A DNA stretch of 59,776 nucleotides, the filler included. It is 4 parts of 4 records of this genome, joined end to end, with 100 filler letters (N's around TTAATTAATTAA, not from the genome) between each part and the next. Parts side by side here need not be neighbours in the genome. Positions count along the whole stretch, not along the records: positions 32,731 to 47,549 come from SRR20825006_1623; 3 more parts are not named here. One strand, 5' to 3'. Made by a program: the position numbers and the translations under genes. Shown here in pieces: positions 1 to 59,776 of this stretch (position 1 is the stretch's first letter; each line of letters starts with the position of its first letter). The notes below the pieces were generated by a model. It was given only the letters and a program-made list of their open reading frames with translations. It searched no databases and was not told where the DNA came from.

Positions 1-1
1 C

Positions 2-139
2 GCCACGGGCATGTGCCACGCCGACAGCACCGCCGTGATCGCCGTGGGCCGCGATGCCTATGACATCGCGTTTCTGGATTCCCAGGCACCCGCCGAAATG
101 CTGTACCAGTCAGTGCAGGTCATGCGGACCCAGCAATAA
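2..139 (+). CDS. 3' end of an unidentified protein (truncated by window start)
   Basis: Open frame ATGMCHADSTAVIAVGRDAYDIAFLDSQAPAEMLYQSVQVMRTQQ* with GC3-rich codons, stop TAA at 137-139. Confidence 0.55.
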   Translation, partial: ATGMCHADSTAVIAVGRDAYDIAFLDSQAPAEMLYQSVQVMRTQQ

Positions 140-368
140 AGGGGCCGTGGCCCGCACAGGCAGGTTTCAGCCGCCGTCCCGCCGGTTTTGATAAAAGCAC
201 CCTGCGTCGAGATCAGGCAACAGTTCAGCGGTTTTTACCAGTAACGCGCACATATGCCCTTGGTGGTGGCGCGATCCCAAGAGATTATCCAGATCGCACC
301 TGCCGCTTGTGACGGGAGGACCACAAAAAATTGTCGTAAAGACTTGACGCTTCGAGGCACCGCGCACC

Positions 369-3300
369 ATGAAATCAAGCCGTTCAACCGCCCCGCTCGG
401 AACGCTTTTTGCAACCTTGTTGCTCTGTGCCGCCGCGTTGGCGGGCAATTATTTCGAACTTTCCATCTCGTTTTCGGTGTCATTCATTTTCGGATCGGTC
501 GCCGCATTGCTGGCCTTGCAGTTTCTGGGCCTGCTGCCCGGTCTGACCGTGGCGGTGGTTGCCGGGATTTACACTTGGTTCCATTGGGGCCACCCCTATG
601 CGCTGCTGGTGATGTGCCTGGAAATCCTGTGCGTTTCCCTGACCCTGCGGCGTGTCAACAACCTGGTGCTGGCGGATGCGGCCTTTTGGCTGATCGTGGG
701 TGGTCCACTGGTCACCTTGCTGTACTGGGGTGCGCTGGATCTGTCCTTTGACTCGGCAGTGATGATTGCGCTCAAGCAATCGGCCAATGGCGTCATGAAC
801 GCCTCGATTGCGACGTTCATCGTGGTCGGGCTGGCGCTTGGCCCGGTTGGTCGCTTTTTCCCAAGGCTCAGCGTGTCCTACACCGGCGTGGTCTTTGCGG
901 TGCTGATGTTCCTTGTCACGGTGGTCGGGGCTGTGCTGATCGTGCTGACCAGCCGAGACATGCTCGCGACGGAAAAGCAGAAGATGTCGGACAGGCTGCA
1001 GCTGGTGTTGCTGCTGACCAGGGAGGAACTGCTGGACGCCGAGGCGCGTGACACGGGCATCGCGGACCTGCAGGCCGCATTGGACCGCTCGGCGGACAAG
1101 GTCGATGCGCTGATCGACACCGCGTCCGGGATCTCGGTTTGCATTCTGGATGCCCAAGGCAACCTGCTTGCCAAGCATGGCGAGATATACACCGTGCCGG
1201 GGGTGACGGTCGATACGCAGATCGAAATACAGCAATGGGAACCGCCGGGCGATATGCCTGCGTTGCAACGGACTGCGGCCAGCCGCTATGTCAGGTTTCT
1301 GCCGCTGGAACTGGGCGGTACGTCATATGTGATCGCCGCCGAAAGTGCAGTGGCGCCATTGGTGGCGAAGCTGACCCAGAGCAGCCGCAACCATATCCTG
1401 GCATTGGCGATGATCATGCTGGCGTCCACCGTGCTGGTGCAGTTGCTCAGCATGGTGACGACCCGCACGATCCGAAACCTCGCGCAGTTGAGCACCAAGG
1501 TCAGCCAGGCGATTTCCGCAGGTGACCAGAACCCACCGACCTTTCCCAAAAGCAACATTCAGGAATACGAGATGCTCTCGACCTCGCTGCGGGAGATGAG
1601 TGCGCAGATCGCCCGCGACTTTACGGTGCTTTCTGACGTCAAAGACACGCTGGAGCATCGCGTGCGCCTGCGCACCTCGCAGTTGAAACGGTTGTCGCAG
1701 GTTGCCAGCCAGACCACCAACGGCGTGATCATCACCGATGTGCGCGGACGCACCGAATGGATCAACGAAGGCCTTACGCGCATGTCCGGCTTTACGCTGG
1801 ACCAGGTGAAGGGCAAGACGCCTGCCAGTTTCCTGCACGGTGCGAAAACCAGTGCGGAAACGATTGCACAGATGAACGCCGCGCTGGCACGGGAGGAAAA
1901 TTTCGAAGCTGAAATCCTGCACTACACCCGCACCGGGCAAGAGTTCTGGACCGAAGCCTCGTGCAGTGCCCTGCATGATGACCGGGGGCGGATCACCGGG
2001 TATATGGCCGTGCTGACGGATGTGACCGAGCTGAAGCAGAACGCGGCCAAGCTGGAACGTACGCTGGAGCGGCTGGCGCTGGCGCTGGACGTCGGTCATA
2101 TCGGCATCTGGGAGTGGAACATCGAGACGAACGAGACCTTTTGGGACACCACCGTCTACGACATCTTTGGTATTGCACCGGGCACAACGATCACTGCCGA
2201 TGTCTGGAAAAGCGTCGTGCACGCCGACGATGTGGCGCGCAACGACCAGTTGCTTGAACGGGCGTTGAACACGCGGGACCATGTGCTGGAAGATGAATAC
2301 CGCATCCACCACAAGGCCCGGGGCGAACGGATTGTCAAAGCCGTGTCCAGGGTGGTCTTTGACGATCAGGGCCGCGCCACGCGGATCACCGGCATCAACT
2401 TTGACGTGACCGAGGACAGGCAGACCGCAATCGAAATCCGCGAGTTGGCCGAGCACACCGAAACCGTGCTGGACAACATCGTTGATGGCATCATCACCAT
2501 TGATCTTCAGGGGGAAATCCTGTCGTTCAATGCCGCCGCCGAAACCATCTTCGGCTATCACGAATCCGAAGTGGTCGGGCAGCATTTCAGTGTGCTGCTG
2601 CAGGGTGGCAAGACCCCGCACCTGGCAGGGCTGATTGAAGAATACCGGACGATGAACCCCTCCGAGAGGCGGGTGGCCCGCGAGATTCAGGGGCGGCGCA
2701 AGTCGGGCGCGGACTTTCCGCTGGAGTTTGCCTTTGCCGAAATCCGGCGCGATGGGCAAAAGGTCTTTGTCGGCATCGCCCGCGACATCACCGAGCGCAA
2801 ACGGGTGGAACGGATGACCAAGGAGTTCATCTCGACCATCAATCACGAATTGCGCACGCCGCTGACCTCTATTCAGGGGTCGCTGAAGCTGATCGACAGC
2901 GGCATGATCGGGGCGCTGCCTGACAAGGTGAAAAAGATGGTGTCGGTGTCCTTGCGCAACAGCGACCGGCTGCGCAGCCTGATTGACGATATGCTGGACA
3001 TCGACCGGATGCTGTCGGGCAAGATGCGCTTCGATATGGGCACCCACGCGCTGCAGCCGCTGCTGGAGCAGGTGATTTCCGACAATCAGGGCTATGCCGG
3101 AAATCACGGCATCGGGCTGGTGCTGGCCAGCGCCGTGCCGGATGTCCAGATCTCGGTCGACAAGGGCCGGTTCGTGCAGATCATGTCGAACTTTATCTCC
3201 AACGCGATCAAGTTTTCGGCCCCCGATGGCAAGGTCACGGTTGATGTGGTGGGCACCGGGACCGACGTGACCGTGCATGTCATCGACGAAGGCTGCGGCA

Positions 3301-3512
3301 TCCCCGAGGCGCTGCACGAGCAGATTTTCGAACAGTTCTTCCGCGTGGATTCCTCTGATTCCAGCAGCATTGGCGGCACGGGTCTGGGCCTGTCGATAGC
3401 CAAGGCGCTGGCCGAGCAGATGAACGCCACCGTGGGCCTGTCGTCGGTCGTGGGAGAAGGCAGCGATTTCTGGATCAAGGTGCCGCTTGAGGGCAATTCC
3501 CCGACACGGTGA
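369..3512 (+). CDS. Membrane-bound multi-PAS sensor histidine kinase
   Basis: N-terminal multi-TM region, three PAS/PAC-like repeats, H-box FISTINHELRTPLTSI, N-box NFISNAIKFS, G-boxes DEGCGIP and GGTGLGLSI. Confidence 0.93.
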   Translation: MKSSRSTAPLGTLFATLLLCAAALAGNYFELSISFSVSFIFGSVAALLALQFLGLLPGLTVAVVAGIYTWFHWGHPYALLVMCLEILCVSLTLRRVNNLVLADAAFWLIVGGPLVTLLYWGALDLSFDSAVMIALKQSANGVMNASIATFIVVGLALGPVGRFFPRLSVSYTGVVFAVLMFLVTVVGAVLIVLTSRDMLATEKQKMSDRLQLVLLLTREELLDAEARDTGIADLQAALDRSADKVDALIDTASGISVCILDAQGNLLAKHGEIYTVPGVTVDTQIEIQQWEPPGDMPALQRTAASRYVRFLPLELGGTSYVIAAESAVAPLVAKLTQSSRNHILALAMIMLASTVLVQLLSMVTTRTIRNLAQLSTKVSQAISAGDQNPPTFPKSNIQEYEMLSTSLREMSAQIARDFTVLSDVKDTLEHRVRLRTSQLKRLSQVASQTTNGVIITDVRGRTEWINEGLTRMSGFTLDQVKGKTPASFLHGAKTSAETIAQMNAALAREENFEAEILHYTRTGQEFWTEASCSALHDDRGRITGYMAVLTDVTELKQNAAKLERTLERLALALDVGHIGIWEWNIETNETFWDTTVYDIFGIAPGTTITADVWKSVVHADDVARNDQLLERALNTRDHVLEDEYRIHHKARGERIVKAVSRVVFDDQGRATRITGINFDVTEDRQTAIEIRELAEHTETVLDNIVDGIITIDLQGEILSFNAAAETIFGYHESEVVGQHFSVLLQGGKTPHLAGLIEEYRTMNPSERRVAREIQGRRKSGADFPLEFAFAEIRRDGQKVFVGIARDITERKRVERMTKEFISTINHELRTPLTSIQGSLKLIDSGMIGALPDKVKKMVSVSLRNSDRLRSLIDDMLDIDRMLSGKMRFDMGTHALQPLLEQVISDNQGYAGNHGIGLVLASAVPDVQISVDKGRFVQIMSNFISNAIKFSAPDGKVTVDVVGTGTDVTVHVIDEGCGIPEALHEQIFEQFFRVDSSDSSSIGGTGLGLSIAKALAEQMNATVGLSSVVGEGSDFWIKVPLEGNSPTR

Positions 3513-3715
3513 ATATTATTTGACGGCCCTCGAATTCCACTTGAAGATGCATATATCAAAGGCACGACCACGTGACGCGCCAACGCGATCACGCCGCGAC
3601 ACCACTCGAACAGATCAGATTGCATCGCTGGCCTTTTGACAGGCAGGCGATGATCGACCGCAGCCAGGCCCTTGCCATTGTGGCACCGGATCGCTGCATT
3701 TTGGGAGGACATTCC

Positions 3716-3853
3716 ATGGCCAAAGGCAACAACAGCAAGCGCGGCAACAAAGAAACCAAGAAACCCAAGCAGGAAAAGCCCAAGGTTCTGGCGACCGCCA
3801 ATTCGCTGACAGGCAAGAACGACCTGTCGATCGGGGGCAAGAAGCCCAAGTAA
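3716..3853 (+). CDS. Small lysine-rich protein (45 aa)
   Basis: GGGAGG RBS just upstream of ATG 3716; MAKGNNSKRGNKETKKPKQEKPKVLATANSLTGKNDLSIGGKKPK with host-like codon usage. Confidence 0.75.
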   Translation: MAKGNNSKRGNKETKKPKQEKPKVLATANSLTGKNDLSIGGKKPK

Positions 3854-3967
3854 TGCCCCTCTCCGGACCCCTTCACGTGGAAGGGGTCCCATCCGCCTGT
3901 CACCTGCGTATTGTGCAGGGCCGCGCATTCGGGCAGGCTGGAATGCGGATCAGTCAAAGGGTTGGGG

Positions 3968-4666
3968 ATGCCGGAAATCAGTGCAAGCGGGATTGCCCTT
4001 GGCCTTCTGGCCGTGATCCTGTCCCGTTATGTGCCGGTGCGCCGCGACCCGTCGCGCCCGATGCCGTTCTGGGCGTCTGTGCTGGTCGGGTGTCTAGCGG
4101 CCTATTTCGGCCCCCCTGTTTTCGACCTTGTCGCGGACCTGTGGCGCAAGATGTCCTTCCTGCCCGAAATCACCGAAGGCATGGTGTTCCTGGGCCTGTT
4201 CATGGCCGTTTTCCTGCAATTCGTGGTCGAGCGAAAAGACCGCCCGCGCCGCATCCCCGTCTGGGCGGTGGTGGTGATTTCGGTGGCCACAGCCTTTGCC
4301 CTGCCGCCGCTGATCTACCGTTTGACCGGGTCCTATTCGGCGCTTGCGCTGCGGGCGGATGTGAACCAGTGCGCCCAAGGGATACAAGGCGAGACAGAGC
4401 CCCGCCGCGTCAGCAACGCCTGTGATTTTCCGATTGTGGTCGGCCTGTGCGCACCGGGCGAAGAGAACCCTGCCCCTTGCGCGCAAACCGTGACTTTGGC
4501 GCAGGGCGAAACGGCCAGCCTTGATCCCGACGGGGCAAGCCTGGCCTATGCGCCGGGCAACCGTGACGGCCTGTCCGTGGTCGCCTGTCGGCCGCCCAAC
4601 CGCCCCTCGCGGATGATGAACCAGACCAACAAATATTACGTCGGCGTGTGCCTGCCCGCACTGTGA
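3968..4666 (+). CDS. Hypothetical membrane protein with Cys-rich C-terminal domain
   Basis: Three to four hydrophobic segments followed by a soluble domain with six Cys; start taken at ATG 3968. Confidence 0.7.
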   Translation: MPEISASGIALGLLAVILSRYVPVRRDPSRPMPFWASVLVGCLAAYFGPPVFDLVADLWRKMSFLPEITEGMVFLGLFMAVFLQFVVERKDRPRRIPVWAVVVISVATAFALPPLIYRLTGSYSALALRADVNQCAQGIQGETEPRRVSNACDFPIVVGLCAPGEENPAPCAQTVTLAQGETASLDPDGASLAYAPGNRDGLSVVACRPPNRPSRMMNQTNKYYVGVCLPAL

Positions 4667-4676
4667 ACCGACGGGC

Positions 4677-6395
4677 TCAGGCGGTCGCGGCGATGGTGTG
4701 CAGTACCTTGCTGAGCTCGGTCGGCGTTGCGCCGTCGTTGCTGTTCCAATAGGCGGGCGTGGCCTTGTAGGGCAGCCGCACATGCGCCTGTATCTGCGTC
4801 GAGGCGACATAGCCCGGCAACAGGCACAGGTTTTGCGGTACCTCATCGGCGGGCGTCTGCGCGATATAGGCCGCGGTCGCGCGTGAGATCAGCCCGGGGC
4901 CTGTCTTGGCCCAGGTGTTGTCATTCTCGCGCGCCAGCAGGGAGCTGCGCGCCATATCGACGGCAATCTGCAACAGCGGATGACCGGCGCGCGCCATCAT
5001 CAGGTTGTTGGCAATCGAGCCGATCACAGGCTCGCGGAACAGCACCATGCCGCGCCCCAGCGTCCGCAAGGCGTCGAGATCGCCGACCAGCATGTCATCG
5101 GCATCGGTATAGATGCCCCCATCCGCCAGCAGCAGGCAGAGCCGCAGGAAATCGCATTCTTCGGCCACGTTGTTGGCCATGCGAAAGGCCCTTACGTGGT
5201 CCGCGTCAAAGCGGTCCTTGAGAAAGGCGATGGCGGCCGCCTTGTCGTAGCGATGATAGGTGTAACCCGGCAGGTCCTGCCAGCTTTGCATGACCGCCGC
5301 GACCTCGGGCGGGATCGTTGCCGTGTCCCAGTATTGCAGGATGCGGCGCGGAATGTCGGGCGCGCTGTCCGGTGGCGCATCGGTGGATAGCGTGTTTTGC
5401 CAGCGGTCCAGCGCCAGTTTGGCCGGGTGGAAAAACACCCGTTCCAAGGCCTCAGACATATCCGGGGCAAGTCCGTCGTTCGACCGCAGGAACAATTGCG
5501 CCTCGTTCAGCAGTGCGCCGATGTGGGTGGCGCGAAACTTGGAATTGGCACCGCCCCCCCGCCCCATCCCGGTCGAGACCACACGCGCCAGCGCGTCGGC
5601 TGCGTCAATCTGGCCCCGCCCCAGTTTCAGGCGCATCATCTGGAACGGGTTCAGCAATGCGGCACCGATGTCGCCGGCTTGGGCAATCAGCGCGTCGGCC
5701 TCTTCCAGTCGGTTGCTTTCCAGCAGGATGTGCAGGCGCATCCGCAGCACCCGCGCGCTGAGCGGGTCGGCAGAGGCGGCCAGAAGGTCCAGCGCCTGTT
5801 GCGGCGCGCCGAAACGCTGGTACGCGGTGGTCAGCAGCGCCAGAAAGCGGAACGAATTGGGCCAGCGGCGGCGGCAAAAGCTCAGATAGCGCAAGACGGT
5901 TTTGCGTTTGCCCGCCTGAAACAGAACCTCGACCAGATCGGCGGCCTCGTTCGGGGCACGCATCTTGACCCGCGCCGCACGGGCACGGGCCAGCGCCACG
6001 TCGGGGCCGTCCAGCAGCAGATCGCTTTGCAAGCGGAACCGCGCAATCTCGTTTTCGGGCAGGTGCGATTCCAGCCAGCGGCGCACCCTGGCCAACAGGT
6101 CTGCATCGGCAGCGGTGTGCGCCAGTTTGACCGCATAGATCGCCAGCGGCAGCAAAACCGTGTCACGCGTGGTGGCCTGCGCGAATGCAGCGGCGGCCAG
6201 TTTGAAATCGCGGTTCTTTTCCGCCACCTGCATCAGCCGCAACAGTTGCGGCGAGGACCAGTGGTCAAGACGCTGCGTGGCCTTTTCCAGCACGGCCTGT
6301 GCGCGGTCGGACTGGTCAAGTTTCAGGGCAAGGTCGCAGTATCTGAGCACGATATCCGGGTCGACAGCACGCGGGCTTGGGGTTGGTCTGTCCAT
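4677..6395 (-). CDS. TPR-like N-terminus + GT32-type (DXD) glycosyltransferase
   Basis: IPRRILQYWD, AEECDFLRLCLLLADGGIYTDADD, NNLMMARAGHPLL, KTGPG motifs of the OCH1/GT32 fold; helical-repeat N-terminus. Confidence 0.85.
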   Translation of the reverse strand: MDRPTPSPRAVDPDIVLRYCDLALKLDQSDRAQAVLEKATQRLDHWSSPQLLRLMQVAEKNRDFKLAAAAFAQATTRDTVLLPLAIYAVKLAHTAADADLLARVRRWLESHLPENEIARFRLQSDLLLDGPDVALARARAARVKMRAPNEAADLVEVLFQAGKRKTVLRYLSFCRRRWPNSFRFLALLTTAYQRFGAPQQALDLLAASADPLSARVLRMRLHILLESNRLEEADALIAQAGDIGAALLNPFQMMRLKLGRGQIDAADALARVVSTGMGRGGGANSKFRATHIGALLNEAQLFLRSNDGLAPDMSEALERVFFHPAKLALDRWQNTLSTDAPPDSAPDIPRRILQYWDTATIPPEVAAVMQSWQDLPGYTYHRYDKAAAIAFLKDRFDADHVRAFRMANNVAEECDFLRLCLLLADGGIYTDADDMLVGDLDALRTLGRGMVLFREPVIGSIANNLMMARAGHPLLQIAVDMARSSLLARENDNTWAKTGPGLISRATAAYIAQTPADEVPQNLCLLPGYVASTQIQAHVRLPYKATPAYWNSNDGATPTELSKVLHTIAATA

Positions 6396-7618
6396 TAATC
6401 CGCCGTCTGGATGTGGTGTTCCAGCAGGGTCATCGCCGACTTCAGGTCACCGCGCGCCTCGGCCAGTTCGGCCAGCCCCAGTATGGCCTGGGCGTTCGTG
6501 GGATCAGACCGCAGGATATCGTTAAAGATTGCCTCTGCCTGAACCACCTCTCCGGCGTCGAGCGCGGCACGCGCGGCTTGCAGGTGCACCGGCGAGGCGG
6601 CGGGCGCCTCTGACCGCAGGCCGGACAGGACGGCAAAGGCGTCCGCCGGTTGCCCCGATTGCAGCAGGATCTGTCCCTTGCGGCGCAGAATCTCGGGGTC
6701 CTGTGCCCCCAGCCGCGACAATGCCTGATCGCAAGCCGCCAGCCCTGCGTCCATGTCGCCGGCCAGCAACGCCATTTCGATCTGCGCGGTCAGGGCACCG
6801 CGGTGCGACGGGGACCGTTTGAGGATCTCGGAGTAAAGTGATGCCGCCTCATCGGTGCGCCCTGCCGCGCGCTGTGCGGCGGCGAGCGCGAACTGAACCG
6901 TCGCACTGCGCGGGTCGCGGTGCAGCAGGGTCTGCAAGATCCCGATGGCGTCATCGGTGCGTCCGATCCGTTGCAGGGCATTGGCCAGCTTTTGCTGCAG
7001 GGCACTGTTTCCGGCGAGTTGCTCCAGCCCCAGTTCGCACCGCGCAATCGCAAGCGGCGGGTCGCCCAGAGCCAGCGCCACGTCCGCGCGTCCGATCCAT
7101 GCGGCTTCGGATCTGGGTTGTTTTGCCAGAACCTGGCCAAAGAGACGGTCGGCGCCGTCAAAATCCCTGACCGCCATCAGACCACGCGCGACGGCGATCT
7201 TTTGGTGTTGCGTGGTTGCAGGATCAGCGGCCAGCGTGCGCAAGACCTCCTGCGCCTCTGCCATGTCCCCCAGCCTGCGCAAAACGGTAGCCTGCTTCAA
7301 CAGCAGTGCCGGGTCGGCAGGCATCACGGTAAGCGCCGCCGCGATATGGGACAAGGCCGCCTGAAGGTCACCCTCCGCCACACTGGCGTCGACCCGCCCG
7401 ATCAAGGCAGGCTGAAACGCGGGCGCGGTCGCCAGCACCGCATCATAAAGCGGGATCGCCTGAGCGTGCGCGCCAAGGCTGCGCAATGCCGCGACGACGC
7501 CCATGCGCACCGGGTTGTCGGACGCATCCAGCCTGTGCGGTGCCACAAGAAGATCACGCGCCGCGACCAGATGCGATTTCAGCGCGGTGTTGCGGTCTGT
7601 GGAGTTGCCATCGGCCAT
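6395..7618 (-). CDS. Tetratricopeptide-repeat protein
   Basis: Tandem TPR-like helical repeats along the whole length; TAATG stop/start overlap with the GT32 gene; start at ATG 7618 (MADGNS) is uncertain. Confidence 0.85.
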   Translation of the reverse strand: MADGNSTDRNTALKSHLVAARDLLVAPHRLDASDNPVRMGVVAALRSLGAHAQAIPLYDAVLATAPAFQPALIGRVDASVAEGDLQAALSHIAAALTVMPADPALLLKQATVLRRLGDMAEAQEVLRTLAADPATTQHQKIAVARGLMAVRDFDGADRLFGQVLAKQPRSEAAWIGRADVALALGDPPLAIARCELGLEQLAGNSALQQKLANALQRIGRTDDAIGILQTLLHRDPRSATVQFALAAAQRAAGRTDEAASLYSEILKRSPSHRGALTAQIEMALLAGDMDAGLAACDQALSRLGAQDPEILRRKGQILLQSGQPADAFAVLSGLRSEAPAASPVHLQAARAALDAGEVVQAEAIFNDILRSDPTNAQAILGLAELAEARGDLKSAMTLLEHHIQTAD

Positions 7619-7728
7619 GGATCGAGAACCTGAGAGGAAAGTGGGAATGCCATCTTGCCCCCGGACGCTTTCAGTTTCGCGGCGCAGACTCAACCCCACG
7701 CATGCGGTGTGCGCGTGGAATTGGTCAC

Positions 7729-7763
7729 AAAAAAGCCCGGACCACGGGGGAGCGGTCCGGGCC
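7729..7763 (-). terminator. Rho-independent terminator after the Hint-domain gene
   Basis: Minus strand GCCCGGACC...GGTCCGGGC stem followed by TTTTTT. Confidence 0.75.
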
Positions 7764-7785
7764 TGTCGATCTGGCGGTGGTCAGA

Positions 7786-8727
7786 TCAGGCGACCTGACG
7801 CGCGTCCAGCCATGCGCGGATCGCAGGCGGCAACAGACGCGCTGCGGACACGCGCGGGCGGTCCATTTCCGTGATGGGTTGCTCGTCACCGTAGAGGTCC
7901 AGATACTCTTGATAATTGTCAAAAGACTGGCGGGTCACGTAATCGACGAATGTTTCAGAGGCGGCACCGTTGGCAAGGATCGCATCGTGATTGGCTGTCT
8001 CGATGTGAAAAACGGTAAAGTGGGTGTCCAGTTCGGCGGGCGCTACAAAGCGGATGCTGGTGCCGTTGACCAGAGCCGAGGCGTTGATGATCAGGTCATT
8101 CAGGATCATGCCGTGGTCTGCGGTGACGACCAGATCACGTGTGGGGACATTTTCACCCAACGCGCCTGCGGCGATCTTCACCGGCTCGTTGCGCTTGGCC
8201 AGACCGAACATCGGCATGATGGTGCGGTGACCGACCCATTTCACACGGGTTTCGGCCCCATCTGCCGTGATCAGACAATCACCGATCTGCAGGTCCTGAA
8301 CGGCGACGTCTCCGGCTGGCGTGGCAATCATCGTGTCCTTGGCAAAGCACGGCACAGCGTAGGTATCACCCGAGTTCAGCGCCAGCGACGCGGGAGTGCT
8401 CACGGGGTCTTGTGTCATAAAGACCGTCACGAAATCCGGAAAGTCAGTGTATTCAAAGACCGGCCAGGTCACACCGTCGATCACCATGGTGCCGATATAA
8501 GAGATCGGAAAACCGCCCGCCGTGGTGGTGTCACCCAGCTCGAAAGTTGTATCCGCATCACCATCGTCGAGATTGAAAGGACCGTCCTGAACAGACGGGG
8601 CTTGTGCATCTGTTTTAGAATAGGTGATTGACTTGGTTGCCGTAAAACTTGCATTTTGGGTATATCCTAATGCATGTCGTGAGATCGTTCGGCGGAATGT
8701 CGCATTGCCGTCGAAATCTGGTTGCAC
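7786..8727 (-). CDS. Hint (hedgehog/intein-like, Rhodobacterales Hint_2) domain protein
   Basis: VPCFAKDTMIATPAGDVAVQDLQIGD, VKWVG, PVKIAAGALG, DLVVTADH, HDAILANGAASETF; true start uncertain. Confidence 0.9.
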   Translation of the reverse strand: MQPDFDGNATFRRTISRHALGYTQNASFTATKSITYSKTDAQAPSVQDGPFNLDDGDADTTFELGDTTTAGGFPISYIGTMVIDGVTWPVFEYTDFPDFVTVFMTQDPVSTPASLALNSGDTYAVPCFAKDTMIATPAGDVAVQDLQIGDCLITADGAETRVKWVGHRTIMPMFGLAKRNEPVKIAAGALGENVPTRDLVVTADHGMILNDLIINASALVNGTSIRFVAPAELDTHFTVFHIETANHDAILANGAASETFVDYVTRQSFDNYQEYLDLYGDEQPITEMDRPRVSAARLLPPAIRAWLDARQVA

Positions 8728-9024
8728 AGTTCCCTGACTGGTTCAAGTTATTTGGACACATCACATACCTGCGTTCTGGGGAGAGTTTCCCAAGAAGCGC
8801 AGCTTTTTCTTAAAATCTTTAAAAACGCCGATATGGTTTAATTTCACAGTGAAAGTCGGCACATGTCGCACGCCTTTGCGTCCCGCCGTTAAATCAGGTT
8901 CTCCGATTTCCGCATGGCTTAAACATCCATTCACATTCCCGACTTGATGATAGGCGGGTGAAGGCTTGGGCTGTGTCGTTTGACTTACTTTGGCCTGATT
9001 GTGCGTTTGATGTGTGAAAGAGTT

Positions 9025-9873
9025 TCAGACAGCGCCTTCGGGCGGCACTTCACCCGCCCGCACTCCGACAATCACCGGCGGATCGGTGAGGTTTTCAGGA
9101 TATGCCCCAAAGTTCAGCAGGTCACGGCGGCCGTATTGATCGGCGATGCCTTCGGCCAGTGCACGGATGGTCACCCCCTGCCCACTGCAAATGTTGGTGG
9201 GGCCGGTCCGCGTGCTGGTGATGTCCTTGGCCAACATCCGGGCGGCGTCCCTTACGTCGAGATAATCGCGCAGTGCGGTGCCGCGGGTCAGATCAACGGG
9301 CACGCCGCGCGCCAGTTTGTCGTGCAGCTGCGGCACCAGCCGCCGCGTGTCTTCGCGGTCGCCATAGAGATAGAACAGCCGCGCCCAGAGGAATTCGATG
9401 CCAGCCGTGGCGCACCATGCGGTCAGCATGGTAAAGGCCGCAACCTTGGCGGCGGCATATGGGGTTTCCGGGGCCAGTGGCGTGTCGACCGACAGATATC
9501 CCACCGACAGGTCGTATTCAAAGCAGGTGCCTGCGCCCGCAAACCGGCGCACACCTGCGGCAGCGGCCCCTTTGGCCATGGCGAGCGTGCCCGTCAGGCA
9601 ATCGAGATTGCGTTCCGATGTCAGGTATTTGCCCGGCTCGGCGTACCATGCCAGATGTACGACTGTGTCGATCCCGGCCAGTTGGCCCGCCCACCAATCG
9701 GCGCTTTGGCCAAAGAGATCATCACAGGTGACCGTACGGGCCTCCAACCCTTCCAGCCGCGCCTCGGAGCCTGTTCGGATCACGCAAGTGAGGTCGTGCC
9801 CGGCGGCGGCCAGCTGCTGCGCCACGGGCAGGCCGACAAACCCGGTGGCACCTGTGATCAGGATACGGCTCAT
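9025..9873 (-). CDS. NAD-dependent nucleotide-sugar epimerase/dehydratase/reductase
   Basis: MSRILITGATGFVG Rossmann motif, HLAW, GTCFEY, YAAAK catalytic motif, RDYLDVRD. Confidence 0.9.
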   Translation of the reverse strand: MSRILITGATGFVGLPVAQQLAAAGHDLTCVIRTGSEARLEGLEARTVTCDDLFGQSADWWAGQLAGIDTVVHLAWYAEPGKYLTSERNLDCLTGTLAMAKGAAAAGVRRFAGAGTCFEYDLSVGYLSVDTPLAPETPYAAAKVAAFTMLTAWCATAGIEFLWARLFYLYGDREDTRRLVPQLHDKLARGVPVDLTRGTALRDYLDVRDAARMLAKDITSTRTGPTNICSGQGVTIRALAEGIADQYGRRDLLNFGAYPENLTDPPVIVGVRAGEVPPEGAV

Positions 9874-10108
9874 TGTGCGCGGGCCCAGGGCATTGCGCAT
9901 CCGGGCGCAGGGCCAAGGCGTGAAATCGGGCTGTTGTCTGTCAAAATGATACCTTCCGCATGTCTCCAACGACTACCGCGCAGCGCTTGCGCAATGCAAC
10001 TGCGGTCGCGCGGTCGGCCCCGCCGCGTGCTAAATTTTCAGACTGTCACATTTCCGATGCGTAGCTGCTCTAAGCCGCTGCCAACAGACACCAGACGTGG
10101 ACGGGTCA

Positions 10109-10921
10109 ATGCGGCACCGGACAATTTTCATTTCCGACGTTCATTTGGGAACACCCGGATGTCAGGCCGAGATCCTGCTGGATTTCCTGTCGAACAATCA
10201 GGCCGATACGATCTATCTGGTCGGTGACATCATCGACGCATGGCGGCTGCGACGGGGATGGTTCTGGCCGCAAAGCCACAATGACGTCGTGCAGGAATTG
10301 CTGGCGCGGGCGCATGACGGGGCCAGGATTTTCTATATTCCCGGCAACCATGACGAGGTGTTGCGTGCTTATCTGGGCACCCATTTCGGCGGTGTCGAAG
10401 TGGTGGAAACCGCGCCCCACGTCACGGCCGATGGGCGCAGGCTTCTGGTCACCCATGGCGACCAGTTCGACAGCATCGTGGTCAATGCCAAGTGGCTGGC
10501 CCACCTGGGCGACCGTGCCTATGAATTCGCGCTGTGGCTGAACACATGGCTGAACCGGATCAAACGGCTGTGGGGCGGGCAATACTGGTCGCTGTCCAAA
10601 TGGGCCAAGCATCAGGTCAAACAGGCCGTCAGCTTTATCAGCGAATACGAACATGTGCTGGCCGACGAGGCGCGGCGGCATGGTTTTGACGGTGTGGTCT
10701 GTGGGCACATTCACAGCGCGTGCATCCGCAAGATCGATGGGCTGGATTACATCAACACCGGCGATTGGGTCGAAAGCTGCACGGCCGTGGTCGAGGACAT
10801 GACCGGCACCCTGCGGTTGATCGACTGGGCCGAGACGATGCGCAACCGCGACGCGCGGCCCCCAAGACGGCGCATGGTGCGCCGCACCGAAACCCTGACC
10901 AAAGACAAGGAAGTGGCATAG
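10109..10921 (+). CDS. plcP: LpxH-like metallophosphoesterase, most likely phospholipase C PlcP
   Basis: SDVHLG, VGDIID, PGNHDE, THGDQFD, CGHIH motifs; lies directly upstream of btaAB. Confidence 0.8.
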   Translation: MRHRTIFISDVHLGTPGCQAEILLDFLSNNQADTIYLVGDIIDAWRLRRGWFWPQSHNDVVQELLARAHDGARIFYIPGNHDEVLRAYLGTHFGGVEVVETAPHVTADGRRLLVTHGDQFDSIVVNAKWLAHLGDRAYEFALWLNTWLNRIKRLWGGQYWSLSKWAKHQVKQAVSFISEYEHVLADEARRHGFDGVVCGHIHSACIRKIDGLDYINTGDWVESCTAVVEDMTGTLRLIDWAETMRNRDARPPRRRMVRRTETLTKDKEVA

Positions 10922-10926
10922 TCCCG

Positions 10927-12153
10927 ATGACCGACACCCCCAATATCGCCGAACAGCTTGGCGCTGCCGTCCACCAGAACGAGGCGCTGAACAGCACCGG
11001 GTTTCTGGAACGTATCTTCTCGCGTCTGTTCCAGGGACTGGTCTATCCGCAGATATGGGAAGATCCGGTCGTGGACATGGAGGCGCTGGCGTTGCAACCG
11101 GGGCAGGATGTGTTCTGCATCGCCTCGGGCGGGTGCAACGCGATGTCCTACCTGACGGCCCGCCCTGCATCTGTGACGGCGGTGGATCTGTCGCCTGCGC
11201 ATGTGGCGCTGGGGCGGCTCAAGGTGGCGGCGGCCACGCATCTGACACAGGCGCAGTTCTTTGAGTTCTTCGGGCGCGGCGACAGTGCCGCCAACGTGGC
11301 GCTTTATGACCGCAAGCTGGCGCGCGTGTTGGACGCGGACACCCGCGCCTTTTGGGAGGGCCGCGTGATGGGCCGTCGCCGGATCACGATGTTCGCACGC
11401 GGGTTTCACAGGTTCGGCGTTCTGGGCCGGTTTCTGCGGCTGGTGCATGGTATGTCGTGGCTGGCCGGGCTGGATTACCGCCCGCTGCTGGAGGCGCCGA
11501 GCCTGAAGGCGCAGAAAGAGTTCCACGACACCCGCATCACCCCGCTGCTGGACGCGCGCCCTGTGCGGTGGTTGGCGCGGCGGCGGGCGTCGTTGTTCGG
11601 TCTGGGCATTCCGCCCGCGCAATACGAAAAGCTGGCTGCCGATGGGGACGGCGACGTTCTGGTGGTGCTCAAGGATCGCGTGCGCAAGCTGGCCTGCGAT
11701 TTCCCGATCCGCGACAATTACTTTGCCTGGCAAGCCTTTGGCCGCAGCTATGAACCCGGCGTGCCGCGTTCGGTGCCGCCCTATCTTGAGGCGGAGCATT
11801 TTGACACGGTGATGGAAGGCGCGGGAAATGTTGCCTTTCTGAACCGTTCAATGACCGACCTGCTGGCCGAGCGGGATGCCGCGTCGCTGGATGCCTTTGT
11901 GCTGCTGGATGCGCAGGACTGGATGAACAGCGTGCAACTGAACGCGCTGTGGCACCAGATCACCCGCACCGCGCGGCCCGGTGCGCGGGTGATTTTCCGC
12001 ACAGGCGGTGCCGACGACATCCTGCCCGGACGGGTGGCGCCCGAGGTGCTGGACCTGTGGCAATACCAGCGCGAGACCTCGCAAGCCTGTTTCGCCCGCG
12101 ACCGGTCGGCGATCTACGGCGGGTTTCACCTGTACCAACTAAAGGGCGTATGA
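10927..12153 (+). CDS. btaA: SAM:diacylglycerol 3-amino-3-carboxypropyl transferase (DUF3419)
   Basis: LVYPQIWEDPVVD, IASGGCN, LLDAQDWM, RDRSAIYGGFHLY. Confidence 0.92.
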   Translation: MTDTPNIAEQLGAAVHQNEALNSTGFLERIFSRLFQGLVYPQIWEDPVVDMEALALQPGQDVFCIASGGCNAMSYLTARPASVTAVDLSPAHVALGRLKVAAATHLTQAQFFEFFGRGDSAANVALYDRKLARVLDADTRAFWEGRVMGRRRITMFARGFHRFGVLGRFLRLVHGMSWLAGLDYRPLLEAPSLKAQKEFHDTRITPLLDARPVRWLARRRASLFGLGIPPAQYEKLAADGDGDVLVVLKDRVRKLACDFPIRDNYFAWQAFGRSYEPGVPRSVPPYLEAEHFDTVMEGAGNVAFLNRSMTDLLAERDAASLDAFVLLDAQDWMNSVQLNALWHQITRTARPGARVIFRTGGADDILPGRVAPEVLDLWQYQRETSQACFARDRSAIYGGFHLYQLKGV

Positions 12154-12806
12154 CGATGGCCGACACGGTGTCTCATGCCGAGCTGATGGACAGCACCTAT
12201 CGTTACCAGCGGCTGATCTATGACATCACGCGGCGCTATTACCTGCTGGGCCGTGACCGGCTGGTGACCGATCTGGCGCCGCCGCCGGGGGGGCGGGTGC
12301 TGGAAATCGGATGCGGCACCGGGCGCAATCTGGCCTGCATTGCCGACCGCTATCCCGGGTGTGCGCTCTTCGGGCTGGATATCTCGACGCAGATGCTCCT
12401 GAGCGCGCAGGCCAAGCTGGGGGATCGTGCGACGCTGGTGCGCGGGGATGCCTGTGATTTTGACGGTCCGGCGCTGTTTGGCGCGCAGGGTTTTGACCGC
12501 GTGGTGCTGTCCTACAGTCTGTCGATGATCCCCGACTGGCAGGCCGCGCTGCGCATGGCGGCGGTGCAGTTGGCACCGGGCGGAGAATTGCATGTGCTGG
12601 ACTTTGGCGACCAGACCGGCCTGCCCCGCAGCTTTCGCCGCTTGCTGCAAGCGTGGCTGGCGCGGTTTCATGTGAAGCCGCGTGTCGATCTGCACGCACA
12701 GATGCAGGCGATTGCCGTGCAAAACAATCTGACGTTGCGCTTTGAACCGCTTTATCGTGACTATGCGCGCTATGGTGTTCTGACCCGTAGAACGCTGGCG
12801 GAATAG
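12150..12806 (+). CDS. btaB: SAM:diacylglycerylhomoserine N-methyltransferase
   Basis: MDSTYRYQRLIYDITRRYYLLGRD, LEIGCGTGRN, SYSLSMIPDW; ATGA overlap with btaA. Confidence 0.92.
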   Translation: MTMADTVSHAELMDSTYRYQRLIYDITRRYYLLGRDRLVTDLAPPPGGRVLEIGCGTGRNLACIADRYPGCALFGLDISTQMLLSAQAKLGDRATLVRGDACDFDGPALFGAQGFDRVVLSYSLSMIPDWQAALRMAAVQLAPGGELHVLDFGDQTGLPRSFRRLLQAWLARFHVKPRVDLHAQMQAIAVQNNLTLRFEPLYRDYARYGVLTRRTLAE

Positions 12807-12951
12807 GTCAAACCTCCGCCGCGTCTATAGCTGATTTTCGCTGCACCGCAGCGACTTAGCCGATATTGAAAACGCCGCGTCTGCCATTGCCAATGGTCAG
12901 GGCGCGGGATAGCAATCGCGCAAACTCAAGTGACCTTGGAGGAGGGAAAAG

Positions 12952-13938
12952 ATGTTTTTCAACAAGATTCGCCAAACCGCCGCGTTTGCCGTCGTCGCAA
13001 CGCTCGCAGCAGGTGCAGTTGCCGCTGAAACCGAAGTGAAACTGGGCTATGCGCTGGCACCGGATTCGCATTACGGCGTCGCCGCGGACAAGTGGCAGGA
13101 GGTCGTTGAGGCCAAGACAGATGGCAAGTTCAAGTTCCGCCATTTCCCGTCGTCCGGTCTGGGTGGCGAGCGTGAGGTCGTCGAAGGCCTGCAACTGGGC
13201 ACCGTCGAGGCGACCATCGTGTCCACCGGCACGCTCAGCAACTTTGTCCCCGCCACCGGCGTGACCGACATCCCGTTCCTGTTCCGCAGCCTTGAGCACG
13301 CACGTCACGTTCTGGACGGCCCGATCGGTCAGGAAATCCTGGCCGATTTCGAAGGTGCCGGTCTGGTGGCCATCGCATGGGGCGAGCAAGGGTTCCGCCA
13401 CATCACCAACAACCGCAACCCGATTGAAACGCCCGAAGATCTGGCGGGCATGAAGCTGCGGACCATGGAAAACCCCGTTCACCTGTCGGCGTTCAACGCG
13501 CTGGGTGCGGCCCCCACACCGATGGCATGGCCCGAGGTGATCGGCGCGCTGCAACAGGGCACCATCGACGGTCAGGAAAACCCGCTGTCGGTGATCGTTT
13601 CGGCCAAGCTGAACGAAGTGCAGAAATACCTGACGCTGACGGGCCACGTCTATTCGCCCGCCATGCTGCTGGTGTCGAAACCCTTCTGGGACACGCTGTC
13701 GGACGAAGACAAGGCCGCCTTTGAAGAAGGCGCGACCGAAGCTGTGATCGCGATGCGCGCCTATGTGGACAATGTCGAGACAAGCGGCGTCGAGACGCTG
13801 AAAGAGCGCGGCATGGAAGTCAACGCGCTGTCCGAAGAGCAAAAGGCCGCGTTCCGCGCGTCGGTCGAAAGTGCTTATGAGGGCTACTACGAGACCTATG
13901 GCAAAGACCTGATCGACCGCATTTCGGCGACAGAGTAA
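12952..13938 (+). CDS. TRAP transporter solute-binding protein DctP
   Basis: Signal peptide, GFRHITN, DLAGMKLR, GALQQGTIDGQENP; GGAGG RBS. Confidence 0.95.
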   Translation: MFFNKIRQTAAFAVVATLAAGAVAAETEVKLGYALAPDSHYGVAADKWQEVVEAKTDGKFKFRHFPSSGLGGEREVVEGLQLGTVEATIVSTGTLSNFVPATGVTDIPFLFRSLEHARHVLDGPIGQEILADFEGAGLVAIAWGEQGFRHITNNRNPIETPEDLAGMKLRTMENPVHLSAFNALGAAPTPMAWPEVIGALQQGTIDGQENPLSVIVSAKLNEVQKYLTLTGHVYSPAMLLVSKPFWDTLSDEDKAAFEEGATEAVIAMRAYVDNVETSGVETLKERGMEVNALSEEQKAAFRASVESAYEGYYETYGKDLIDRISATE

Positions 13939-13957
13939 CCTGTACACAGGCACCAAG

Positions 13958-13992
13958 AGCGGCCGAAGCACACAGGCTTTCGGCCGCTTTTT
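13958..13992 (+). terminator. Stem-loop/terminator between dctP and dctQ
   Basis: AGCGGCCGAA...TTCGGCCGCT followed by TTTT. Confidence 0.65.
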
Positions 13993-14013
13993 CATTCGCG
14001 GAGAACACAGAGC

Positions 14014-14535
14014 ATGATGCGCAGGATAGAACGCATTTTCGTGTCGCTGAACGAAGTGGCGGTTATCGGGCTGCTGGCGTCGATGACGCTGATCGTGGGG
14101 GCCAATGTCGCGTTGCGCTATACCACGAACCATTCGTTGCCCTGGGCAGACGAGGCCGCGCGGTATCTGATGATCTGGATGACCTTTCTGGGGGCGGGTC
14201 TGGCGCTGAGGATGGGCGGACACGTGGCCATCACGAACCTGCACGATTTCATCGGCACCCGGTCGCAGCAATGGCTGCGTGCGCTCATCGTTCTGGTTTT
14301 GCTGATCTTCTTCGCCTTCATGGTCTATGTCGGCTGGCAGTACATGCAGCGCGCCCGTTTCCAGCAGACCCCTGCCCTGCGGCTGTCGTTTCAATATGTC
14401 TATGCGGCGATGCCCGTGGGGTTCAGCCTGTTGATTGTCCACCTCTTGCTGATCGCCAAGCCGTTCATTCAGGCCGGTCTGTTCAAGCAGGACCAAGGCG
14501 CGGCTGATGCCGCCCCCGGAGCTGCCAATGGCTGA
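14014..14535 (+). CDS. TRAP small permease DctQ
   Basis: Four TM segments, WADEAARYLMIW, HVAI. Confidence 0.92.
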   Translation: MMRRIERIFVSLNEVAVIGLLASMTLIVGANVALRYTTNHSLPWADEAARYLMIWMTFLGAGLALRMGGHVAITNLHDFIGTRSQQWLRALIVLVLLIFFAFMVYVGWQYMQRARFQQTPALRLSFQYVYAAMPVGFSLLIVHLLLIAKPFIQAGLFKQDQGAADAAPGAANG

Positions 14536-15811
14536 AATTCTCTTTATCGCGCTTTTTGGATTGATGATCCTTGGGTTGCCGGTGGCCTTTGCCATGGCGA
14601 TCTCGGTGTTTCTGGCCATCGCATTCGGCAGTTCGTACCCCGAAATTGTCGTGGTGAAAGAGATGTTTTCGGGGCTGGACAGCTTTCCGTTGCTGGCGGT
14701 GCCGTTCTTTATTCTGGCTGCTGAAATCATGACCGGCGGGGCGATCACGCACACGCTGTTGCGCTTTGCATCGCAGTTCGTGGGTCATTTGCGCGGCGGT
14801 CTGGGCTATGCCAACGTCATCTCGTCCACCATGTTCGCGGGCATCTCCGGCTCGGCGCTGGCCGATGCGGCGGGGCCCGGTGCGATGATGATCCGCATGA
14901 TGGAAAAGGGCGGTTACGACCGGCCCTATGCCGGTGCGCTGACCATTTCCAGCGCCGTCGTCGGACCGATCATTCCGCCATCCATCGTGATGATCATCTA
15001 TGCGCTGCAGGATCAGGAAGTGTCGGTGGGATCGCTGTTCATGGCTGGGGTCATTCCGGGGCTGTTGCTGGCTGCGGGCAACCTTGCGACCAATGGATAC
15101 GTCAGTTGGAAACGTGATTACCGCAGCACCGAGCCGCGCCCTGCACGGGCCGACATGCTGCGCACCACGGCGATGGCGCTGCCCGCGCTGGGGCTGATCG
15201 TGCTGATCGTCGGCGGCATTCGCGGTGGCATCTTCACCCCGACCGAGGCGTCGGTGATCGCGGTGTTCTACGCGCTGTTCTGCGGCATGTTCATCTATCG
15301 CGCCCTGCGGTTGCGCGACCTGCCCGCGATCATCCTGCGCGCAGCCCTCATCAGCGCCGCCGTGCTGTTGATCCTGGGCGCGGCGCGGGCCTTTGCCTGG
15401 GTGCTGGTGATCGAGGGCGTGCCGCAGTTTCTGGCCGAGACGATCATCTCGTGGAACCTGTCGCCCATTCTGTTCCTGCTGGCCGTCAACGTGCTGATGC
15501 TGCTGTTTGGCCTGTTCATGGACCCATTGCCGGGTGTCATGATCCTGGTGCCCATTCTGGCCCCGATCAGCCACGCGCTGGGGATCGCGCCGGATCACTT
15601 TGCCATCGTGGTGATCGTGAACCTGACACTGGGGCTGACAACGCCACCGGTGGGCAGTCTGATCTTTGTCGTGTCATCAGCCGCCAATCTGCGGCCCGCC
15701 ACCCTGATCCGCGAGATGCCGCCCTTCTTTCTGGCAAATTTCATCGTGCTCATGCTGCTGACCTTTGTGCCGGTCCTGAGCACATGGTTGCCACGGGTCA
15801 GCGGTTTCTGA
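14528..15811 (+). CDS. TRAP large permease DctM
   Basis: FPLLAVPFFIL, GISGSALAD, IIPPS, TPTEA, TPPVG. Confidence 0.95.
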   Translation: MAEILFIALFGLMILGLPVAFAMAISVFLAIAFGSSYPEIVVVKEMFSGLDSFPLLAVPFFILAAEIMTGGAITHTLLRFASQFVGHLRGGLGYANVISSTMFAGISGSALADAAGPGAMMIRMMEKGGYDRPYAGALTISSAVVGPIIPPSIVMIIYALQDQEVSVGSLFMAGVIPGLLLAAGNLATNGYVSWKRDYRSTEPRPARADMLRTTAMALPALGLIVLIVGGIRGGIFTPTEASVIAVFYALFCGMFIYRALRLRDLPAIILRAALISAAVLLILGAARAFAWVLVIEGVPQFLAETIISWNLSPILFLLAVNVLMLLFGLFMDPLPGVMILVPILAPISHALGIAPDHFAIVVIVNLTLGLTTPPVGSLIFVVSSAANLRPATLIREMPPFFLANFIVLMLLTFVPVLSTWLPRVSGF

Positions 15812-15933
15812 ACGGATAAGTGATTGATCATGGCCGCTGTGTGCAGGTGGCCGGTCGTTCCACATCTTGACATTCGGCAGCATCACTTTGATTGACTGCA
15901 CCAAGGGTTTGTTCACGTTAAGGGGGAGGGAAG

Positions 15934-16512
15934 ATGCGTTTTCTGGGAATGATAGCGGCGCTGATTTGCGCCATTAACCTGGTGGTAGGCAAAACATTCG
16001 CCTGGCTGTCGCTGGGCATCGTGGTTGTGTGTTTCACAGTCGTTGTACAGCGGTATCTGTTCGCCACAAGCTATGTGTGGATGCAGGATCTGTACATCTG
16101 GCTGAACGGTGCGATGTTCACCGCCGTGGCCGGTTTCGCGTTGCTGCGCGATGATCACGTGCGGGTGGATATTTTCTATCGCCCCGCCAAGATGAAAACC
16201 CGCGCGATCACCGATCTGATCGGTGTTGTCCTGTTCCTGATGCCGTTCATGTGGATCGTCTACACCTATTCGATGCCCTTCGTGCAACGGGCGTGGAACT
16301 ATCATGAAGCGTCGGCGAACGTCGGCGGGATGCCGGGGCTCTATATCCTGAAGTCCTTTATCATCGTCTTTGCCGTGCTGATCGCTTTGCAGGGTGTGGC
16401 GATGATCATCCGCTCGATCCTGATCCTGACCGGCAACGTGCATCTGGTGCCCGCGTCGATCCAATACAGTGCAGACCGCATCGCGGCAGACCACCCCGAA
16501 GGAGCCGTGTAA
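15934..16512 (+). CDS. TRAP small permease (second TRAP system)
   Basis: DDHVRVDIFY motif, four TM segments; GGAGG RBS. Confidence 0.9.
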   Translation: MRFLGMIAALICAINLVVGKTFAWLSLGIVVVCFTVVVQRYLFATSYVWMQDLYIWLNGAMFTAVAGFALLRDDHVRVDIFYRPAKMKTRAITDLIGVVLFLMPFMWIVYTYSMPFVQRAWNYHEASANVGGMPGLYILKSFIIVFAVLIALQGVAMIIRSILILTGNVHLVPASIQYSADRIAADHPEGAV

Positions 16513-17767
16513 TGGACCCCGTCCTGATTGGCGAACTGCTCGCCGCTTTGATGTTTTTTGGCGTTATCGGCTTTTTGCTGCTGGGCTTTCCGGTCGCATT
16601 CACGCTGGCGGGGACGTCGCTTTTGTTCGGCAGCCTCGGGCTGGCCTTTGGTGTGTTCGATCCGTCGAACTTCGGCTCGCTGCCGAACCGTTACATCGGG
16701 TTCATGACCAACGAAGTGCTGGTCGCCGTGCCCTTGTTCATCTTCATGGGGGTGATGCTGGAACGCAGCCAGATTGCCGAACAGCTGCTGCTGACCATGG
16801 GCAAGCTCTTTGGCAACATGCGCGGCGGGCTTGGCTTTTCTGTGGTGCTGGTGGGCGCGATGCTGGCCGCTTCGACCGGGGTTGTGGGTGCGACCGTGGT
16901 CACCATGGGCCTGATCTCGCTGCCTGCGATGCTGCGGGCGGGCTATGATCCGAAGCTGGCCACGGGTGTGATCTGTGCCAGCGGTACGCTGGGACAGATC
17001 GTCCCGCCGTCGACCGTGCTGATTTTCATGGGGGACATGCTGTCGGGCATCAACAGCCAGGTGCAGATGGCCAAGGGCAACTTTGCGCCCACGCCGGTGT
17101 CCGTGGGTGACCTGTTTGCCGGCGCGCTGCTGCCGGGCATTCTGCTGATCGTGCTGTACCTGCTGTTCGTGCTGTTCAAGGCGGTGACTGACCCTGAATC
17201 CTGCCCTGCCACGCCGGTGCCTGCCGAAGAAAAGAAGGACTTGTTGCGCGAGGTTTTCGTGGCCCTCGTGCCGCCGTTGCTGCTGATCCTTGCCGTTCTC
17301 GGCTCGATCCTCGGCGGGATTGCCACCCCGACCGAAGCGGCCTCTGTGGGGGCCGTGGGGGCGATGATCCTCGCAGCGCTGCGCTGGCGGTTGTCTTTTG
17401 GCGTGTTGCGCCAGACGGCGATTTCGACCGCAACGATCACAAGCATGGTCTTTGTCATCCTGCTGGGGGCCTCGGTGTTTTCCGTCGTCTTCCGCATGAT
17501 GGGCGGTGACAACCTGGTGCACGAGTTCCTGAGCAACCTGCCCGGCGGCAAGCTGGCAGCGGTGGCCGTGGTGATGGTCATCATGTTCTTCCTGGGCTTT
17601 ATCCTCGACACCTTCGAGATCATTTTCATCGTGATCCCGATCACCGCACCCGTTCTGCTGGCGCTGGATGTCGATCCGGTGTGGCTGGGGGTGATGGTGG
17701 GCGTGAACCTGCAAACCTCGTTCCTGACGCCGCCCTTCGGCTTTGCGCTGTTCTATCTGCGCGGCGT
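16512..17767 (+). CDS. TRAP large permease (second system), truncated at contig end
   Basis: ASTGVVGATV, SGTLGQIVPPS, NLQTSFLTPPFGFALFYLRG. Confidence 0.93.
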
Positions 17768-17867
17768 NNNNNNNNNNNNNNNNNNNNNNNNNNNNNNNNN
17801 NNNNNNNNNNNTTAATTAATTAANNNNNNNNNNNNNNNNNNNNNNNNNNNNNNNNNNNNNNNNNNNN
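17768..17867. other. Artificial contig linker
   Basis: N-run with central TTAATTAATTAA (stops in all six frames). Confidence 0.99.
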
Positions 17868-17868
17868 C

Positions 17869-18306
17869 CCGTTCTTTGGCACCGGCACCACCGGCGCCGT
17901 GGCCAAGATGCTGGGCCGCGAATTTATCGGGATCGAGCGCGAAGAGGCGTACCGCAAGGTCGCCGCAAAACGCATTGCGTCCGTGCGCAAGTTCGACCGC
18001 GAGGCGCTGGCGGTCAGCACCTCGAAACGCGCCGAGCCGCGCGTGCCCTTCGGCCAGCTGGTCGAACGTGGGATGCTGCGTCCGGGTGAACAGCTGTATT
18101 CGATGAACAACCGTCACAAGGCCAAGGTCCGTGCCGATGGCACGCTGATCGGTGACGACGTCAAGGGGTCGATCCATCAGGTCGGTGCCCATCTGGAAGG
18201 CGCACCCAGCTGCAACGGCTGGACCTACTGGTGCTTCAAGCGCGAGGGCAAGACCGTGCCCATCGACGTGTTGCGCCAGCAGATCCGGTCGGAAATGCAC
18301 GACTGA
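17869..18306 (+). CDS. ccrM: C-terminal part of cell-cycle-regulated DNA adenine methyltransferase
   Basis: PFFGTGTTGAVAKMLGREFIGIER motif I, RVPFGQLVERG, GSIHQVGA...CNGWTYW. Confidence 0.92.
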   Translation, partial: PFFGTGTTGAVAKMLGREFIGIEREEAYRKVAAKRIASVRKFDREALAVSTSKRAEPRVPFGQLVERGMLRPGEQLYSMNNRHKAKVRADGTLIGDDVKGSIHQVGAHLEGAPSCNGWTYWCFKREGKTVPIDVLRQQIRSEMHD

Positions 18307-18400
18307 TCCCTGCGGGGTCGCTTCACTACAGTTTTACCAACACCGCTGGTGCCCCCGCGACTTTCACCCATTGTCGCAATCACATGGGGCACTCACCTAT

Positions 18401-18428
18401 GCCCCGCCTTTATGGCGGGGCTTTTTTC
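18401..18428 (+). terminator. Rho-independent terminator after ccrM
   Basis: GCCCCGCC-TTTAT-GGCGGGGC followed by TTTTTT. Confidence 0.85.
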
Positions 18429-18444
18429 GTTTCCGGATAGGGGA

Positions 18445-19593
18445 TTAGCGCGGGCGCGGGTTGGTCGCCTTGTTGTAGGCGGTCCAGTCCGTGATCTCGG
18501 GGTAATACATGTCCCGCCACGCCCGCACGCGCGGGTGCATGATGCGCTTCCAGACACGCGGCAGCATCGCGGCCATAGTCATCACCGGATAGCCATAGGG
18601 CAGTTGCGGCGCGTCGGCCTCGGTGTGGTTTTGCAGTACGGGAAAGCGGCGGTCGGGTTTGTAATGGTGATCCGAATGCCGTTGCAGGTTGATCAGCAGC
18701 CAGTTCGACGCGCGGTGGGTCGCGTTCCACGAATGGCGCGGGTGGACGTGTTCGTATTTGCCGTCCCCCAGATGTTTGCGCGTCAGCCCGTAGTGTTCGA
18801 TGTAATTGACCAGCTCAAGCTGCCAGATCGCGACACCCGCCTGCATCAGGAACAGCCCCAGCCCCGCCCAGCCGCCAAGGGCAAAGGCCAGCACCAGAAA
18901 GGTGCCTTGCAGATACCAGTACTTGAAAAACGGGTTCGACATATCGCTCCACGGCAGGTCCTTGCGGGCCAGCATGTCCTTTTCGGCGTTCCACGCGCTG
19001 ATCAGCGATTCCTTCAGCACGCGGGGGTAAAACCGGTAAAAGTTTTCGCCCATGCGCGCGGTGACCGTGTCGCGCGGGGTCCCGACATAGCGGTGGTGCA
19101 CCAGCATGTGCTCGGACCGGAAATGCGAATACAGAACCATCGCCAGCAGCACGTCGGCACACCAGCGTTCCAGCTTTGACCGCTGGTGCATCAGCTCATG
19201 GGCATAGTTGATGCCCACGGTGCCGGTCACGGCGCCGACGCCAAAGAACAGCACCAGCTTTTCCAGCACGCCCAGATGGTCGGCGGGGGCCACGTACCAG
19301 ATCAGCGCAAACAGGTTGATGAATTGCAGCGGTGCCCAGGCGATGGTGATGGCGCGGTACCAGAACAGATCGTCGTCGTCGGTGTCTGGGTCCGCGTTGT
19401 CGGGGTCCAGCCCCACGGCAAAATCCAGCGCCACGAACAGATACCACGTGAACAGCGGCAGCAGGATCACGGTCCAGCCGCCGGTCACGGCAGAGGCCCA
19501 GGCCAGCGGAAGCAGCAGCACCGACAGCGCATAGGGCGCGGCGCGGGTCAGCTTGGCCATGTCAGCGGCGGGGACGTAGGGCGATGATGTCAT
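18445..19593 (-). CDS. alkB: Alkane 1-monooxygenase (membrane di-iron, AlkB family)
   Basis: His boxes HELMH, EHMLVHH, NYIEHYG, LQRHSDHH. Confidence 0.92.
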   Translation of the reverse strand: MTSSPYVPAADMAKLTRAAPYALSVLLLPLAWASAVTGGWTVILLPLFTWYLFVALDFAVGLDPDNADPDTDDDDLFWYRAITIAWAPLQFINLFALIWYVAPADHLGVLEKLVLFFGVGAVTGTVGINYAHELMHQRSKLERWCADVLLAMVLYSHFRSEHMLVHHRYVGTPRDTVTARMGENFYRFYPRVLKESLISAWNAEKDMLARKDLPWSDMSNPFFKYWYLQGTFLVLAFALGGWAGLGLFLMQAGVAIWQLELVNYIEHYGLTRKHLGDGKYEHVHPRHSWNATHRASNWLLINLQRHSDHHYKPDRRFPVLQNHTEADAPQLPYGYPVMTMAAMLPRVWKRIMHPRVRAWRDMYYPEITDWTAYNKATNPRPR

Positions 19594-19661
19594 GATACAC
19601 ACTCGGCTGGGCGGTTGATTGTCTCGAATATAGCGCAGCGTGCTTATGAACCAAAGGGTGC

Positions 19662-20705
19662 TTAATGCCGCGTCAGGTCAAAGGCCTTGCGCATCACGGT
19701 GGGCAGGTCCGAGGGGCCGAACTCGGCCTGGGTCAGAAAACGTCCCGTGTCGGGTTCCGCATCGGTTTCGGCCAGCATCACGGTCAGGATCAGGTGGAAA
19801 TGGGTAAAGGTATGGCGCACCTCGCCTTGCAGAACAGTCCAGTCGGTTTTGACTGGCGGCGTGCCTGCGGGACGATCAAGGCTGACATCCACCCAATCCG
19901 ATCCGGGCCAGCCCAGCATCCCGCCCAACAGGCCTCGGTCGGGGCGGCGTTCCAGCAGATAGGCGCCATCAGGGCGGCGCGCGACATAGACGGTGCCGTG
20001 ACGCACCGGCTTGGCCTTTTTCGGGGTCTTCTTGGGCAGTTCGGGCGCGGTGCCGCGCTGGCGGGCCAGGCAGGGTGTGCGCCAGGGGCAAATGCCGCAG
20101 GCGGGCGATTTCGGCGTGCAGATGGTGGCACCCAGATCCATCACCGCCTGAGCATAGTCACCGGGTCGCTCCACGGGCGTCAGCGCCTCGGCGTGGGCCA
20201 TCAGGATCGGTTTGGCGGCAGGCAGGGCCGTGTGTTCGTCGTAGATTCGGGCCATCACGCGCTCGACGTTGCCGTCCAGCACTGCATGAGGCAGGTCAAA
20301 GGCGATCGAGGATATGGCGGCGGCAGTATAGGGACCGATGCCCGGCAAGGCCAAGAGCGCCGCGTGATCGGCGGGAAACCGGCCACCATGCTGGGCCACC
20401 ACGGCACGGGCGCATTTCAACAGGTTGCGGGCGCGGGCGTAATAGCCCAGCCCCGCCCATTCGGCCATCACGTCGCCGTCTTCGGCGGCGGCCAGATCGG
20501 CAACCGTGGGCCAACGTGTTGTGAAACGGGTGAAATAATCCTTTACCGCGGCAACGGTGGTCTGTTGCAACATCACCTCGGACAGCCAGACCGCATAGGG
20601 ATTGGGGCGTGTGCCCGCACGTTTGTCGGCGGGCGGCGTGCGCCATGGCATCACGCGGGCATGGACATCGTACCAGTCCAGCAGGTCTTTGGCGCGTTCA
20701 CGCAA
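19662..20705 (-). CDS. mutY: A/G-specific adenine glycosylase
   Basis: WLSEVMLQQT, GLGYYARARNL, LPGIGPYTA, VLDGNV, 4Fe-4S Cys cluster, HTFTHF. Confidence 0.96.
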   Translation of the reverse strand: MRERAKDLLDWYDVHARVMPWRTPPADKRAGTRPNPYAVWLSEVMLQQTTVAAVKDYFTRFTTRWPTVADLAAAEDGDVMAEWAGLGYYARARNLLKCARAVVAQHGGRFPADHAALLALPGIGPYTAAAISSIAFDLPHAVLDGNVERVMARIYDEHTALPAAKPILMAHAEALTPVERPGDYAQAVMDLGATICTPKSPACGICPWRTPCLARQRGTAPELPKKTPKKAKPVRHGTVYVARRPDGAYLLERRPDRGLLGGMLGWPGSDWVDVSLDRPAGTPPVKTDWTVLQGEVRHTFTHFHLILTVMLAETDAEPDTGRFLTQAEFGPSDLPTVMRKAFDLTRH

Positions 20706-20790
20706 GATTTATGCCCTTCTCTGGCGGCTATGTCTGGCAGCGGGCGCGCAAACCTTTATGATCCGCACCAACCTTTGGGGGAACATAGTC

Positions 20791-21297
20791 ATGGCGCGGC
20801 GTCCTGCCACCACAAAAGGGTTCAAACGAACCTCCAGCTTGCTCACGGGGCGCATTCGCACCGCAAGCGAAAGCCGTGGCTTCGCCCAATCGCGCCTTTT
20901 GACCCATTGGGCCGAGGTGGTCGGCGACGACATTGCCGCCATCGCCCACCCGGTCGAGGTCAGCTATGCGCGCGGGGGAATGGGGGCGACGCTGACGCTT
21001 TTGACCACCGGCGCGCAGGCCCCGATGCTGGAAATGCAAAAGGAACAGCTGCGCACCAAGGTCAACAGCGTCTATGGCTATAACGCCATTGCCCGCATCC
21101 GCGTGACCCAAACCGCGCCCACCGGCTTTGCCGAGGGGCAGGTGGCCTTTGGCCATCGCAAAGCGGACGCGCCGAAAGAGATCGACCCCAGCCTGAAAGC
21201 CAGGGCCGTAGAGACAACCGCCCCCGTGGCCGATGAGGGCCTGCGGGCCGCATTGGAACGTCTGGGCACCAATGTACTGACAAAAGCAAAACGCTAA
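20791..21297 (+). CDS. DUF721 / DciA-family protein
   Basis: SRGFAQSRLLTHWAEVVG, VNSVYGYNAIARIRVTQ; usual position between mutY and dsbA. Confidence 0.85.
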   Translation: MARRPATTKGFKRTSSLLTGRIRTASESRGFAQSRLLTHWAEVVGDDIAAIAHPVEVSYARGGMGATLTLLTTGAQAPMLEMQKEQLRTKVNSVYGYNAIARIRVTQTAPTGFAEGQVAFGHRKADAPKEIDPSLKARAVETTAPVADEGLRAALERLGTNVLTKAKR

Positions 21298-21309
21298 GAG
21301 GTAAGTTTC

Positions 21310-21999
21310 ATGAAAAGATTGATCGCAATTCTGGCCGCCGTCGCGGTCGTCGCCGTTGCGGCATGGTTCGTTGTCGGCCGCACCGCGCAGACCGAATCTT
21401 CGGCCACGCCGCTGGCCGCGACTGTGACCACACAGCCCGCCGAAGGCGAAAGCGCCATCGACATTTCGGACGTGGAGGAGATGCAGCAAGGCAACCCAGA
21501 CGCGCCGGTCACCATGATCGAATATGCCAGCTATACCTGCCCGCACTGTGCTGCCTTTAACACAGGCCCCTACAAGCAGTTGAAAAAGGACTATATCGAC
21601 ACCGGCAAGATCAACTTTATCTACCGCGAAGTCTATTTCGATGGTCCCGGCGTGTGGGCGTCGCTGCTGGCGCGCTGTGCGGGTCCCGAAAAGTTCTTTG
21701 GCATCACCGACCTGCTTTATGCCAGCCAGTCCAACTGGGCCAACGCCGGTGGGCGTGATCCCGGGGCGATCTCGGCCGAGCTGAAAAAGATCGGGCGTCT
21801 GGCGGGCATGGACGGCGACAAGATCGAAGCCTGCATGCAGGACGACGATCAGGCCAAGAAAATGGTCGAATGGTTCAAGGTGAACAGCGCCAAAGACGAC
21901 ATCACCGGCACGCCCAGCTTTGTCATCAACGGCAAAACCTACAGCAACATGTCCTATGCCGACATGAAAGAGATCCTTGACGCGGCGGGTGCCAACTGA
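21310..21999 (+). CDS. DsbA-family thiol:disulfide oxidoreductase
   Basis: GNPDAPVTMIEYASYTCPHCA, cis-Pro loop GTPSFVING, N-terminal anchor. Confidence 0.93.
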   Translation: MKRLIAILAAVAVVAVAAWFVVGRTAQTESSATPLAATVTTQPAEGESAIDISDVEEMQQGNPDAPVTMIEYASYTCPHCAAFNTGPYKQLKKDYIDTGKINFIYREVYFDGPGVWASLLARCAGPEKFFGITDLLYASQSNWANAGGRDPGAISAELKKIGRLAGMDGDKIEACMQDDDQAKKMVEWFKVNSAKDDITGTPSFVINGKTYSNMSYADMKEILDAAGAN

Positions 22000-23120
22000 T
22001 GACGGCACCGCTTGCTGGTCTGAAAGTTGTTGAACTGGCACGTGTTCTGGCCGGCCCTTGGGCCGGTCAGACGCTGTCGGACCTGGGTGCAGAAGTGATC
22101 AAGGTCGAAGCCGCCGCAGGCGACGACACGCGGCAATGGGGCCCACCCTTTGTGACGCGCGACGACGATGTGTCGGCCTCGTATTTTCACTCGGCCAACC
22201 GGGGCAAGGCGTCGATCATTGTCGATCTGCGCAGCGCCGAAGGGCAGGCGCGCCTCAAGGGGCTGCTGGCCGATGCCGACATCATGATCGAGAACTTCAA
22301 GGTGGGTGGACTGGCCAAATACGGGCTGGACTATGCATCGCTCAAGGATGAATTCCCCAAGCTGATCTATTGCTCGGTCACCGGCTTTGGCCAGACGGGG
22401 CCCTACGCGCACCGCGCAGGCTATGATTTCATTATTCAGGGCATGTCGGGTCTGATGTCGATCACCGGCGAGCCGGACGGCCAGCCGCAGAAATCCGGCG
22501 TGGCGATCACCGATATTTTCACCGGCGTCTATGCGACCACCGCGATTCTGGCCGCCGTCCACCAGCGCAGCCAGACCGGCAAGGGACAGCAGATTGACAT
22601 GGCCCTGCTGGATGTGGCCGTGGCGATCACTGCCAATCAGGCGATGAACTACCTGACCAGCGGCACCCCACCGGGACGTATGGGCAACGCACACGTGAAC
22701 CTGACGCCCTATCAGGTGTTCGATTGTGCCGACGGGCATATCATTATCGCCACAGGCAACGACGGCCAGTACCAGCGCCTGTGCCGCCTGCTGGGTCTGG
22801 ACGATATGGCGACGGCACCCGAATTTTTGAAAAATTCGGACCGGATCGCGAATCGTGACGAGATGACCCGCAAGCTGACCGCCGCGACCGTATTGCGCGC
22901 GCGGGATGATCTGCTGGCGGCCTGCGAGGCCGAAGGCGTGCCGGCAGGGCCGATCAACGACATGGCCGACGTGATGGCCGACCCGCAGATCGTCGCACGC
23001 GGGATGCAGATCGAGCTGGACGGCGTTCCCGGTGTGCGCACGCCGATCGTGTTTTCGGATGCGGAGCTGTCGCTGCACCGGCCTGCGCCGAAGCTGGGCG
23101 AAGACGACAAACGGTTGTAA
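21999..23120 (+). CDS. CaiB/BaiF class III CoA-transferase
   Basis: LARVLAGPW, DLGAEVIKVE, NRGKAS, ENFKVG, GFGQTGPY, GYD. Confidence 0.93.
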   Translation: MTAPLAGLKVVELARVLAGPWAGQTLSDLGAEVIKVEAAAGDDTRQWGPPFVTRDDDVSASYFHSANRGKASIIVDLRSAEGQARLKGLLADADIMIENFKVGGLAKYGLDYASLKDEFPKLIYCSVTGFGQTGPYAHRAGYDFIIQGMSGLMSITGEPDGQPQKSGVAITDIFTGVYATTAILAAVHQRSQTGKGQQIDMALLDVAVAITANQAMNYLTSGTPPGRMGNAHVNLTPYQVFDCADGHIIIATGNDGQYQRLCRLLGLDDMATAPEFLKNSDRIANRDEMTRKLTAATVLRARDDLLAACEAEGVPAGPINDMADVMADPQIVARGMQIELDGVPGVRTPIVFSDAELSLHRPAPKLGEDDKRL

Positions 23121-23124
23121 GTGC

Positions 23125-23190
23125 GTCGGGGGCTCTGCCTCCGGCGCAACCGCGCCGCCCTCCGGGATTTTCTGAACCAGAGATGACGGC
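23125..23190. repeat. Intergenic palindromic dispersed repeat (Rhodobacteraceae-type)
   Basis: GGGGGCTCTGCCTCCGG...CCGGGATTTTCTGAACCAGAGATGA between convergent genes; its reverse complement resembles 32600-32630. Confidence 0.5.
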
Positions 23191-24173
23191 TAGGGCTGCG
23201 GCAGCGCCTTCAGAAGGGTGTCCAGCGCCGAGGCATCTTCGAAGTGCAGGCGCACGGGCAGGGTGATGACCCGCGACCGGAAGGCCGCAGGCAGGCGCGC
23301 CGCGTCTTTCTCCGTTGTGACCAGCTGCGCGCCACGGGCGCGGGCATCGGCGTCCAGCCGTGACAAGAGGGCAGTCGACAGGGTCTGGTGATCGCCCAGC
23401 GGTTCGGCGTGGACGATGGTGGCCCCCAGATCCCGAAGGGTGTCAAAGAACTTCTGCGGACGGCCAATGCCCGCAAAGGCAAAGACCGGCGTGTCGGTCC
23501 AGTCCATACCGGTTTGCAGCGGCTTCAGCTCCGCGCGCACATGGGGCAGGGCGGTGTCCGGCTGAAAGGTGGCCTGATCGCCGGCGTTGCCGATGCTCAG
23601 CAGGATGTCGGCACGGGCCAGCCCGGCGGCCACAGGTTCACGCAGGGGACCCGCAGGCAAACAACGCGCATTGCCAAATCCGGTGGCCGCGTCCACCACG
23701 ACGATGCTGAGATCCTTGGCCAGATCGGGATTTTGCAGCCCGTCATCCATGATCACCACGGTTGCTCCGGCCTCTTGCGCTGCACGGCCCCCGGCGGCGC
23801 GGTCGCGGGCCACCCAGACCTCGGCAAAGGCGGCCAGCAGCAGCGGCTCGTCGCCCACCTGTTTCGCGGTGTGGCGGGCAGGGTCCACGCGCACGGGGCC
23901 GGTCAGCGACCCGCCATAGCCGCGCGTCACGATGTGGGGCGTGTGGTACAGGTCGCGCAGCTTTTCGGCCACGGCGATCACCGTGGGTGTCTTGCCGGTG
24001 CCGCCTGCATTGATGTTGCCGACGCAGACCACCGGTATGTCCAGCCGCAGCGGCGTGCCCTTGGCCAGCCTGCGGGCGGTGGCGCTTGCATAGAGATGGC
24101 CCAGGGGTGCCAGCAGGCGGGCCTGCCATGTAGGGCGTTCGGGCGGTGTGTTCCAGAAATCGGGCGCGCGCAT
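23190..24173 (-). CDS. lpxK: Tetraacyldisaccharide 4'-kinase
   Basis: [45 protein letters not shown]. Confidence 0.96.
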
Positions 24174-25390
24174 CAGCTTAATCCATCCTGTCGGGCATCA
24201 AGGCTGTCATTTAACAGGGTGATGATCCGCTCGACCGTGTCGGCCCCTTCGGTCACGACGTCCCAGCCCGCCATCGCCATCTTGGCGGCCTGATCCGGTG
24301 CGATCAGCCATGTCACCGCAGCGCCCAGGCTTTCGGCATCATTTACGATCCGGGCCGCGCCTGCATTGGCCAGCCTGCGATAGGCGTCCAGATGCTTGCC
24401 GACGCTGGGACCATACAGGACCGCCGACCCCAGTGCCGCCGCCGCGAACGGATCCTGCCCGCCCTGGCCCGTTTCCAGCGAGCCGCCAAGGAAGGACACC
24501 GGTGCCACGCGGAACCACAGCCCGGTTTCATCGGGCAGATCAGCCAGCAGCACGGCAGTGTTGTCGTCGGGATAGGTGCCTTCGGACCAGCGCACCATGC
24601 GCAGGGCGTCCAGCACACATAAGTTGGCGGCAAACGCATCGGCGGCGGCGTCGCGCGGGTTCAGGATCAGCAGCAGCCGGTGCGACAGGCGCTGGGCGCG
24701 GCGGTGGGCCGTCAGCACGGCAGAGACTTCGGCGGCCGTCACTCCCGAGGCGAACCAGACCGGGCGACCGGAAAGGGCTTGGGACAGGTCGTCTACATCC
24801 TGCGGCGACGCAGGCAGCGCCTGACCGCCCGGCACCAGCGGCGCGGTGCGGTCGATCTTGGCCTCGGGCACGCCCAGCTGCCGGACCCGCGCCTCGGCGG
24901 CATCGCTGCGGGCCAGCACGTTGTCGAAAAGCGCCAGCAACTGGCGCGGCACCTCGGTCAGCCAGCGGTCGCGGCGGGTGTCAAAGCCGTCGGCGCCCGC
25001 ATCAATCAGAAACATCGGATGGCCCAGGGCTGCGGCGGCCTCAACCAGATTGGGTTGCAGCGCCCCCCAGGTCCAGATCACCGCATCGGGTTTCCAGTGG
25101 GCGACAAAGGCCGCCGTGGCCGCGGGATGTTCGGGCGGAAGGGCGGCGGTCAGCAGGCAGGGATCGTCGCAGGCCGCAGGCTCGGTCGGGGCGGTCAGCA
25201 ACACGTGCAGACCAAAGCGTGCGGCAATCAGGCGGCGCGCCAGATCGCGCACCCGCACCTCGCTGCCCGGCTCGGCGGCGTGCAGCCACACCAGCTCGCC
25301 CTTGGGACGGGGCGCATAGTCGGGCAGCTTTGGCACCGGCCCGCGACGGGTCAGCGCCCTGTAGGCTGCAAATCCCAGCGAGCGGGCCAT
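24173..25390 (-). CDS. waaA: Kdo transferase family protein (divergent motifs)
   Basis: LVWLHAA, FLGGSL, YGP; next to lpxK; canonical motifs are altered. Confidence 0.75.
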
Positions 25391-25399
25391 GGGTGCGGA

Positions 25400-25642
25400 T
25401 CAGCCCAGTTCTTCGGTGGGCGTGGCTGCGTTTTCTTCGTCACGCAGGCGGTGCAGGTGGGCGATGTAATAGCGCATGTGCGCGTTGTCGACGGTGCGTT
25501 GGGCTTCGTTCTTCCAGGCGTCATAGGCGCTGGCATAATTGGGAAAGATGCCCACGATATGCAGGTCGTCGACGTTTTTGAACACGTTCTCGGAAGGTGT
25601 CACAAGCTCGCCTCCGAAAACGAGGTGCAGGCGTTGGGTCAT
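25400..25642 (-). CDS. DUF4170 protein
   Basis: MTQRLHLVFGGEL...VGIFPNY...AQRTVDNAHMRY. Confidence 0.88.
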   Translation of the reverse strand: MTQRLHLVFGGELVTPSENVFKNVDDLHIVGIFPNYASAYDAWKNEAQRTVDNAHMRYYIAHLHRLRDEENAATPTEELG

Positions 25643-25709
25643 GGGATGGGTCCTTTGTTCGGGCGGCATGTCTGGCCGGGTGCAGTGTGCGCAAGGCCGC
25701 GTGTCGGGG

Positions 25710-26498
25710 TCAAGGTGATGGTGGTTTAAGGCCTGCAAACAGGCCTGCGTGCACCGCAGGCGTCGCGGCGATCACACCGTCCAGTGTGGGGTGCGGATTG
25801 TTGAACCGCAAGGGCAGGCCCGCGCGGTCGGTGATGGTGCCGCCCGCCTCGCTGACGATCAGCGCCCCGGCGGCGATGTCCCACTCCCAACTGTCGCGCA
25901 GGGTCAGCATACCGTCAAAGCGGCCCTCGCCCACCAGCGCCAGCCGGTAAGCCAGCGACGGGCGGTGCCCGCGTTTCAGCGCCGGGGGCGTGCCGCCACG
26001 CCAGTGGTGCGGTTGCAGCGCGGGCTTGGTCACCAGAACGGAACAGTCCTGCATCCGCTCGGTGTCCGAGACGGTCAACGGCGCGCCGTTCAGCGCGGCC
26101 CCCTGTCCCAGACCCGCCGTATAAAGCTTGTCCAGCATCGGCAGGTAGACGGCGGCGGCGGTGATCTGGCCGCCCTCGGCCACGGCGATGCTGTGCGCCC
26201 ATGTCTTGCTGCCCTCGACAAAGCTTCGGGTGCCGTCGATCGGATCGATGATGAACACCGTGTCCCGTCCCAGCCGGGTTGCGGTGTCCTCGCTTTCCTC
26301 GGACAGCCAGCCATAGCCGGGACGTGCAGTGCGCAGCATGTCGGTCAGCATGTCGTTGACGGCCAGATCAGCCTCGGTCACCGGACCTGCACCGCCGGGT
26401 TTGTCCCAGCGTTGCGCGTCGGGGCCGGTAAAGCTGGTGGCGATCCGCCCCGCCGCACGCGCCGCGTCAATCAGCAGGGGAAGATCAGCTGCCGGCAA
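25710..26498 (-). CDS. Inositol monophosphatase / CysQ family protein
   Basis: PVTEAD, WLSEE, IDPIDGTRSF, WEWDIAAG. Confidence 0.93.
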   Translation of the reverse strand: MPAADLPLLIDAARAAGRIATSFTGPDAQRWDKPGGAGPVTEADLAVNDMLTDMLRTARPGYGWLSEESEDTATRLGRDTVFIIDPIDGTRSFVEGSKTWAHSIAVAEGGQITAAAVYLPMLDKLYTAGLGQGAALNGAPLTVSDTERMQDCSVLVTKPALQPHHWRGGTPPALKRGHRPSLAYRLALVGEGRFDGMLTLRDSWEWDIAAGALIVSEAGGTITDRAGLPLRFNNPHPTLDGVIAATPAVHAGLFAGLKPPSP

Positions 26499-27831
26499 GG
26501 GTCATTCCCGGAACCAGAAGCGACGGCACAACGCGGCTCAGGTGCGTGCGTGCATCGTTGGCGGGCACGATGGCGCGCAGCATGTCGCGCAGGTTGCCCG
26601 CGATGGTGCATTCGTTGACGGCATGGGTGATCTCGCCATTTTCAACCCACAGACCCGCCGCGCCGCGCGAATAGTCGCCGGTGTTGGGGTTGATGGTCGA
26701 GCCGATCATCGAGGTGACCAACAGCCCGGTGCCCATGTCGCGGATCAGGTCGTCGCGGCTGGCGGTGCCTTGGGTCAGCTCCACGTTCCAGATGCTGGGC
26801 GACGGGCCCGACGAGGTGCCGCGCGCCGCGTTGCCGGTGGAGGGCATTCCCAGCTTGCGGCCCGTTGCCAGATCCAGCGTCCAGCCGGTCAGCACGCCAC
26901 CGTCCACGATGGCGCGGCGGGTGGTTGGCAGACCTTCGGCATCAAAGGGGCGCGAGGCCGAGCAGCGGGGGCGGTGGGGGTCTTCGATCAGTGACAGGTC
27001 GTCTGGCAGGATTTTCTCGCCCAATGCGCCCAGCAACCACGACGACCCGCGCGCGATGGCAGCACCGTTGACGGCCGACAACAGGTGGCCGATCAGGGTC
27101 GAAGAGACACGTTCGTCAAACAGCACCGGATAGGTGCCGGTGCGCGGCTTGCGCGGGTTCAGGCGGGCAATGGCCCGTTCGGCAGCTTCGCGGCCAATCT
27201 CTTCGGGGCTGCGCAGGTCGGCCTGATAGATGCGCCCGTCGCCGGAATAGTCGCGCTCCATCCCGGCACCTGTGCCCGCGATGGCCACGCAACTGATTCC
27301 GCGATCGGTGCGCGCATAGCCACCGGCAAAACCGTTGCTGGCCGCGATATGCACCTGCCGCGCGCCGTAGGCTGCAGAGGTCTGCGACACCTGGCTGATA
27401 CCGTCCTGTTCCAGGGCTGCGGCCTCGGCGCGGCGGGCGTTGTCTTCCAGCGTGGCGGCGTCGGGTTCAGGCGTGGGATCGGCCAGTTCCAGTACATCAA
27501 CGTCCCAGTCTTGTACCAATTGTTCGGGATCGGCGAGGCCCGCATAGGCATCTTCGGGCGCTTCGCGTGCCATCGCCACCGCGCGCACGGCCATTTCGGA
27601 AATCGTCCGCTCCGAGATGTCCGAGGCCGACACATTCGCCACGCGCCTGCCGACAAAGACCCGCAGACCGATGTCCACGCCCTCGGACCGTTCCGCATGT
27701 TCCAGCGCGCCGGCGCGCACGTCGACCGACACCGAAGTGCCCTGAACCGCCATCGCGTCGGCGGCGTCTGCACCTGCATCGGCGGCGGCTTTGAGCAATT
27801 GGTCGGTCAACGCATCAAGGGAACGGGTCAT
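26485..27831 (-). CDS. pmbA: TldD/PmbA family protein (PmbA/TldE-like)
   Basis: IGLRVFVG, PFDAEG, TGNAAR, TGDYSRG, TIAGNL; no HExxxH motif. Confidence 0.88.
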   Translation of the reverse strand: MTRSLDALTDQLLKAAADAGADAADAMAVQGTSVSVDVRAGALEHAERSEGVDIGLRVFVGRRVANVSASDISERTISEMAVRAVAMAREAPEDAYAGLADPEQLVQDWDVDVLELADPTPEPDAATLEDNARRAEAAALEQDGISQVSQTSAAYGARQVHIAASNGFAGGYARTDRGISCVAIAGTGAGMERDYSGDGRIYQADLRSPEEIGREAAERAIARLNPRKPRTGTYPVLFDERVSSTLIGHLLSAVNGAAIARGSSWLLGALGEKILPDDLSLIEDPHRPRCSASRPFDAEGLPTTRRAIVDGGVLTGWTLDLATGRKLGMPSTGNAARGTSSGPSPSIWNVELTQGTASRDDLIRDMGTGLLVTSMIGSTINPNTGDYSRGAAGLWVENGEITHAVNECTIAGNLRDMLRAIVPANDARTHLSRVVPSLLVPGMTLAGS

Positions 27832-28108
27832 GAAAATCTCCGGCTGAATTGGGCATGAGGTAGCCCCCGCGCCCGCTGCGCACAAGGGGGCGGGCCTGTG
27901 GCGTCCGAAAAAGACGCGGCAAATGCGCGTGATGTCTGCGGATCGGGCAGTGGCGGGAGAGGGGCGGATATCCGCTGTAAGCAGGAGCTTAAAGCAGCCG
28001 AATAAGCGGGGGCGCAATGGTGCGGATGCCCCGATGCGCTCAGATCAAGGCAAGACGACAGCATCCGTTGCCGTTCTTATCAAGCTTCAAACCGAAAACG
28101 AGGATACC

Positions 28109-28363
28109 ATGCGTAAAATTGCTCTGATCACCCTTATGGCCTTTGCCGCCCCTGCTTTTGCCGCCGACCTGACCGCAGATACCATGCTGGGCAAAACGAT
28201 GGACGAAGTGAAAACAACGCTGACTGACATGGGTTACGAAGTGCGCAAAGCCGAGATGGAAGACGGCAACATCGAGGTCTATTTCGTCAAGGACGGCAAA
28301 ATGGGCGAAGTCTATGTGGCCCCCGAAACCGGTGCGATCACCAAGCTTGACTGGAAGAACTGA
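28109..28363 (+). CDS. Secreted PepSY-domain protein
   Basis: Signal peptide, LTDMGYEVRKAEMEDGNIEVY...EVYVAPETG; GAGGA RBS. Confidence 0.85.
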   Translation: MRKIALITLMAFAAPAFAADLTADTMLGKTMDEVKTTLTDMGYEVRKAEMEDGNIEVYFVKDGKMGEVYVAPETGAITKLDWKN

Positions 28364-28365
28364 CC

Positions 28366-28941
28366 GTGTCGGTTGGTACGCAACTGGAAAGCGGGCGCGA
28401 AGGCGCCCGTGACGTGGCGGTCTGGGACCCGTTGGTCCGGCTGATCCACTGGTCGCTGGCGCTGATGATCCTGCTGAACGGTGCCTTTACCGATGACGAA
28501 GGCATGGTTCATCAATGGGTGGGCTATGTGGCGCTGGGGCTGGTGGGCATTCGCGTCGTCTGGGCCGTGGTCGGCCCTCGTCATGCGCGATTCGCGGCCT
28601 TTCCGCCCAATCCGATGCGGGCGCTGCGCTATCTCAAGGCGGTGCGGGCGGGGGATCGTACCGTGCATCTGTCCCATAACCCGCTGGGCGCGCTGATGGT
28701 GTACAACCTGTGGCTGACGGTCATCGCCATGGGTGTGACCGGCTACATGATGACGACCCTGCGGTTCTTCGGAATTGATTGGGTGAAAGAGGCGCATGAA
28801 CTGGCGTTCAACTGGCTTATGCTTTCGGTGGCGTTGCACGTGGCCGGTGTGGCGTTCGACACATGGCGATCCGGTGTCAATCTGCTGGGCGCCATGCTAT
28901 TGGGACGCAAACGTATTCCCAAGGGAACCTCGGTGGAATGA
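28366..28941 (+). CDS. Cytochrome b/b6-domain membrane protein
   Basis: VWDPLVRLIHW, HQWVGY, SHNPLG, HE...LHVAGV. Confidence 0.9.
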   Translation: MSVGTQLESGREGARDVAVWDPLVRLIHWSLALMILLNGAFTDDEGMVHQWVGYVALGLVGIRVVWAVVGPRHARFAAFPPNPMRALRYLKAVRAGDRTVHLSHNPLGALMVYNLWLTVIAMGVTGYMMTTLRFFGIDWVKEAHELAFNWLMLSVALHVAGVAFDTWRSGVNLLGAMLLGRKRIPKGTSVE

Positions 28942-29486
28942 AGCGACCCGCGCGGCCCGCAAAGGCAAAGGAACGACGCGCCACAGTGCTTGCGGGGATC
29001 ATCATCCTTCAGGCGCTGTGCGCGGCGTTTTTCATCGGTGACGTGCTGACCGACATGCGCGAGGGCGCGCATCTGAACCACGCTTTGCTGGCGGCGGAAA
29101 GTGTTGCCGCGATTGCCCTGTCGGGCGGGGTGATTTTCCTGATGATCGAATTGCGTCGCCTGCTGAACCGCATGAACGATATGGACGCGGGTCTGAGGGT
29201 GGCACAGGGGCAGTTGGCCGAGGTCATGGACGGTTTGTTCGACGACTGGAACCTGACAGCGGCTGAACGCGACATTGCCGTGATGATCTGCAAGGGACTG
29301 GACAATGACGAGATCGCGCGTGTCCGGCAGACGGCGGCAGGCACTGTGCGCGCGCAGGTCACCAGCGTTTATGCCAAGTCGGGCGCGCATGGGCGCAGCC
29401 AGTTCGTCAGCCTGTTTCTGGAAGAACTGATGGCCGGTGATTTCGGCGGAACGGGGCCACAGGACGCGCCGACACAGCTACCCTGA
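28938..29486 (+). CDS. Membrane-anchored LuxR-type HTH regulator
   Basis: Two TM segments then WNLTAAERDIA...KGLDNDEIA...GTVRAQVTSVYAK. Confidence 0.88.
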   Translation: MKRPARPAKAKERRATVLAGIIILQALCAAFFIGDVLTDMREGAHLNHALLAAESVAAIALSGGVIFLMIELRRLLNRMNDMDAGLRVAQGQLAEVMDGLFDDWNLTAAERDIAVMICKGLDNDEIARVRQTAAGTVRAQVTSVYAKSGAHGRSQFVSLFLEELMAGDFGGTGPQDAPTQLP

Positions 29487-29492
29487 GACAGC

Positions 29493-29528
29493 AAAAAGGG
29501 GCAGCACCTGCGCGCCGCCCCCTCTTTG
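29493..29528. terminator. Probable bidirectional terminator
   Basis: AAAAAGGGGCAGC...GCCGCCCCCTCTTT between convergent genes. Confidence 0.55.
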
Positions 29529-29546
29529 AAAACGTGGTGAGGTCGG

Positions 29547-31079
29547 TTACTTCAACCGCTGGCCGTTCGCCAGAACATGGCCCTCTTCGTTGATCTCAAG
29601 CTTGGACTTCAGCGAATCCGGCCCGTCTCCCGGTACGGTAAAAAGCCCCATCATCATCCGCGCGCCCATGGCCTGTTCTTCGGGCAGCAGGCCCATCGCC
29701 ACCAGCTTGTCGATCAGCCCGTTGCCACCGACCAGCGTCAGATCAAGGCTGCCCGTCGGTTTGGGCATGCCGTCAAAGGTGGTCATGTCGGTGTTGTCAA
29801 AGGTAAAGGCCCCCGAACCGTTCAGCTTGGCCCCTGCGGCCTCGACGGTCACATCCTTGACATCCAGCGCGTTCAACTCACCCGGTGCCTCTTCCGATGC
29901 TTCCATCGCGGCGGCCTCTTCCGGGTCCATATAATTGACCAACAGAGTTGCCTTGCCCGCCAGATCGACGGCGACAGTGGCCGGATCGCGCGGCAGCTGT
30001 GCCTGCGGATCGAACATGCCCCACAGCACGTCGGACATTGTGAACCCTTCCAGCGCCAGCTTCAGGCCGAAATCCTGCTCTTCGTCGGATTTCTGCACGG
30101 GGAGCATCAGGCCGAACACCATGTTTTCCATGTTCAGATCAATCGGGATCGGCATCTGGGACATCAGCGCCTTGATCGCCAGACCCGATTGCGAACCGGA
30201 ATAGGACAGTCCGTCCTCGGACATGCCCACGGTCAGCGCGCCGCCGGTCGACGAGGTGTTCACCGTGCCGCCGCCGTCGGGCCCGTCAAACTTGATGTCT
30301 GTCTTGCCGTTGCCATAGGTGAACTCGCCCTCAAATCCGAACCCGGCGTCGATCATCGCATTCACGTCCGAGGGATCGTCGACGGTGGGGATGTTGCCGC
30401 CACCTGTGAACGACATGCTGTCCAAGCCGCCGGTGAGGGTGGCCGATCCGTCATCTTCGGGGCTGGCAAAGGCCATGTCATAGGTCACGGGACCGGTTGT
30501 CATCGTCTGGCTGACATTGCGCAGATTGTCTTGAAGAATCCGCGACACGCCGCTGACATCGGCCAGCGATACATCGACGCGGGCGACGTCGGAACCGATG
30601 GGTTTGCCGTCAACGGTCAGCTTCGCCAGTTTCATTCCGACGCTGTCGGCGGAGTAGGTATAGGTCAGGTCATCGGGGTCGCCGGTGACGACCATGTCAA
30701 AACCGTTCTGGAGATAGTCGATGGCCAGATCAAACGGCTTCCCGTCCGCAGGAGTGCCGTCGACCGTGATCGCGCTGGTTTCGGGGACCTGGATTGACAC
30801 GCTGCCATCGCCCACTTCGGTAAAGGTCACGCTGTCCATGGTCATCGCGGCTTTGACCGTGTCCACGTCGGTGGACAGGTCGATTTCCATGCGCACGTCG
30901 GACACGGTCAGCGTGTCGCCCGACTGGGCTTCGGTGCCGGTCACCTCGTAGCCCATATCGCTCATGTAATCGCGCCAGTTGTTCCAGACGTCTGCGGCGG
31001 TCACATCGGCATATGCGGCAGAAGTCCCAAGGCAAATGGCAAGGGCAGTACTGCTGGAATAGCGGGCAAAACGGGTCAT
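29547..31079 (-). CDS. Exported DUF2125-type protein
   Basis: Signal peptide, ADVTAADVW, FDPQAQLPRDPAT, GARMMMGLF, ANGQRLK. Confidence 0.85.
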   Translation of the reverse strand: MTRFARYSSSTALAICLGTSAAYADVTAADVWNNWRDYMSDMGYEVTGTEAQSGDTLTVSDVRMEIDLSTDVDTVKAAMTMDSVTFTEVGDGSVSIQVPETSAITVDGTPADGKPFDLAIDYLQNGFDMVVTGDPDDLTYTYSADSVGMKLAKLTVDGKPIGSDVARVDVSLADVSGVSRILQDNLRNVSQTMTTGPVTYDMAFASPEDDGSATLTGGLDSMSFTGGGNIPTVDDPSDVNAMIDAGFGFEGEFTYGNGKTDIKFDGPDGGGTVNTSSTGGALTVGMSEDGLSYSGSQSGLAIKALMSQMPIPIDLNMENMVFGLMLPVQKSDEEQDFGLKLALEGFTMSDVLWGMFDPQAQLPRDPATVAVDLAGKATLLVNYMDPEEAAAMEASEEAPGELNALDVKDVTVEAAGAKLNGSGAFTFDNTDMTTFDGMPKPTGSLDLTLVGGNGLIDKLVAMGLLPEEQAMGARMMMGLFTVPGDGPDSLKSKLEINEEGHVLANGQRLK

Positions 31080-31238
31080 GAAATGAATCCTTCAAGGGGT
31101 CGGTTGAACGCGAGGTTGCACTATCGTGTTGCAGGCCCGTGTGCGCGTCAAGGGGGAGCAGGGTCGGGATTCTCCCCACTGGACGCGGGCCTTGTTGCGC
31201 ACTACGCCTTGGGCGCAAACAAATAAAGGACCCGGCAA

Positions 31239-31988
31239 ATGGACATGACAGGACAAGTGGTGATGATCACCGGCGCGAGCCGTGGCATCGGTGCCGAAAC
31301 CGCGCGGATTTTCGCCGGCGCGGGGGCCAAGGTGGCGCTGCTGGCGCGCAGCGAGAACGATATTGCCGAGCTGGCAGGCGAGATTGGTCCGGCGGCGATT
31401 GCGATTCCCTGCGATGTCAGCCGCTATTGGGAGGTCGAGGCGGCGGTGAATGCAACGGTCAAAACCTTTGGCGGGCTGAACGTGCTGATCAACAATGCCG
31501 GCGTGATCGAACCCATCTCGCATCTGATCGCGGCCGATCCTGCCGAATGGGCCAAGGTGATCGACATCAACCTGGGCGGCGTGTTCAACGGGATGCGCGC
31601 GGCGGTTCCGGTGATGATCAAGGGCGGCGGCGGTTCGGTGCTGACCATCAGTTCGGGCGCGGCCCATGGGCCGGTCGAGGCCTGGAGCCATTACTGCGCA
31701 TCCAAGGCTGCCGTTCACATGCTGACTGCCTGCCTGGACAAGGAAAACGCCGCCGACGGCATCCGCGCCATGGGCCTGTCGCCGGGCACCGTTGCCACCC
31801 AGATGCAGCGCGAGATCAAGCAAAGCGGCGTGAATCCGATCAGCAAGCTGGACTGGTCCGACCACATCCCCGCCGACTGGCCTGCCAAGGCGCTGCTGTG
31901 GATGTGTTCCAAGGATGCCGATGGCTATTGCGGTCAGGAAATCTCGCTGCGCGATGAAGAGATCCGCGCCAAGGTCGGCCTGTCGTGA
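31239..31988 (+). CDS. Short-chain dehydrogenase/reductase
   Basis: TGASRGIG, NNAG, YCASK. Confidence 0.93.
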   Translation: MDMTGQVVMITGASRGIGAETARIFAGAGAKVALLARSENDIAELAGEIGPAAIAIPCDVSRYWEVEAAVNATVKTFGGLNVLINNAGVIEPISHLIAADPAEWAKVIDINLGGVFNGMRAAVPVMIKGGGGSVLTISSGAAHGPVEAWSHYCASKAAVHMLTACLDKENAADGIRAMGLSPGTVATQMQREIKQSGVNPISKLDWSDHIPADWPAKALLWMCSKDADGYCGQEISLRDEEIRAKVGLS

Positions 31989-32599
31989 TCGAACTGGCCA
32001 AGGATGGCGGCGTCTGGACGGTTACGATCAACCGTCCGGACAAAGCCAATTCGCTGACGCCGGACATGCTGGCCGAACTGGCGGACATCGCCGAAAGCGC
32101 CACTGAGGCCCGCGCCTTGATCCTGACGGGGCGGGGCAAGGTGTTCAGCGCCGGTGCTGACCTCGATGCTGCGCGCGCGGGCATGGCCACCTCGCCCGAT
32201 TGGGAACGGCTGTCGTCGGCCATTGCGCGGCTGCCGGGGCTGACCATCACTGCGCTGAACGGGACGCTGGCGGGTGGCGCCACGGGCATGGCGCTGGCCT
32301 GCGATCTGCGCATTGCCGTTGCGGGGGCCAGGTTCTTCTATCCGGTGATGAAGCTGGGGTTTTTGCCGCAGCCGTCTGATCCGGCCCGCATGGCGGCACT
32401 GATTGGCCCCGCGCGGACCAAGCTGATCCTGATGGGCGGCCAGAAAATCGACGCCGACACTGCCCTTGCCTTCGGCCTGATCGACCGCATCGTAAGCGAT
32501 GACCTCCTTGTGCAAACCGCAATGGACATCGCTGCCGACACGCTTGCCGCAGATCCTGCCATCGCCCGCCAGATCAAGATGATGTGCAGCCCCGGCTGA
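31985..32599 (+). CDS. Enoyl-CoA hydratase/isomerase family protein
   Basis: NRPDKANSL, FSAGADL, NGTLAGG, ALACDLR. Confidence 0.92.
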   Translation: MIELAKDGGVWTVTINRPDKANSLTPDMLAELADIAESATEARALILTGRGKVFSAGADLDAARAGMATSPDWERLSSAIARLPGLTITALNGTLAGGATGMALACDLRIAVAGARFFYPVMKLGFLPQPSDPARMAALIGPARTKLILMGGQKIDADTALAFGLIDRIVSDDLLVQTAMDIAADTLAADPAIARQIKMMCSPG

Positions 32600-32630
32600 A
32601 CCTTCATCTTGCCTGATAAACTCCGGGGGA

Positions 32631-32730
32631 NNNNNNNNNNNNNNNNNNNNNNNNNNNNNNNNNNNNNNNNNNNNTTAATTAATTAANNNNNNNNNNNNNN
32701 NNNNNNNNNNNNNNNNNNNNNNNNNNNNNN
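32631..32730. other. Artificial contig linker
   Basis: N-run with central TTAATTAATTAA. Confidence 0.99.
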
Positions 32731-32731
32731 C

Positions 32732-33424
32732 GAGTTTATGGAGAAACATTCGGTCGCGCGGCTTATTGGTGCTCCTCCCGGTTATGTTGGGTATGAAGAA
32801 GGCGGCGTGCTGACAGAGGCGGTGCGCAGACGCCCTTATCAGGTGGTGTTGTTTGATGAGGTCGAGAAGGCGCACCCTGATGTCTTTAACGTGCTGTTGC
32901 AGGTGCTGGATGACGGCCGTCTTACAGATGGGCAGGGTCGCACAGTTGATTTCACCAACACCATGATCATCCTAACCTCCAACCTTGGTTCGCATTTGAT
33001 AGCGGAATTGGGGGAGGATGACCCGGTTGAAAAAGTGCGCGACGGTGTGATGGACGTGGTGAAAAGTGCATTCAGGCCCGAGTTCATTAACCGGCTGGAT
33101 GAAATCATCCTGTTCCACCGGCTCGCGCGGGCGCACATGGCGGGCATTGTTGATATCCAGCTTGAACGGCTTCACAAATTGCTGGTGGACCGCAAGATCA
33201 CGCTCACCCTTGATGATGCCGCCCGCAACTGGCTCGCGGATGCAGGCTATGACCCGGTATATGGCGCGCGCCCGCTCAAGCGAACAGTGCAGAAGAATAT
33301 TCAGGACCCGCTGGCCGAACGTATTCTGCGCGGTGACGTGAAGCCCGGGGATACCGTTTTTGTTTCGGTTCAGGACGGCGCCTTGACCTTTGAAGCTAAG
33401 GCGGACGCATCTGCCGCCGCTTGA
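32732..33424 (+). CDS. clpB: ClpB chaperone, C-terminal part
   Basis: [43 protein letters not shown]. Confidence 0.96.
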
Positions 33425-33440
33425 TAATAAAGCCATTATG

Positions 33441-33464
33441 AAAGGCCGCCATTGGCGGCCTTTT
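33441..33464 (+). terminator. Terminator after clpB
   Basis: AAAGGCCGCCA-T-TGGCGGCCTTTT inverted repeat. Confidence 0.8.
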
Positions 33465-33536
33465 CCGACCGGCGTTTGACATGAATTGGAGCAAGAGCGC
33501 ATATTGCACACAGACACCATGTGCTGAAGGTTCCAA

Positions 33537-34582
33537 ATGCGTCACAAGCTCTGCAAGCGGATGTTCAAGTTTTGGCGGCAACACGCCGTGTCAGGCAAGT
33601 TGCCTGAGCTCCGGGAATTTTTGAAGAAACAGAGCTGAACTTTCGCAAAGCCGGTGTGATCATCGTGCGTGAAGCGGGTGATGTTTTCTATGACTTTTGC
33701 GGTGACGAGGTGATGGAAGTGCTTGGCGCAGATATCCTCGGCCAGTCCATGACCTTCTGCTATCCGGAAAAATTCAAGGCGCTACAGCTTGAAAGTGCAG
33801 ACATCTGTTTTGACCAACAGGTGGGATTGGACCGATACTCCCGCTTCTGGTTTGGTCATCGGCATAAGGACGTGGAATGGCTGTTGCTGCCGGCCCGTGA
33901 CGCTATAGGCGACCGGATCGTGCTTGTTGGCATGTCTGCTACCTTTGTTGAGCATGACGAGCTGGATGTGCTTGCAGCGGGCTCTGACCTTGTGGAACGC
34001 ATCATCGCGCAAGATTACCTCGCTCTTGGCAAAGAGGTGCAGCTTGGCCATCTGAGCCGCCAGAGCTGGGCGGTGCTGGATGCCATGGGCGCCAGCGTGA
34101 GCGTGGACGGCGAGCCAGTACCGCGCAGCACCATGGCTATGGGCGGTGAAGCTGCCTATGCGGCGCGCAAGGCGTCGCTCGCGAAAGTATTGGCTGTTGC
34201 GAGCCGACAGGAATTTTTCGGCCATGCCAGCAAGCTCAGCAAGCTTTATAATTTTCATCAGGTTGAAACTTTTGGTGAAGCGCTGGCGGTTCTTGAGAAG
34301 GACCGGGTGGACGTCTTGATTGCCGACGAGCGTATTGAGGGTGGTGTTGGCCTTGACCTCATCCAGATTGTGCAAAACCAGAAAGAAGCGGCTGCCTGTG
34401 TGCTGTTGCTGACGCCACGCGTCGGAGCGGAAGACGCTACGATTAGAACCGAGAACGGGTTTGTTCATCTGCTTGTAAAACCGGCGGGGGATTTTGCGCT
34501 TCGGAAAGCGATAGATGACGCAGGTATTTTTGTGCGTACGCGCCAGAAAACCCGGTTTTATGAGGAAGGTGACAAAGCCTGA
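33537..34582 (+). pseudogene. PAS-like + atypical receiver-domain protein with a 1-nt frameshift
   Basis: MRHKLCKRMFKFWRQHAVSGKLPELREF from ATG 33537 joins EETELNFRKAGVIIVR (frame of ORF 33656) if one T is added to T5 at 33618-33622; C-terminal receiver-like VDVLIADE...LVKP. Confidence 0.65.
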
Positions 34583-34630
34583 CAGAGGGTTCGCGAAGCT
34601 GGACCCAAATGAGCTTCTGGGCTAAAACTC

Positions 34631-36475
34631 ATGCAAACGGGGCATGGGAGATTTTCTAGCGTGAACGCATCTATTTCGGCATTGTTGCAACAGGCGGTAA
34701 CACAGGTGCAGCAAGGCAATATAGCCGCCGCTGAGGGCATTCTTATCCCCCTCAATATGCGTACACCTGGCCACCCGGATGTGTTGCACCTTCTCGCCAT
34801 GGCGGCCAAACAGAAGGGCGATCATGGCCGCGCCGAGCATTTCTTTCGTGAGAGTTTGAAAGCATCCCCCGGGCAGGCTGCTGTACACGCTAATCTTGCC
34901 AATATGTTGGCCCACCTAGACCGCACAGATGAGGCGCTTGCGTCCTACCGAAAGGCGGTAGAGATAGAACCCGGTTTTGCAACGGGTTGGCATAACCTGG
35001 CATTGATGTTGTCGGAAACGGCAGATCATGATGGCGCGTTGGATGCTGCAAAAAAATATGAAGCCCTTGTGAAAAGGACGGCTGCAAGTGCTGAGCTCTT
35101 CGCCAGCATCTATCAGCACGCGGGTAATTTTTTGGCGGCCCGCGATACGCTTGAGGATTTTCTCGCCCGCGACCCCAATAACGCACGGGGCTGGAATGTG
35201 CTGGGGTCTTTGCTGCGCAAGGATGCTGAATTTAGCGACGCCGCCAAGGCGTTTGAAAAAGCCCGGTCTCTTGGCTTCCATGACCCGGACATGTATCAAA
35301 ACCTGGCTGAAGCCTACTATGAGGAACAGGAGCTTGGTAAAGCGGTTTCTGTGCTGGATGCCGCCGTACAAACCCTGCCGGATAACGGGCAGTTGCATTA
35401 TGTGCGGGCCAAATTCCGCTGGGAATCGATGCCGGACGAAGATCACCTGGCGGCGCTTAAGCAGGCTATCCCGAAACAACCCAACAATATTTCCTTGTGG
35501 GGAGCGTATTTTGATCTCCTGAGCCACGAGGGCCGATTTGAAGATATTCTCAAAGGTTTGTCTGAGGCGTATCGCTTTAATATCCGTGCGCCTCGCTTAA
35601 GCCTTGCCGAGGCCGTTGCCTTGTCACGGACCGAAAAGCTTGATGAAGCAACTGCGGTTTTTGAGAAACTGCTGCAAACTGACCCGGATAGTGCCCCGCC
35701 AAAATTGAACTATGCTTCGCATCTGATGAAGGCGGGTGACCCAGAAAAAGCGGAAAAGCTGTGTGCTGATGTGTTGGCCGCCGACCCCGGCAACCAGAAA
35801 GCCTGGACCTTCCGCGGCACTGCTTGGCAGTTGATGGGTGATGATCGGGCGAACTGGCTGTTTGATTTTGAGCGCATGGTGAACCCTGTCGATGTTGACC
35901 CGCCGGAAGGTTATGACAGCCGCGAGACCTTTTTTGAGGCAGCCCGGCAGGAGCTTGATAACCTGCATCGTATGCAGTCTCACCCTTTGGACCAGACACT
36001 GCGGGGAGGCACACAAACCAATGGCTTCCTGTTTCGCATTAAGAACCCCGTGTTGCAGGCGCTTCGTACGCAGATAAACAATGCCGTGGAAAAGGTTATC
36101 GCTGATTTTCCGGATGATGCGGATCACCCGTTCTGGTGCCGCCGGAGCGCTGGTTTTGATTTCAGTGGTGCTTGGTCTGTGCGCCTGAAAAGCCAAGGGT
36201 ATCACACCAATCATTTCCATCCAGAGGGCTGGCTGAGCTCTGCGCTGTATATCGCGCTGCCGCAGGAGGTGAAAACCGGAAGCGGCACAGAAGGGCACAT
36301 CCAGTTTGGGGTGCCAACGGTGGAAATGGGCGTTGAACTTGCCCCGGGGCGGATTGTCAAACCTGAGGTCGGGCGGCTGGTGCTTTTCCCGTCCTATATG
36401 TGGCATGGGACGATCCCCTTCACCTCTGATGAGCCAAGGATGACGGTCGCTTTTGATGTGGTACCTAAACCCTAA
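34631..36475 (+). CDS. TPR-repeat + putative 2OG-Fe(II) oxygenase (TIGR02466-like)
   Basis: Long TPR region; QTLRGGTQT, AWSVRL, GYHTNHFHPEGWLSSALY, LVLFPSYMWHGT, RMTVAFD. Confidence 0.88.
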   Translation: MQTGHGRFSSVNASISALLQQAVTQVQQGNIAAAEGILIPLNMRTPGHPDVLHLLAMAAKQKGDHGRAEHFFRESLKASPGQAAVHANLANMLAHLDRTDEALASYRKAVEIEPGFATGWHNLALMLSETADHDGALDAAKKYEALVKRTAASAELFASIYQHAGNFLAARDTLEDFLARDPNNARGWNVLGSLLRKDAEFSDAAKAFEKARSLGFHDPDMYQNLAEAYYEEQELGKAVSVLDAAVQTLPDNGQLHYVRAKFRWESMPDEDHLAALKQAIPKQPNNISLWGAYFDLLSHEGRFEDILKGLSEAYRFNIRAPRLSLAEAVALSRTEKLDEATAVFEKLLQTDPDSAPPKLNYASHLMKAGDPEKAEKLCADVLAADPGNQKAWTFRGTAWQLMGDDRANWLFDFERMVNPVDVDPPEGYDSRETFFEAARQELDNLHRMQSHPLDQTLRGGTQTNGFLFRIKNPVLQALRTQINNAVEKVIADFPDDADHPFWCRRSAGFDFSGAWSVRLKSQGYHTNHFHPEGWLSSALYIALPQEVKTGSGTEGHIQFGVPTVEMGVELAPGRIVKPEVGRLVLFPSYMWHGTIPFTSDEPRMTVAFDVVPKP

Positions 36476-38145
36476 AGCAAACTGGCCTTTGCAAGATAGT
36501 CCCGCAACGGAGTAAGGTGCTCGTCATAATGTTTGTGGCGGCCACTTGAGCGAGTATATAGCGGTTCTCGCACCTGCCAGTAGCTGACGGTTTTCACCGT
36601 GTTTCTCAGTTTGTGAAACTCCAAGCAGCCCTCATGCCAAGGTAAGCCCAGAAATTCGAGAAGCGCTTTTGTCTGATCACGGGGGGTCTCAACAAAAGTA
36701 TCATAATGTATCTCGAATATGTCGTCCGGGAACAGCGCCTTCCAGTGCGCCATTAGCCTGTGCTGCTGTACATAATAATGGCCAATGTCGAGAAGATTGC
36801 GCGCATAAGCCATGCTGTCCGCAAGCTCGAGGAAATAAACCGACAGGCAATTATCCAGCGGATGCCGTGTGGTGTGAATGAAGCGAGCATTCGGGAACAG
36901 GGTTTTGATGAGCCCAATATAGAGGAAGTTGTCCGGACGTTTATCGGTGACGAGCCCACTGTTTCCAAACCGGTTTTCCAGCAAGCTGATATAGGCGTCG
37001 GCCATAGGCGTCAGGTCTGCTGCGGTTTTATCCGTGATGCTGGCCGGAAACGGCGCCAGGTCCCGGCTCACAAGGGATACAAAATATTCCAGCTCGCCTC
37101 CGGGGGTCGCATCAGGGTGGGCTGCGATAACCTGTTCTATCAAGGTAGAGCCAGAGCGGAACATGCCACAGATGAAGGTGGGCTGAGCATCCGATATAAC
37201 GGGCAGGTTTTTAAACCAGTGAGTGGAGAATGTGTCCCGAATAGCCGCAAAGAAGGCATCGCTTTCATTCCTGTCATAAGGAGGGGCGATGCTTGAGGCA
37301 GTCCGGTTAGCTGTCTGGTAGCACTTAAAAGCCTTATTGTAGTGTCCTCGCGCGTCATGGGCTTTGCCAAGCGCAAAGTTCAAGCTGGATGCCTCGCGAG
37401 GCGCGGCATTCTTGACCTTGGCAAGCGTGGTGGCATTGGCGAGCAGGCCATCATTTATTTCTGTGGCGGTGCTTAGGTTCAAGAGCCGTGCCAGCGCAAT
37501 GGCGTTCCCCGGCGCGATATCCGCCACGCGGCGATACAGTTCAGCAGCAGCGTCGCGGTTTGAACGCTCCTCATGCAGGTTGGCATAGTTCAGTAAGGCA
37601 GGGACATACGTGGGATTGATCTTGAGCGCAGATTGTAGGCACTGCTCAGCCCGATCATCCTGCCGCAGGTGATCGCTATAGATTACCGCCTTGTTGAGCC
37701 AAACCTCCTCAGGACCATCGATGTTCAGTGCCAGTGCTTGATCATAGGCCTTGAGCGCATCCTCAAAGCGCCCGGCGCTGCGCAGGAGGAAACCATGATT
37801 GAAATAGCCCGTCGCATATCCAGGCAGTTCTTTGTGCAATTTCTCGAAGGCGACATCTGCTTTGTCAAAAGCATCAGCACGGCCATAGATGTCAGCGGCA
37901 TCCGCAAGAATTTGCGCGGGCTCGGGCACCCGTGTCGCCACGTTCATCATGTAATCAGCGGCAGCCACCAAGTGACCTTCGTCAAGGTTCAGCCGGATAA
38001 GCGCACTGAGAACCTGCACCTGTGGGGCATCGGTGCCGATAAGACCTTCAAACAGTTCGATGGCTTTTTGGCGGTCTCCCGCCCGGGCGAATTGCACAGC
38101 GCGTGCAAACCTGTCGCGTGCGCTATGTTCGCTTGTGTTAGCCAT
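36472..38145 (-). CDS. TPR-repeat sulfotransferase
   Basis: 5'-PSB loop GMFRSGSTL, TDKRP, 3'-PB RHPLDNCLS, QVREPLY. Confidence 0.92.
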   Translation of the reverse strand: MANTSEHSARDRFARAVQFARAGDRQKAIELFEGLIGTDAPQVQVLSALIRLNLDEGHLVAAADYMMNVATRVPEPAQILADAADIYGRADAFDKADVAFEKLHKELPGYATGYFNHGFLLRSAGRFEDALKAYDQALALNIDGPEEVWLNKAVIYSDHLRQDDRAEQCLQSALKINPTYVPALLNYANLHEERSNRDAAAELYRRVADIAPGNAIALARLLNLSTATEINDGLLANATTLAKVKNAAPREASSLNFALGKAHDARGHYNKAFKCYQTANRTASSIAPPYDRNESDAFFAAIRDTFSTHWFKNLPVISDAQPTFICGMFRSGSTLIEQVIAAHPDATPGGELEYFVSLVSRDLAPFPASITDKTAADLTPMADAYISLLENRFGNSGLVTDKRPDNFLYIGLIKTLFPNARFIHTTRHPLDNCLSVYFLELADSMAYARNLLDIGHYYVQQHRLMAHWKALFPDDIFEIHYDTFVETPRDQTKALLEFLGLPWHEGCLEFHKLRNTVKTVSYWQVREPLYTRSSGRHKHYDEHLTPLRDYLAKASLL

Positions 38146-39709
38146 TGATCAGCCCGGCGGCTGTTAGTTTTTCCTGCAGGACACTCAGATGTTTTTCGAA
38201 GTTCCGCCAGTTATGAACAGAGCTGGTGTAAATTGGTTCGCGAATTTGCGCAGCACTTGCTGTCGATGATGCGGATGTGGACTTCTCGACCGTGGTGAGT
38301 TCATCGGACCATGACAAGCCACAGTGCTTTGCGATACGTTTTCCTTCGGTCTTTGGCGCCGCGACAAGGGCTTCATAAGATACATCTAAAATATCGTCTG
38401 GCATCACCGTGCGCCAGTGGGCCATCAGTTGGTGATATGCGACATAATATTCGGCAAGATCGGACATGTCGTACGAGAAGAAATACGCCTGATTAAACAG
38501 TGTTTTGTAGACCGCGAAGCATGTATCCAGTGGATCGCGTACGAGGTGGATAATCCTGGCATTGGGCAGGGCTTTCTTTATGAGCCCACAATAGAGGAAA
38601 TTGAACGGCAGTTTGTCAGTGAAACGTTTCGCCCCGCCGATCATGCCGTGGACATTTTGCAAATATAATTCGCCCATACGAGAATAGTCAGCTTCCAGTG
38701 CGGCGCTGAGTGGATTGAGATTTCTGTCTGGATGCTGGGTGATATGCGCGTTGATCACAGCGCGCATGGCCATGGAAAAATCGTTCAGTTCGCCCCCAGG
38801 GGTGACATCACGGTGATTGCCCAATATACGTTCAACAAGAGTGGTGCCGGTACGTGGCATGCCCACGACAAAGATGGGCGCATCTTCGCTCGTACCAGCA
38901 GGAATTTTGTCAAAGGCTTCTTTCGTGAAGGCGTTTGCGACATCCGTCATGTTCTGCACTTCGGCACTGATGTCATAGCGCAGGTGTCCGCGCTGAATAT
39001 CCGCGCCGCGTTTGAGCGCTGCAAACGCAGCGTCGTAATTGCCGATGTCTTCCTGTTCTTTGGCGAGGGCGTAGGCTGCGCCCACTTCGTCCTTCCAGCC
39101 AAGCTTCTGACCCAGCACAGCTTGCAGCATGATGGTGTGGTTGGCTTCGGGTGTTTGTTTCTTAAGTTTAGCGCGCAGCATCAACGCTTCGCCGTGGTCT
39201 GGTACTTGGGTAAGAAAGCGGGACACAGCGTCTTCTGCACTTTCCATATCGCCACAATAGTAGCAGTTTTTAGCCAGTTCGAACAAAAAGTGTGGATTGT
39301 CGGCACCGAGTGATTTTGCTTTAGCGAAATAGTCCTCGGCTCCCGCGGGGTTATCTGCCTGAGAGAATATCTGCGCCGCCTGAAATTGAATGCCGGCGTC
39401 TTCAGGTTTGAGGGCTGCGGCAGCCTTTGCGCTTTCCTGAGCCGCAATACCCTGACGCAGCATCAGTTCAACTTGTGCTTTTTTAAGGTGTAGGGCTGGC
39501 GCTCCGCCGTCAAGTTCAATGGCGCGACCGATGTACTGGAGAGCTTCAGTAAAACGCCCCTGATAAAGTGCTACCTCGCAGGCAAAATAGGAAACCGGGG
39601 GCAGGTCAGGCAACTGGGCCAAGAGGGTTCTACTGATTCCTTCAGCCTGTTCAGGCTTTTTGTCGGCGAGAAGTTGCAAGCCTTGGCGAATAAGGTGAAG
39701 CGCATCCAT
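38138..39709 (-). CDS. TPR-repeat sulfotransferase (second)
   Basis: GMPRTGTTL, TDKLP, RDPLDTC, TASAAQIREPIY; overlaps the start of the next gene. Confidence 0.92.
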   Translation of the reverse strand: MDALHLIRQGLQLLADKKPEQAEGISRTLLAQLPDLPPVSYFACEVALYQGRFTEALQYIGRAIELDGGAPALHLKKAQVELMLRQGIAAQESAKAAAALKPEDAGIQFQAAQIFSQADNPAGAEDYFAKAKSLGADNPHFLFELAKNCYYCGDMESAEDAVSRFLTQVPDHGEALMLRAKLKKQTPEANHTIMLQAVLGQKLGWKDEVGAAYALAKEQEDIGNYDAAFAALKRGADIQRGHLRYDISAEVQNMTDVANAFTKEAFDKIPAGTSEDAPIFVVGMPRTGTTLVERILGNHRDVTPGGELNDFSMAMRAVINAHITQHPDRNLNPLSAALEADYSRMGELYLQNVHGMIGGAKRFTDKLPFNFLYCGLIKKALPNARIIHLVRDPLDTCFAVYKTLFNQAYFFSYDMSDLAEYYVAYHQLMAHWRTVMPDDILDVSYEALVAAPKTEGKRIAKHCGLSWSDELTTVEKSTSASSTASAAQIREPIYTSSVHNWRNFEKHLSVLQEKLTAAGLING

Positions 39710-39793
39710 GGTGTCGTCCCTGTGTTGCGGCACGTTTGCCGGGCCGTAATTCTTGGTCTTAGCCTAGGGCTGAGAAAAATTGAATAAAAGATT

Positions 39794-39820
39794 AAAAAAG
39801 GCGGGCCGAAGCCCGCCTTT
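39794..39820 (-). terminator. Terminator after the TonB-dependent receptor
   Basis: AAAAAAGGCGGGC-CGAA-GCCCGCCTTT; U-tract on the minus strand. Confidence 0.85.
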
Positions 39821-39843
39821 CCAAAAAGATTATGCCGACTGAA

Positions 39844-42654
39844 TTAGAAGGCAACCTGTACGTTAGCGTGCAGGTAACGACCCAGTGTGTCGTAGAAACC
39901 AGCGAACGTGTTGGCGTTGGTGGAGAAGTTACCACCTACGAGCGGAGGCTCTTTGTCGAAGATGTTGTTCACACCAACGAGGAAGCCAACGTGCTCGTTC
40001 ACGTCAAACGAAGCTTTCAGGTCGAAGTAGGACTGAGCTGCGATATGATCGTCAACCGAACCATCACCGAGGCCGCCTACGCTACCGAAGTAACGCCACT
40101 TGGCAGACACGCTCCAGAAGCTATCTGGTGTGAAGTTAACGGTCATTGTGTGGCGCCATACTGGCTGAGCGAAACAGCCGTTAGATGTATAGTCGTCTAC
40201 ACAATCATACTCGTCGTTCTCAAGACCGCCCACCGGATCAGTTATTTTCTTGAGCATGTAAGTGCCCGAGATTTTAGCCGACACGGTGCCTACACCAACA
40301 TCAGTGGTGTAGTCAGCTGCAACGTCGATACCTTGAAGGTGCTGACCACCGGTGTTGACGTTCGTGCCTACAACATAACCAGAGTTACCGAGCCACAGGC
40401 TGCCACCGTTACCACGGTTGATCAGGCTACAGAATTCGGTCGCACCAGTGAGACCACACTGACGAACAGCAATCTCAGGATCGATGATCGCGATTGCGTC
40501 TTCAAGCTTGATGTCCCAGAAGTCAACGCGCATTTGAAGGCCGGCCATTGGATTGGCAATTACACCAAATGTCCAGGAGTCAGCTTTCTCAGGGTCGATG
40601 GTTGGGTTACCACCGTACAGAGCGTTGTACTGGCTGGCTGGGCTGAGTGAGATGTTGCCGTACTGACCAGCTGTTACACCAGTGTTCGCACACTGTGCAG
40701 CAGTCAACTCAGGGCTGGCACCAGCACATGGATCAACACCGCCCCACAGGCCACGGGCTTGTGGTGAGAACAGCTCGTTCACGTTCGCAGCACGAACAGC
40801 ACGGTTGTAGCTACCAACGAATTTGATTTCGTCGATTGGGTTCCATGACAGTGCAACTTTGTATGTCGCAGCGCCACCGGAGGTGCTGTAGTCAGAGTAA
40901 CGACCACCAAGCTCAAGCTCAAGAGTAGCAGGCAATGGAACAACCAACTCGCCGAAGACTTCTTTCACATTGTAAGAACCTTCAACAGACGGTGTTGCAC
41001 CACCTTGACCAAGAAGCTGACCTTCGGAGAATACGGTGTCAGAGTTGGAGTCGAATACCTCTTTGCGGTACTCGATACCGATAACTGCCTGAACACTGTC
41101 TTCAGCTGAAGGAACGGTCAGACCGAGGTCACCCGTTACATAGGCGTTGGCAATGTATTCTTTGGTGATACCTTCGAGGACAGCAACACCGGTCAGGCCA
41201 CCAGCCTGCTCAGGGGTTACGCCTTGGTATTGGAACACATCATATTCTACGTTCTCAAGAGCTTCGCGGATGTTTGGTGCGAAGAAATCGTTCACGTAGT
41301 TGGATACGAATGTGGTTGAACCATACTGGAAGGATGCATCGTAGGACCAGTTATCCGTAATGCTGCCTTCAACACCAGTTACAATGCGGAATGCGTTGTG
41401 GCTGATGAGGTTCGCACGTGGGCCACCTTCTACGTTACGCTTACCAATGTAAACGCCGAACTGCTCACCTGGGCCGATACCGTAGGTGTCGGTGAGGAAT
41501 TGACGCTGAGCGTCGTTCAGAAGGCCAGATTCGTATGGCAGGTCGTACTGCTCAGCGAAGAATGTACCGGACTCAGCAATCTGAGCATCGGTGCGATCAC
41601 GCATGAAGCTGACTTCCATGTATGGACGAGCGTGTTCGTTGATTTCGTAATCAATGAACGCACCAAATGTCCAGCGCTCATCAGGGCGCATGAAGTGGTT
41701 AACCGGAGCGTAGTTGTATACGTTCGAAGCGCCGTCAACAAAGTTGCTGCTTGGGTCAAGCGTCCAGCGGCGGGCGAAGTCCATGTCATCAGGAGCGCCG
41801 AGGTAGAAGTTTGGAATTTCAGCGTTACCAGAACCACCACAAGACGTGCCAGCAGCACTCAGAGCACATGATGAATAGTCACGGTCAGCTTGCAGGAATT
41901 CCTTAACTTTACGCCATGTAGCGTAAACTGTTGCGTGACCATTTCCGTCAGCAAACTCGCCGCCCATGGTTACGTCAACGTTGTATGCAACGCCATCGAT
42001 ACCGCTTGAGCCGTCTGGATATTCGAAGTTTTTCGCATCCATCAGACCCTGGATGTAGTCGTTGCTGTTATTGTGCTGGTAACCAGAGATGCCAGCGCTG
42101 ATTTCGATACCTTCGAAATCGTCTTTCATCACGAAGTTAACAACACCAGCAACCGCGTCAGCACCGTATGTTGCCGAAGCACCACCGGTGATCACTTCAG
42201 CACGTTCAACGAGCGAAGCTGGGATCTGGTTGATGTCAGGCGCGTTGCTGAGGCCACCTGGCTGCAGGCGACGACCGTTTACGAGCACGAGTGTACGAAC
42301 AGTACCCATGCCGCGAAGGTCAAGTGTTGCAGTACCAGTGGCACCGTTGGAGATGAACGATGTTTGCGCAGCTTCAATCTGCGGCAAGCTGTTCATCATG
42401 TCCTCGACCCGTGTGAAGCCCGACAGTTTAATGTCGGCGCTAGATGTCACGGAGATCGGGCTAGCACTGGTGAAGTCCTTACGTACGATACGTGAACCGG
42501 TAACAACAACCTCTTCAAGGTCGAAGTCTTCCATTGTGTCCGCTTCTTGAGCGGAAGCACCCGTTACACCTGCACCCAGCGCGAAGCTGGCGAGGAGGGT
42601 TGCGGCGCTACCCAGGAGGGCAGTACGACGCATTTTCTTGAGTTCCTTAGACAC
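39844..42654 (-). CDS. TonB-dependent outer-membrane receptor
   Basis: Signal peptide, EEVVVTGSRI, LRGMGTVRTLVLVNGRR, GASATYGADAVAGVVNF, NIFDKEPP, terminal Phe. Confidence 0.96.
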   Translation of the reverse strand: MSKELKKMRRTALLGSAATLLASFALGAGVTGASAQEADTMEDFDLEEVVVTGSRIVRKDFTSASPISVTSSADIKLSGFTRVEDMMNSLPQIEAAQTSFISNGATGTATLDLRGMGTVRTLVLVNGRRLQPGGLSNAPDINQIPASLVERAEVITGGASATYGADAVAGVVNFVMKDDFEGIEISAGISGYQHNNSNDYIQGLMDAKNFEYPDGSSGIDGVAYNVDVTMGGEFADGNGHATVYATWRKVKEFLQADRDYSSCALSAAGTSCGGSGNAEIPNFYLGAPDDMDFARRWTLDPSSNFVDGASNVYNYAPVNHFMRPDERWTFGAFIDYEINEHARPYMEVSFMRDRTDAQIAESGTFFAEQYDLPYESGLLNDAQRQFLTDTYGIGPGEQFGVYIGKRNVEGGPRANLISHNAFRIVTGVEGSITDNWSYDASFQYGSTTFVSNYVNDFFAPNIREALENVEYDVFQYQGVTPEQAGGLTGVAVLEGITKEYIANAYVTGDLGLTVPSAEDSVQAVIGIEYRKEVFDSNSDTVFSEGQLLGQGGATPSVEGSYNVKEVFGELVVPLPATLELELGGRYSDYSTSGGAATYKVALSWNPIDEIKFVGSYNRAVRAANVNELFSPQARGLWGGVDPCAGASPELTAAQCANTGVTAGQYGNISLSPASQYNALYGGNPTIDPEKADSWTFGVIANPMAGLQMRVDFWDIKLEDAIAIIDPEIAVRQCGLTGATEFCSLINRGNGGSLWLGNSGYVVGTNVNTGGQHLQGIDVAADYTTDVGVGTVSAKISGTYMLKKITDPVGGLENDEYDCVDDYTSNGCFAQPVWRHTMTVNFTPDSFWSVSAKWRYFGSVGGLGDGSVDDHIAAQSYFDLKASFDVNEHVGFLVGVNNIFDKEPPLVGGNFSTNANTFAGFYDTLGRYLHANVQVAF

Positions 42655-42925
42655 TCTGCGTTTCCTCTTCTATTTTATTACTTTCCAAGCACTCGGAATT
42701 CGCGGAAAATTATAACCGCACATAAGGTCTAGCCAGATTCTGTCGTGGGGCGACACAAAAGTTTAACGTTCGGCATGGTTTTGCTTATGCATTAAACGAA
42801 TGGTGTGTTATTTGAGCCACAGATATAAACGATAGATTATTTTCCGCTCATATTGCCTAATTATGGTGCAAAACCATACTTTTAGTGATTGCAGTTTAGT
42901 TTAGTCGGAGGGCGGTGATCTAATG

Positions 42926-43415
42926 TCAGAGTGGCACATGGGACGCACGTGCCCACTTGGAGAGAAGCCATTTTCCGCCCGAAGTCGGAGGCTCTCCAGA
43001 GTGCAAGGTTTTACGGTCAGGCGAACCGTCGGGCCTGATATTGTTGAAGCATAGAAAGACGCCCAGACCTGCCCTGAAATCGAGCTTGATATCTCAAAAC
43101 CGTGTTACGCCTCCACCATATCCTGTGTTCAGGTATGTGAGACTCGTTTTGATTCTCTGCCCGCCTGTTTTGAGGTGTTGCTGGTGCGCCGGGAAGGTGG
43201 GGTCGAAAAAGTCATAATGCGGCTTGTACTGTTGGCCAGACCTGCAATGCAGAAGCGACAACGGGTCCGCGTGCGTCACCGGGTGATCCATAGCCTTCAT
43301 CATCAGGGCATTGATCGATTGCACAACGATGTCGCTTTCAAGCAGGCGGAAGTTAGAAAAACGATTGGTACGGGTTTGGTCTGAAACCTCTCCGGCTTGC
43401 GAATCATGTGCCGTG
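42926..43415 (-). pseudogene. Prolyl-4-hydroxylase-like 2OG-Fe(II) oxygenase remnant
   Basis: GQQYKPHYDFFDP...GGQRIKTSLTYLN..GGVTRF, in-frame TGA at 43094-43096, then LHSGEPPTSGGKWLLSKWAR to stop 42926; N-terminus absent. Confidence 0.85.
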
Positions 43416-44524
43416 GCTGTCGCCGTCGGTGTCGAATGTCGAGAATAATGCACGGGTAGCTTCTGGCATATAGGGGTTGCGAAGGTCGACATCCATGCCT
43501 TCACTAAATGGTGTTGGTGCCAGTTGGCTTTCGACGCGGTTGTGTGCGTATGACATCTCGGCGAACAGGTTGATGTCGTTTGTTACCTGATAGTTGCCGA
43601 TACCAGTAATAGCATGTCGCACGAGCGGAAGCTGGAGGTTATTTACCGGCGCGAAATTATAGGCGTGTTTATCACCATCATGAGGATAGGTGTGCCATTA
43701 TCGTCAATGAAATGGTTCAAGCCGTTACTCGCGAAACGACCCTGTAGGATGCCGGCACTACCACCAGGTACAAAGATCGGGTTTCCATTGTCATCTGTGG
43801 TCTCGCCAAGCTGCACAGCGGCGAAGCTCCGGTCACCAGCAAGGGTCTGATTACGCTTCAGATAGTTACCGGAAATCACCACATTACCGCGACCGTCGGC
43901 CAAGTTTCCGCCAAGGGTGAAGTCAACGTTGTAGCGCTCGGCATCACCTTCCTGGCTAAGGCCATATTGGCCGTTTACCTGAACGCCTTCAAAGTCATCC
44001 TTTAGGATGAAGTTCACAACGCCAGCCATGGCGTCAGAACCGTAAACGGCAGAAGCACCACCGGTTACAACTTCAATCTGCTTGATAAGTGCGGGCGGAA
44101 TGTTGTTCAAATCCACCACGCCGTTAGAGGCGGAACCAACAAACCGACGGCCGTTCATCAGTACGAGCGTACGTGAGGTGCCAAGGTTGCGCAGGTTTAC
44201 ATTTGCCTGACCGTTACCAGGGTTGTTTGTGGTTGGGCCGTTTGTAGATGCTGTCTGCGGCATGCCGTCGAATATGCGGTCAATTTCAACCACAGCGCCG
44301 ATGCTGATCTCTTCTGCCGAGATCACGTTCACGGGGCCGTTGGCGACCAGATCTTTCCGCGGAATACGGGAGCCGGTTACCACAACTTCCTCGAACTCTG
44401 ATTCTGTTGCCGCGCTGGTTTGCGCAAAAGCGCTAGTGCTTGGGGCCATGGACATCATGGTGGCGATAGTGGCTGTGCCTGCCAACAGGCCAGCCTTTAT
44501 TGTTCTACCCTGTTTATGGGTCAT
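43404..44524 (-). pseudogene. Second TonB-dependent receptor, frameshifted and truncated
   Basis: GGAGG RBS, EEVVVTGSRI and plug domain intact; frameshift near 43683 (AYNFAPVNNLQLP continues in another frame); most of the barrel is missing. Confidence 0.88.
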
Positions 44525-44754
44525 TCTGTTCTCCTCCCAAAGAGAGTTGTTAGTCAAAAAGAGAGGACAATGAATGCTGATAAGGCGCAGTAAATAAAAA
44601 TTGTAATACGGTTTTTATTCTGATTTATATAATATTTATTTATATGTTTTTAATAAACTTCATGTAAAAATTATAAAAATATGAACTTATATATATCTGC
44701 AGTTTGTAGTTTTAGTCTTTTGCTTCGTCGGTTTAATACTTTTCTTCTGTATAA

Positions 44755-44789
44755 GAAAAGGCGCCCACCATGCCAGGGGGCGCCTCTTT
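44755..44789 (-). terminator. Probable terminator
   Basis: AAAAGGCGCCC...GGGCGCCTCTTT. Confidence 0.6.
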
Positions 44790-44813
44790 ACCCATGGGTT
44801 CTAAAAACGTGAA

Positions 44814-45467
44814 TCAGTTCACGCGCTTGACCCGGAATGTTTTACCTGTCTCATCAACGGTCATGAAAAGACCGCCAATTTCTGTTTCCTCAATGCGTAC
44901 TGCCATCCCTGGCTTGATCCGGCCTGGTTTAGAGTCGTCAACATTCTGCCAGATATGGCCATTTTCAAGTTTAATATACAGGTCGCCAATGGCGGAACGT
45001 TTTGTTGCAACGATGCTGCTTTGGAAGGTGTTGAACCCGCCGTCAGTTGCTCCGCGTTGACCAAACTCTTCCAATGCAAGCGCCGCGAGATCTGCCTGAC
45101 GCTGTTCTTCAGCGGCAATGAGGGCCTCTTTTTCAGCTTTTTCGCGCTCTGCTTCCGCGCGCAGCCTTGCAGCTTCTTGATCAGCAGCAAGCCTTAGGCG
45201 CTTTGCTTCCGCACGTTCTGTGGCGGCAACGGCTTTCAGCCGCTCAGTCTCGGCTTTCAGTTGATCTGCTTCCTTGAGCCTTGCGTGTGCGCGCTCAAAG
45301 TCAAAGATGGACGCCGCTTTGTCGAAACAAGCAAGGCGCGAAGCATCGTCACTGATCTCGGCACATGCCTTGAAAGCCTGCACGCTGCTTTGCGCGTCAT
45401 CTGCGCCAGCGGGAGCGATCGTCAGCCCTGCTAGCACAAGCCCAAAGCTGAGGTGTTTCAATTTCAT
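44814..45467 (-). CDS. Exported hypothetical protein (CxxIxD...RLACFD, coiled coil, beta-rich C-terminus)
   Basis: Signal peptide, ACAEISDDASRLACFD, LENGHIWQ, RVKRVN. Confidence 0.85.
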   Translation of the reverse strand: MKLKHLSFGLVLAGLTIAPAGADDAQSSVQAFKACAEISDDASRLACFDKAASIFDFERAHARLKEADQLKAETERLKAVAATERAEAKRLRLAADQEAARLRAEAEREKAEKEALIAAEEQRQADLAALALEEFGQRGATDGGFNTFQSSIVATKRSAIGDLYIKLENGHIWQNVDDSKPGRIKPGMAVRIEETEIGGLFMTVDETGKTFRVKRVN

Positions 45468-45586
45468 TCTGTGTTCCCTCTCACATTTTTATATAGCGCG
45501 TTCATATAGCGCGTTGCGCGGCACCATAGTAGCGCCGCGGCGCATCATTGTCTCGCCAAGATGACCGGCAGATGAACGCACTGCAT

Positions 45587-47032
45587 TTAGCGGTCCGTCC
45601 CTTGAACTTGTGCGGCATCATCAAGTGTGTTTGGCGCAGGGCCAAGGGCACCGGCCTGCATTATATAAGAGCGTTGTGTTTGTATCTGAAGGATGTCTGC
45701 CAGCAGTTGGGTACGCTGTGAAGCAAAGACCTCAAGGTCAGTACCCCTGAGCTCCCGGCCCGTTGGCAGATCGAGCGTAAGCGGGTTGACCTGCTTGTCG
45801 TTCATCATCACTTCATAGTGCAGGTGTGCGGCACTCACGCGACCCGTAGCACCCGCATAACCGATAACTTGGCCCTGTTTCACCCGGGCACCGCTTTTAA
45901 TGCCTTTGCCGTACCGGCTCAGGTGAGCGTAGGCTGTCTTATAAGTACCGTTATGGCGGATGCGGATATAGTTACCGTAGGAGCCGTAGCGGCTAGCGCG
46001 TTCCACCACGCCGTCACCAGCTGCCATGATAGGCGTGCCGGTGCGAGCCCGGAAGTCAACGCCCTTGTGCATGCGTGTATATCCCAGCACCGGGTGTTTG
46101 CGGCGACCATAGTTTGAAGTCACTACCGTGACATCAAGTGGTGTTTTCATCAGGGCTTTGCGAGTGCTTTTGCCTTCTCCGTCAAAATAGTCGGCGTCGC
46201 CTGCGGCATCGATGAAATAATTGGCTTCCAGCATGCGTTTCCGCAGGCCCAGTTTTACCTGCAGGAGTTGCCCTTCCTGCATATCACCAAAGTCCGGGGC
46301 GTATTGGCGCTCAAAATAAACCTGAAAGGTGTCGCCGGTGCGTATCTCGCGCTCAAAGTCGACATCAAAGCTCATCAGCCTGATCAGGTCGACAATCACC
46401 TTGGTTGGCAGGCCAGCCCGCTGCGCAGAAAGATAAAGGCTGTCTGTAATTTCGCCTTCTACCAAGTGGGTGAGTGAAATGGTTGTTATGTCTTGCCGTT
46501 CCGCTTTGAAGCTGTCGCCTTTGGCATACACAACGGCCTCAGCATCAAAGCTATCGCGCATGCGGAGCTCTTCCACATTACCGTCAGCGTCGGTGGTGAT
46601 TCGAACTTCCTGCCCGCGCTGTAGTTTACGCAGGTTGGTCACATCGCGCAGGTTGGCCACCATACGGTGCGCGGTAACCGAAGGAATGTCGGCGCGTTGC
46701 AGTAGGCCAATCAGCGTTTCGTTACGTTTGAGGCTATATTGTTTCTCTGTTGGTGCAGGTGGCGGCGCGTCTTCTTCAACCTGGGCATAGCCCTCTACAG
46801 ATGGGGGCATCTGGGTCGCGACATCAGGCACATTTGGCTCTTCGTCAGGCGCAGTATCGGGTGTTCTTAAAAGTAGATGCCCGACCATTAGGACAGCTAA
46901 TCCGAAACCGGCGATGGCAGTAAAGCCCAGCGGCGACTCGCTCGCCCTGATCAGGTGCCCAATACGGGCTTTGGTGTCGGCCGGGAGCCGAATTGCCAAA
47001 ATGCGGTCACGAATCTCGTGAAAGCGAAACAT
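45587..47032 (-). CDS. M23 family peptidoglycan DD-endopeptidase (MepM-like)
   Basis: HKGVD, YGNYIRIRH, YAHLS, HLHYE; N-terminal TM. Confidence 0.93.
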   Translation of the reverse strand: MFRFHEIRDRILAIRLPADTKARIGHLIRASESPLGFTAIAGFGLAVLMVGHLLLRTPDTAPDEEPNVPDVATQMPPSVEGYAQVEEDAPPPAPTEKQYSLKRNETLIGLLQRADIPSVTAHRMVANLRDVTNLRKLQRGQEVRITTDADGNVEELRMRDSFDAEAVVYAKGDSFKAERQDITTISLTHLVEGEITDSLYLSAQRAGLPTKVIVDLIRLMSFDVDFEREIRTGDTFQVYFERQYAPDFGDMQEGQLLQVKLGLRKRMLEANYFIDAAGDADYFDGEGKSTRKALMKTPLDVTVVTSNYGRRKHPVLGYTRMHKGVDFRARTGTPIMAAGDGVVERASRYGSYGNYIRIRHNGTYKTAYAHLSRYGKGIKSGARVKQGQVIGYAGATGRVSAAHLHYEVMMNDKQVNPLTLDLPTGRELRGTDLEVFASQRTQLLADILQIQTQRSYIMQAGALGPAPNTLDDAAQVQGTDR

Positions 47033-47239
47033 TTCTTTCCCTTCTGATTCAACTCGGTCCGGCCAGAGATTCGCGTACGATTCCCGTTGGTCGGACCCAT
47101 TGGAAACAAAATACAGTCTTTATATATATAGGGCAACATGCCTGTCATACCCCAAGCGCTTTCTAAACACCTACCAAAGGCGTCTTCTATTGGAAAGCGC
47201 ATGTTTCTGCGCCTTATAGAGCAAAGCTGTAAAAAAAGT

Positions 47240-47549
47240 GCAAAAGAAGCAAAAAAGCCCTTGCGTTCGAGAGCCGATCCCCCTAGAAACCGCTCCACCG
47301 ACGGGGCGCGCTGCTCTACTGGACACGAGCCAAACGGTTCGAAAGTTCGGAAGGAATGCCGCAACGTCATCACGATCTAGAGGCCTTAAAAACGGCCTTG
47401 ACATGGTGGCCCTGGTCACCATATACAGATCGCCCTGTCGCACGCTGACGAAACGTCCGGTCCGACAAACTGCCTGACAGAAGAATGTTTCAGGTGACTG
47501 GATTTTCCGGTCGGGCAGATTTTTGATCTTTGACATAGTTGATTTGGAA
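47240..47549 (+). promoter_or_regulatory. Probable rRNA-operon tandem promoters and boxA
   Basis: A-tract UP element + TTGCGT(47261)-17 nt-TAGAAA + GC-rich discriminator; TTGACA(47398)-18 nt-TATACA; boxA-like TGATCTTTGACA at 47524-47535; contig breaks directly after. Confidence 0.7.
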
Positions 47550-47649
47550 NNNNNNNNNNNNNNNNNNNNNNNNNNNNNNNNNNNNNNNNNNNNTTAATTA
47601 ATTAANNNNNNNNNNNNNNNNNNNNNNNNNNNNNNNNNNNNNNNNNNNN
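47550..47649. other. Artificial contig linker
   Basis: N-run with central TTAATTAATTAA. Confidence 0.99.
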
Positions 47650-47890
47650 GACATTCAATGCTGCAACGGACCATCTTTTTGAGGTGTAGCCGCGGAGAAG
47701 GTCTGGTTTGAGCCCAATTCACCTGATGCTGCGGCTTGAACCAACGACCGCTTTTTGAGCGCGGCCAAAAACGTGACAGATCCAAAGGCAGTTTCGCCAA
47801 GGGCTTGTGGCACAAGATTTTTCAACGATTCTAGCGTCAGCAACGCCTGTGACAAAAACGACCGTTTGTGGCAGAACTGAGCGGAATCCA

Positions 47891-48688
47891 TCATGGGAAA
47901 GGCCACCATTCGATCTCCGCCTCGCCCATGGCTTGGAGGGCTTGGTTCACGCTGATCAGAGGGTTGGCACCGTTGAAGTACGTATCCCCCCTATACGCAG
48001 TAGGATGCGGGTGAGCGATGGAGGCGGTACGCGGAAAGTCATCAGGTTCCGGAATGCTTCGTCGGAACACATCTTGCGCTTCTCTACCGAGCAGCAAAAA
48101 AACAGTCCCGCCTTGCGCCGCCGCGATCTGTCGCAGGAGGTGTTCGGTCACAAGCCGCCAGATCTCCTTATGCGCACTTTGGTGCTTCTTGTGCGTGAAG
48201 GTCCAGCTGGCGTTAACGAACAGCACTCCCTGCTCCTGGAGGCAGTCGAAAAATCTGACTGTCTGGGGGGGCGGGTCACCTAACATCGCACGAAGATTCC
48301 GCCAAGGCTCCGGGCCACCTAAGAGCCCAGGGGCCACCGCCGACTGCACCAGACGCCGGAGAGCAGGCCGAGTAGTTTCCGATATCCGTCCCGCGACACC
48401 GTCCTCAAAGCTACGCCCGGTCGCCCTATCAGGTTCGGTATACGGGTCCTGGCCAATAAGGACGACTCGAACATCGGTCGGCAGCAGTCCCGTGAACGGG
48501 AGAAACAGATGTCTCGCGCCTTCAGCATCATGCAGGGGTGGGTAGGGCGCAAAAGCGCCTTCTTCGTCCTGTGCCCCAACGAGCTTATCTGCTTCCAGAT
48601 TGGGGGCAATGATCGCCTCCCGCCAGTTTTCCGGGACGGTGGCCGCCCATTCAGCCAAGGCTTGCTGCATGTCGTCGCGCAGGCTCAC
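47891..48688 (-). CDS. Divergent family-1 uracil-DNA glycosylase
   Basis: VRVVLIGQDPY, QGVLFVN, LLLGREAQ, HPHP, NQAL...IEW; GGGAGG RBS before GTG. Confidence 0.85.
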   Translation of the reverse strand: MSLRDDMQQALAEWAATVPENWREAIIAPNLEADKLVGAQDEEGAFAPYPPLHDAEGARHLFLPFTGLLPTDVRVVLIGQDPYTEPDRATGRSFEDGVAGRISETTRPALRRLVQSAVAPGLLGGPEPWRNLRAMLGDPPPQTVRFFDCLQEQGVLFVNASWTFTHKKHQSAHKEIWRLVTEHLLRQIAAAQGGTVFLLLGREAQDVFRRSIPEPDDFPRTASIAHPHPTAYRGDTYFNGANPLISVNQALQAMGEAEIEWWPFP

Positions 48689-48833
48689 GTGCGTCCCTCC
48701 CAGGCGGAAACCCTATCAGTAGAATCACATTCTACTGGTACCGGAGTTTTGGATCGCAAGGTTCGAACAGAGAAGCATCATACCTCATAACTCCATTAAA
48801 ATGACCTAAAGCCACTTAAAAGCCCTTATACGC

Positions 48834-48862
48834 TTGACAAGGGCCCTAATAATCCATATATT
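48834..48862 (+). promoter_or_regulatory. Near-consensus sigma70 promoter for the wHTH gene
   Basis: TTGACA(48834)-17 nt-TATATT(48857). Confidence 0.7.
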
Positions 48863-48908
48863 GACCTTATCAGGCAATAAGGCCTGCTTTATATTGAAAG
48901 GACTTTAT

Positions 48909-49367
48909 ATGAATGACAATTTCCAACCAGCAATCGCGGACGCCGTGAAAGCGCTTTACGAACGAGATGACAACGCCAAGAAACTGTTTGATTGGGTCGC
49001 ATCGCTCCGGCGAGATGCGACAGCAACAAGCATCGAAAGAATATCTGCCAGACTAGGGATTTCCCGAAGTGCAGCCGTATCATTGGCGAAAGCCCTCGAA
49101 GAAGCGGGCTGCGGTGAGTTTATCGTAGGGCGAAGAGGCAGTTCTTCCCGCTTTGAGTGGTCGTATAGCCGCGTTAGCCTCGGACAGGTTGCCGCTGGTG
49201 AGGCGGACGAAATCGAACAGGTTTCGGACCCAATTTCAGAAACCGAAGAGGAAACCTTTAGCGCGGAAGGATTGGACGGCCCTCTGACCATACAGAAGGC
49301 GAAGTCTATGTTGGCCAAGACTCTGGGGGTTCAACCAGATCAGATTGAAATCCAGATTCGGGCTTAA
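48909..49367 (+). CDS. Hypothetical winged-helix DNA-binding protein
   Basis: AAGGA RBS; SIERISARLGISRSAAVSLAKALEEAGCGEFIVGRRG HTH+wing pattern. Confidence 0.75.
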   Translation: MNDNFQPAIADAVKALYERDDNAKKLFDWVASLRRDATATSIERISARLGISRSAAVSLAKALEEAGCGEFIVGRRGSSSRFEWSYSRVSLGQVAAGEADEIEQVSDPISETEEETFSAEGLDGPLTIQKAKSMLAKTLGVQPDQIEIQIRA

Positions 49368-49548
49368 CTAGATCGTCCTGCGGGCATTCCATGCCCGTCC
49401 GCGCGAAGCGCCGGGCCTATCGGCGGGTGGCCTTTAGGTTGCCCGCCGACAAGTCACCCTAAAACCGCCTACACCCGCGATCACCCCACAACACAATAAG
49501 GCCCCCGCCTGCTGACGGGGGCCTCGATCTTTGCGGCGGCGCGGGCTG

Positions 49549-50433
49549 CTACTCGGTGGCCATCCGGTCGGCCTGCGCGGTGCGCTCCATGATGTAATCC
49601 ACGGCCTTCTGCGCTTCGGACGCGGCGCGGAAGATCGCGCGGCTGTCTTCCTTCATCGCCTCCAGCCATCCTTCGACATAGGCCGCGCTCTGATCGAATT
49701 CAGGCTCCACCCCGATCTGCGCGCACAGCATGCAATTACCGATTTCGGCAACCAGCTCCTCAAACGCGTAGGCCTTGCGGTCATTGAACCGGCCAAAACG
49801 GTCCAGCCGCTTTGTCGCGCCAGTCCAATGGATTGTCTCATGGGCCAAGGTGCCAAAATACCCAGTCGCCCGATAAAACCTGCCAATTGGCGGCATGTGG
49901 ATGCGGTCGGTCTTGATGTTGTAGTAGGCGCGCGGCTCCTCGGTCACGTCGATCTGCGCGCCAGTCGCGGCAAAGAACGCCTCCAACTCGGGGTCGGCCA
50001 CCGTGCCAAGATCACGGGGCGGATCGGGCAGGATGTAGAATTCAGCGGGCAAGCCCTGGATCTGGTCGGCATTGAACACGCGGTAGGCCTTGGCATAGGG
50101 GATCTGGCGTTCCTCGCCGTTCTCGTCCTCGCGCTCGACGGTGCCGTATTTCACGACCGTGGCAGATTTCTCGCCCTTACGAACATGGCCCCCAAGCAGC
50201 TTGGCCTGATTGAACGTCATCCAGCGGGCTGAGCTGTAATCCTTGGCCATCGCCGTAGCCCAAAGCATCAGAATATTGATGCCCCGATAGGCTTCGCCGT
50301 TGAACCGTTCCGGCAAGCTGACCGATACCCCGCCACCGGTCCATGGCTTGCGCCAGGGCGGTATTCCCGCCTCGATCTGTGCGATGATCTGATTAGTGAC
50401 ATGGGAATAAACGTCAAACTTCTCTGCGGTCAT
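49549..50433 (-). CDS. ardC: ArdC antirestriction protein (ssDNA-binding + zincin-like domain)
   Basis: PPWRKPW, YRGINILML, WMTFNQA, VRKGEK, VFNADQ, HETIHWTG, YAFEELVAE; AGGAGG RBS. Confidence 0.93.
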   Translation of the reverse strand: MTAEKFDVYSHVTNQIIAQIEAGIPPWRKPWTGGGVSVSLPERFNGEAYRGINILMLWATAMAKDYSSARWMTFNQAKLLGGHVRKGEKSATVVKYGTVEREDENGEERQIPYAKAYRVFNADQIQGLPAEFYILPDPPRDLGTVADPELEAFFAATGAQIDVTEEPRAYYNIKTDRIHMPPIGRFYRATGYFGTLAHETIHWTGATKRLDRFGRFNDRKAYAFEELVAEIGNCMLCAQIGVEPEFDQSAAYVEGWLEAMKEDSRAIFRAASEAQKAVDYIMERTAQADRMATE

Positions 50434-50857
50434 TTGTGACCCTCCTTTGAGTGACGCGGTCCGGGTCTGTTCCCCTTTCCGCCGATGGGCGGGCCTTCCT
50501 GTTCTGTTGTTTGGAATGCCCATGCATTCCGAACGGCAGAGCAGGTAAGGGCAAAGCCCGTCCTGCGGCCTGGCGGGGCCGTGACAACCGGGTGGAGGGC
50601 GTGAATTTGGGAGGGAACCGCGCGCCTGCGCGTGGGAGGAACCGGAATTTTCGACCGGAACCGACGCCAACGGCGGCGCTTGCCGGTTTTCTCGGACCTG
50701 CCAGGATGGCAGGCGGATCAACAGGATTTGCAAACCGCCAAAGTTGGGGGTTTGCGCGGAAGCACCACTTAAGGTAATATGAAAGGAGGCAATCCTGCCG
50801 CCCAGGGCCGTCGCGCCCCGTTACATCGGTCCAACGTGACCTATGGAGTATAAGAAA

Positions 50858-52081
50858 ATGGCTATCAAACCATATCGGTTTGAGGTGTCCGAGGCGCGTA
50901 GCGTCAAACACCCCACCCTCCCTAACATCGTTAAGCATACCTTCTTGGTCCCTGCACGCCTGTTTCCAAAAGGCGTTCCGACGGGCGCTAACTTGCGTGA
51001 CCCCGTTGGTATGAATCGGCAGGTATACAAGGACGTGAAAGCAAGCCTCGAAGGTAAGGAAGCCCTTCCGGGAACCTTCGATCTACTGAATTTGGGGATC
51101 ACCATCATTGCTGAAGACATCGAGGTGATCGACAAGCGGGTCTTCAACGTCATGATTGATGATGATTATGGTATCGCTAATGGCGGCCACACCACCCGGA
51201 TCATTTATGACTGCCAAGAGGATGACTCGATCGCCGAAGGGCAGCACGTCGAAGTCAAAATCATCACTGGACTAGAAGGTGGGGAAAACCACACGCTGCG
51301 CGTGGATATCGCGAGGGGGCAGAACACTGGAATTTCTGTGCAACCTCGGTCGATATTTGAGCTTGATGGCGCGTTCGACAGCCTCAAAGAAATCGTGAAG
51401 GATCAAGACTGGGCGAACGATATTGGCTTCAAGGAGTCAGACAAAAAGGACATTGACGTCCGAGAACTGGTGTCAGTTCTTGAGCTGATGAACGTTACCG
51501 ATTTTCCTGTTCGTGAGTCTAAGCACCCAATTGCGGCCTATGAGAAGTGGTCAACGCCGCTGATGAAGTTTGGTGACGACTTTAAAGAGCACCAGAAAAC
51601 CGGCGAACCCAGAAAATACGCTGCCTTTGAACCTCTACTGATCGACACTCTTGTCCTATACGATCACATTCGCCGGGAATTTCTCAAGGTCTACAATGAG
51701 ACTGTCAAAGGCCGCGCCGGGAACCTGAGGATTGTAGAGAAGGCTCCTCCAAGCAAGGGCCGATACAAGTTCCAATATGCAAAACTAGACGATCACGACC
51801 AGCGTTTGACCAAAGGGGCCGCTTACCCAATTCTCGGCGCGTTTCGAAATTTTGTTTCAATCAATCCGGACACTGGATGCGCTGAATGGGTTGGCGGTTT
51901 CGAAAACGTTCTTTCTTCTTGGCGCAACCTAGCGCCTGAGTTGGTTTCAGAAACAAAACAAGCAATTAATGACATCGGTAATGCGCCGGATTCACTTGGC
52001 AAAAATCGAAATCACTGGGCCAATTTATTCAAATCAGTGCGGCTGCATGTCATGCAGCAGCAGTTGGATACGATGGGTTGA
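50858..52081 (+). CDS. AIPR-family protein
   Basis: NLR, FDLLNLGITII, GIANGGHT, IARGQN resemble AIPR motifs (N-x-R, NNGIT, NGxQT); codon usage differs from neighbours. Confidence 0.75.
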   Translation: MAIKPYRFEVSEARSVKHPTLPNIVKHTFLVPARLFPKGVPTGANLRDPVGMNRQVYKDVKASLEGKEALPGTFDLLNLGITIIAEDIEVIDKRVFNVMIDDDYGIANGGHTTRIIYDCQEDDSIAEGQHVEVKIITGLEGGENHTLRVDIARGQNTGISVQPRSIFELDGAFDSLKEIVKDQDWANDIGFKESDKKDIDVRELVSVLELMNVTDFPVRESKHPIAAYEKWSTPLMKFGDDFKEHQKTGEPRKYAAFEPLLIDTLVLYDHIRREFLKVYNETVKGRAGNLRIVEKAPPSKGRYKFQYAKLDDHDQRLTKGAAYPILGAFRNFVSINPDTGCAEWVGGFENVLSSWRNLAPELVSETKQAINDIGNAPDSLGKNRNHWANLFKSVRLHVMQQQLDTMG

Positions 52082-52092
52082 GGAGCCTCGGC

Positions 52093-52227
52093 ATGAACAG
52101 CCAAGAAAACAAAATCCTCATCAAAATTGGAAAGCACTTCGAGGCAAACGCCAGCGGCAACGTCGCTGTCGGTGCAGTCGTTGTGATCGCACTGATGCTT
52201 GTCGCGGTTGGCTTTTCTTTCCTTTAA
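52093..52227 (+). CDS. Uncalled 44-aa single-TM small protein
   Basis: GAGGAG RBS overlapping the AIPR stop; MNSQENKILIKIGKHFEANASGNVAVGAVVVIALMLVAVGFSFL*. Confidence 0.65.
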   Translation: MNSQENKILIKIGKHFEANASGNVAVGAVVVIALMLVAVGFSFL

Positions 52228-52234
52228 ACGCTGC

Positions 52235-52260
52235 TGGCGGCCGCTTCTTTGCGGCCGCCA
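52235..52260. terminator. Perfect 10-bp hairpin after the AIPR/small ORF unit
   Basis: TGGCGGCCGC-TTCTTT-GCGGCCGCCA; no clear U-tract. Confidence 0.45.
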
Positions 52261-52357
52261 CTATTCCACTACGGTACTCATTCTTTTCGAGACCGTCTCC
52301 GCCGGGGTCGCGCCAGCCTAGATCAGAGCTTTCAGTATCGAAAACAAGGCGACAAAT

Positions 52358-53647
52358 TCACTGCACAAGGAACAGCGCAATCTGCGGAAACACGGCCAAC
52401 AGGGCGATGAACCCCAGCATCCCTGCAACGAAGGGCATACAGCCGCGGAAAATCTTGCTAAGCGGCACGTCCTTCGCGACCGTCTTGATGACATAGACAT
52501 TTACACCCAGAGGTGGAGTCACGAGGCCAATCTCGGCGACGATGATCACATAGATCCCGAACCACACTGGGTCGATCCCAAGTGCCATGGCAATCGGAAA
52601 CAGGATCGGCACCGTCAGGATAAGCATGCCGAACACATCAAGCACGCAGCCCAAGACCAGATAGAGAAGTGTCACTGCAAGGATAAATTGGAAATAGCCC
52701 AGATCCATGGCCAGCATTGCACCCGTGAGCGCTTCGATGAAACCTGTCTGTACCAGAAAACGGACGAACAATGTGCCGCCCACAATGATGACGAACAACA
52801 TCGTCGACATCAGCGCCGCATCGGTGAGCGAAGCACGGATCGCCTCGAGGTTCAGGTTGCGTTGTAGCAGGCCCAAGGCGAGCACCGTGAACACGCCGAT
52901 CACGGAGCCTTCGGTCGGCGTGAAAACCCCCATGTAGAGTCCTCCCAGAAGCACTGTGAATAATCCCAGCACAGGCAGTACACCCAATAGCGCACGTATC
53001 CGTTCGGCCAGCCCCGGCACCTCAATCTTGTCCCCGCCCTGCGTAGGATCGATACGAACGATGACCATGATGATGGTCGCAAAGATCACCGCGATCATCA
53101 GGCCGGGAATGACCCCCGCTACGAACAGCGCCCCGATCGAGGTTTCCGTCATCAGGCCGTAGAAGATCATTATAATGCTGGGCGGGATTAGGATACCCAA
53201 GGTGCCTGAAGCCGACAGCACGCCCGTGGCCATCGGCATGCCGTAACCATAACGACGCATCTCGGGGATGATGATGGCGCCCATTGTGCGGGCTGTGGCC
53301 GTGCTGGACCCGCTGACCGCGCCAAACCCGGCGCAGGCAAAGACCGCCGCTACTGCCAGACCGCCCGGCATCCAGCTGAGCCAATAGGATGCCGCTCGAA
53401 ACATGTTGCGGGCAATCCCTGTGTGATAGATCAGGTTCCCCATCAGGATGTAGAATGGAATGGAGATAAGCACGAATTTGGTCCCTTCGGACCAGAACGC
53501 CAGCGTTGTCTGTGTCATCGCCGTGGACAATGAGCCCACAAGGGCCAGACCGCCGATGCCGACGGCCATCAGGCTGAGGCCGATCGGAACACCGATCACG
53601 ATCAGCAGGATCAGAAGGATGAAGGCGGCGGTTCCAAGGGCGATCAC
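52358..53647 (-). CDS. TRAP large permease DctM
   Basis: GAVSGSSTAT, GTLGILIPPS, TPTE, TPPLG; GTGA overlap with dctQ. Confidence 0.93.
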   Translation of the reverse strand: MIALGTAAFILLILLIVIGVPIGLSLMAVGIGGLALVGSLSTAMTQTTLAFWSEGTKFVLISIPFYILMGNLIYHTGIARNMFRAASYWLSWMPGGLAVAAVFACAGFGAVSGSSTATARTMGAIIIPEMRRYGYGMPMATGVLSASGTLGILIPPSIIMIFYGLMTETSIGALFVAGVIPGLMIAVIFATIIMVIVRIDPTQGGDKIEVPGLAERIRALLGVLPVLGLFTVLLGGLYMGVFTPTEGSVIGVFTVLALGLLQRNLNLEAIRASLTDAALMSTMLFVIIVGGTLFVRFLVQTGFIEALTGAMLAMDLGYFQFILAVTLLYLVLGCVLDVFGMLILTVPILFPIAMALGIDPVWFGIYVIIVAEIGLVTPPLGVNVYVIKTVAKDVPLSKIFRGCMPFVAGMLGFIALLAVFPQIALFLVQ

Positions 53648-54138
53648 TGTGCCTCTCCTTGCATTGGGTTTTCGGCCGGTCGCGATGAGAAAAGTTTCCA
53701 TGCGGCAAGGGCTGCGCAAACTGAAGCCACCGCACCCAGCGCCGCGCGGAACCAGCTGAGGGGAAGATCAAGATCCGTCGACCGTTCGTTGAACAAGATC
53801 ATCAGGTCAATGTCGCGCCAGCACTGGATCGCGATCAGCAAGGACACCACCAGCAGCATCAGCCAGACCAGCCGCGCCAGCGCCGTATTCACGCTTGGCC
53901 GCATCATTGCCGTCAGAAAGTCGGCTCGAATATGGACATTGCGCCGCCAGCTTTCGGGCAGGGCAAGGATGATGGCCATGAACAGCGCCATGGTCGAAGC
54001 TTCCTGCGCCCAGATTAACGGAGCATTGAAGACATAACGCAGTGTCACATCGACGCCGATGAGCACAAGGATCAATGGCAGGCAAATGTAGGCTGAAAGT
54101 ATGAATAGCCTGCGGGACACGTAAGAAAGAAAGGTCAT
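53644..54138 (-). CDS. TRAP small permease DctQ
   Basis: DVTLRYVFNAPLIWAQE, HIRAD. Confidence 0.9.
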   Translation of the reverse strand: MTFLSYVSRRLFILSAYICLPLILVLIGVDVTLRYVFNAPLIWAQEASTMALFMAIILALPESWRRNVHIRADFLTAMMRPSVNTALARLVWLMLLVVSLLIAIQCWRDIDLMILFNERSTDLDLPLSWFRAALGAVASVCAALAAWKLFSSRPAENPMQGEAQ

Positions 54139-54217
54139 GGCTGCCTCCGTTTGTGTTGGCGCGTCCGGACCCGCTGGCGCAGGGCCGGACCGGTTCAGGA
54201 TGTGCTCGACATCCAGA

Positions 54218-55288
54218 TCAGCGCAGACCCTCTACCGGTGGCAGGGCAAGGATGTCCGCATCGCTCATGGCGGAGTATTTGTCGCGTAGCTCACGCATGT
54301 CGGCGGCGAAGGCGGCGGCGGTAGAGCCTTCGCCCCCGTTCTGCGCCACGAAGTCATTCCACATCGGGTTCAGAAGTTCGGTGATGCGCGCCTGATCCTC
54401 GGCACTTGCCTGGACAATGGTCACCCCTTCCTGCGCCATGCGTTCAATCGCGCTTTCTGTCAGCCCCGTATACATGTTTGCATAGTCGTAACTGGCCGCA
54501 TTTCCGGCTTCGGCCACAACAGACCGCAGGTCAGGCGATAGCCCGTCATAGAACGCCGCATTGATCGCATGGGGAATGGCGATCCGCGCAACACCCATTT
54601 GATAGTAGTGCTTGCCCACTTCATACACGCGATAGGCAACCATGTCAGCACTCGCCAGAATGATCCCGTCTACGACGCCCTGCTGGAAGGCGGTATATGA
54701 GTCGGTGATCGACATAGTCACCGGAATACCGCCCAGCCGCTCCACGATTTCTGTGGCCGTGCTGCCACCTGCACGGATTCGCAGGCCGCGCAGGTCGTCC
54801 ATCGAATTTATCGGCTTCGAGGCGAGGATGTCATAGCTGGGGGTCGAAGCATTGAAAGCCAGCTTGACCCGCATCCTCTCATATTCGTCGCGCAGATACT
54901 TGGCGTAAAGCTCGTCCATCACTCGCACCGTGGCGATGTCGCTGCTGGGCATGGCGCCGGGCAGTTGCAGGCCGTGGAACAGTGCGAAGCTACTGGCCTG
55001 ATAAAGCGGCCAGGCGGAAGTTACATCTGTGATGCCGGTGGCTGCGGCGCGAAAGCCATCCGCCACGGGGTGCAGCACTTCACCAGGGTAGCGCGCGACC
55101 GTCAGCTTACCTTCACTGAGGGTCTCAAGGCGCGTGGCATAGGGCTCGATTACTTCGAGCCATGCCGCCGAGGTAGCTGGCTGGTTGTAGGACAGCTTCA
55201 ACTCTGTCTGCGCCTGAACAACCGAGGCCGCGCCGGTGATTGCCATGGCCATGGCGAAACCCGCGGCCTTCATTCCTGATAGTTTCAT
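54218..55288 (-). CDS. TRAP solute-binding protein DctP
   Basis: Signal peptide from MKLSGMK, DLRGLRIR, YTAFQQGVVDG. Confidence 0.9.
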   Translation of the reverse strand: MKLSGMKAAGFAMAMAITGAASVVQAQTELKLSYNQPATSAAWLEVIEPYATRLETLSEGKLTVARYPGEVLHPVADGFRAAATGITDVTSAWPLYQASSFALFHGLQLPGAMPSSDIATVRVMDELYAKYLRDEYERMRVKLAFNASTPSYDILASKPINSMDDLRGLRIRAGGSTATEIVERLGGIPVTMSITDSYTAFQQGVVDGIILASADMVAYRVYEVGKHYYQMGVARIAIPHAINAAFYDGLSPDLRSVVAEAGNAASYDYANMYTGLTESAIERMAQEGVTIVQASAEDQARITELLNPMWNDFVAQNGGEGSTAAAFAADMRELRDKYSAMSDADILALPPVEGLR

Positions 55289-55386
55289 CTTGTCTGATCC
55301 TCCCTTGGTGTGGCTGGCGGCATCCCCGCCAGTGGACTTCCGATACGGCACTCAGGCGTTTTCTCCCCGGTGCCGAGTACTTTGCG

Positions 55387-57108
55387 CTACTTGATGGCAG
55401 CCGAAGCGTGCTGCCCGGCGATAAACCCGAAGGCCATGCCCGGCCCAAGCGTGATCCCCCCGCCCGAGTAATTCCCGCCCAGAACGCTGGCCATGTCATT
55501 GCCCACGGCATAGAGCCCGCTCACGACCGTACCATCCTCACTCAGGACACGCGCGTGGCGGTCGGTCTTGATGCCCGCAAAGGTGCCGATGCTGCCGGGG
55601 ATGACGCGGACAGCATAGAAGGGTCCATCCTTTATCGGAGCCATGCAGGGATTGGGCGTCACCTGCGGGTCGCCGTGAAACCGGTTGTAGGCAGTGCTGC
55701 CCCGACCGAATTCAGTATCTACGCTGGTCGGCACATCCGAGTTGAAACGGGTGACCGTCGCTTTGAAGACCACAGGATCAACCCCAGCGTTGCGGGCCAG
55801 ATCGTCCAGTGTCTTGCCTGCGATCAGATAGCCGGATTTGATTGACGGCCCCAGCGATAGCGGCGCGGGTTTTACATGGCCAAGCCCATATTTCCGGATG
55901 GTGCGATGGTCGCAGATAAGGAAAGCCTCGGCAGGCTCGCCGGACGGGGTCGCCGCCTCCAATCCCTGAACGAAGTCGTGATAGCTGTTGGCCTCGTTCA
56001 CAAAGCGGCGGCCGTTCCGCAGCACGGCGATCACACCCGGCTTGCCGCGGTCGATGAAATGCGGGAACGGCCCCTTGGTTCCATCGGGGCGAGGCACCAG
56101 ACTGGTGGGTGCCCATGCGCCTGCGTTGGGATAGTCCATAAGCGTGGCCGCCCCGATCGCTTCGGCCATGCGCAGACCATCGCCTGTATTGCCCGGACTT
56201 GCAGTCGACACATGCTCGCCTTCTGCGGACGGATGTTTGTAAAGCGCCTTGCGCCGCGCGATATCCTGCGGAAAGCCGCCACAGGCCAGCACGACACCGC
56301 GCCGCGCCAGAACACGCCGCGAACCTTGCGGGGTAAGGATGGTGGCGCCGGTCACGGCGCCGTCCGCATCGCGCGTGATAGCCTTGACCGGGCTGTCCAG
56401 TAACACCTCGACGCCCAGATCGCGGGCCGAGCGGAACAAGCGCGCCGCCAGTGCATTGCCATTCGTGAGAAGTTGAGATCGACCGGTCAGCGCCTTGTCG
56501 ATGCCAAACTTGGTTAACCGTTGAGTGACGTAAATGAAGGAAGCAGGCGACTTGAACGCCCGGTAGAAGTGCCACAACTCCTTGCCCGATCCGATGGCCA
56601 GACCAAACAGCGTCAATTCCTTGCGCGGCGGACGCAGCTTGTCCAGATCGCGACCCAGCATAGATGCCTTCACCGGTTGCGCCAGGATCGAGCGACCGCC
56701 CGCGGTGCCCCCCGGCGCATCAGGGTGATAATCCGAAAAGGCCGGGGATGCCTCGAACCGGACATGGGTATGCTCGTGCATGAAGGTGACCATCGCGGGC
56801 CCGGCATCAAGGAAAGCCTCGGCCCGATCCCCGTCGAACTGGTTTCCGGCCTCGTGACGAATGTAGTTAAGCGCCGCTTCCTTGCTGTCCTTGACGCCCG
56901 CCTCTTGACTTACGAAATTGTTCGGAACCCAGAGATAGCCACCCGACAGCGCCGTCGTGCCGCCGAAGACAGATTCCTTTTCGACCACGATGACCTTGAG
57001 TCCATTTTTGGCCGCAACGATGGCGGCGGTCATGCCACTCGCGCCCGAGCCTGCAACCAGAAGGTCGCAGTCAATTACTGGCAAGGTCTCGTCGGTTCTG
57101 TCCGTCAT
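55387..57108 (-). CDS. FAD-dependent oxidoreductase (KstD/fumarate-reductase flavoprotein family)
   Basis: GSGASG, GGTTALSGG, LACGGF, GRRFVNE, GLYAVGN, GITLGP. Confidence 0.9.
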   Translation of the reverse strand: MTDRTDETLPVIDCDLLVAGSGASGMTAAIVAAKNGLKVIVVEKESVFGGTTALSGGYLWVPNNFVSQEAGVKDSKEAALNYIRHEAGNQFDGDRAEAFLDAGPAMVTFMHEHTHVRFEASPAFSDYHPDAPGGTAGGRSILAQPVKASMLGRDLDKLRPPRKELTLFGLAIGSGKELWHFYRAFKSPASFIYVTQRLTKFGIDKALTGRSQLLTNGNALAARLFRSARDLGVEVLLDSPVKAITRDADGAVTGATILTPQGSRRVLARRGVVLACGGFPQDIARRKALYKHPSAEGEHVSTASPGNTGDGLRMAEAIGAATLMDYPNAGAWAPTSLVPRPDGTKGPFPHFIDRGKPGVIAVLRNGRRFVNEANSYHDFVQGLEAATPSGEPAEAFLICDHRTIRKYGLGHVKPAPLSLGPSIKSGYLIAGKTLDDLARNAGVDPVVFKATVTRFNSDVPTSVDTEFGRGSTAYNRFHGDPQVTPNPCMAPIKDGPFYAVRVIPGSIGTFAGIKTDRHARVLSEDGTVVSGLYAVGNDMASVLGGNYSGGGITLGPGMAFGFIAGQHASAAIK

Positions 57109-57143
57109 AATTCAATCTTTCTGATGCAGGAATAGAAGGCAGT

Positions 57144-57920
57144 TCAGTTCGCCAGATAGCCGCCGTCCACAGGCAGCATGGTGCCGGTCACGTAGCTGGA
57201 CAGCCTTGATGCCAGAAACAGCACAGGTCCGACCAACTCGTCGGGTTCGCCCACACGTCCCATAGGGGTATGGGACATGAAACGCGCCATCGCTTCGGGA
57301 TTGGCTCGGGTACCTTCGGTCATAGGGGTCGCGATGACGCCGGGAGCAATGCCGTTGACGCGCACACCATCGGTGGCAAGATCGCAGGCCAAAGCCTTGG
57401 TCAATTGGATCACGCCACCTTTGGACGCGGCATAGCTGGCCGAATTCCGATAACCTACGAACGAGGCAATGGAACCCAAGTTGACGATGCGGCCACGGGT
57501 GGCCTTGATCTGGGGCAGCAGCGCCACAACCATATTTGCGGTGCCGTTCAAGTTAACAGCGACTTGGGCGTCGAGATGATCAAGAAAGTCGGCATCACCT
57601 GGTGCGGTGCGCCGGGTGATGCCCGCGTTGTTCACAAGTATTGAGACATTGCCGAACACAGCTTTCGCCCGGTCCGCAAAGGCGGTGCAGGCCGTACGAT
57701 CCGTCACGTCCAGCGCAAAGCCTTCGGCGCGTCCGCCTTGTTGCCTAATCTCTTCGGCCTCGGCCTTTGCACCTGCCTCGTTCATGTCGCACAGCAGGAC
57801 CGCAGCCCCCGCAGCCGCAAGCCCCCGTGCAATCGCCGCCCCGTTGCCTTGGGCGGCACCGGTAATGACCGCGACATCACCATCCAGCAAAACGGTCAAA
57901 CTTTCGATCATCATTGTCAT
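57144..57920 (-). CDS. Short-chain dehydrogenase/reductase
   Basis: TGAAQGNG, NNAGI, YAASKGG, VDGGYL. Confidence 0.92.
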   Translation of the reverse strand: MTMMIESLTVLLDGDVAVITGAAQGNGAAIARGLAAAGAAVLLCDMNEAGAKAEAEEIRQQGGRAEGFALDVTDRTACTAFADRAKAVFGNVSILVNNAGITRRTAPGDADFLDHLDAQVAVNLNGTANMVVALLPQIKATRGRIVNLGSIASFVGYRNSASYAASKGGVIQLTKALACDLATDGVRVNGIAPGVIATPMTEGTRANPEAMARFMSHTPMGRVGEPDELVGPVLFLASRLSSYVTGTMLPVDGGYLAN

Positions 57921-57978
57921 CCCCCCCTTGCGTCGTGTCGCAAGCTTGCAAGACACGACCTTCCACTGATGAATAAAT

Positions 57979-58024
57979 ATTACGTTATTCGTAATGTATT
58001 TTGTCAAGCGTAACATTGCTTACG
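57979..58024. promoter_or_regulatory. Palindromic operators in the divergent SDR/IclR promoter
   Basis: ATTACG-TTATT-CGTAAT (57979-57995) and CGTAA-CATTGC-TTACG (58009-58024). Confidence 0.55.
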
Positions 58025-58090
58025 GATTGGTTTCATGTCAAGGATCATTTATAATTGTTGAACGGTCGGACCTGAGGGGAGCGACAAAAC

Positions 58091-58903
58091 ATGGACGGGA
58101 CAGCAAGCGGCGAGAAAACGATGCTCCGGTCGACCCAAAGCGGTGTTCAATCCGTTGAAGTGGCCGGTATAATTCTGGATGCGCTGATTCAGGCCGATGG
58201 CCCCTTGAAGCTGGCCGAAGTTGCGGCTCTGGTTGAGATGCCCTCGGCCAAAGCTCACCGTTATCTGGTCAGCCTGATCCGAATCGGATTGGCTCTTCAG
58301 TCGAAGGAAACGTCGAAATACGACCTTGGGCCGACAGCCTTCCAGCTTGGCATCAAGGGCTTTGCCCGGTTTGAACCGCTCAAGGTGGCCGAACAGATGT
58401 TGCGCGACATGGTCGAGATGGTCGGTGAAACTGCCGCATTGGCAGTCTGGACCGAAAAGGGGCCGACCATGATCCGGGTGATCGAGGCGAGGCATGATTT
58501 CGCGACGACCATTGCACCCACACACCATTGCCCGCTGACCTTTTCGGCCACCGGCCTTCTGTTTGCCAGCTTCGAAGATACCGCGCGCACCGATGTCGTG
58601 ATCGAGCGCGAGTTGGAGCAGAACCGCAATGTCGGCCGAACCCACGCACCGAAGGATCGCAGCATCCTGGCAGAAATGATCGCCGAGACGCGTGGACAGG
58701 GCTATGCTGTAATGAACAACGGCGGCGGTGACGGGTTCGGTGCAGTCAGCGCGCCAATTTTTGACGTGACGGGGCGTCTTTGCATGGCGCTGACGGTCTT
58801 CGGCCGCACAGAAAGAGTAGACGCCAGCCCTGACGGCACCCTGGCCCGCATTGTGTCACGGACCGCCGGAAAGGTCTCATCTGCGTTCGGCCATAAGGTG
58901 TAG
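58091..58903 (+). CDS. IclR-family transcriptional regulator
   Basis: GVQSVE, KAHRYLVSL, YDLGP, SATG, AVSAPIFD. Confidence 0.93.
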   Translation: MDGTASGEKTMLRSTQSGVQSVEVAGIILDALIQADGPLKLAEVAALVEMPSAKAHRYLVSLIRIGLALQSKETSKYDLGPTAFQLGIKGFARFEPLKVAEQMLRDMVEMVGETAALAVWTEKGPTMIRVIEARHDFATTIAPTHHCPLTFSATGLLFASFEDTARTDVVIERELEQNRNVGRTHAPKDRSILAEMIAETRGQGYAVMNNGGGDGFGAVSAPIFDVTGRLCMALTVFGRTERVDASPDGTLARIVSRTAGKVSSAFGHKV

Positions 58904-59117
58904 GTCACCAGGAAAAGACCGAGGCGACATGCACAGATCACAAGAGCGAGTGGTTCCGGTGTGCTGCGCTGAGAAGTGTTACCTTCACTGACAGTCATGC
59001 TCTGGGCCGTGAACGTCGACTCCGCCGAATTCTGCGCAACGGGATGAGGTCGGACTGATGTCGGGGCAGCTTTGCGGCCTCAAGCGGAATCGAGGGTTTG
59101 GACGCAATCCTCGGTGG

Positions 59118-59309
59118 GGATCTGTCGCAAAGTTTCAAGTTGCTTGAAGAACGGCCTTCGCTGGACGCACCTATGCTGCGAGATCAGCAAACTGCTTGAA
59201 TGGCGGGATGCCTTTTTGAGCAAGCTGGCACTTACGGATCATGTGCGCCGTTTCAATCCCAGCTAGCGTTGCCGCAGCCGAATGGAACGCTTTGAAACCG
59301 AGCATTGGT
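59118..59309 (-). mobile_element. IS6-family remnant (transposase 3' end + terminal IR)
   Basis: PMLGFKAFHSAAATLAGIETAHMIRK; IR GGATCTGTCGCAAA at 59118. Confidence 0.85.
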
Positions 59310-59486
59310 GTGTCCGTCCGTTGAAGCCGCCCTATTGCGCTTGGGCGGTGCCTGTTACGCTGCTTGAGCAGCGTAACGCGAGGGAAGGAGCTCGTCGAGG
59401 CGTGTGATCTTGTGATCTGCGATCTGGGCAAGGACCCATGTGAGCCAGGCTTGGGGATCGACGTCGTTGAGTTTGGCGGTTTCGAT
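59310..59486 (-). mobile_element. IS66-family remnant (TnpC C-terminus + right end)
   Basis: [35 protein letters not shown], stop 59355; end GTGTCCGTCCG at 59310. Confidence 0.85.
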
Positions 59487-59776
59487 GGGACTGTTGCATT
59501 AATCGCAGGCCTCGGCCAACTTTGGGCTTTTGAGGTTGAGCATGCCGCGTAGATCCCCGTTCAAGCACCACCGTTTTCCACGTGACATCATCCTTTGCGC
59601 GGTACGGTGGTACTTGCGGTATCCGCTGTCCTATCAGGATGTTGTGGATTTGATGGCTGAGCGTGGGATCACGGTTGATCGGTCAACTGTGTTTCGATGG
59701 GTGAACAAGTTTGGCCCCGAGATCACGAAGCGAACGGAGAAGCACCTGCGCCGCGCCAGCCTGGACTGGCACGTCG
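59487..59776 (+). mobile_element. IS6-family element, left end and transposase start (ATG 59542)
   Basis: IR GGGACTGTTGCA; PFKHHRFPRDIILCAVRWYLRYPLSY...ERGITVDRSTVFRWV. Confidence 0.92.

Follow-up and report, generated by a model that had tools for sequence, protein, structure and literature searches.

Human aspartate/asparagine beta-hydroxylase combines a TPR domain with an oxygenase domain, and FlmG and HMW1C are bacterial TPR- or all-alpha-scaffolded protein modifiers whose chemistry is glycosylation; HMW1C acts in the cytoplasm on an exported adhesin, and its gene lies with those for the adhesin and the adhesin's outer-membrane transporter. RaxST of Xanthomonas is a protein-tyrosine sulfotransferase with the peptide RaxX. 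To our knowledge, sulfated or hydroxylated TonB-dependent receptors (TBDRs) have never been reported. The closest studied precedent for the locus described here is CciT-CciO of Caulobacter, which corresponds to PiuA-PiuC of Pseudomonas and Fiu-YbiX of E. coli (PMC12004947). In the passages of that paper cited here, CciT function strictly requires cytoplasmic CciO, the CciT protein is still made in its absence, and the mechanism is given as unknown. In methanobactin operons, the MbnT receptor and MbnS sulfotransferase are encoded together, and the ligand is sulfated and peptide-derived (PMC3621798, cited in part).

The locus is a Kordiimonas-type copy, in part decayed, of an undescribed module that is widespread in Proteobacteria, pairing an outer-membrane TBDR with TPR-scaffolded sulfotransferases and oxygenases that are predicted to be cytoplasmic. 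The initial annotation had taken the gene set to be uncharacterised, and a literature search yielded no paper describing it. The CciT-CciO/PiuA-PiuC precedent, a TPR enzyme with an AspH domain, TPR-sulfotransferases beside other TBDR subfamilies, and the contig joins had been overlooked.

Gene content and condition of the locus

The window (the whole stretch of DNA analysed, 59,776 nucleotides) consists of four contigs, separated by spacers at 17768-17867, 32631-32730, and 47550-47649, each consisting of N44, a stop linker, and N44. Since these contigs were artificially joined, the physical context of the locus (34631-45467) is limited to the single 14.8-kb Kordiimonas-like contig in which it sits (32731-47549). 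The left 32.6 kb of the window comes from a different organism. Logan contigs from three runs of one study covered 32731-47549 with 0 differences, and a contig from a second study covered 43216-44179, spanning the deletion joint and the frameshift described below, with 0 differences. The gene breaks in the locus recur in contigs from two studies, and are real rather than assembly errors.

Features of the locus contig, with strand and basis of assignment
Feature	Position	Strand	Basis
Artificial contig spacer	32631-32730	.	N44 + 12-base all-frame stop linker + N44; left end of locus contig
Receiver-domain protein	33656-34582	+	Response_reg 30.9 bits; upstream of oxygenase
TPR array + C-terminal 2OG-Fe(II) oxygenase (PF13759, 2OG-FeII_Oxy_5)	34631-36475	+	Pfam 82.5 bits
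TPR-sulfotransferase B, 557 aa	36472-38145	-	Pfam Sulfotransfer_3 135.8 bits, residues 322-505
TPR-sulfotransferase A, 531 aa	38138-39733	-	Pfam Sulfotransfer_3 170.3 bits, residues 286-477
Terminator-like hairpin	39795-39822	-	12-pair stem, 7 G-C pairs, then T run; consensus match only
Intact TBDR, 936 aa	39844-42654	-	Open frame; Plug 73.6 bits, TonB barrel 105.6 bits
P4H-type 2OG oxygenase remnant	42926-43582	-	tblastn with 436-aa protein of L016
Second TBDR remnant	43362-44614	-	Plug-only match 73.9 bits (43643-44557); two frames match second TBDR of L016
Exported ENG family protein	44814-45467	-	No Pfam family above cut-off; alignment and AF2
M23 murein endopeptidase (MepM/ShyC-like)	45587-47032	-	Pfam Peptidase_M23 109 bits
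Artificial contig spacer	47550-47649	.	N44-stop-linker-N44; right end of locus contig

Pfam profile matches and open reading frames placed the seven genes of the locus where the initial annotation had put them. The intact core comprises the TPR-2OG oxygenase, two TPR-sulfotransferases, one TBDR, and the exported protein. Two genes had been called dead, and comparison with an intact Kordiimonas locus (L016) bore this out. The second TBDR retains its signal peptide, plug and barrel start (approximately the first 420 residues), with a frameshift near 43683 followed by a stop, and its 3' half is deleted. The P4H-type remnant corresponds to residues 273-436 of the L016 protein (the last ~164) at 43420-42929 with 58% identity, carries an in-frame stop at 43094-43096, and has a weak 2OG-FeII_Oxy_3 match at 43094-43504 on the minus strand (22.5 bits, below cut-off, compared with 39.7 bits in L016). 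Since the receptor is cut after ~420 residues and the oxygenase is reduced to residues 273-436, ~2.5 kb is missing relative to L016, and the second TBDR and its P4H-type partner have been lost from this copy by deletion. Upstream of the oxygenase, the 367-aa L016 orthologue of the receiver gene aligns in two frames around 33620-33650, and the N-terminus of the receiver protein may be frameshifted; among 80 related loci this neighbour is limited to L016 and L044, both from Kordiimonadaceae.

The TPR-2OG oxygenase is the anchor and core enzyme of the module. Its TPR array spans about residues 15-400, and the PF13759 match covers residues 514-609 (Pfam cut-off 27 bits); NCBIfam TIGR02466 scored 48.7 bits, under its cut-off of 62.5. 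Residues H528, H530, H592, and R603 are invariant in an alignment of 19 homologues. The AF2 model of residues 421-614 (pLDDT 92) was searched using Foldseek, and the nearest folds were the uncharacterised 3bvc and 2rg4, followed by prolyl hydroxylases and PiuC; the small-molecule enzymes HygX, SptF, and PasI were also among the neighbours. Its stop codon had been said to abut that of the last sulfotransferase, and the two in fact overlap by two bases (36473-36475 and 36472-36474). The genes for the oxygenase and sulfotransferase B are convergent, and sulfotransferase B starts within the last 8 bases of sulfotransferase A. Sulfotransferase A opens with GTG, and an ATG 8 codons downstream agrees with the start of the L016 orthologue. 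Both sulfotransferases have GMxRSGSTL, TPGGEL, and TDKRP motifs. Among solved structures, the domain of sulfotransferase A is closest in sequence to protein-tyrosine sulfotransferases (8w5z, E 2e-9; TPST2, E 3e-8), with the alignment running through the PAPS loop, GGE and DKxPF motifs. Sulfotransfer_3 also includes the small-molecule sulfotransferase BtSULT (PMC13449962, cited in part). The TPR arrays of the three intact enzymes are some 280-400 residues long. Orthologues in Kordiimonas are 93% (intact TBDR), 79% (sulfotransferase A), 70% (sulfotransferase B), and ~70% (oxygenase) identical, the first three measured against L016. A terminator-like hairpin is placed between the TBDR gene and the sulfotransferase genes.

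The intact TBDR belongs to the subfamily that accompanies TPR-2OG (~930-1000 aa, with four conserved Cys pairs in alignment). Only its plug matches solved TBDRs, and an NCBIfam search gave no model over cut-off. No conserved sulfation-type tyrosine was seen in the TBDR alignment, and no tyrosine was conserved only among the receptors of sulfotransferase-bearing loci (29 versus 9 receptors). The exported Cys-pair protein (ENG) is present as initially annotated, and is a conserved member of the module rather than a bystander. It has a signal peptide, a Cys-pair motif (C-x9-RL-x-C-[YF]-D) and a long helix, and its C-terminal part is a small beta-barrel that bears a conserved NGQ-x-W turn; G170 and W173 are invariant across 28 members from related loci. 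The AF2 model (pLDDT 89) gave weak OB-fold matches for the C-terminal domain (IF1 and the PAN N-domain, E ~0.02), making it OB-like. The single tyrosine of ENG here is not conserved, and no conserved sulfation-type tyrosine was seen in the family alignment. The gene for the M23 endopeptidase, which scored under the NCBIfam cut-offs for ShyC and MepM, adjoins ENG in the alphaproteobacterial loci L028, L044, L055, L066, L084, and L094 (tblastn), and its membership of the module is uncertain.

Recurrence of the gene set

Recurrent co-occurrence of the gene set across genomes, proposed in the initial annotation as a check, was found in a sample of 80 loci anchored on TPR-2OG, 13 of which are contigs under 9 kb. 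The TBDR subfamily is present in 48/80, the ENG family in 36/80, sulfotransferase in 33/80, a TPR protein with an Asp/Asn-hydroxylase domain (PF05118, the usual third enzyme, missing from this locus) in 25/80, a methyltransferase in 12/80, and P4H-type genes in 3/80; most related loci have a single receptor and no P4H. The oxygenase has no partner within 10 kb in 25 of the 80 loci, and with 1.5-kb flanks ENG occurs without a TBDR in 19 of 30. The module is spread over Kordiimonadaceae, Halieaceae, Woeseiaceae, Lysobacteraceae, several sphingomonad families, and Sphaerotilaceae, and the order of its genes is shuffled. On the oxygenase tree, TBDR linkage is scattered (49 of 81 rows), forcing at least 11 changes, a number as low as which was reached in 0/500 shuffles.

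Across five genomes, a TBDR of the subfamily lies no more than 3.5 kb from 9/10 oxygenase-domain copies, and 13 kb from the tenth. All 12 further TPR-sulfotransferase stretches in these genomes have a TBDR (11 as immediate neighbour, 1 one gene away). This partnering extends to TBDRs of other subfamilies, and the catabolic or transport surroundings of the 12 stretches vary in other respects (BCCT, amine catabolism, sarcosine oxidase, esterase, peptidases). Among the best 60 sulfotransferase matches in a phylum-wide sample, a TBDR lies within 1 kb of 15 and none lies beside the other 45; other contexts likewise place the sulfotransferase with secreted polypeptides, namely giant Calx-beta proteins alongside type I secretion parts, and NTP_transf_5. 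The estimated chance rate for an immediate TBDR neighbour is ~2-3.5%, derived from Plug counts of 36-68 per genome and assuming approximately one gene per kb. The genes do not lie together by chance. The exported protein with the OB-like C-terminal domain belongs to the module, whose variable additions, as predicted from sequence, are TPST-like TPR-sulfotransferases, a TPR enzyme resembling Asp/Asn beta-hydroxylase, a SAM methyltransferase, and a P4H-type oxygenase. No conserved inner-membrane transporter, exporter or precursor peptide was found in the loci, and no Fur box was consistently placed upstream.

Possible function of the module

The preferred reading, to which we give a probability of roughly 0.4, is that the enzymes act on a polypeptide and modify it before export, most plausibly the receptor precursor or the exported partner. 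The module would work like CciT-CciO/PiuA-PiuC, with cytoplasmic chemistry required for the function of an outer-membrane receptor. The TPR arrays would hold a polypeptide while it is still unfolded in the cytoplasm, likeliest the precursor of either the adjacent receptor or the exported partner, and the catalytic domains would add hydroxyl groups (2OG, O2) and sulfate groups (PAPS) to it, followed by Sec export; if so, modified residues on an envelope component would tune ligand capture. The enzymes were annotated as having no obvious signal peptide, and a hydropathy scan of family ORFs agreed, with no hydrophobic segments found; by this crude test, no 15-residue stretch with a mean hydropathy of at least 2.0 was present in 88 oxygenase, 50 sulfotransferase, and 30 AspH ORFs. 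Since the enzymes have no hydrophobic segments, the sole compartment they share with the receptor is the cytoplasm, during receptor synthesis. The best-known members of the enzyme families act on proteins; among solved or characterised proteins, TPST1/2 are nearest to the sulfotransferase domain in sequence, and prolyl hydroxylases nearest to the PF13759 domain in fold. The gene set holds neither glycosidase nor sulfatase, and no precursor peptide was found in it, both in agreement with the initial annotation. Counted for modification of a polypeptide were the recurrence, the scatter of TBDR linkage over the oxygenase tree, the partnering of oxygenases and sulfotransferases with TBDRs, the kinds of enzyme, their shared compartment with the receptor, sulfotransferases beside secreted polypeptides, the lack of a conserved transporter, exporter or precursor, and the CciT-CciO precedent; counted against it were the lack of conserved tyrosines, small-molecule relatives, partnerless oxygenases, sulfotransferases and ENG without TBDRs, the terminator-like hairpin, and the lack of any report known to us of sulfated or hydroxylated TBDRs.

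The main rival, which we consider rather unlikely, is that the enzymes make, trim or detoxify a molecule imported by the receptor (a cell-associated chelator, a peptide-derived ligand or an imported nutrient), with the TPR arrays just assembling an enzyme complex. Models of this kind, in which the oxygenase makes the substrate, clears an inhibitor or oxidises the substrate, are proposed for CciT-CciO in the cited passages (PMC12004947), pairs of TBDR and TPR-sulfotransferase occur within catabolic or uptake operons (BCCT, MFS, aminotransferase, aldehyde dehydrogenase, sarcosine oxidase), and small-molecule enzymes exist both in Sulfotransfer_3 (BtSULT) and among the fold neighbours of the oxygenase (HygX, SptF, PasI). 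However, it makes little sense to sulfate a nutrient bound for catabolism, the same type of enzyme is found with receptors whose operon contexts differ widely, and a TPR array on every enzyme is unusual for small-molecule enzymes; moreover, the loci lack a conserved exporter, inner-membrane importer or biosynthetic core, and a Fur box is not consistently found upstream. It is also improbable that the module is decaying in this organism, with the deletion marking relaxed selection and the remaining genes doing little: two genes inside the locus are broken, the breaks are not assembly errors, and the adjacent receiver gene is possibly frameshifted, but all five core genes retain their full length and are conserved relative to their Kordiimonas orthologues (93%, 79%, 70%, ~70%), and a single receptor without P4H is usual in related loci. 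Since P4H-type genes occur in 3/80 loci and most loci have one receptor, the lost genes are an accessory pair. Still more improbable is decoration of LPS, another outer-membrane lipid or exopolysaccharide by the hydroxylases and sulfotransferases, in which case the receptor gene would adjoin them because receptor function depends on outer-leaflet chemistry. The AspH-like enzymes are of the PF05118 family, which includes the lipid A hydroxylase LpxO, and work on sulfated polysaccharides refers to Sulfotransfer_3 members; LpxO has a membrane segment, unlike the AspH-like proteins of the related loci. Genes for glycosyltransferase, flippase, acyltransferase or polysaccharide export are not conserved in the 80 loci, and the reading leaves unexplained why individual receptor genes are paired one to one with the enzymes.

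Comparison with known systems

As in the cited account of CciT-CciO, a TBDR gene is co-conserved across Proteobacteria with an adjacent gene for a soluble cytoplasmic 2OG oxygenase, and the folds close to the oxygenase domain of this locus include PiuC structures (9qn4, 9ghl). The intact oxygenase belongs to PF13759 and has no 2OG-FeII_Oxy_3 match, in contrast to CciO/PiuC, and the broad Pfam family of PiuC (PF13640) is represented here by the broken P4H-type gene only. The receptor subfamily also differs from CciT/PiuA (936 aa here, with the plug alone matching solved receptors), every enzyme has a TPR array, and sulfotransferases, an AspH-like enzyme, a methyltransferase, and an exported OB-like protein are added; cciT-cciO is Fur-regulated, whereas no Fur box was found for the module. 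Methanobactin operons likewise keep TBDR and sulfotransferase genes together, but the precursor peptide, MbnB/C, and exporter of those operons are neither present nor conserved here.

The sulfotransferases share the Sulfotransfer_3 family with TPST1/2, and the PAPS-loop arginine, GGE glutamate, and DKxPF lysine align; identity is low (E 2e-9 to 2e-4), the enzymes here carry an N-terminal TPR array of ~280-315 residues, and TPST is Golgi-resident whereas these are predicted to be cytoplasmic. As with protein-tyrosine sulfotransferases, the sulfotransferase gene lies beside genes for exported proteins, but no peptide substrate gene was found here and the family also holds small-molecule enzymes. 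Of the characterised folds, protein-acting prolyl 4-hydroxylases (PHD2, OGFOD1, viral collagen P4H, and Pseudomonas PPHD, which acts on EF-Tu) come nearest to the PF13759 domain (TM 0.56-0.62, Foldseek E ~1e-5, identity 12-18%), and differ in metal-site residues, which read from the alignment as H-x-H...H here rather than the usual H-x-D...H. Human AspH has a TPR and AspH-like counterpart in 25/80 related loci, absent here. With human AspH, FlmG, and HMW1C the module shares a repeat scaffold, which in those systems holds a protein substrate, fused to or beside a catalytic domain; FlmG and HMW1C differ in their glycosylation chemistry, but the three-part logic of HMW1C resembles the enzyme, exported protein, and receptor combined at this locus.

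Contig make-up and gene map

The window is a pseudomolecule of four concatenated contigs, with spacers at 17768–17867, 32631–32730 and 47550–47649 that each consist of N44, a 12-base linker with stops in all frames, and N44. The locus occupies one 14.8-kb contig (32731–47549), which has 70–76% DNA identity to Kordiimonas sp. G152 and whose proteins fall into 90% clusters together with proteins labelled Kordiimonas sp. The contigs at 1–17767 and 17868–32630 are 97–98% identical to genome G001 (its contigs C1 and C3), encode LpxK and a Kdo transferase, and come from a different organism than the locus; the assembly is a mixture of contigs from at least two organisms. A Kordiimonas-derived horizontal-transfer island in the species of G001, an idea that started from the low GC of the locus and from G001 matching 1–32630 at 97–98% while lacking the locus, was rejected, the joints being artificial N/stop-linker contig spacers; the apparent truncation of clpB at the joint is simply a contig end. 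The oxygenase was present in 0 of 151 genomes of the family of G001.

Across the 32.6-kb joint region, all sampled words were present in three runs of one study carrying different organism labels. At the end of the second contig (32593–32630), ~30–38 bases matched G001 at over 20 sites (90–97%); this has the appearance of a short dispersed repeat, which probably explains the contig end there. On another contig, at 49549–52081, a gene for an AIPR abortive-infection protein adjoins one for an ArdC-like antirestriction/zincin protein (91% identical in DNA to G001); the two are signs of a mobile element and have no relation to the locus.

Genes were mapped by ORF listing and Pfam, and the seven genes placed here by the initial annotation were recovered at the same positions. 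The two sulfotransferase genes share 8 bases in a head-to-tail overlap, and the stop codons of the oxygenase gene and the last sulfotransferase gene (protein B), described earlier as abutting, overlap tail to tail by 2 bases. No NCBIfam model scored above its own cut-off for any mapped protein of the locus or for the M23 neighbor.

Mapped genes of the locus and the adjoining endopeptidase gene
Feature	Position	Strand	Description
TPR-2OG oxygenase	34631–36475	+	614 aa; long TPR array and C-terminal PF13759 domain (ORF listing, Pfam)
TPR+Sulfotransfer_3 protein B	36472–38145	-	Pfam 135.8 bits
TPR+Sulfotransfer_3 protein A	38138–39733	-	Pfam 170.3 bits
Intact TonB-dependent receptor (TBDR)	39844–42654	-	936 aa; Plug and barrel by Pfam
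P4H-type oxygenase remnant	42926–43582	-	PF13640-like, 22.5 bits, below cut-off
Second TBDR remnant	43362–44614	-	Comparison with L016
Exported protein (ENG)	44814–45467	-	217 aa
M23 murein endopeptidase	45587–47032	-	Pfam

The two genes previously called dead were compared with L016, an intact, syntenic Kordiimonas locus, and both are broken: a frameshift disrupts the second TBDR gene near 43683 and the 3' half of that gene is gone, and the P4H-type gene lacks its first 272 codons and has an in-frame stop at 43094–43096. The damage to both genes reads, in this comparison, as a single ~2.5 kb deletion plus point damage. Logan contigs from three runs of one study, possibly the source data of the window, reproduced 32731–47549 with 0 differences, and a contig from a second study spans the deletion joint and the frameshift (43216–44179), again with 0 differences; since matching contigs came from two studies, the broken genes are real. 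Identity between the intact receptor and its orthologue (window 39844–42654 versus L016:15219–18026) is 93%, which would reflect either unusually strong constraint or recent exchange; the sulfotransferases are 79% and 70% identical to their L016 orthologues, and the clpB fragment 88%. At window 34406, 35277, 44253 and 47114, contigs of sequencing run X1 terminate, in either orientation, in one shared loose sequence of ~20 bases, which we take to resemble a template-switch cDNA adaptor; if X1, whose kind is only guessed (as DNA), were cDNA-derived, parts of the locus such as 39805–43092 would be transcribed.

Enzymes, receptor and exported protein

The TPR-2OG oxygenase matched PF13759 (2OG-FeII_Oxy_5) at 82.5 bits against a cut-off of 27, and TIGR02466 at 48.7 bits, under the cut-off of 62.5, and on these profile scores is a PF13759 member outside TIGR02466 proper. 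The closest folds to the oxygenase domain model (pLDDT 92) were the PF13759-family structures 3bvc and 2rg4, both uncharacterised, followed by viral and bacterial prolyl hydroxylases, PHD2, OGFOD1 and PiuC, with small-molecule enzymes also among the matches. H528, H530, H592 and R603 are invariant in oxygenase homologues and are the likely metal/2OG ligands of a predicted double-stranded beta-helix fold. PF13640 (2OG-FeII_Oxy_3) gave no match on the intact oxygenase; within the locus, PF13640-like sequence was confined to the broken P4H-type gene, whose L016 orthologue scored 39.7 bits. The P4H-type protein of a Woeseiaceae locus (L030:15913–17043) carries an N-terminal SEC-C motif (24.9 bits), a zinc motif known from the SecA C-terminus.

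In both sulfotransferases, the GxPR(S/T)GTTL PAPS loop, GGE and DKxPF align with chains of protein-tyrosine sulfotransferases (TPST), which are their best solved relatives, and both paralogues keep the Sulfotransfer_3 domain, the PAPS-binding loop and the putative catalytic Glu/Lys. The Sulfotransfer_3 Pfam family also includes BtSULT, a small-molecule enzyme. Neither the receptor nor the exported protein showed a conserved acidic tyrosine site, and no tyrosines were conserved only in receptors of sulfotransferase-bearing loci (a small sample, 29 versus 9). The enzymes had been noted to lack an obvious signal peptide, and a hydropathy test bore this out across their families, with hydrophobic 15-mers typical of signal peptides or membrane segments in 0 of 88 oxygenase, 50 sulfotransferase, 30 TPR+Asp/Asn-beta-hydroxylase-like (AspH) and 13 methyltransferase ORFs.

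The intact receptor scored 73.6 bits for Plug and 105.6 bits for barrel, and has a signal-like N-terminal segment and an EEVVVTGSRI stretch, which we take to be the TonB box; by these features it is a TBDR. The exported protein family, ENG, was named after its NGQ-x-W turn, and its model runs from a signal peptide through a Cys-pair helical hairpin and a long helix to a small OB-like barrel; in relatives the long helix region is a variable, often Ala/Pro-rich linker. Foldseek matches to OB folds were weak (E 0.02 or worse), an ESM Atlas search returned scores of 0.80–0.83, under the meaningful level, and the VasI (PF11319) match was weak (18 bits, under cut-off). Including one genome and one locus of the unpublished G530, ENG was found in 50 of 401 sampled Pseudomonadota genomes, with a TBDR inside the 1.5-kb flanks in 11 of 30 ENG loci. 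Co-folding of the TPR-2OG oxygenase with the mature exported protein scored 0.00 in uncontrolled runs, a value that speaks neither for nor against an interaction. A Fur-box scan (19-base consensus, up to 6 mismatches) over 80 loci turned up no site placed consistently ahead of the receptor or ENG genes, and the window contained none with 7 or fewer mismatches. Alphaproteobacteria may use iron regulators other than Fur.

Recurrence of the gene set and of receptor-linked sulfotransferases

A pattern scan built from the oxygenase-homologue alignment, with one genome per species, gave 80 anchored loci with flanks up to 10 kb (13 being contigs under 9 kb), and their ORFs were labelled by HMM and phmmer searches that drew on the window and on recurring clusters of ORFs. 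The TBDR subfamily was present in 48/80 loci, ENG in 36, a sulfotransferase in 33, the AspH protein (PF05118) in 25, a SAM methyltransferase in 12 and the P4H-type gene in 3, and the oxygenase stood alone in 25; gene order and strand vary among lineages. In five whole genomes, 9 of 10 oxygenase-domain copies lay within 3.5 kb of a TBDR of the subfamily, the tenth being 13 kb away. In the maximum-likelihood tree of the oxygenase domain, a TBDR lay within 5 kb in 49 of 81 rows, a label needing at least 11 changes, and these rows were spread over Kordiimonadaceae, Halieaceae, Woeseiaceae, Lysobacteraceae, sphingomonad families, Sphaerotilaceae and others; the oxygenases of the window and L016 group with Halieaceae copies, not with other Kordiimonadaceae. 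The neighbourhood survey proposed in the initial annotation thus shows that the set recurs, and its co-occurrence is far from chance.

Besides the families named, no recurrent ORF family of at least 80 aa was found in related loci, nor was any conserved exporter, precursor peptide or transporter. A survey of 1362 intergenic ORFs (25–79 aa) from 49 receptor-linked loci gave no credible precursor, the only apparent clusters being low-complexity frames or shadows among close relatives. This agrees with the earlier failure to find a precursor peptide, and by its gene content the locus would not be classed as a RiPP cluster, which combines a precursor peptide with a processing or export gene.

Sulfotransferases away from the oxygenase were also surveyed. 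The same five genomes, all module carriers, gave 41 PF13469 matches, 20 of them at 120 bits or more (6 in oxygenase loci, 13 in 12 examined stretches, 1 left out). A Plug+barrel gene was the immediate neighbor of the TPR-sulfotransferase in 11 of the 12 stretches and was separated by one gene in the twelfth (Pfam), the receptors being of other subfamilies (771–1023 aa). Further neighbors included BCCT transporters; sarcosine oxidase; amidohydrolase; peptidases; an aminotransferase with aldehyde dehydrogenase and a glutamine-synthetase-like protein; and an esterase with dehydrogenases. Since these genomes had been chosen as module carriers, a wider sample was taken: PF13469 was found at E 1e-25 or better in 118/251 Pseudomonadota genomes, and for the first 60 genomes the best among the matches listed, one per genome, was examined. 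A TBDR lay within 1 kb in 15/60, and within 200 bp in 14 of these, the 15 sulfotransferases covering eight families and at least two classes. TBDRs were called using a retrained Plug HMM, a narrower first version having missed 2 of the 12 known receptors. With 36–68 Plug domains per genome of 3.4–4.6 Mb, the chance of a TBDR as immediate neighbor is ~2–3.5%, at an assumed ~one gene per kb. No TBDR was an immediate neighbor (Pfam) at 40 of the remaining 45 loci, L141, L145, L166, L183 and L186 being left out.

Sulfotransferases without a TBDR neighbor occurred beside NTP_transf_5 genes, beside TPR/GT41/methyltransferase giants, or with giant Calx-beta proteins and components of type I secretion. 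At L148, L154 and L169 (also L170, L173 and L175), sulfotransferases of 860–900 aa lie between a giant Calx-beta repeat protein and ABC/outer-membrane efflux genes, a setting that suggests sulfation of a secreted giant protein. At L143, L144 and L164, TPR-sulfotransferases are flanked by an unannotated ~310 aa protein and an NTP_transf_5 gene; lasso-peptide genes tabulated in PMC10040529 include a sulfotransferase and a nucleotidyltransferase-family protein. At L168, L174, L176 and L179, sulfotransferases adjoin TPR-only proteins and 1380-aa proteins in which GT41 (OGT-like) and FkbM methyltransferase domains are combined, another repeat-scaffolded modifier family. An orthologous TBDR/TPR-sulfotransferase pair adjoins a BCCT (betaine/choline/carnitine) transporter at L126, L130 and L132 (one alpha-, two gammaproteobacteria), which hints at a tie to quaternary amines or osmolytes; in the Pontixanthobacter comparison of PMC10040529, clusters co-occurring with halotolerance include a TBDR, a sulfotransferase, a BCCT transporter and an Asp/Asn hydroxylase. 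In Chromatocurvus (L137:14893–19771), a gene for a trigger-factor-like protein (Trigger_N and Trigger_C, 296 aa, no PPIase match) lies between TBDR-like and sulfotransferase genes, a single case of a nascent-chain chaperone paralogue that fits modification of a precursor.

Interpretation and comparison with known systems

At a probability of roughly 40%, our preferred reading is that the module enzymes modify a polypeptide destined for export, the receptor precursor or else ENG, ahead of its passage through Sec. We favor it because the enzymes belong to four families whose best-known members are protein modifiers, each fused to a TPR array, because they pair one-to-one with receptors across unrelated operon contexts, because the cytoplasm is the only compartment common to enzymes and receptor, and because the related loci conserve neither a precursor peptide nor an exporter or transporter. 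Against it, the receptor and the exported protein yielded no conserved target residue, the oxygenase is often alone, and the Pfam families are not limited to protein substrates. The main rival, chemistry on the ligand of the receptor, is somewhat unlikely by our estimate. That the locus is in decay is improbable, and tailoring of an envelope lipid or glycan, the other minor rival, is very improbable. The peptide or protein sulfation-hydroxylation system first proposed for this locus is partly supported: the recurrence of the set and the kinship of its sulfotransferases to TPST stand, and no conserved target residue turned up in receptor or ENG.

Polypeptide modification could be general: many proteobacterial TBDRs would be post-translationally modified, with TPST-like sulfotransferases and 2OG hydroxylases, TPR-fused, cytoplasmic and dedicated to the task, gripping the unfolded receptor precursor or an exported OB-fold partner and adding sulfate and hydroxyl before Sec export. 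We regard this extension as unlikely. If true, outer-membrane receptors would bear sulfotyrosine-type anionic sites akin to those of animal chemokine receptors, and the long-standing puzzle of why cytoplasmic PiuC, YbiX and CciO are needed for outer-membrane transport would be accounted for; modified receptors would be a novel way in which bacteria mature their envelope proteins. In Gram-negative bacteria, TBDRs serve as the principal gates for high-affinity uptake and as entry routes for siderophore antibiotics, and the module bears on the open question of why some of them depend on a cytoplasmic oxygenase. The receptor-enzyme partnership is far wider than the PiuC type: a methyltransferase, oxygenases of the AspH-like and PF13759 kinds and TPST-like sulfotransferases take part in it, each on a TPR scaffold, and it recurs with receptors of several subfamilies. 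A vague association becomes a testable idea, cultivable carriers including Congregibacter, Chromatocurvus, Luteimonas and Sphingosinicella.

The initial annotation knew of no characterised function for this gene set, and no description of the set was found in the searchable literature. Searches joining TonB-dependent receptors, sulfotransferase and TPR returned nothing, those for TonB-dependent with sulfotransferase or for Pfam names and accessions gave, among the papers listed, none on the set, and TIGR02466 surfaced only in a cyanophage context. The closest studied system is CciT-CciO (PiuA-PiuC, Fiu-YbiX), in which, as described in PMC12004947, the TBDR strictly requires the adjacent cytoplasmic 2OG dioxygenase; the CciT receptor protein is still made without CciO, and the mechanism was left open by the authors (PMC12004947). 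The module differs from CciT-CciO in oxygenase family, receptor subfamily and accessory set. Of the traits of PiuC/YbiX/CciO-type enzymes, the PF13640 catalytic domain is absent from the intact oxygenase here, and a gene co-conserved beside a TBDR gene is shared (48/80 loci; 9/10 copies). By this comparison, the module most likely works like the CciT-CciO pair without being a member of that system, and what is new here is a variant of the known partnership between a receptor and a cytoplasmic oxygenase.
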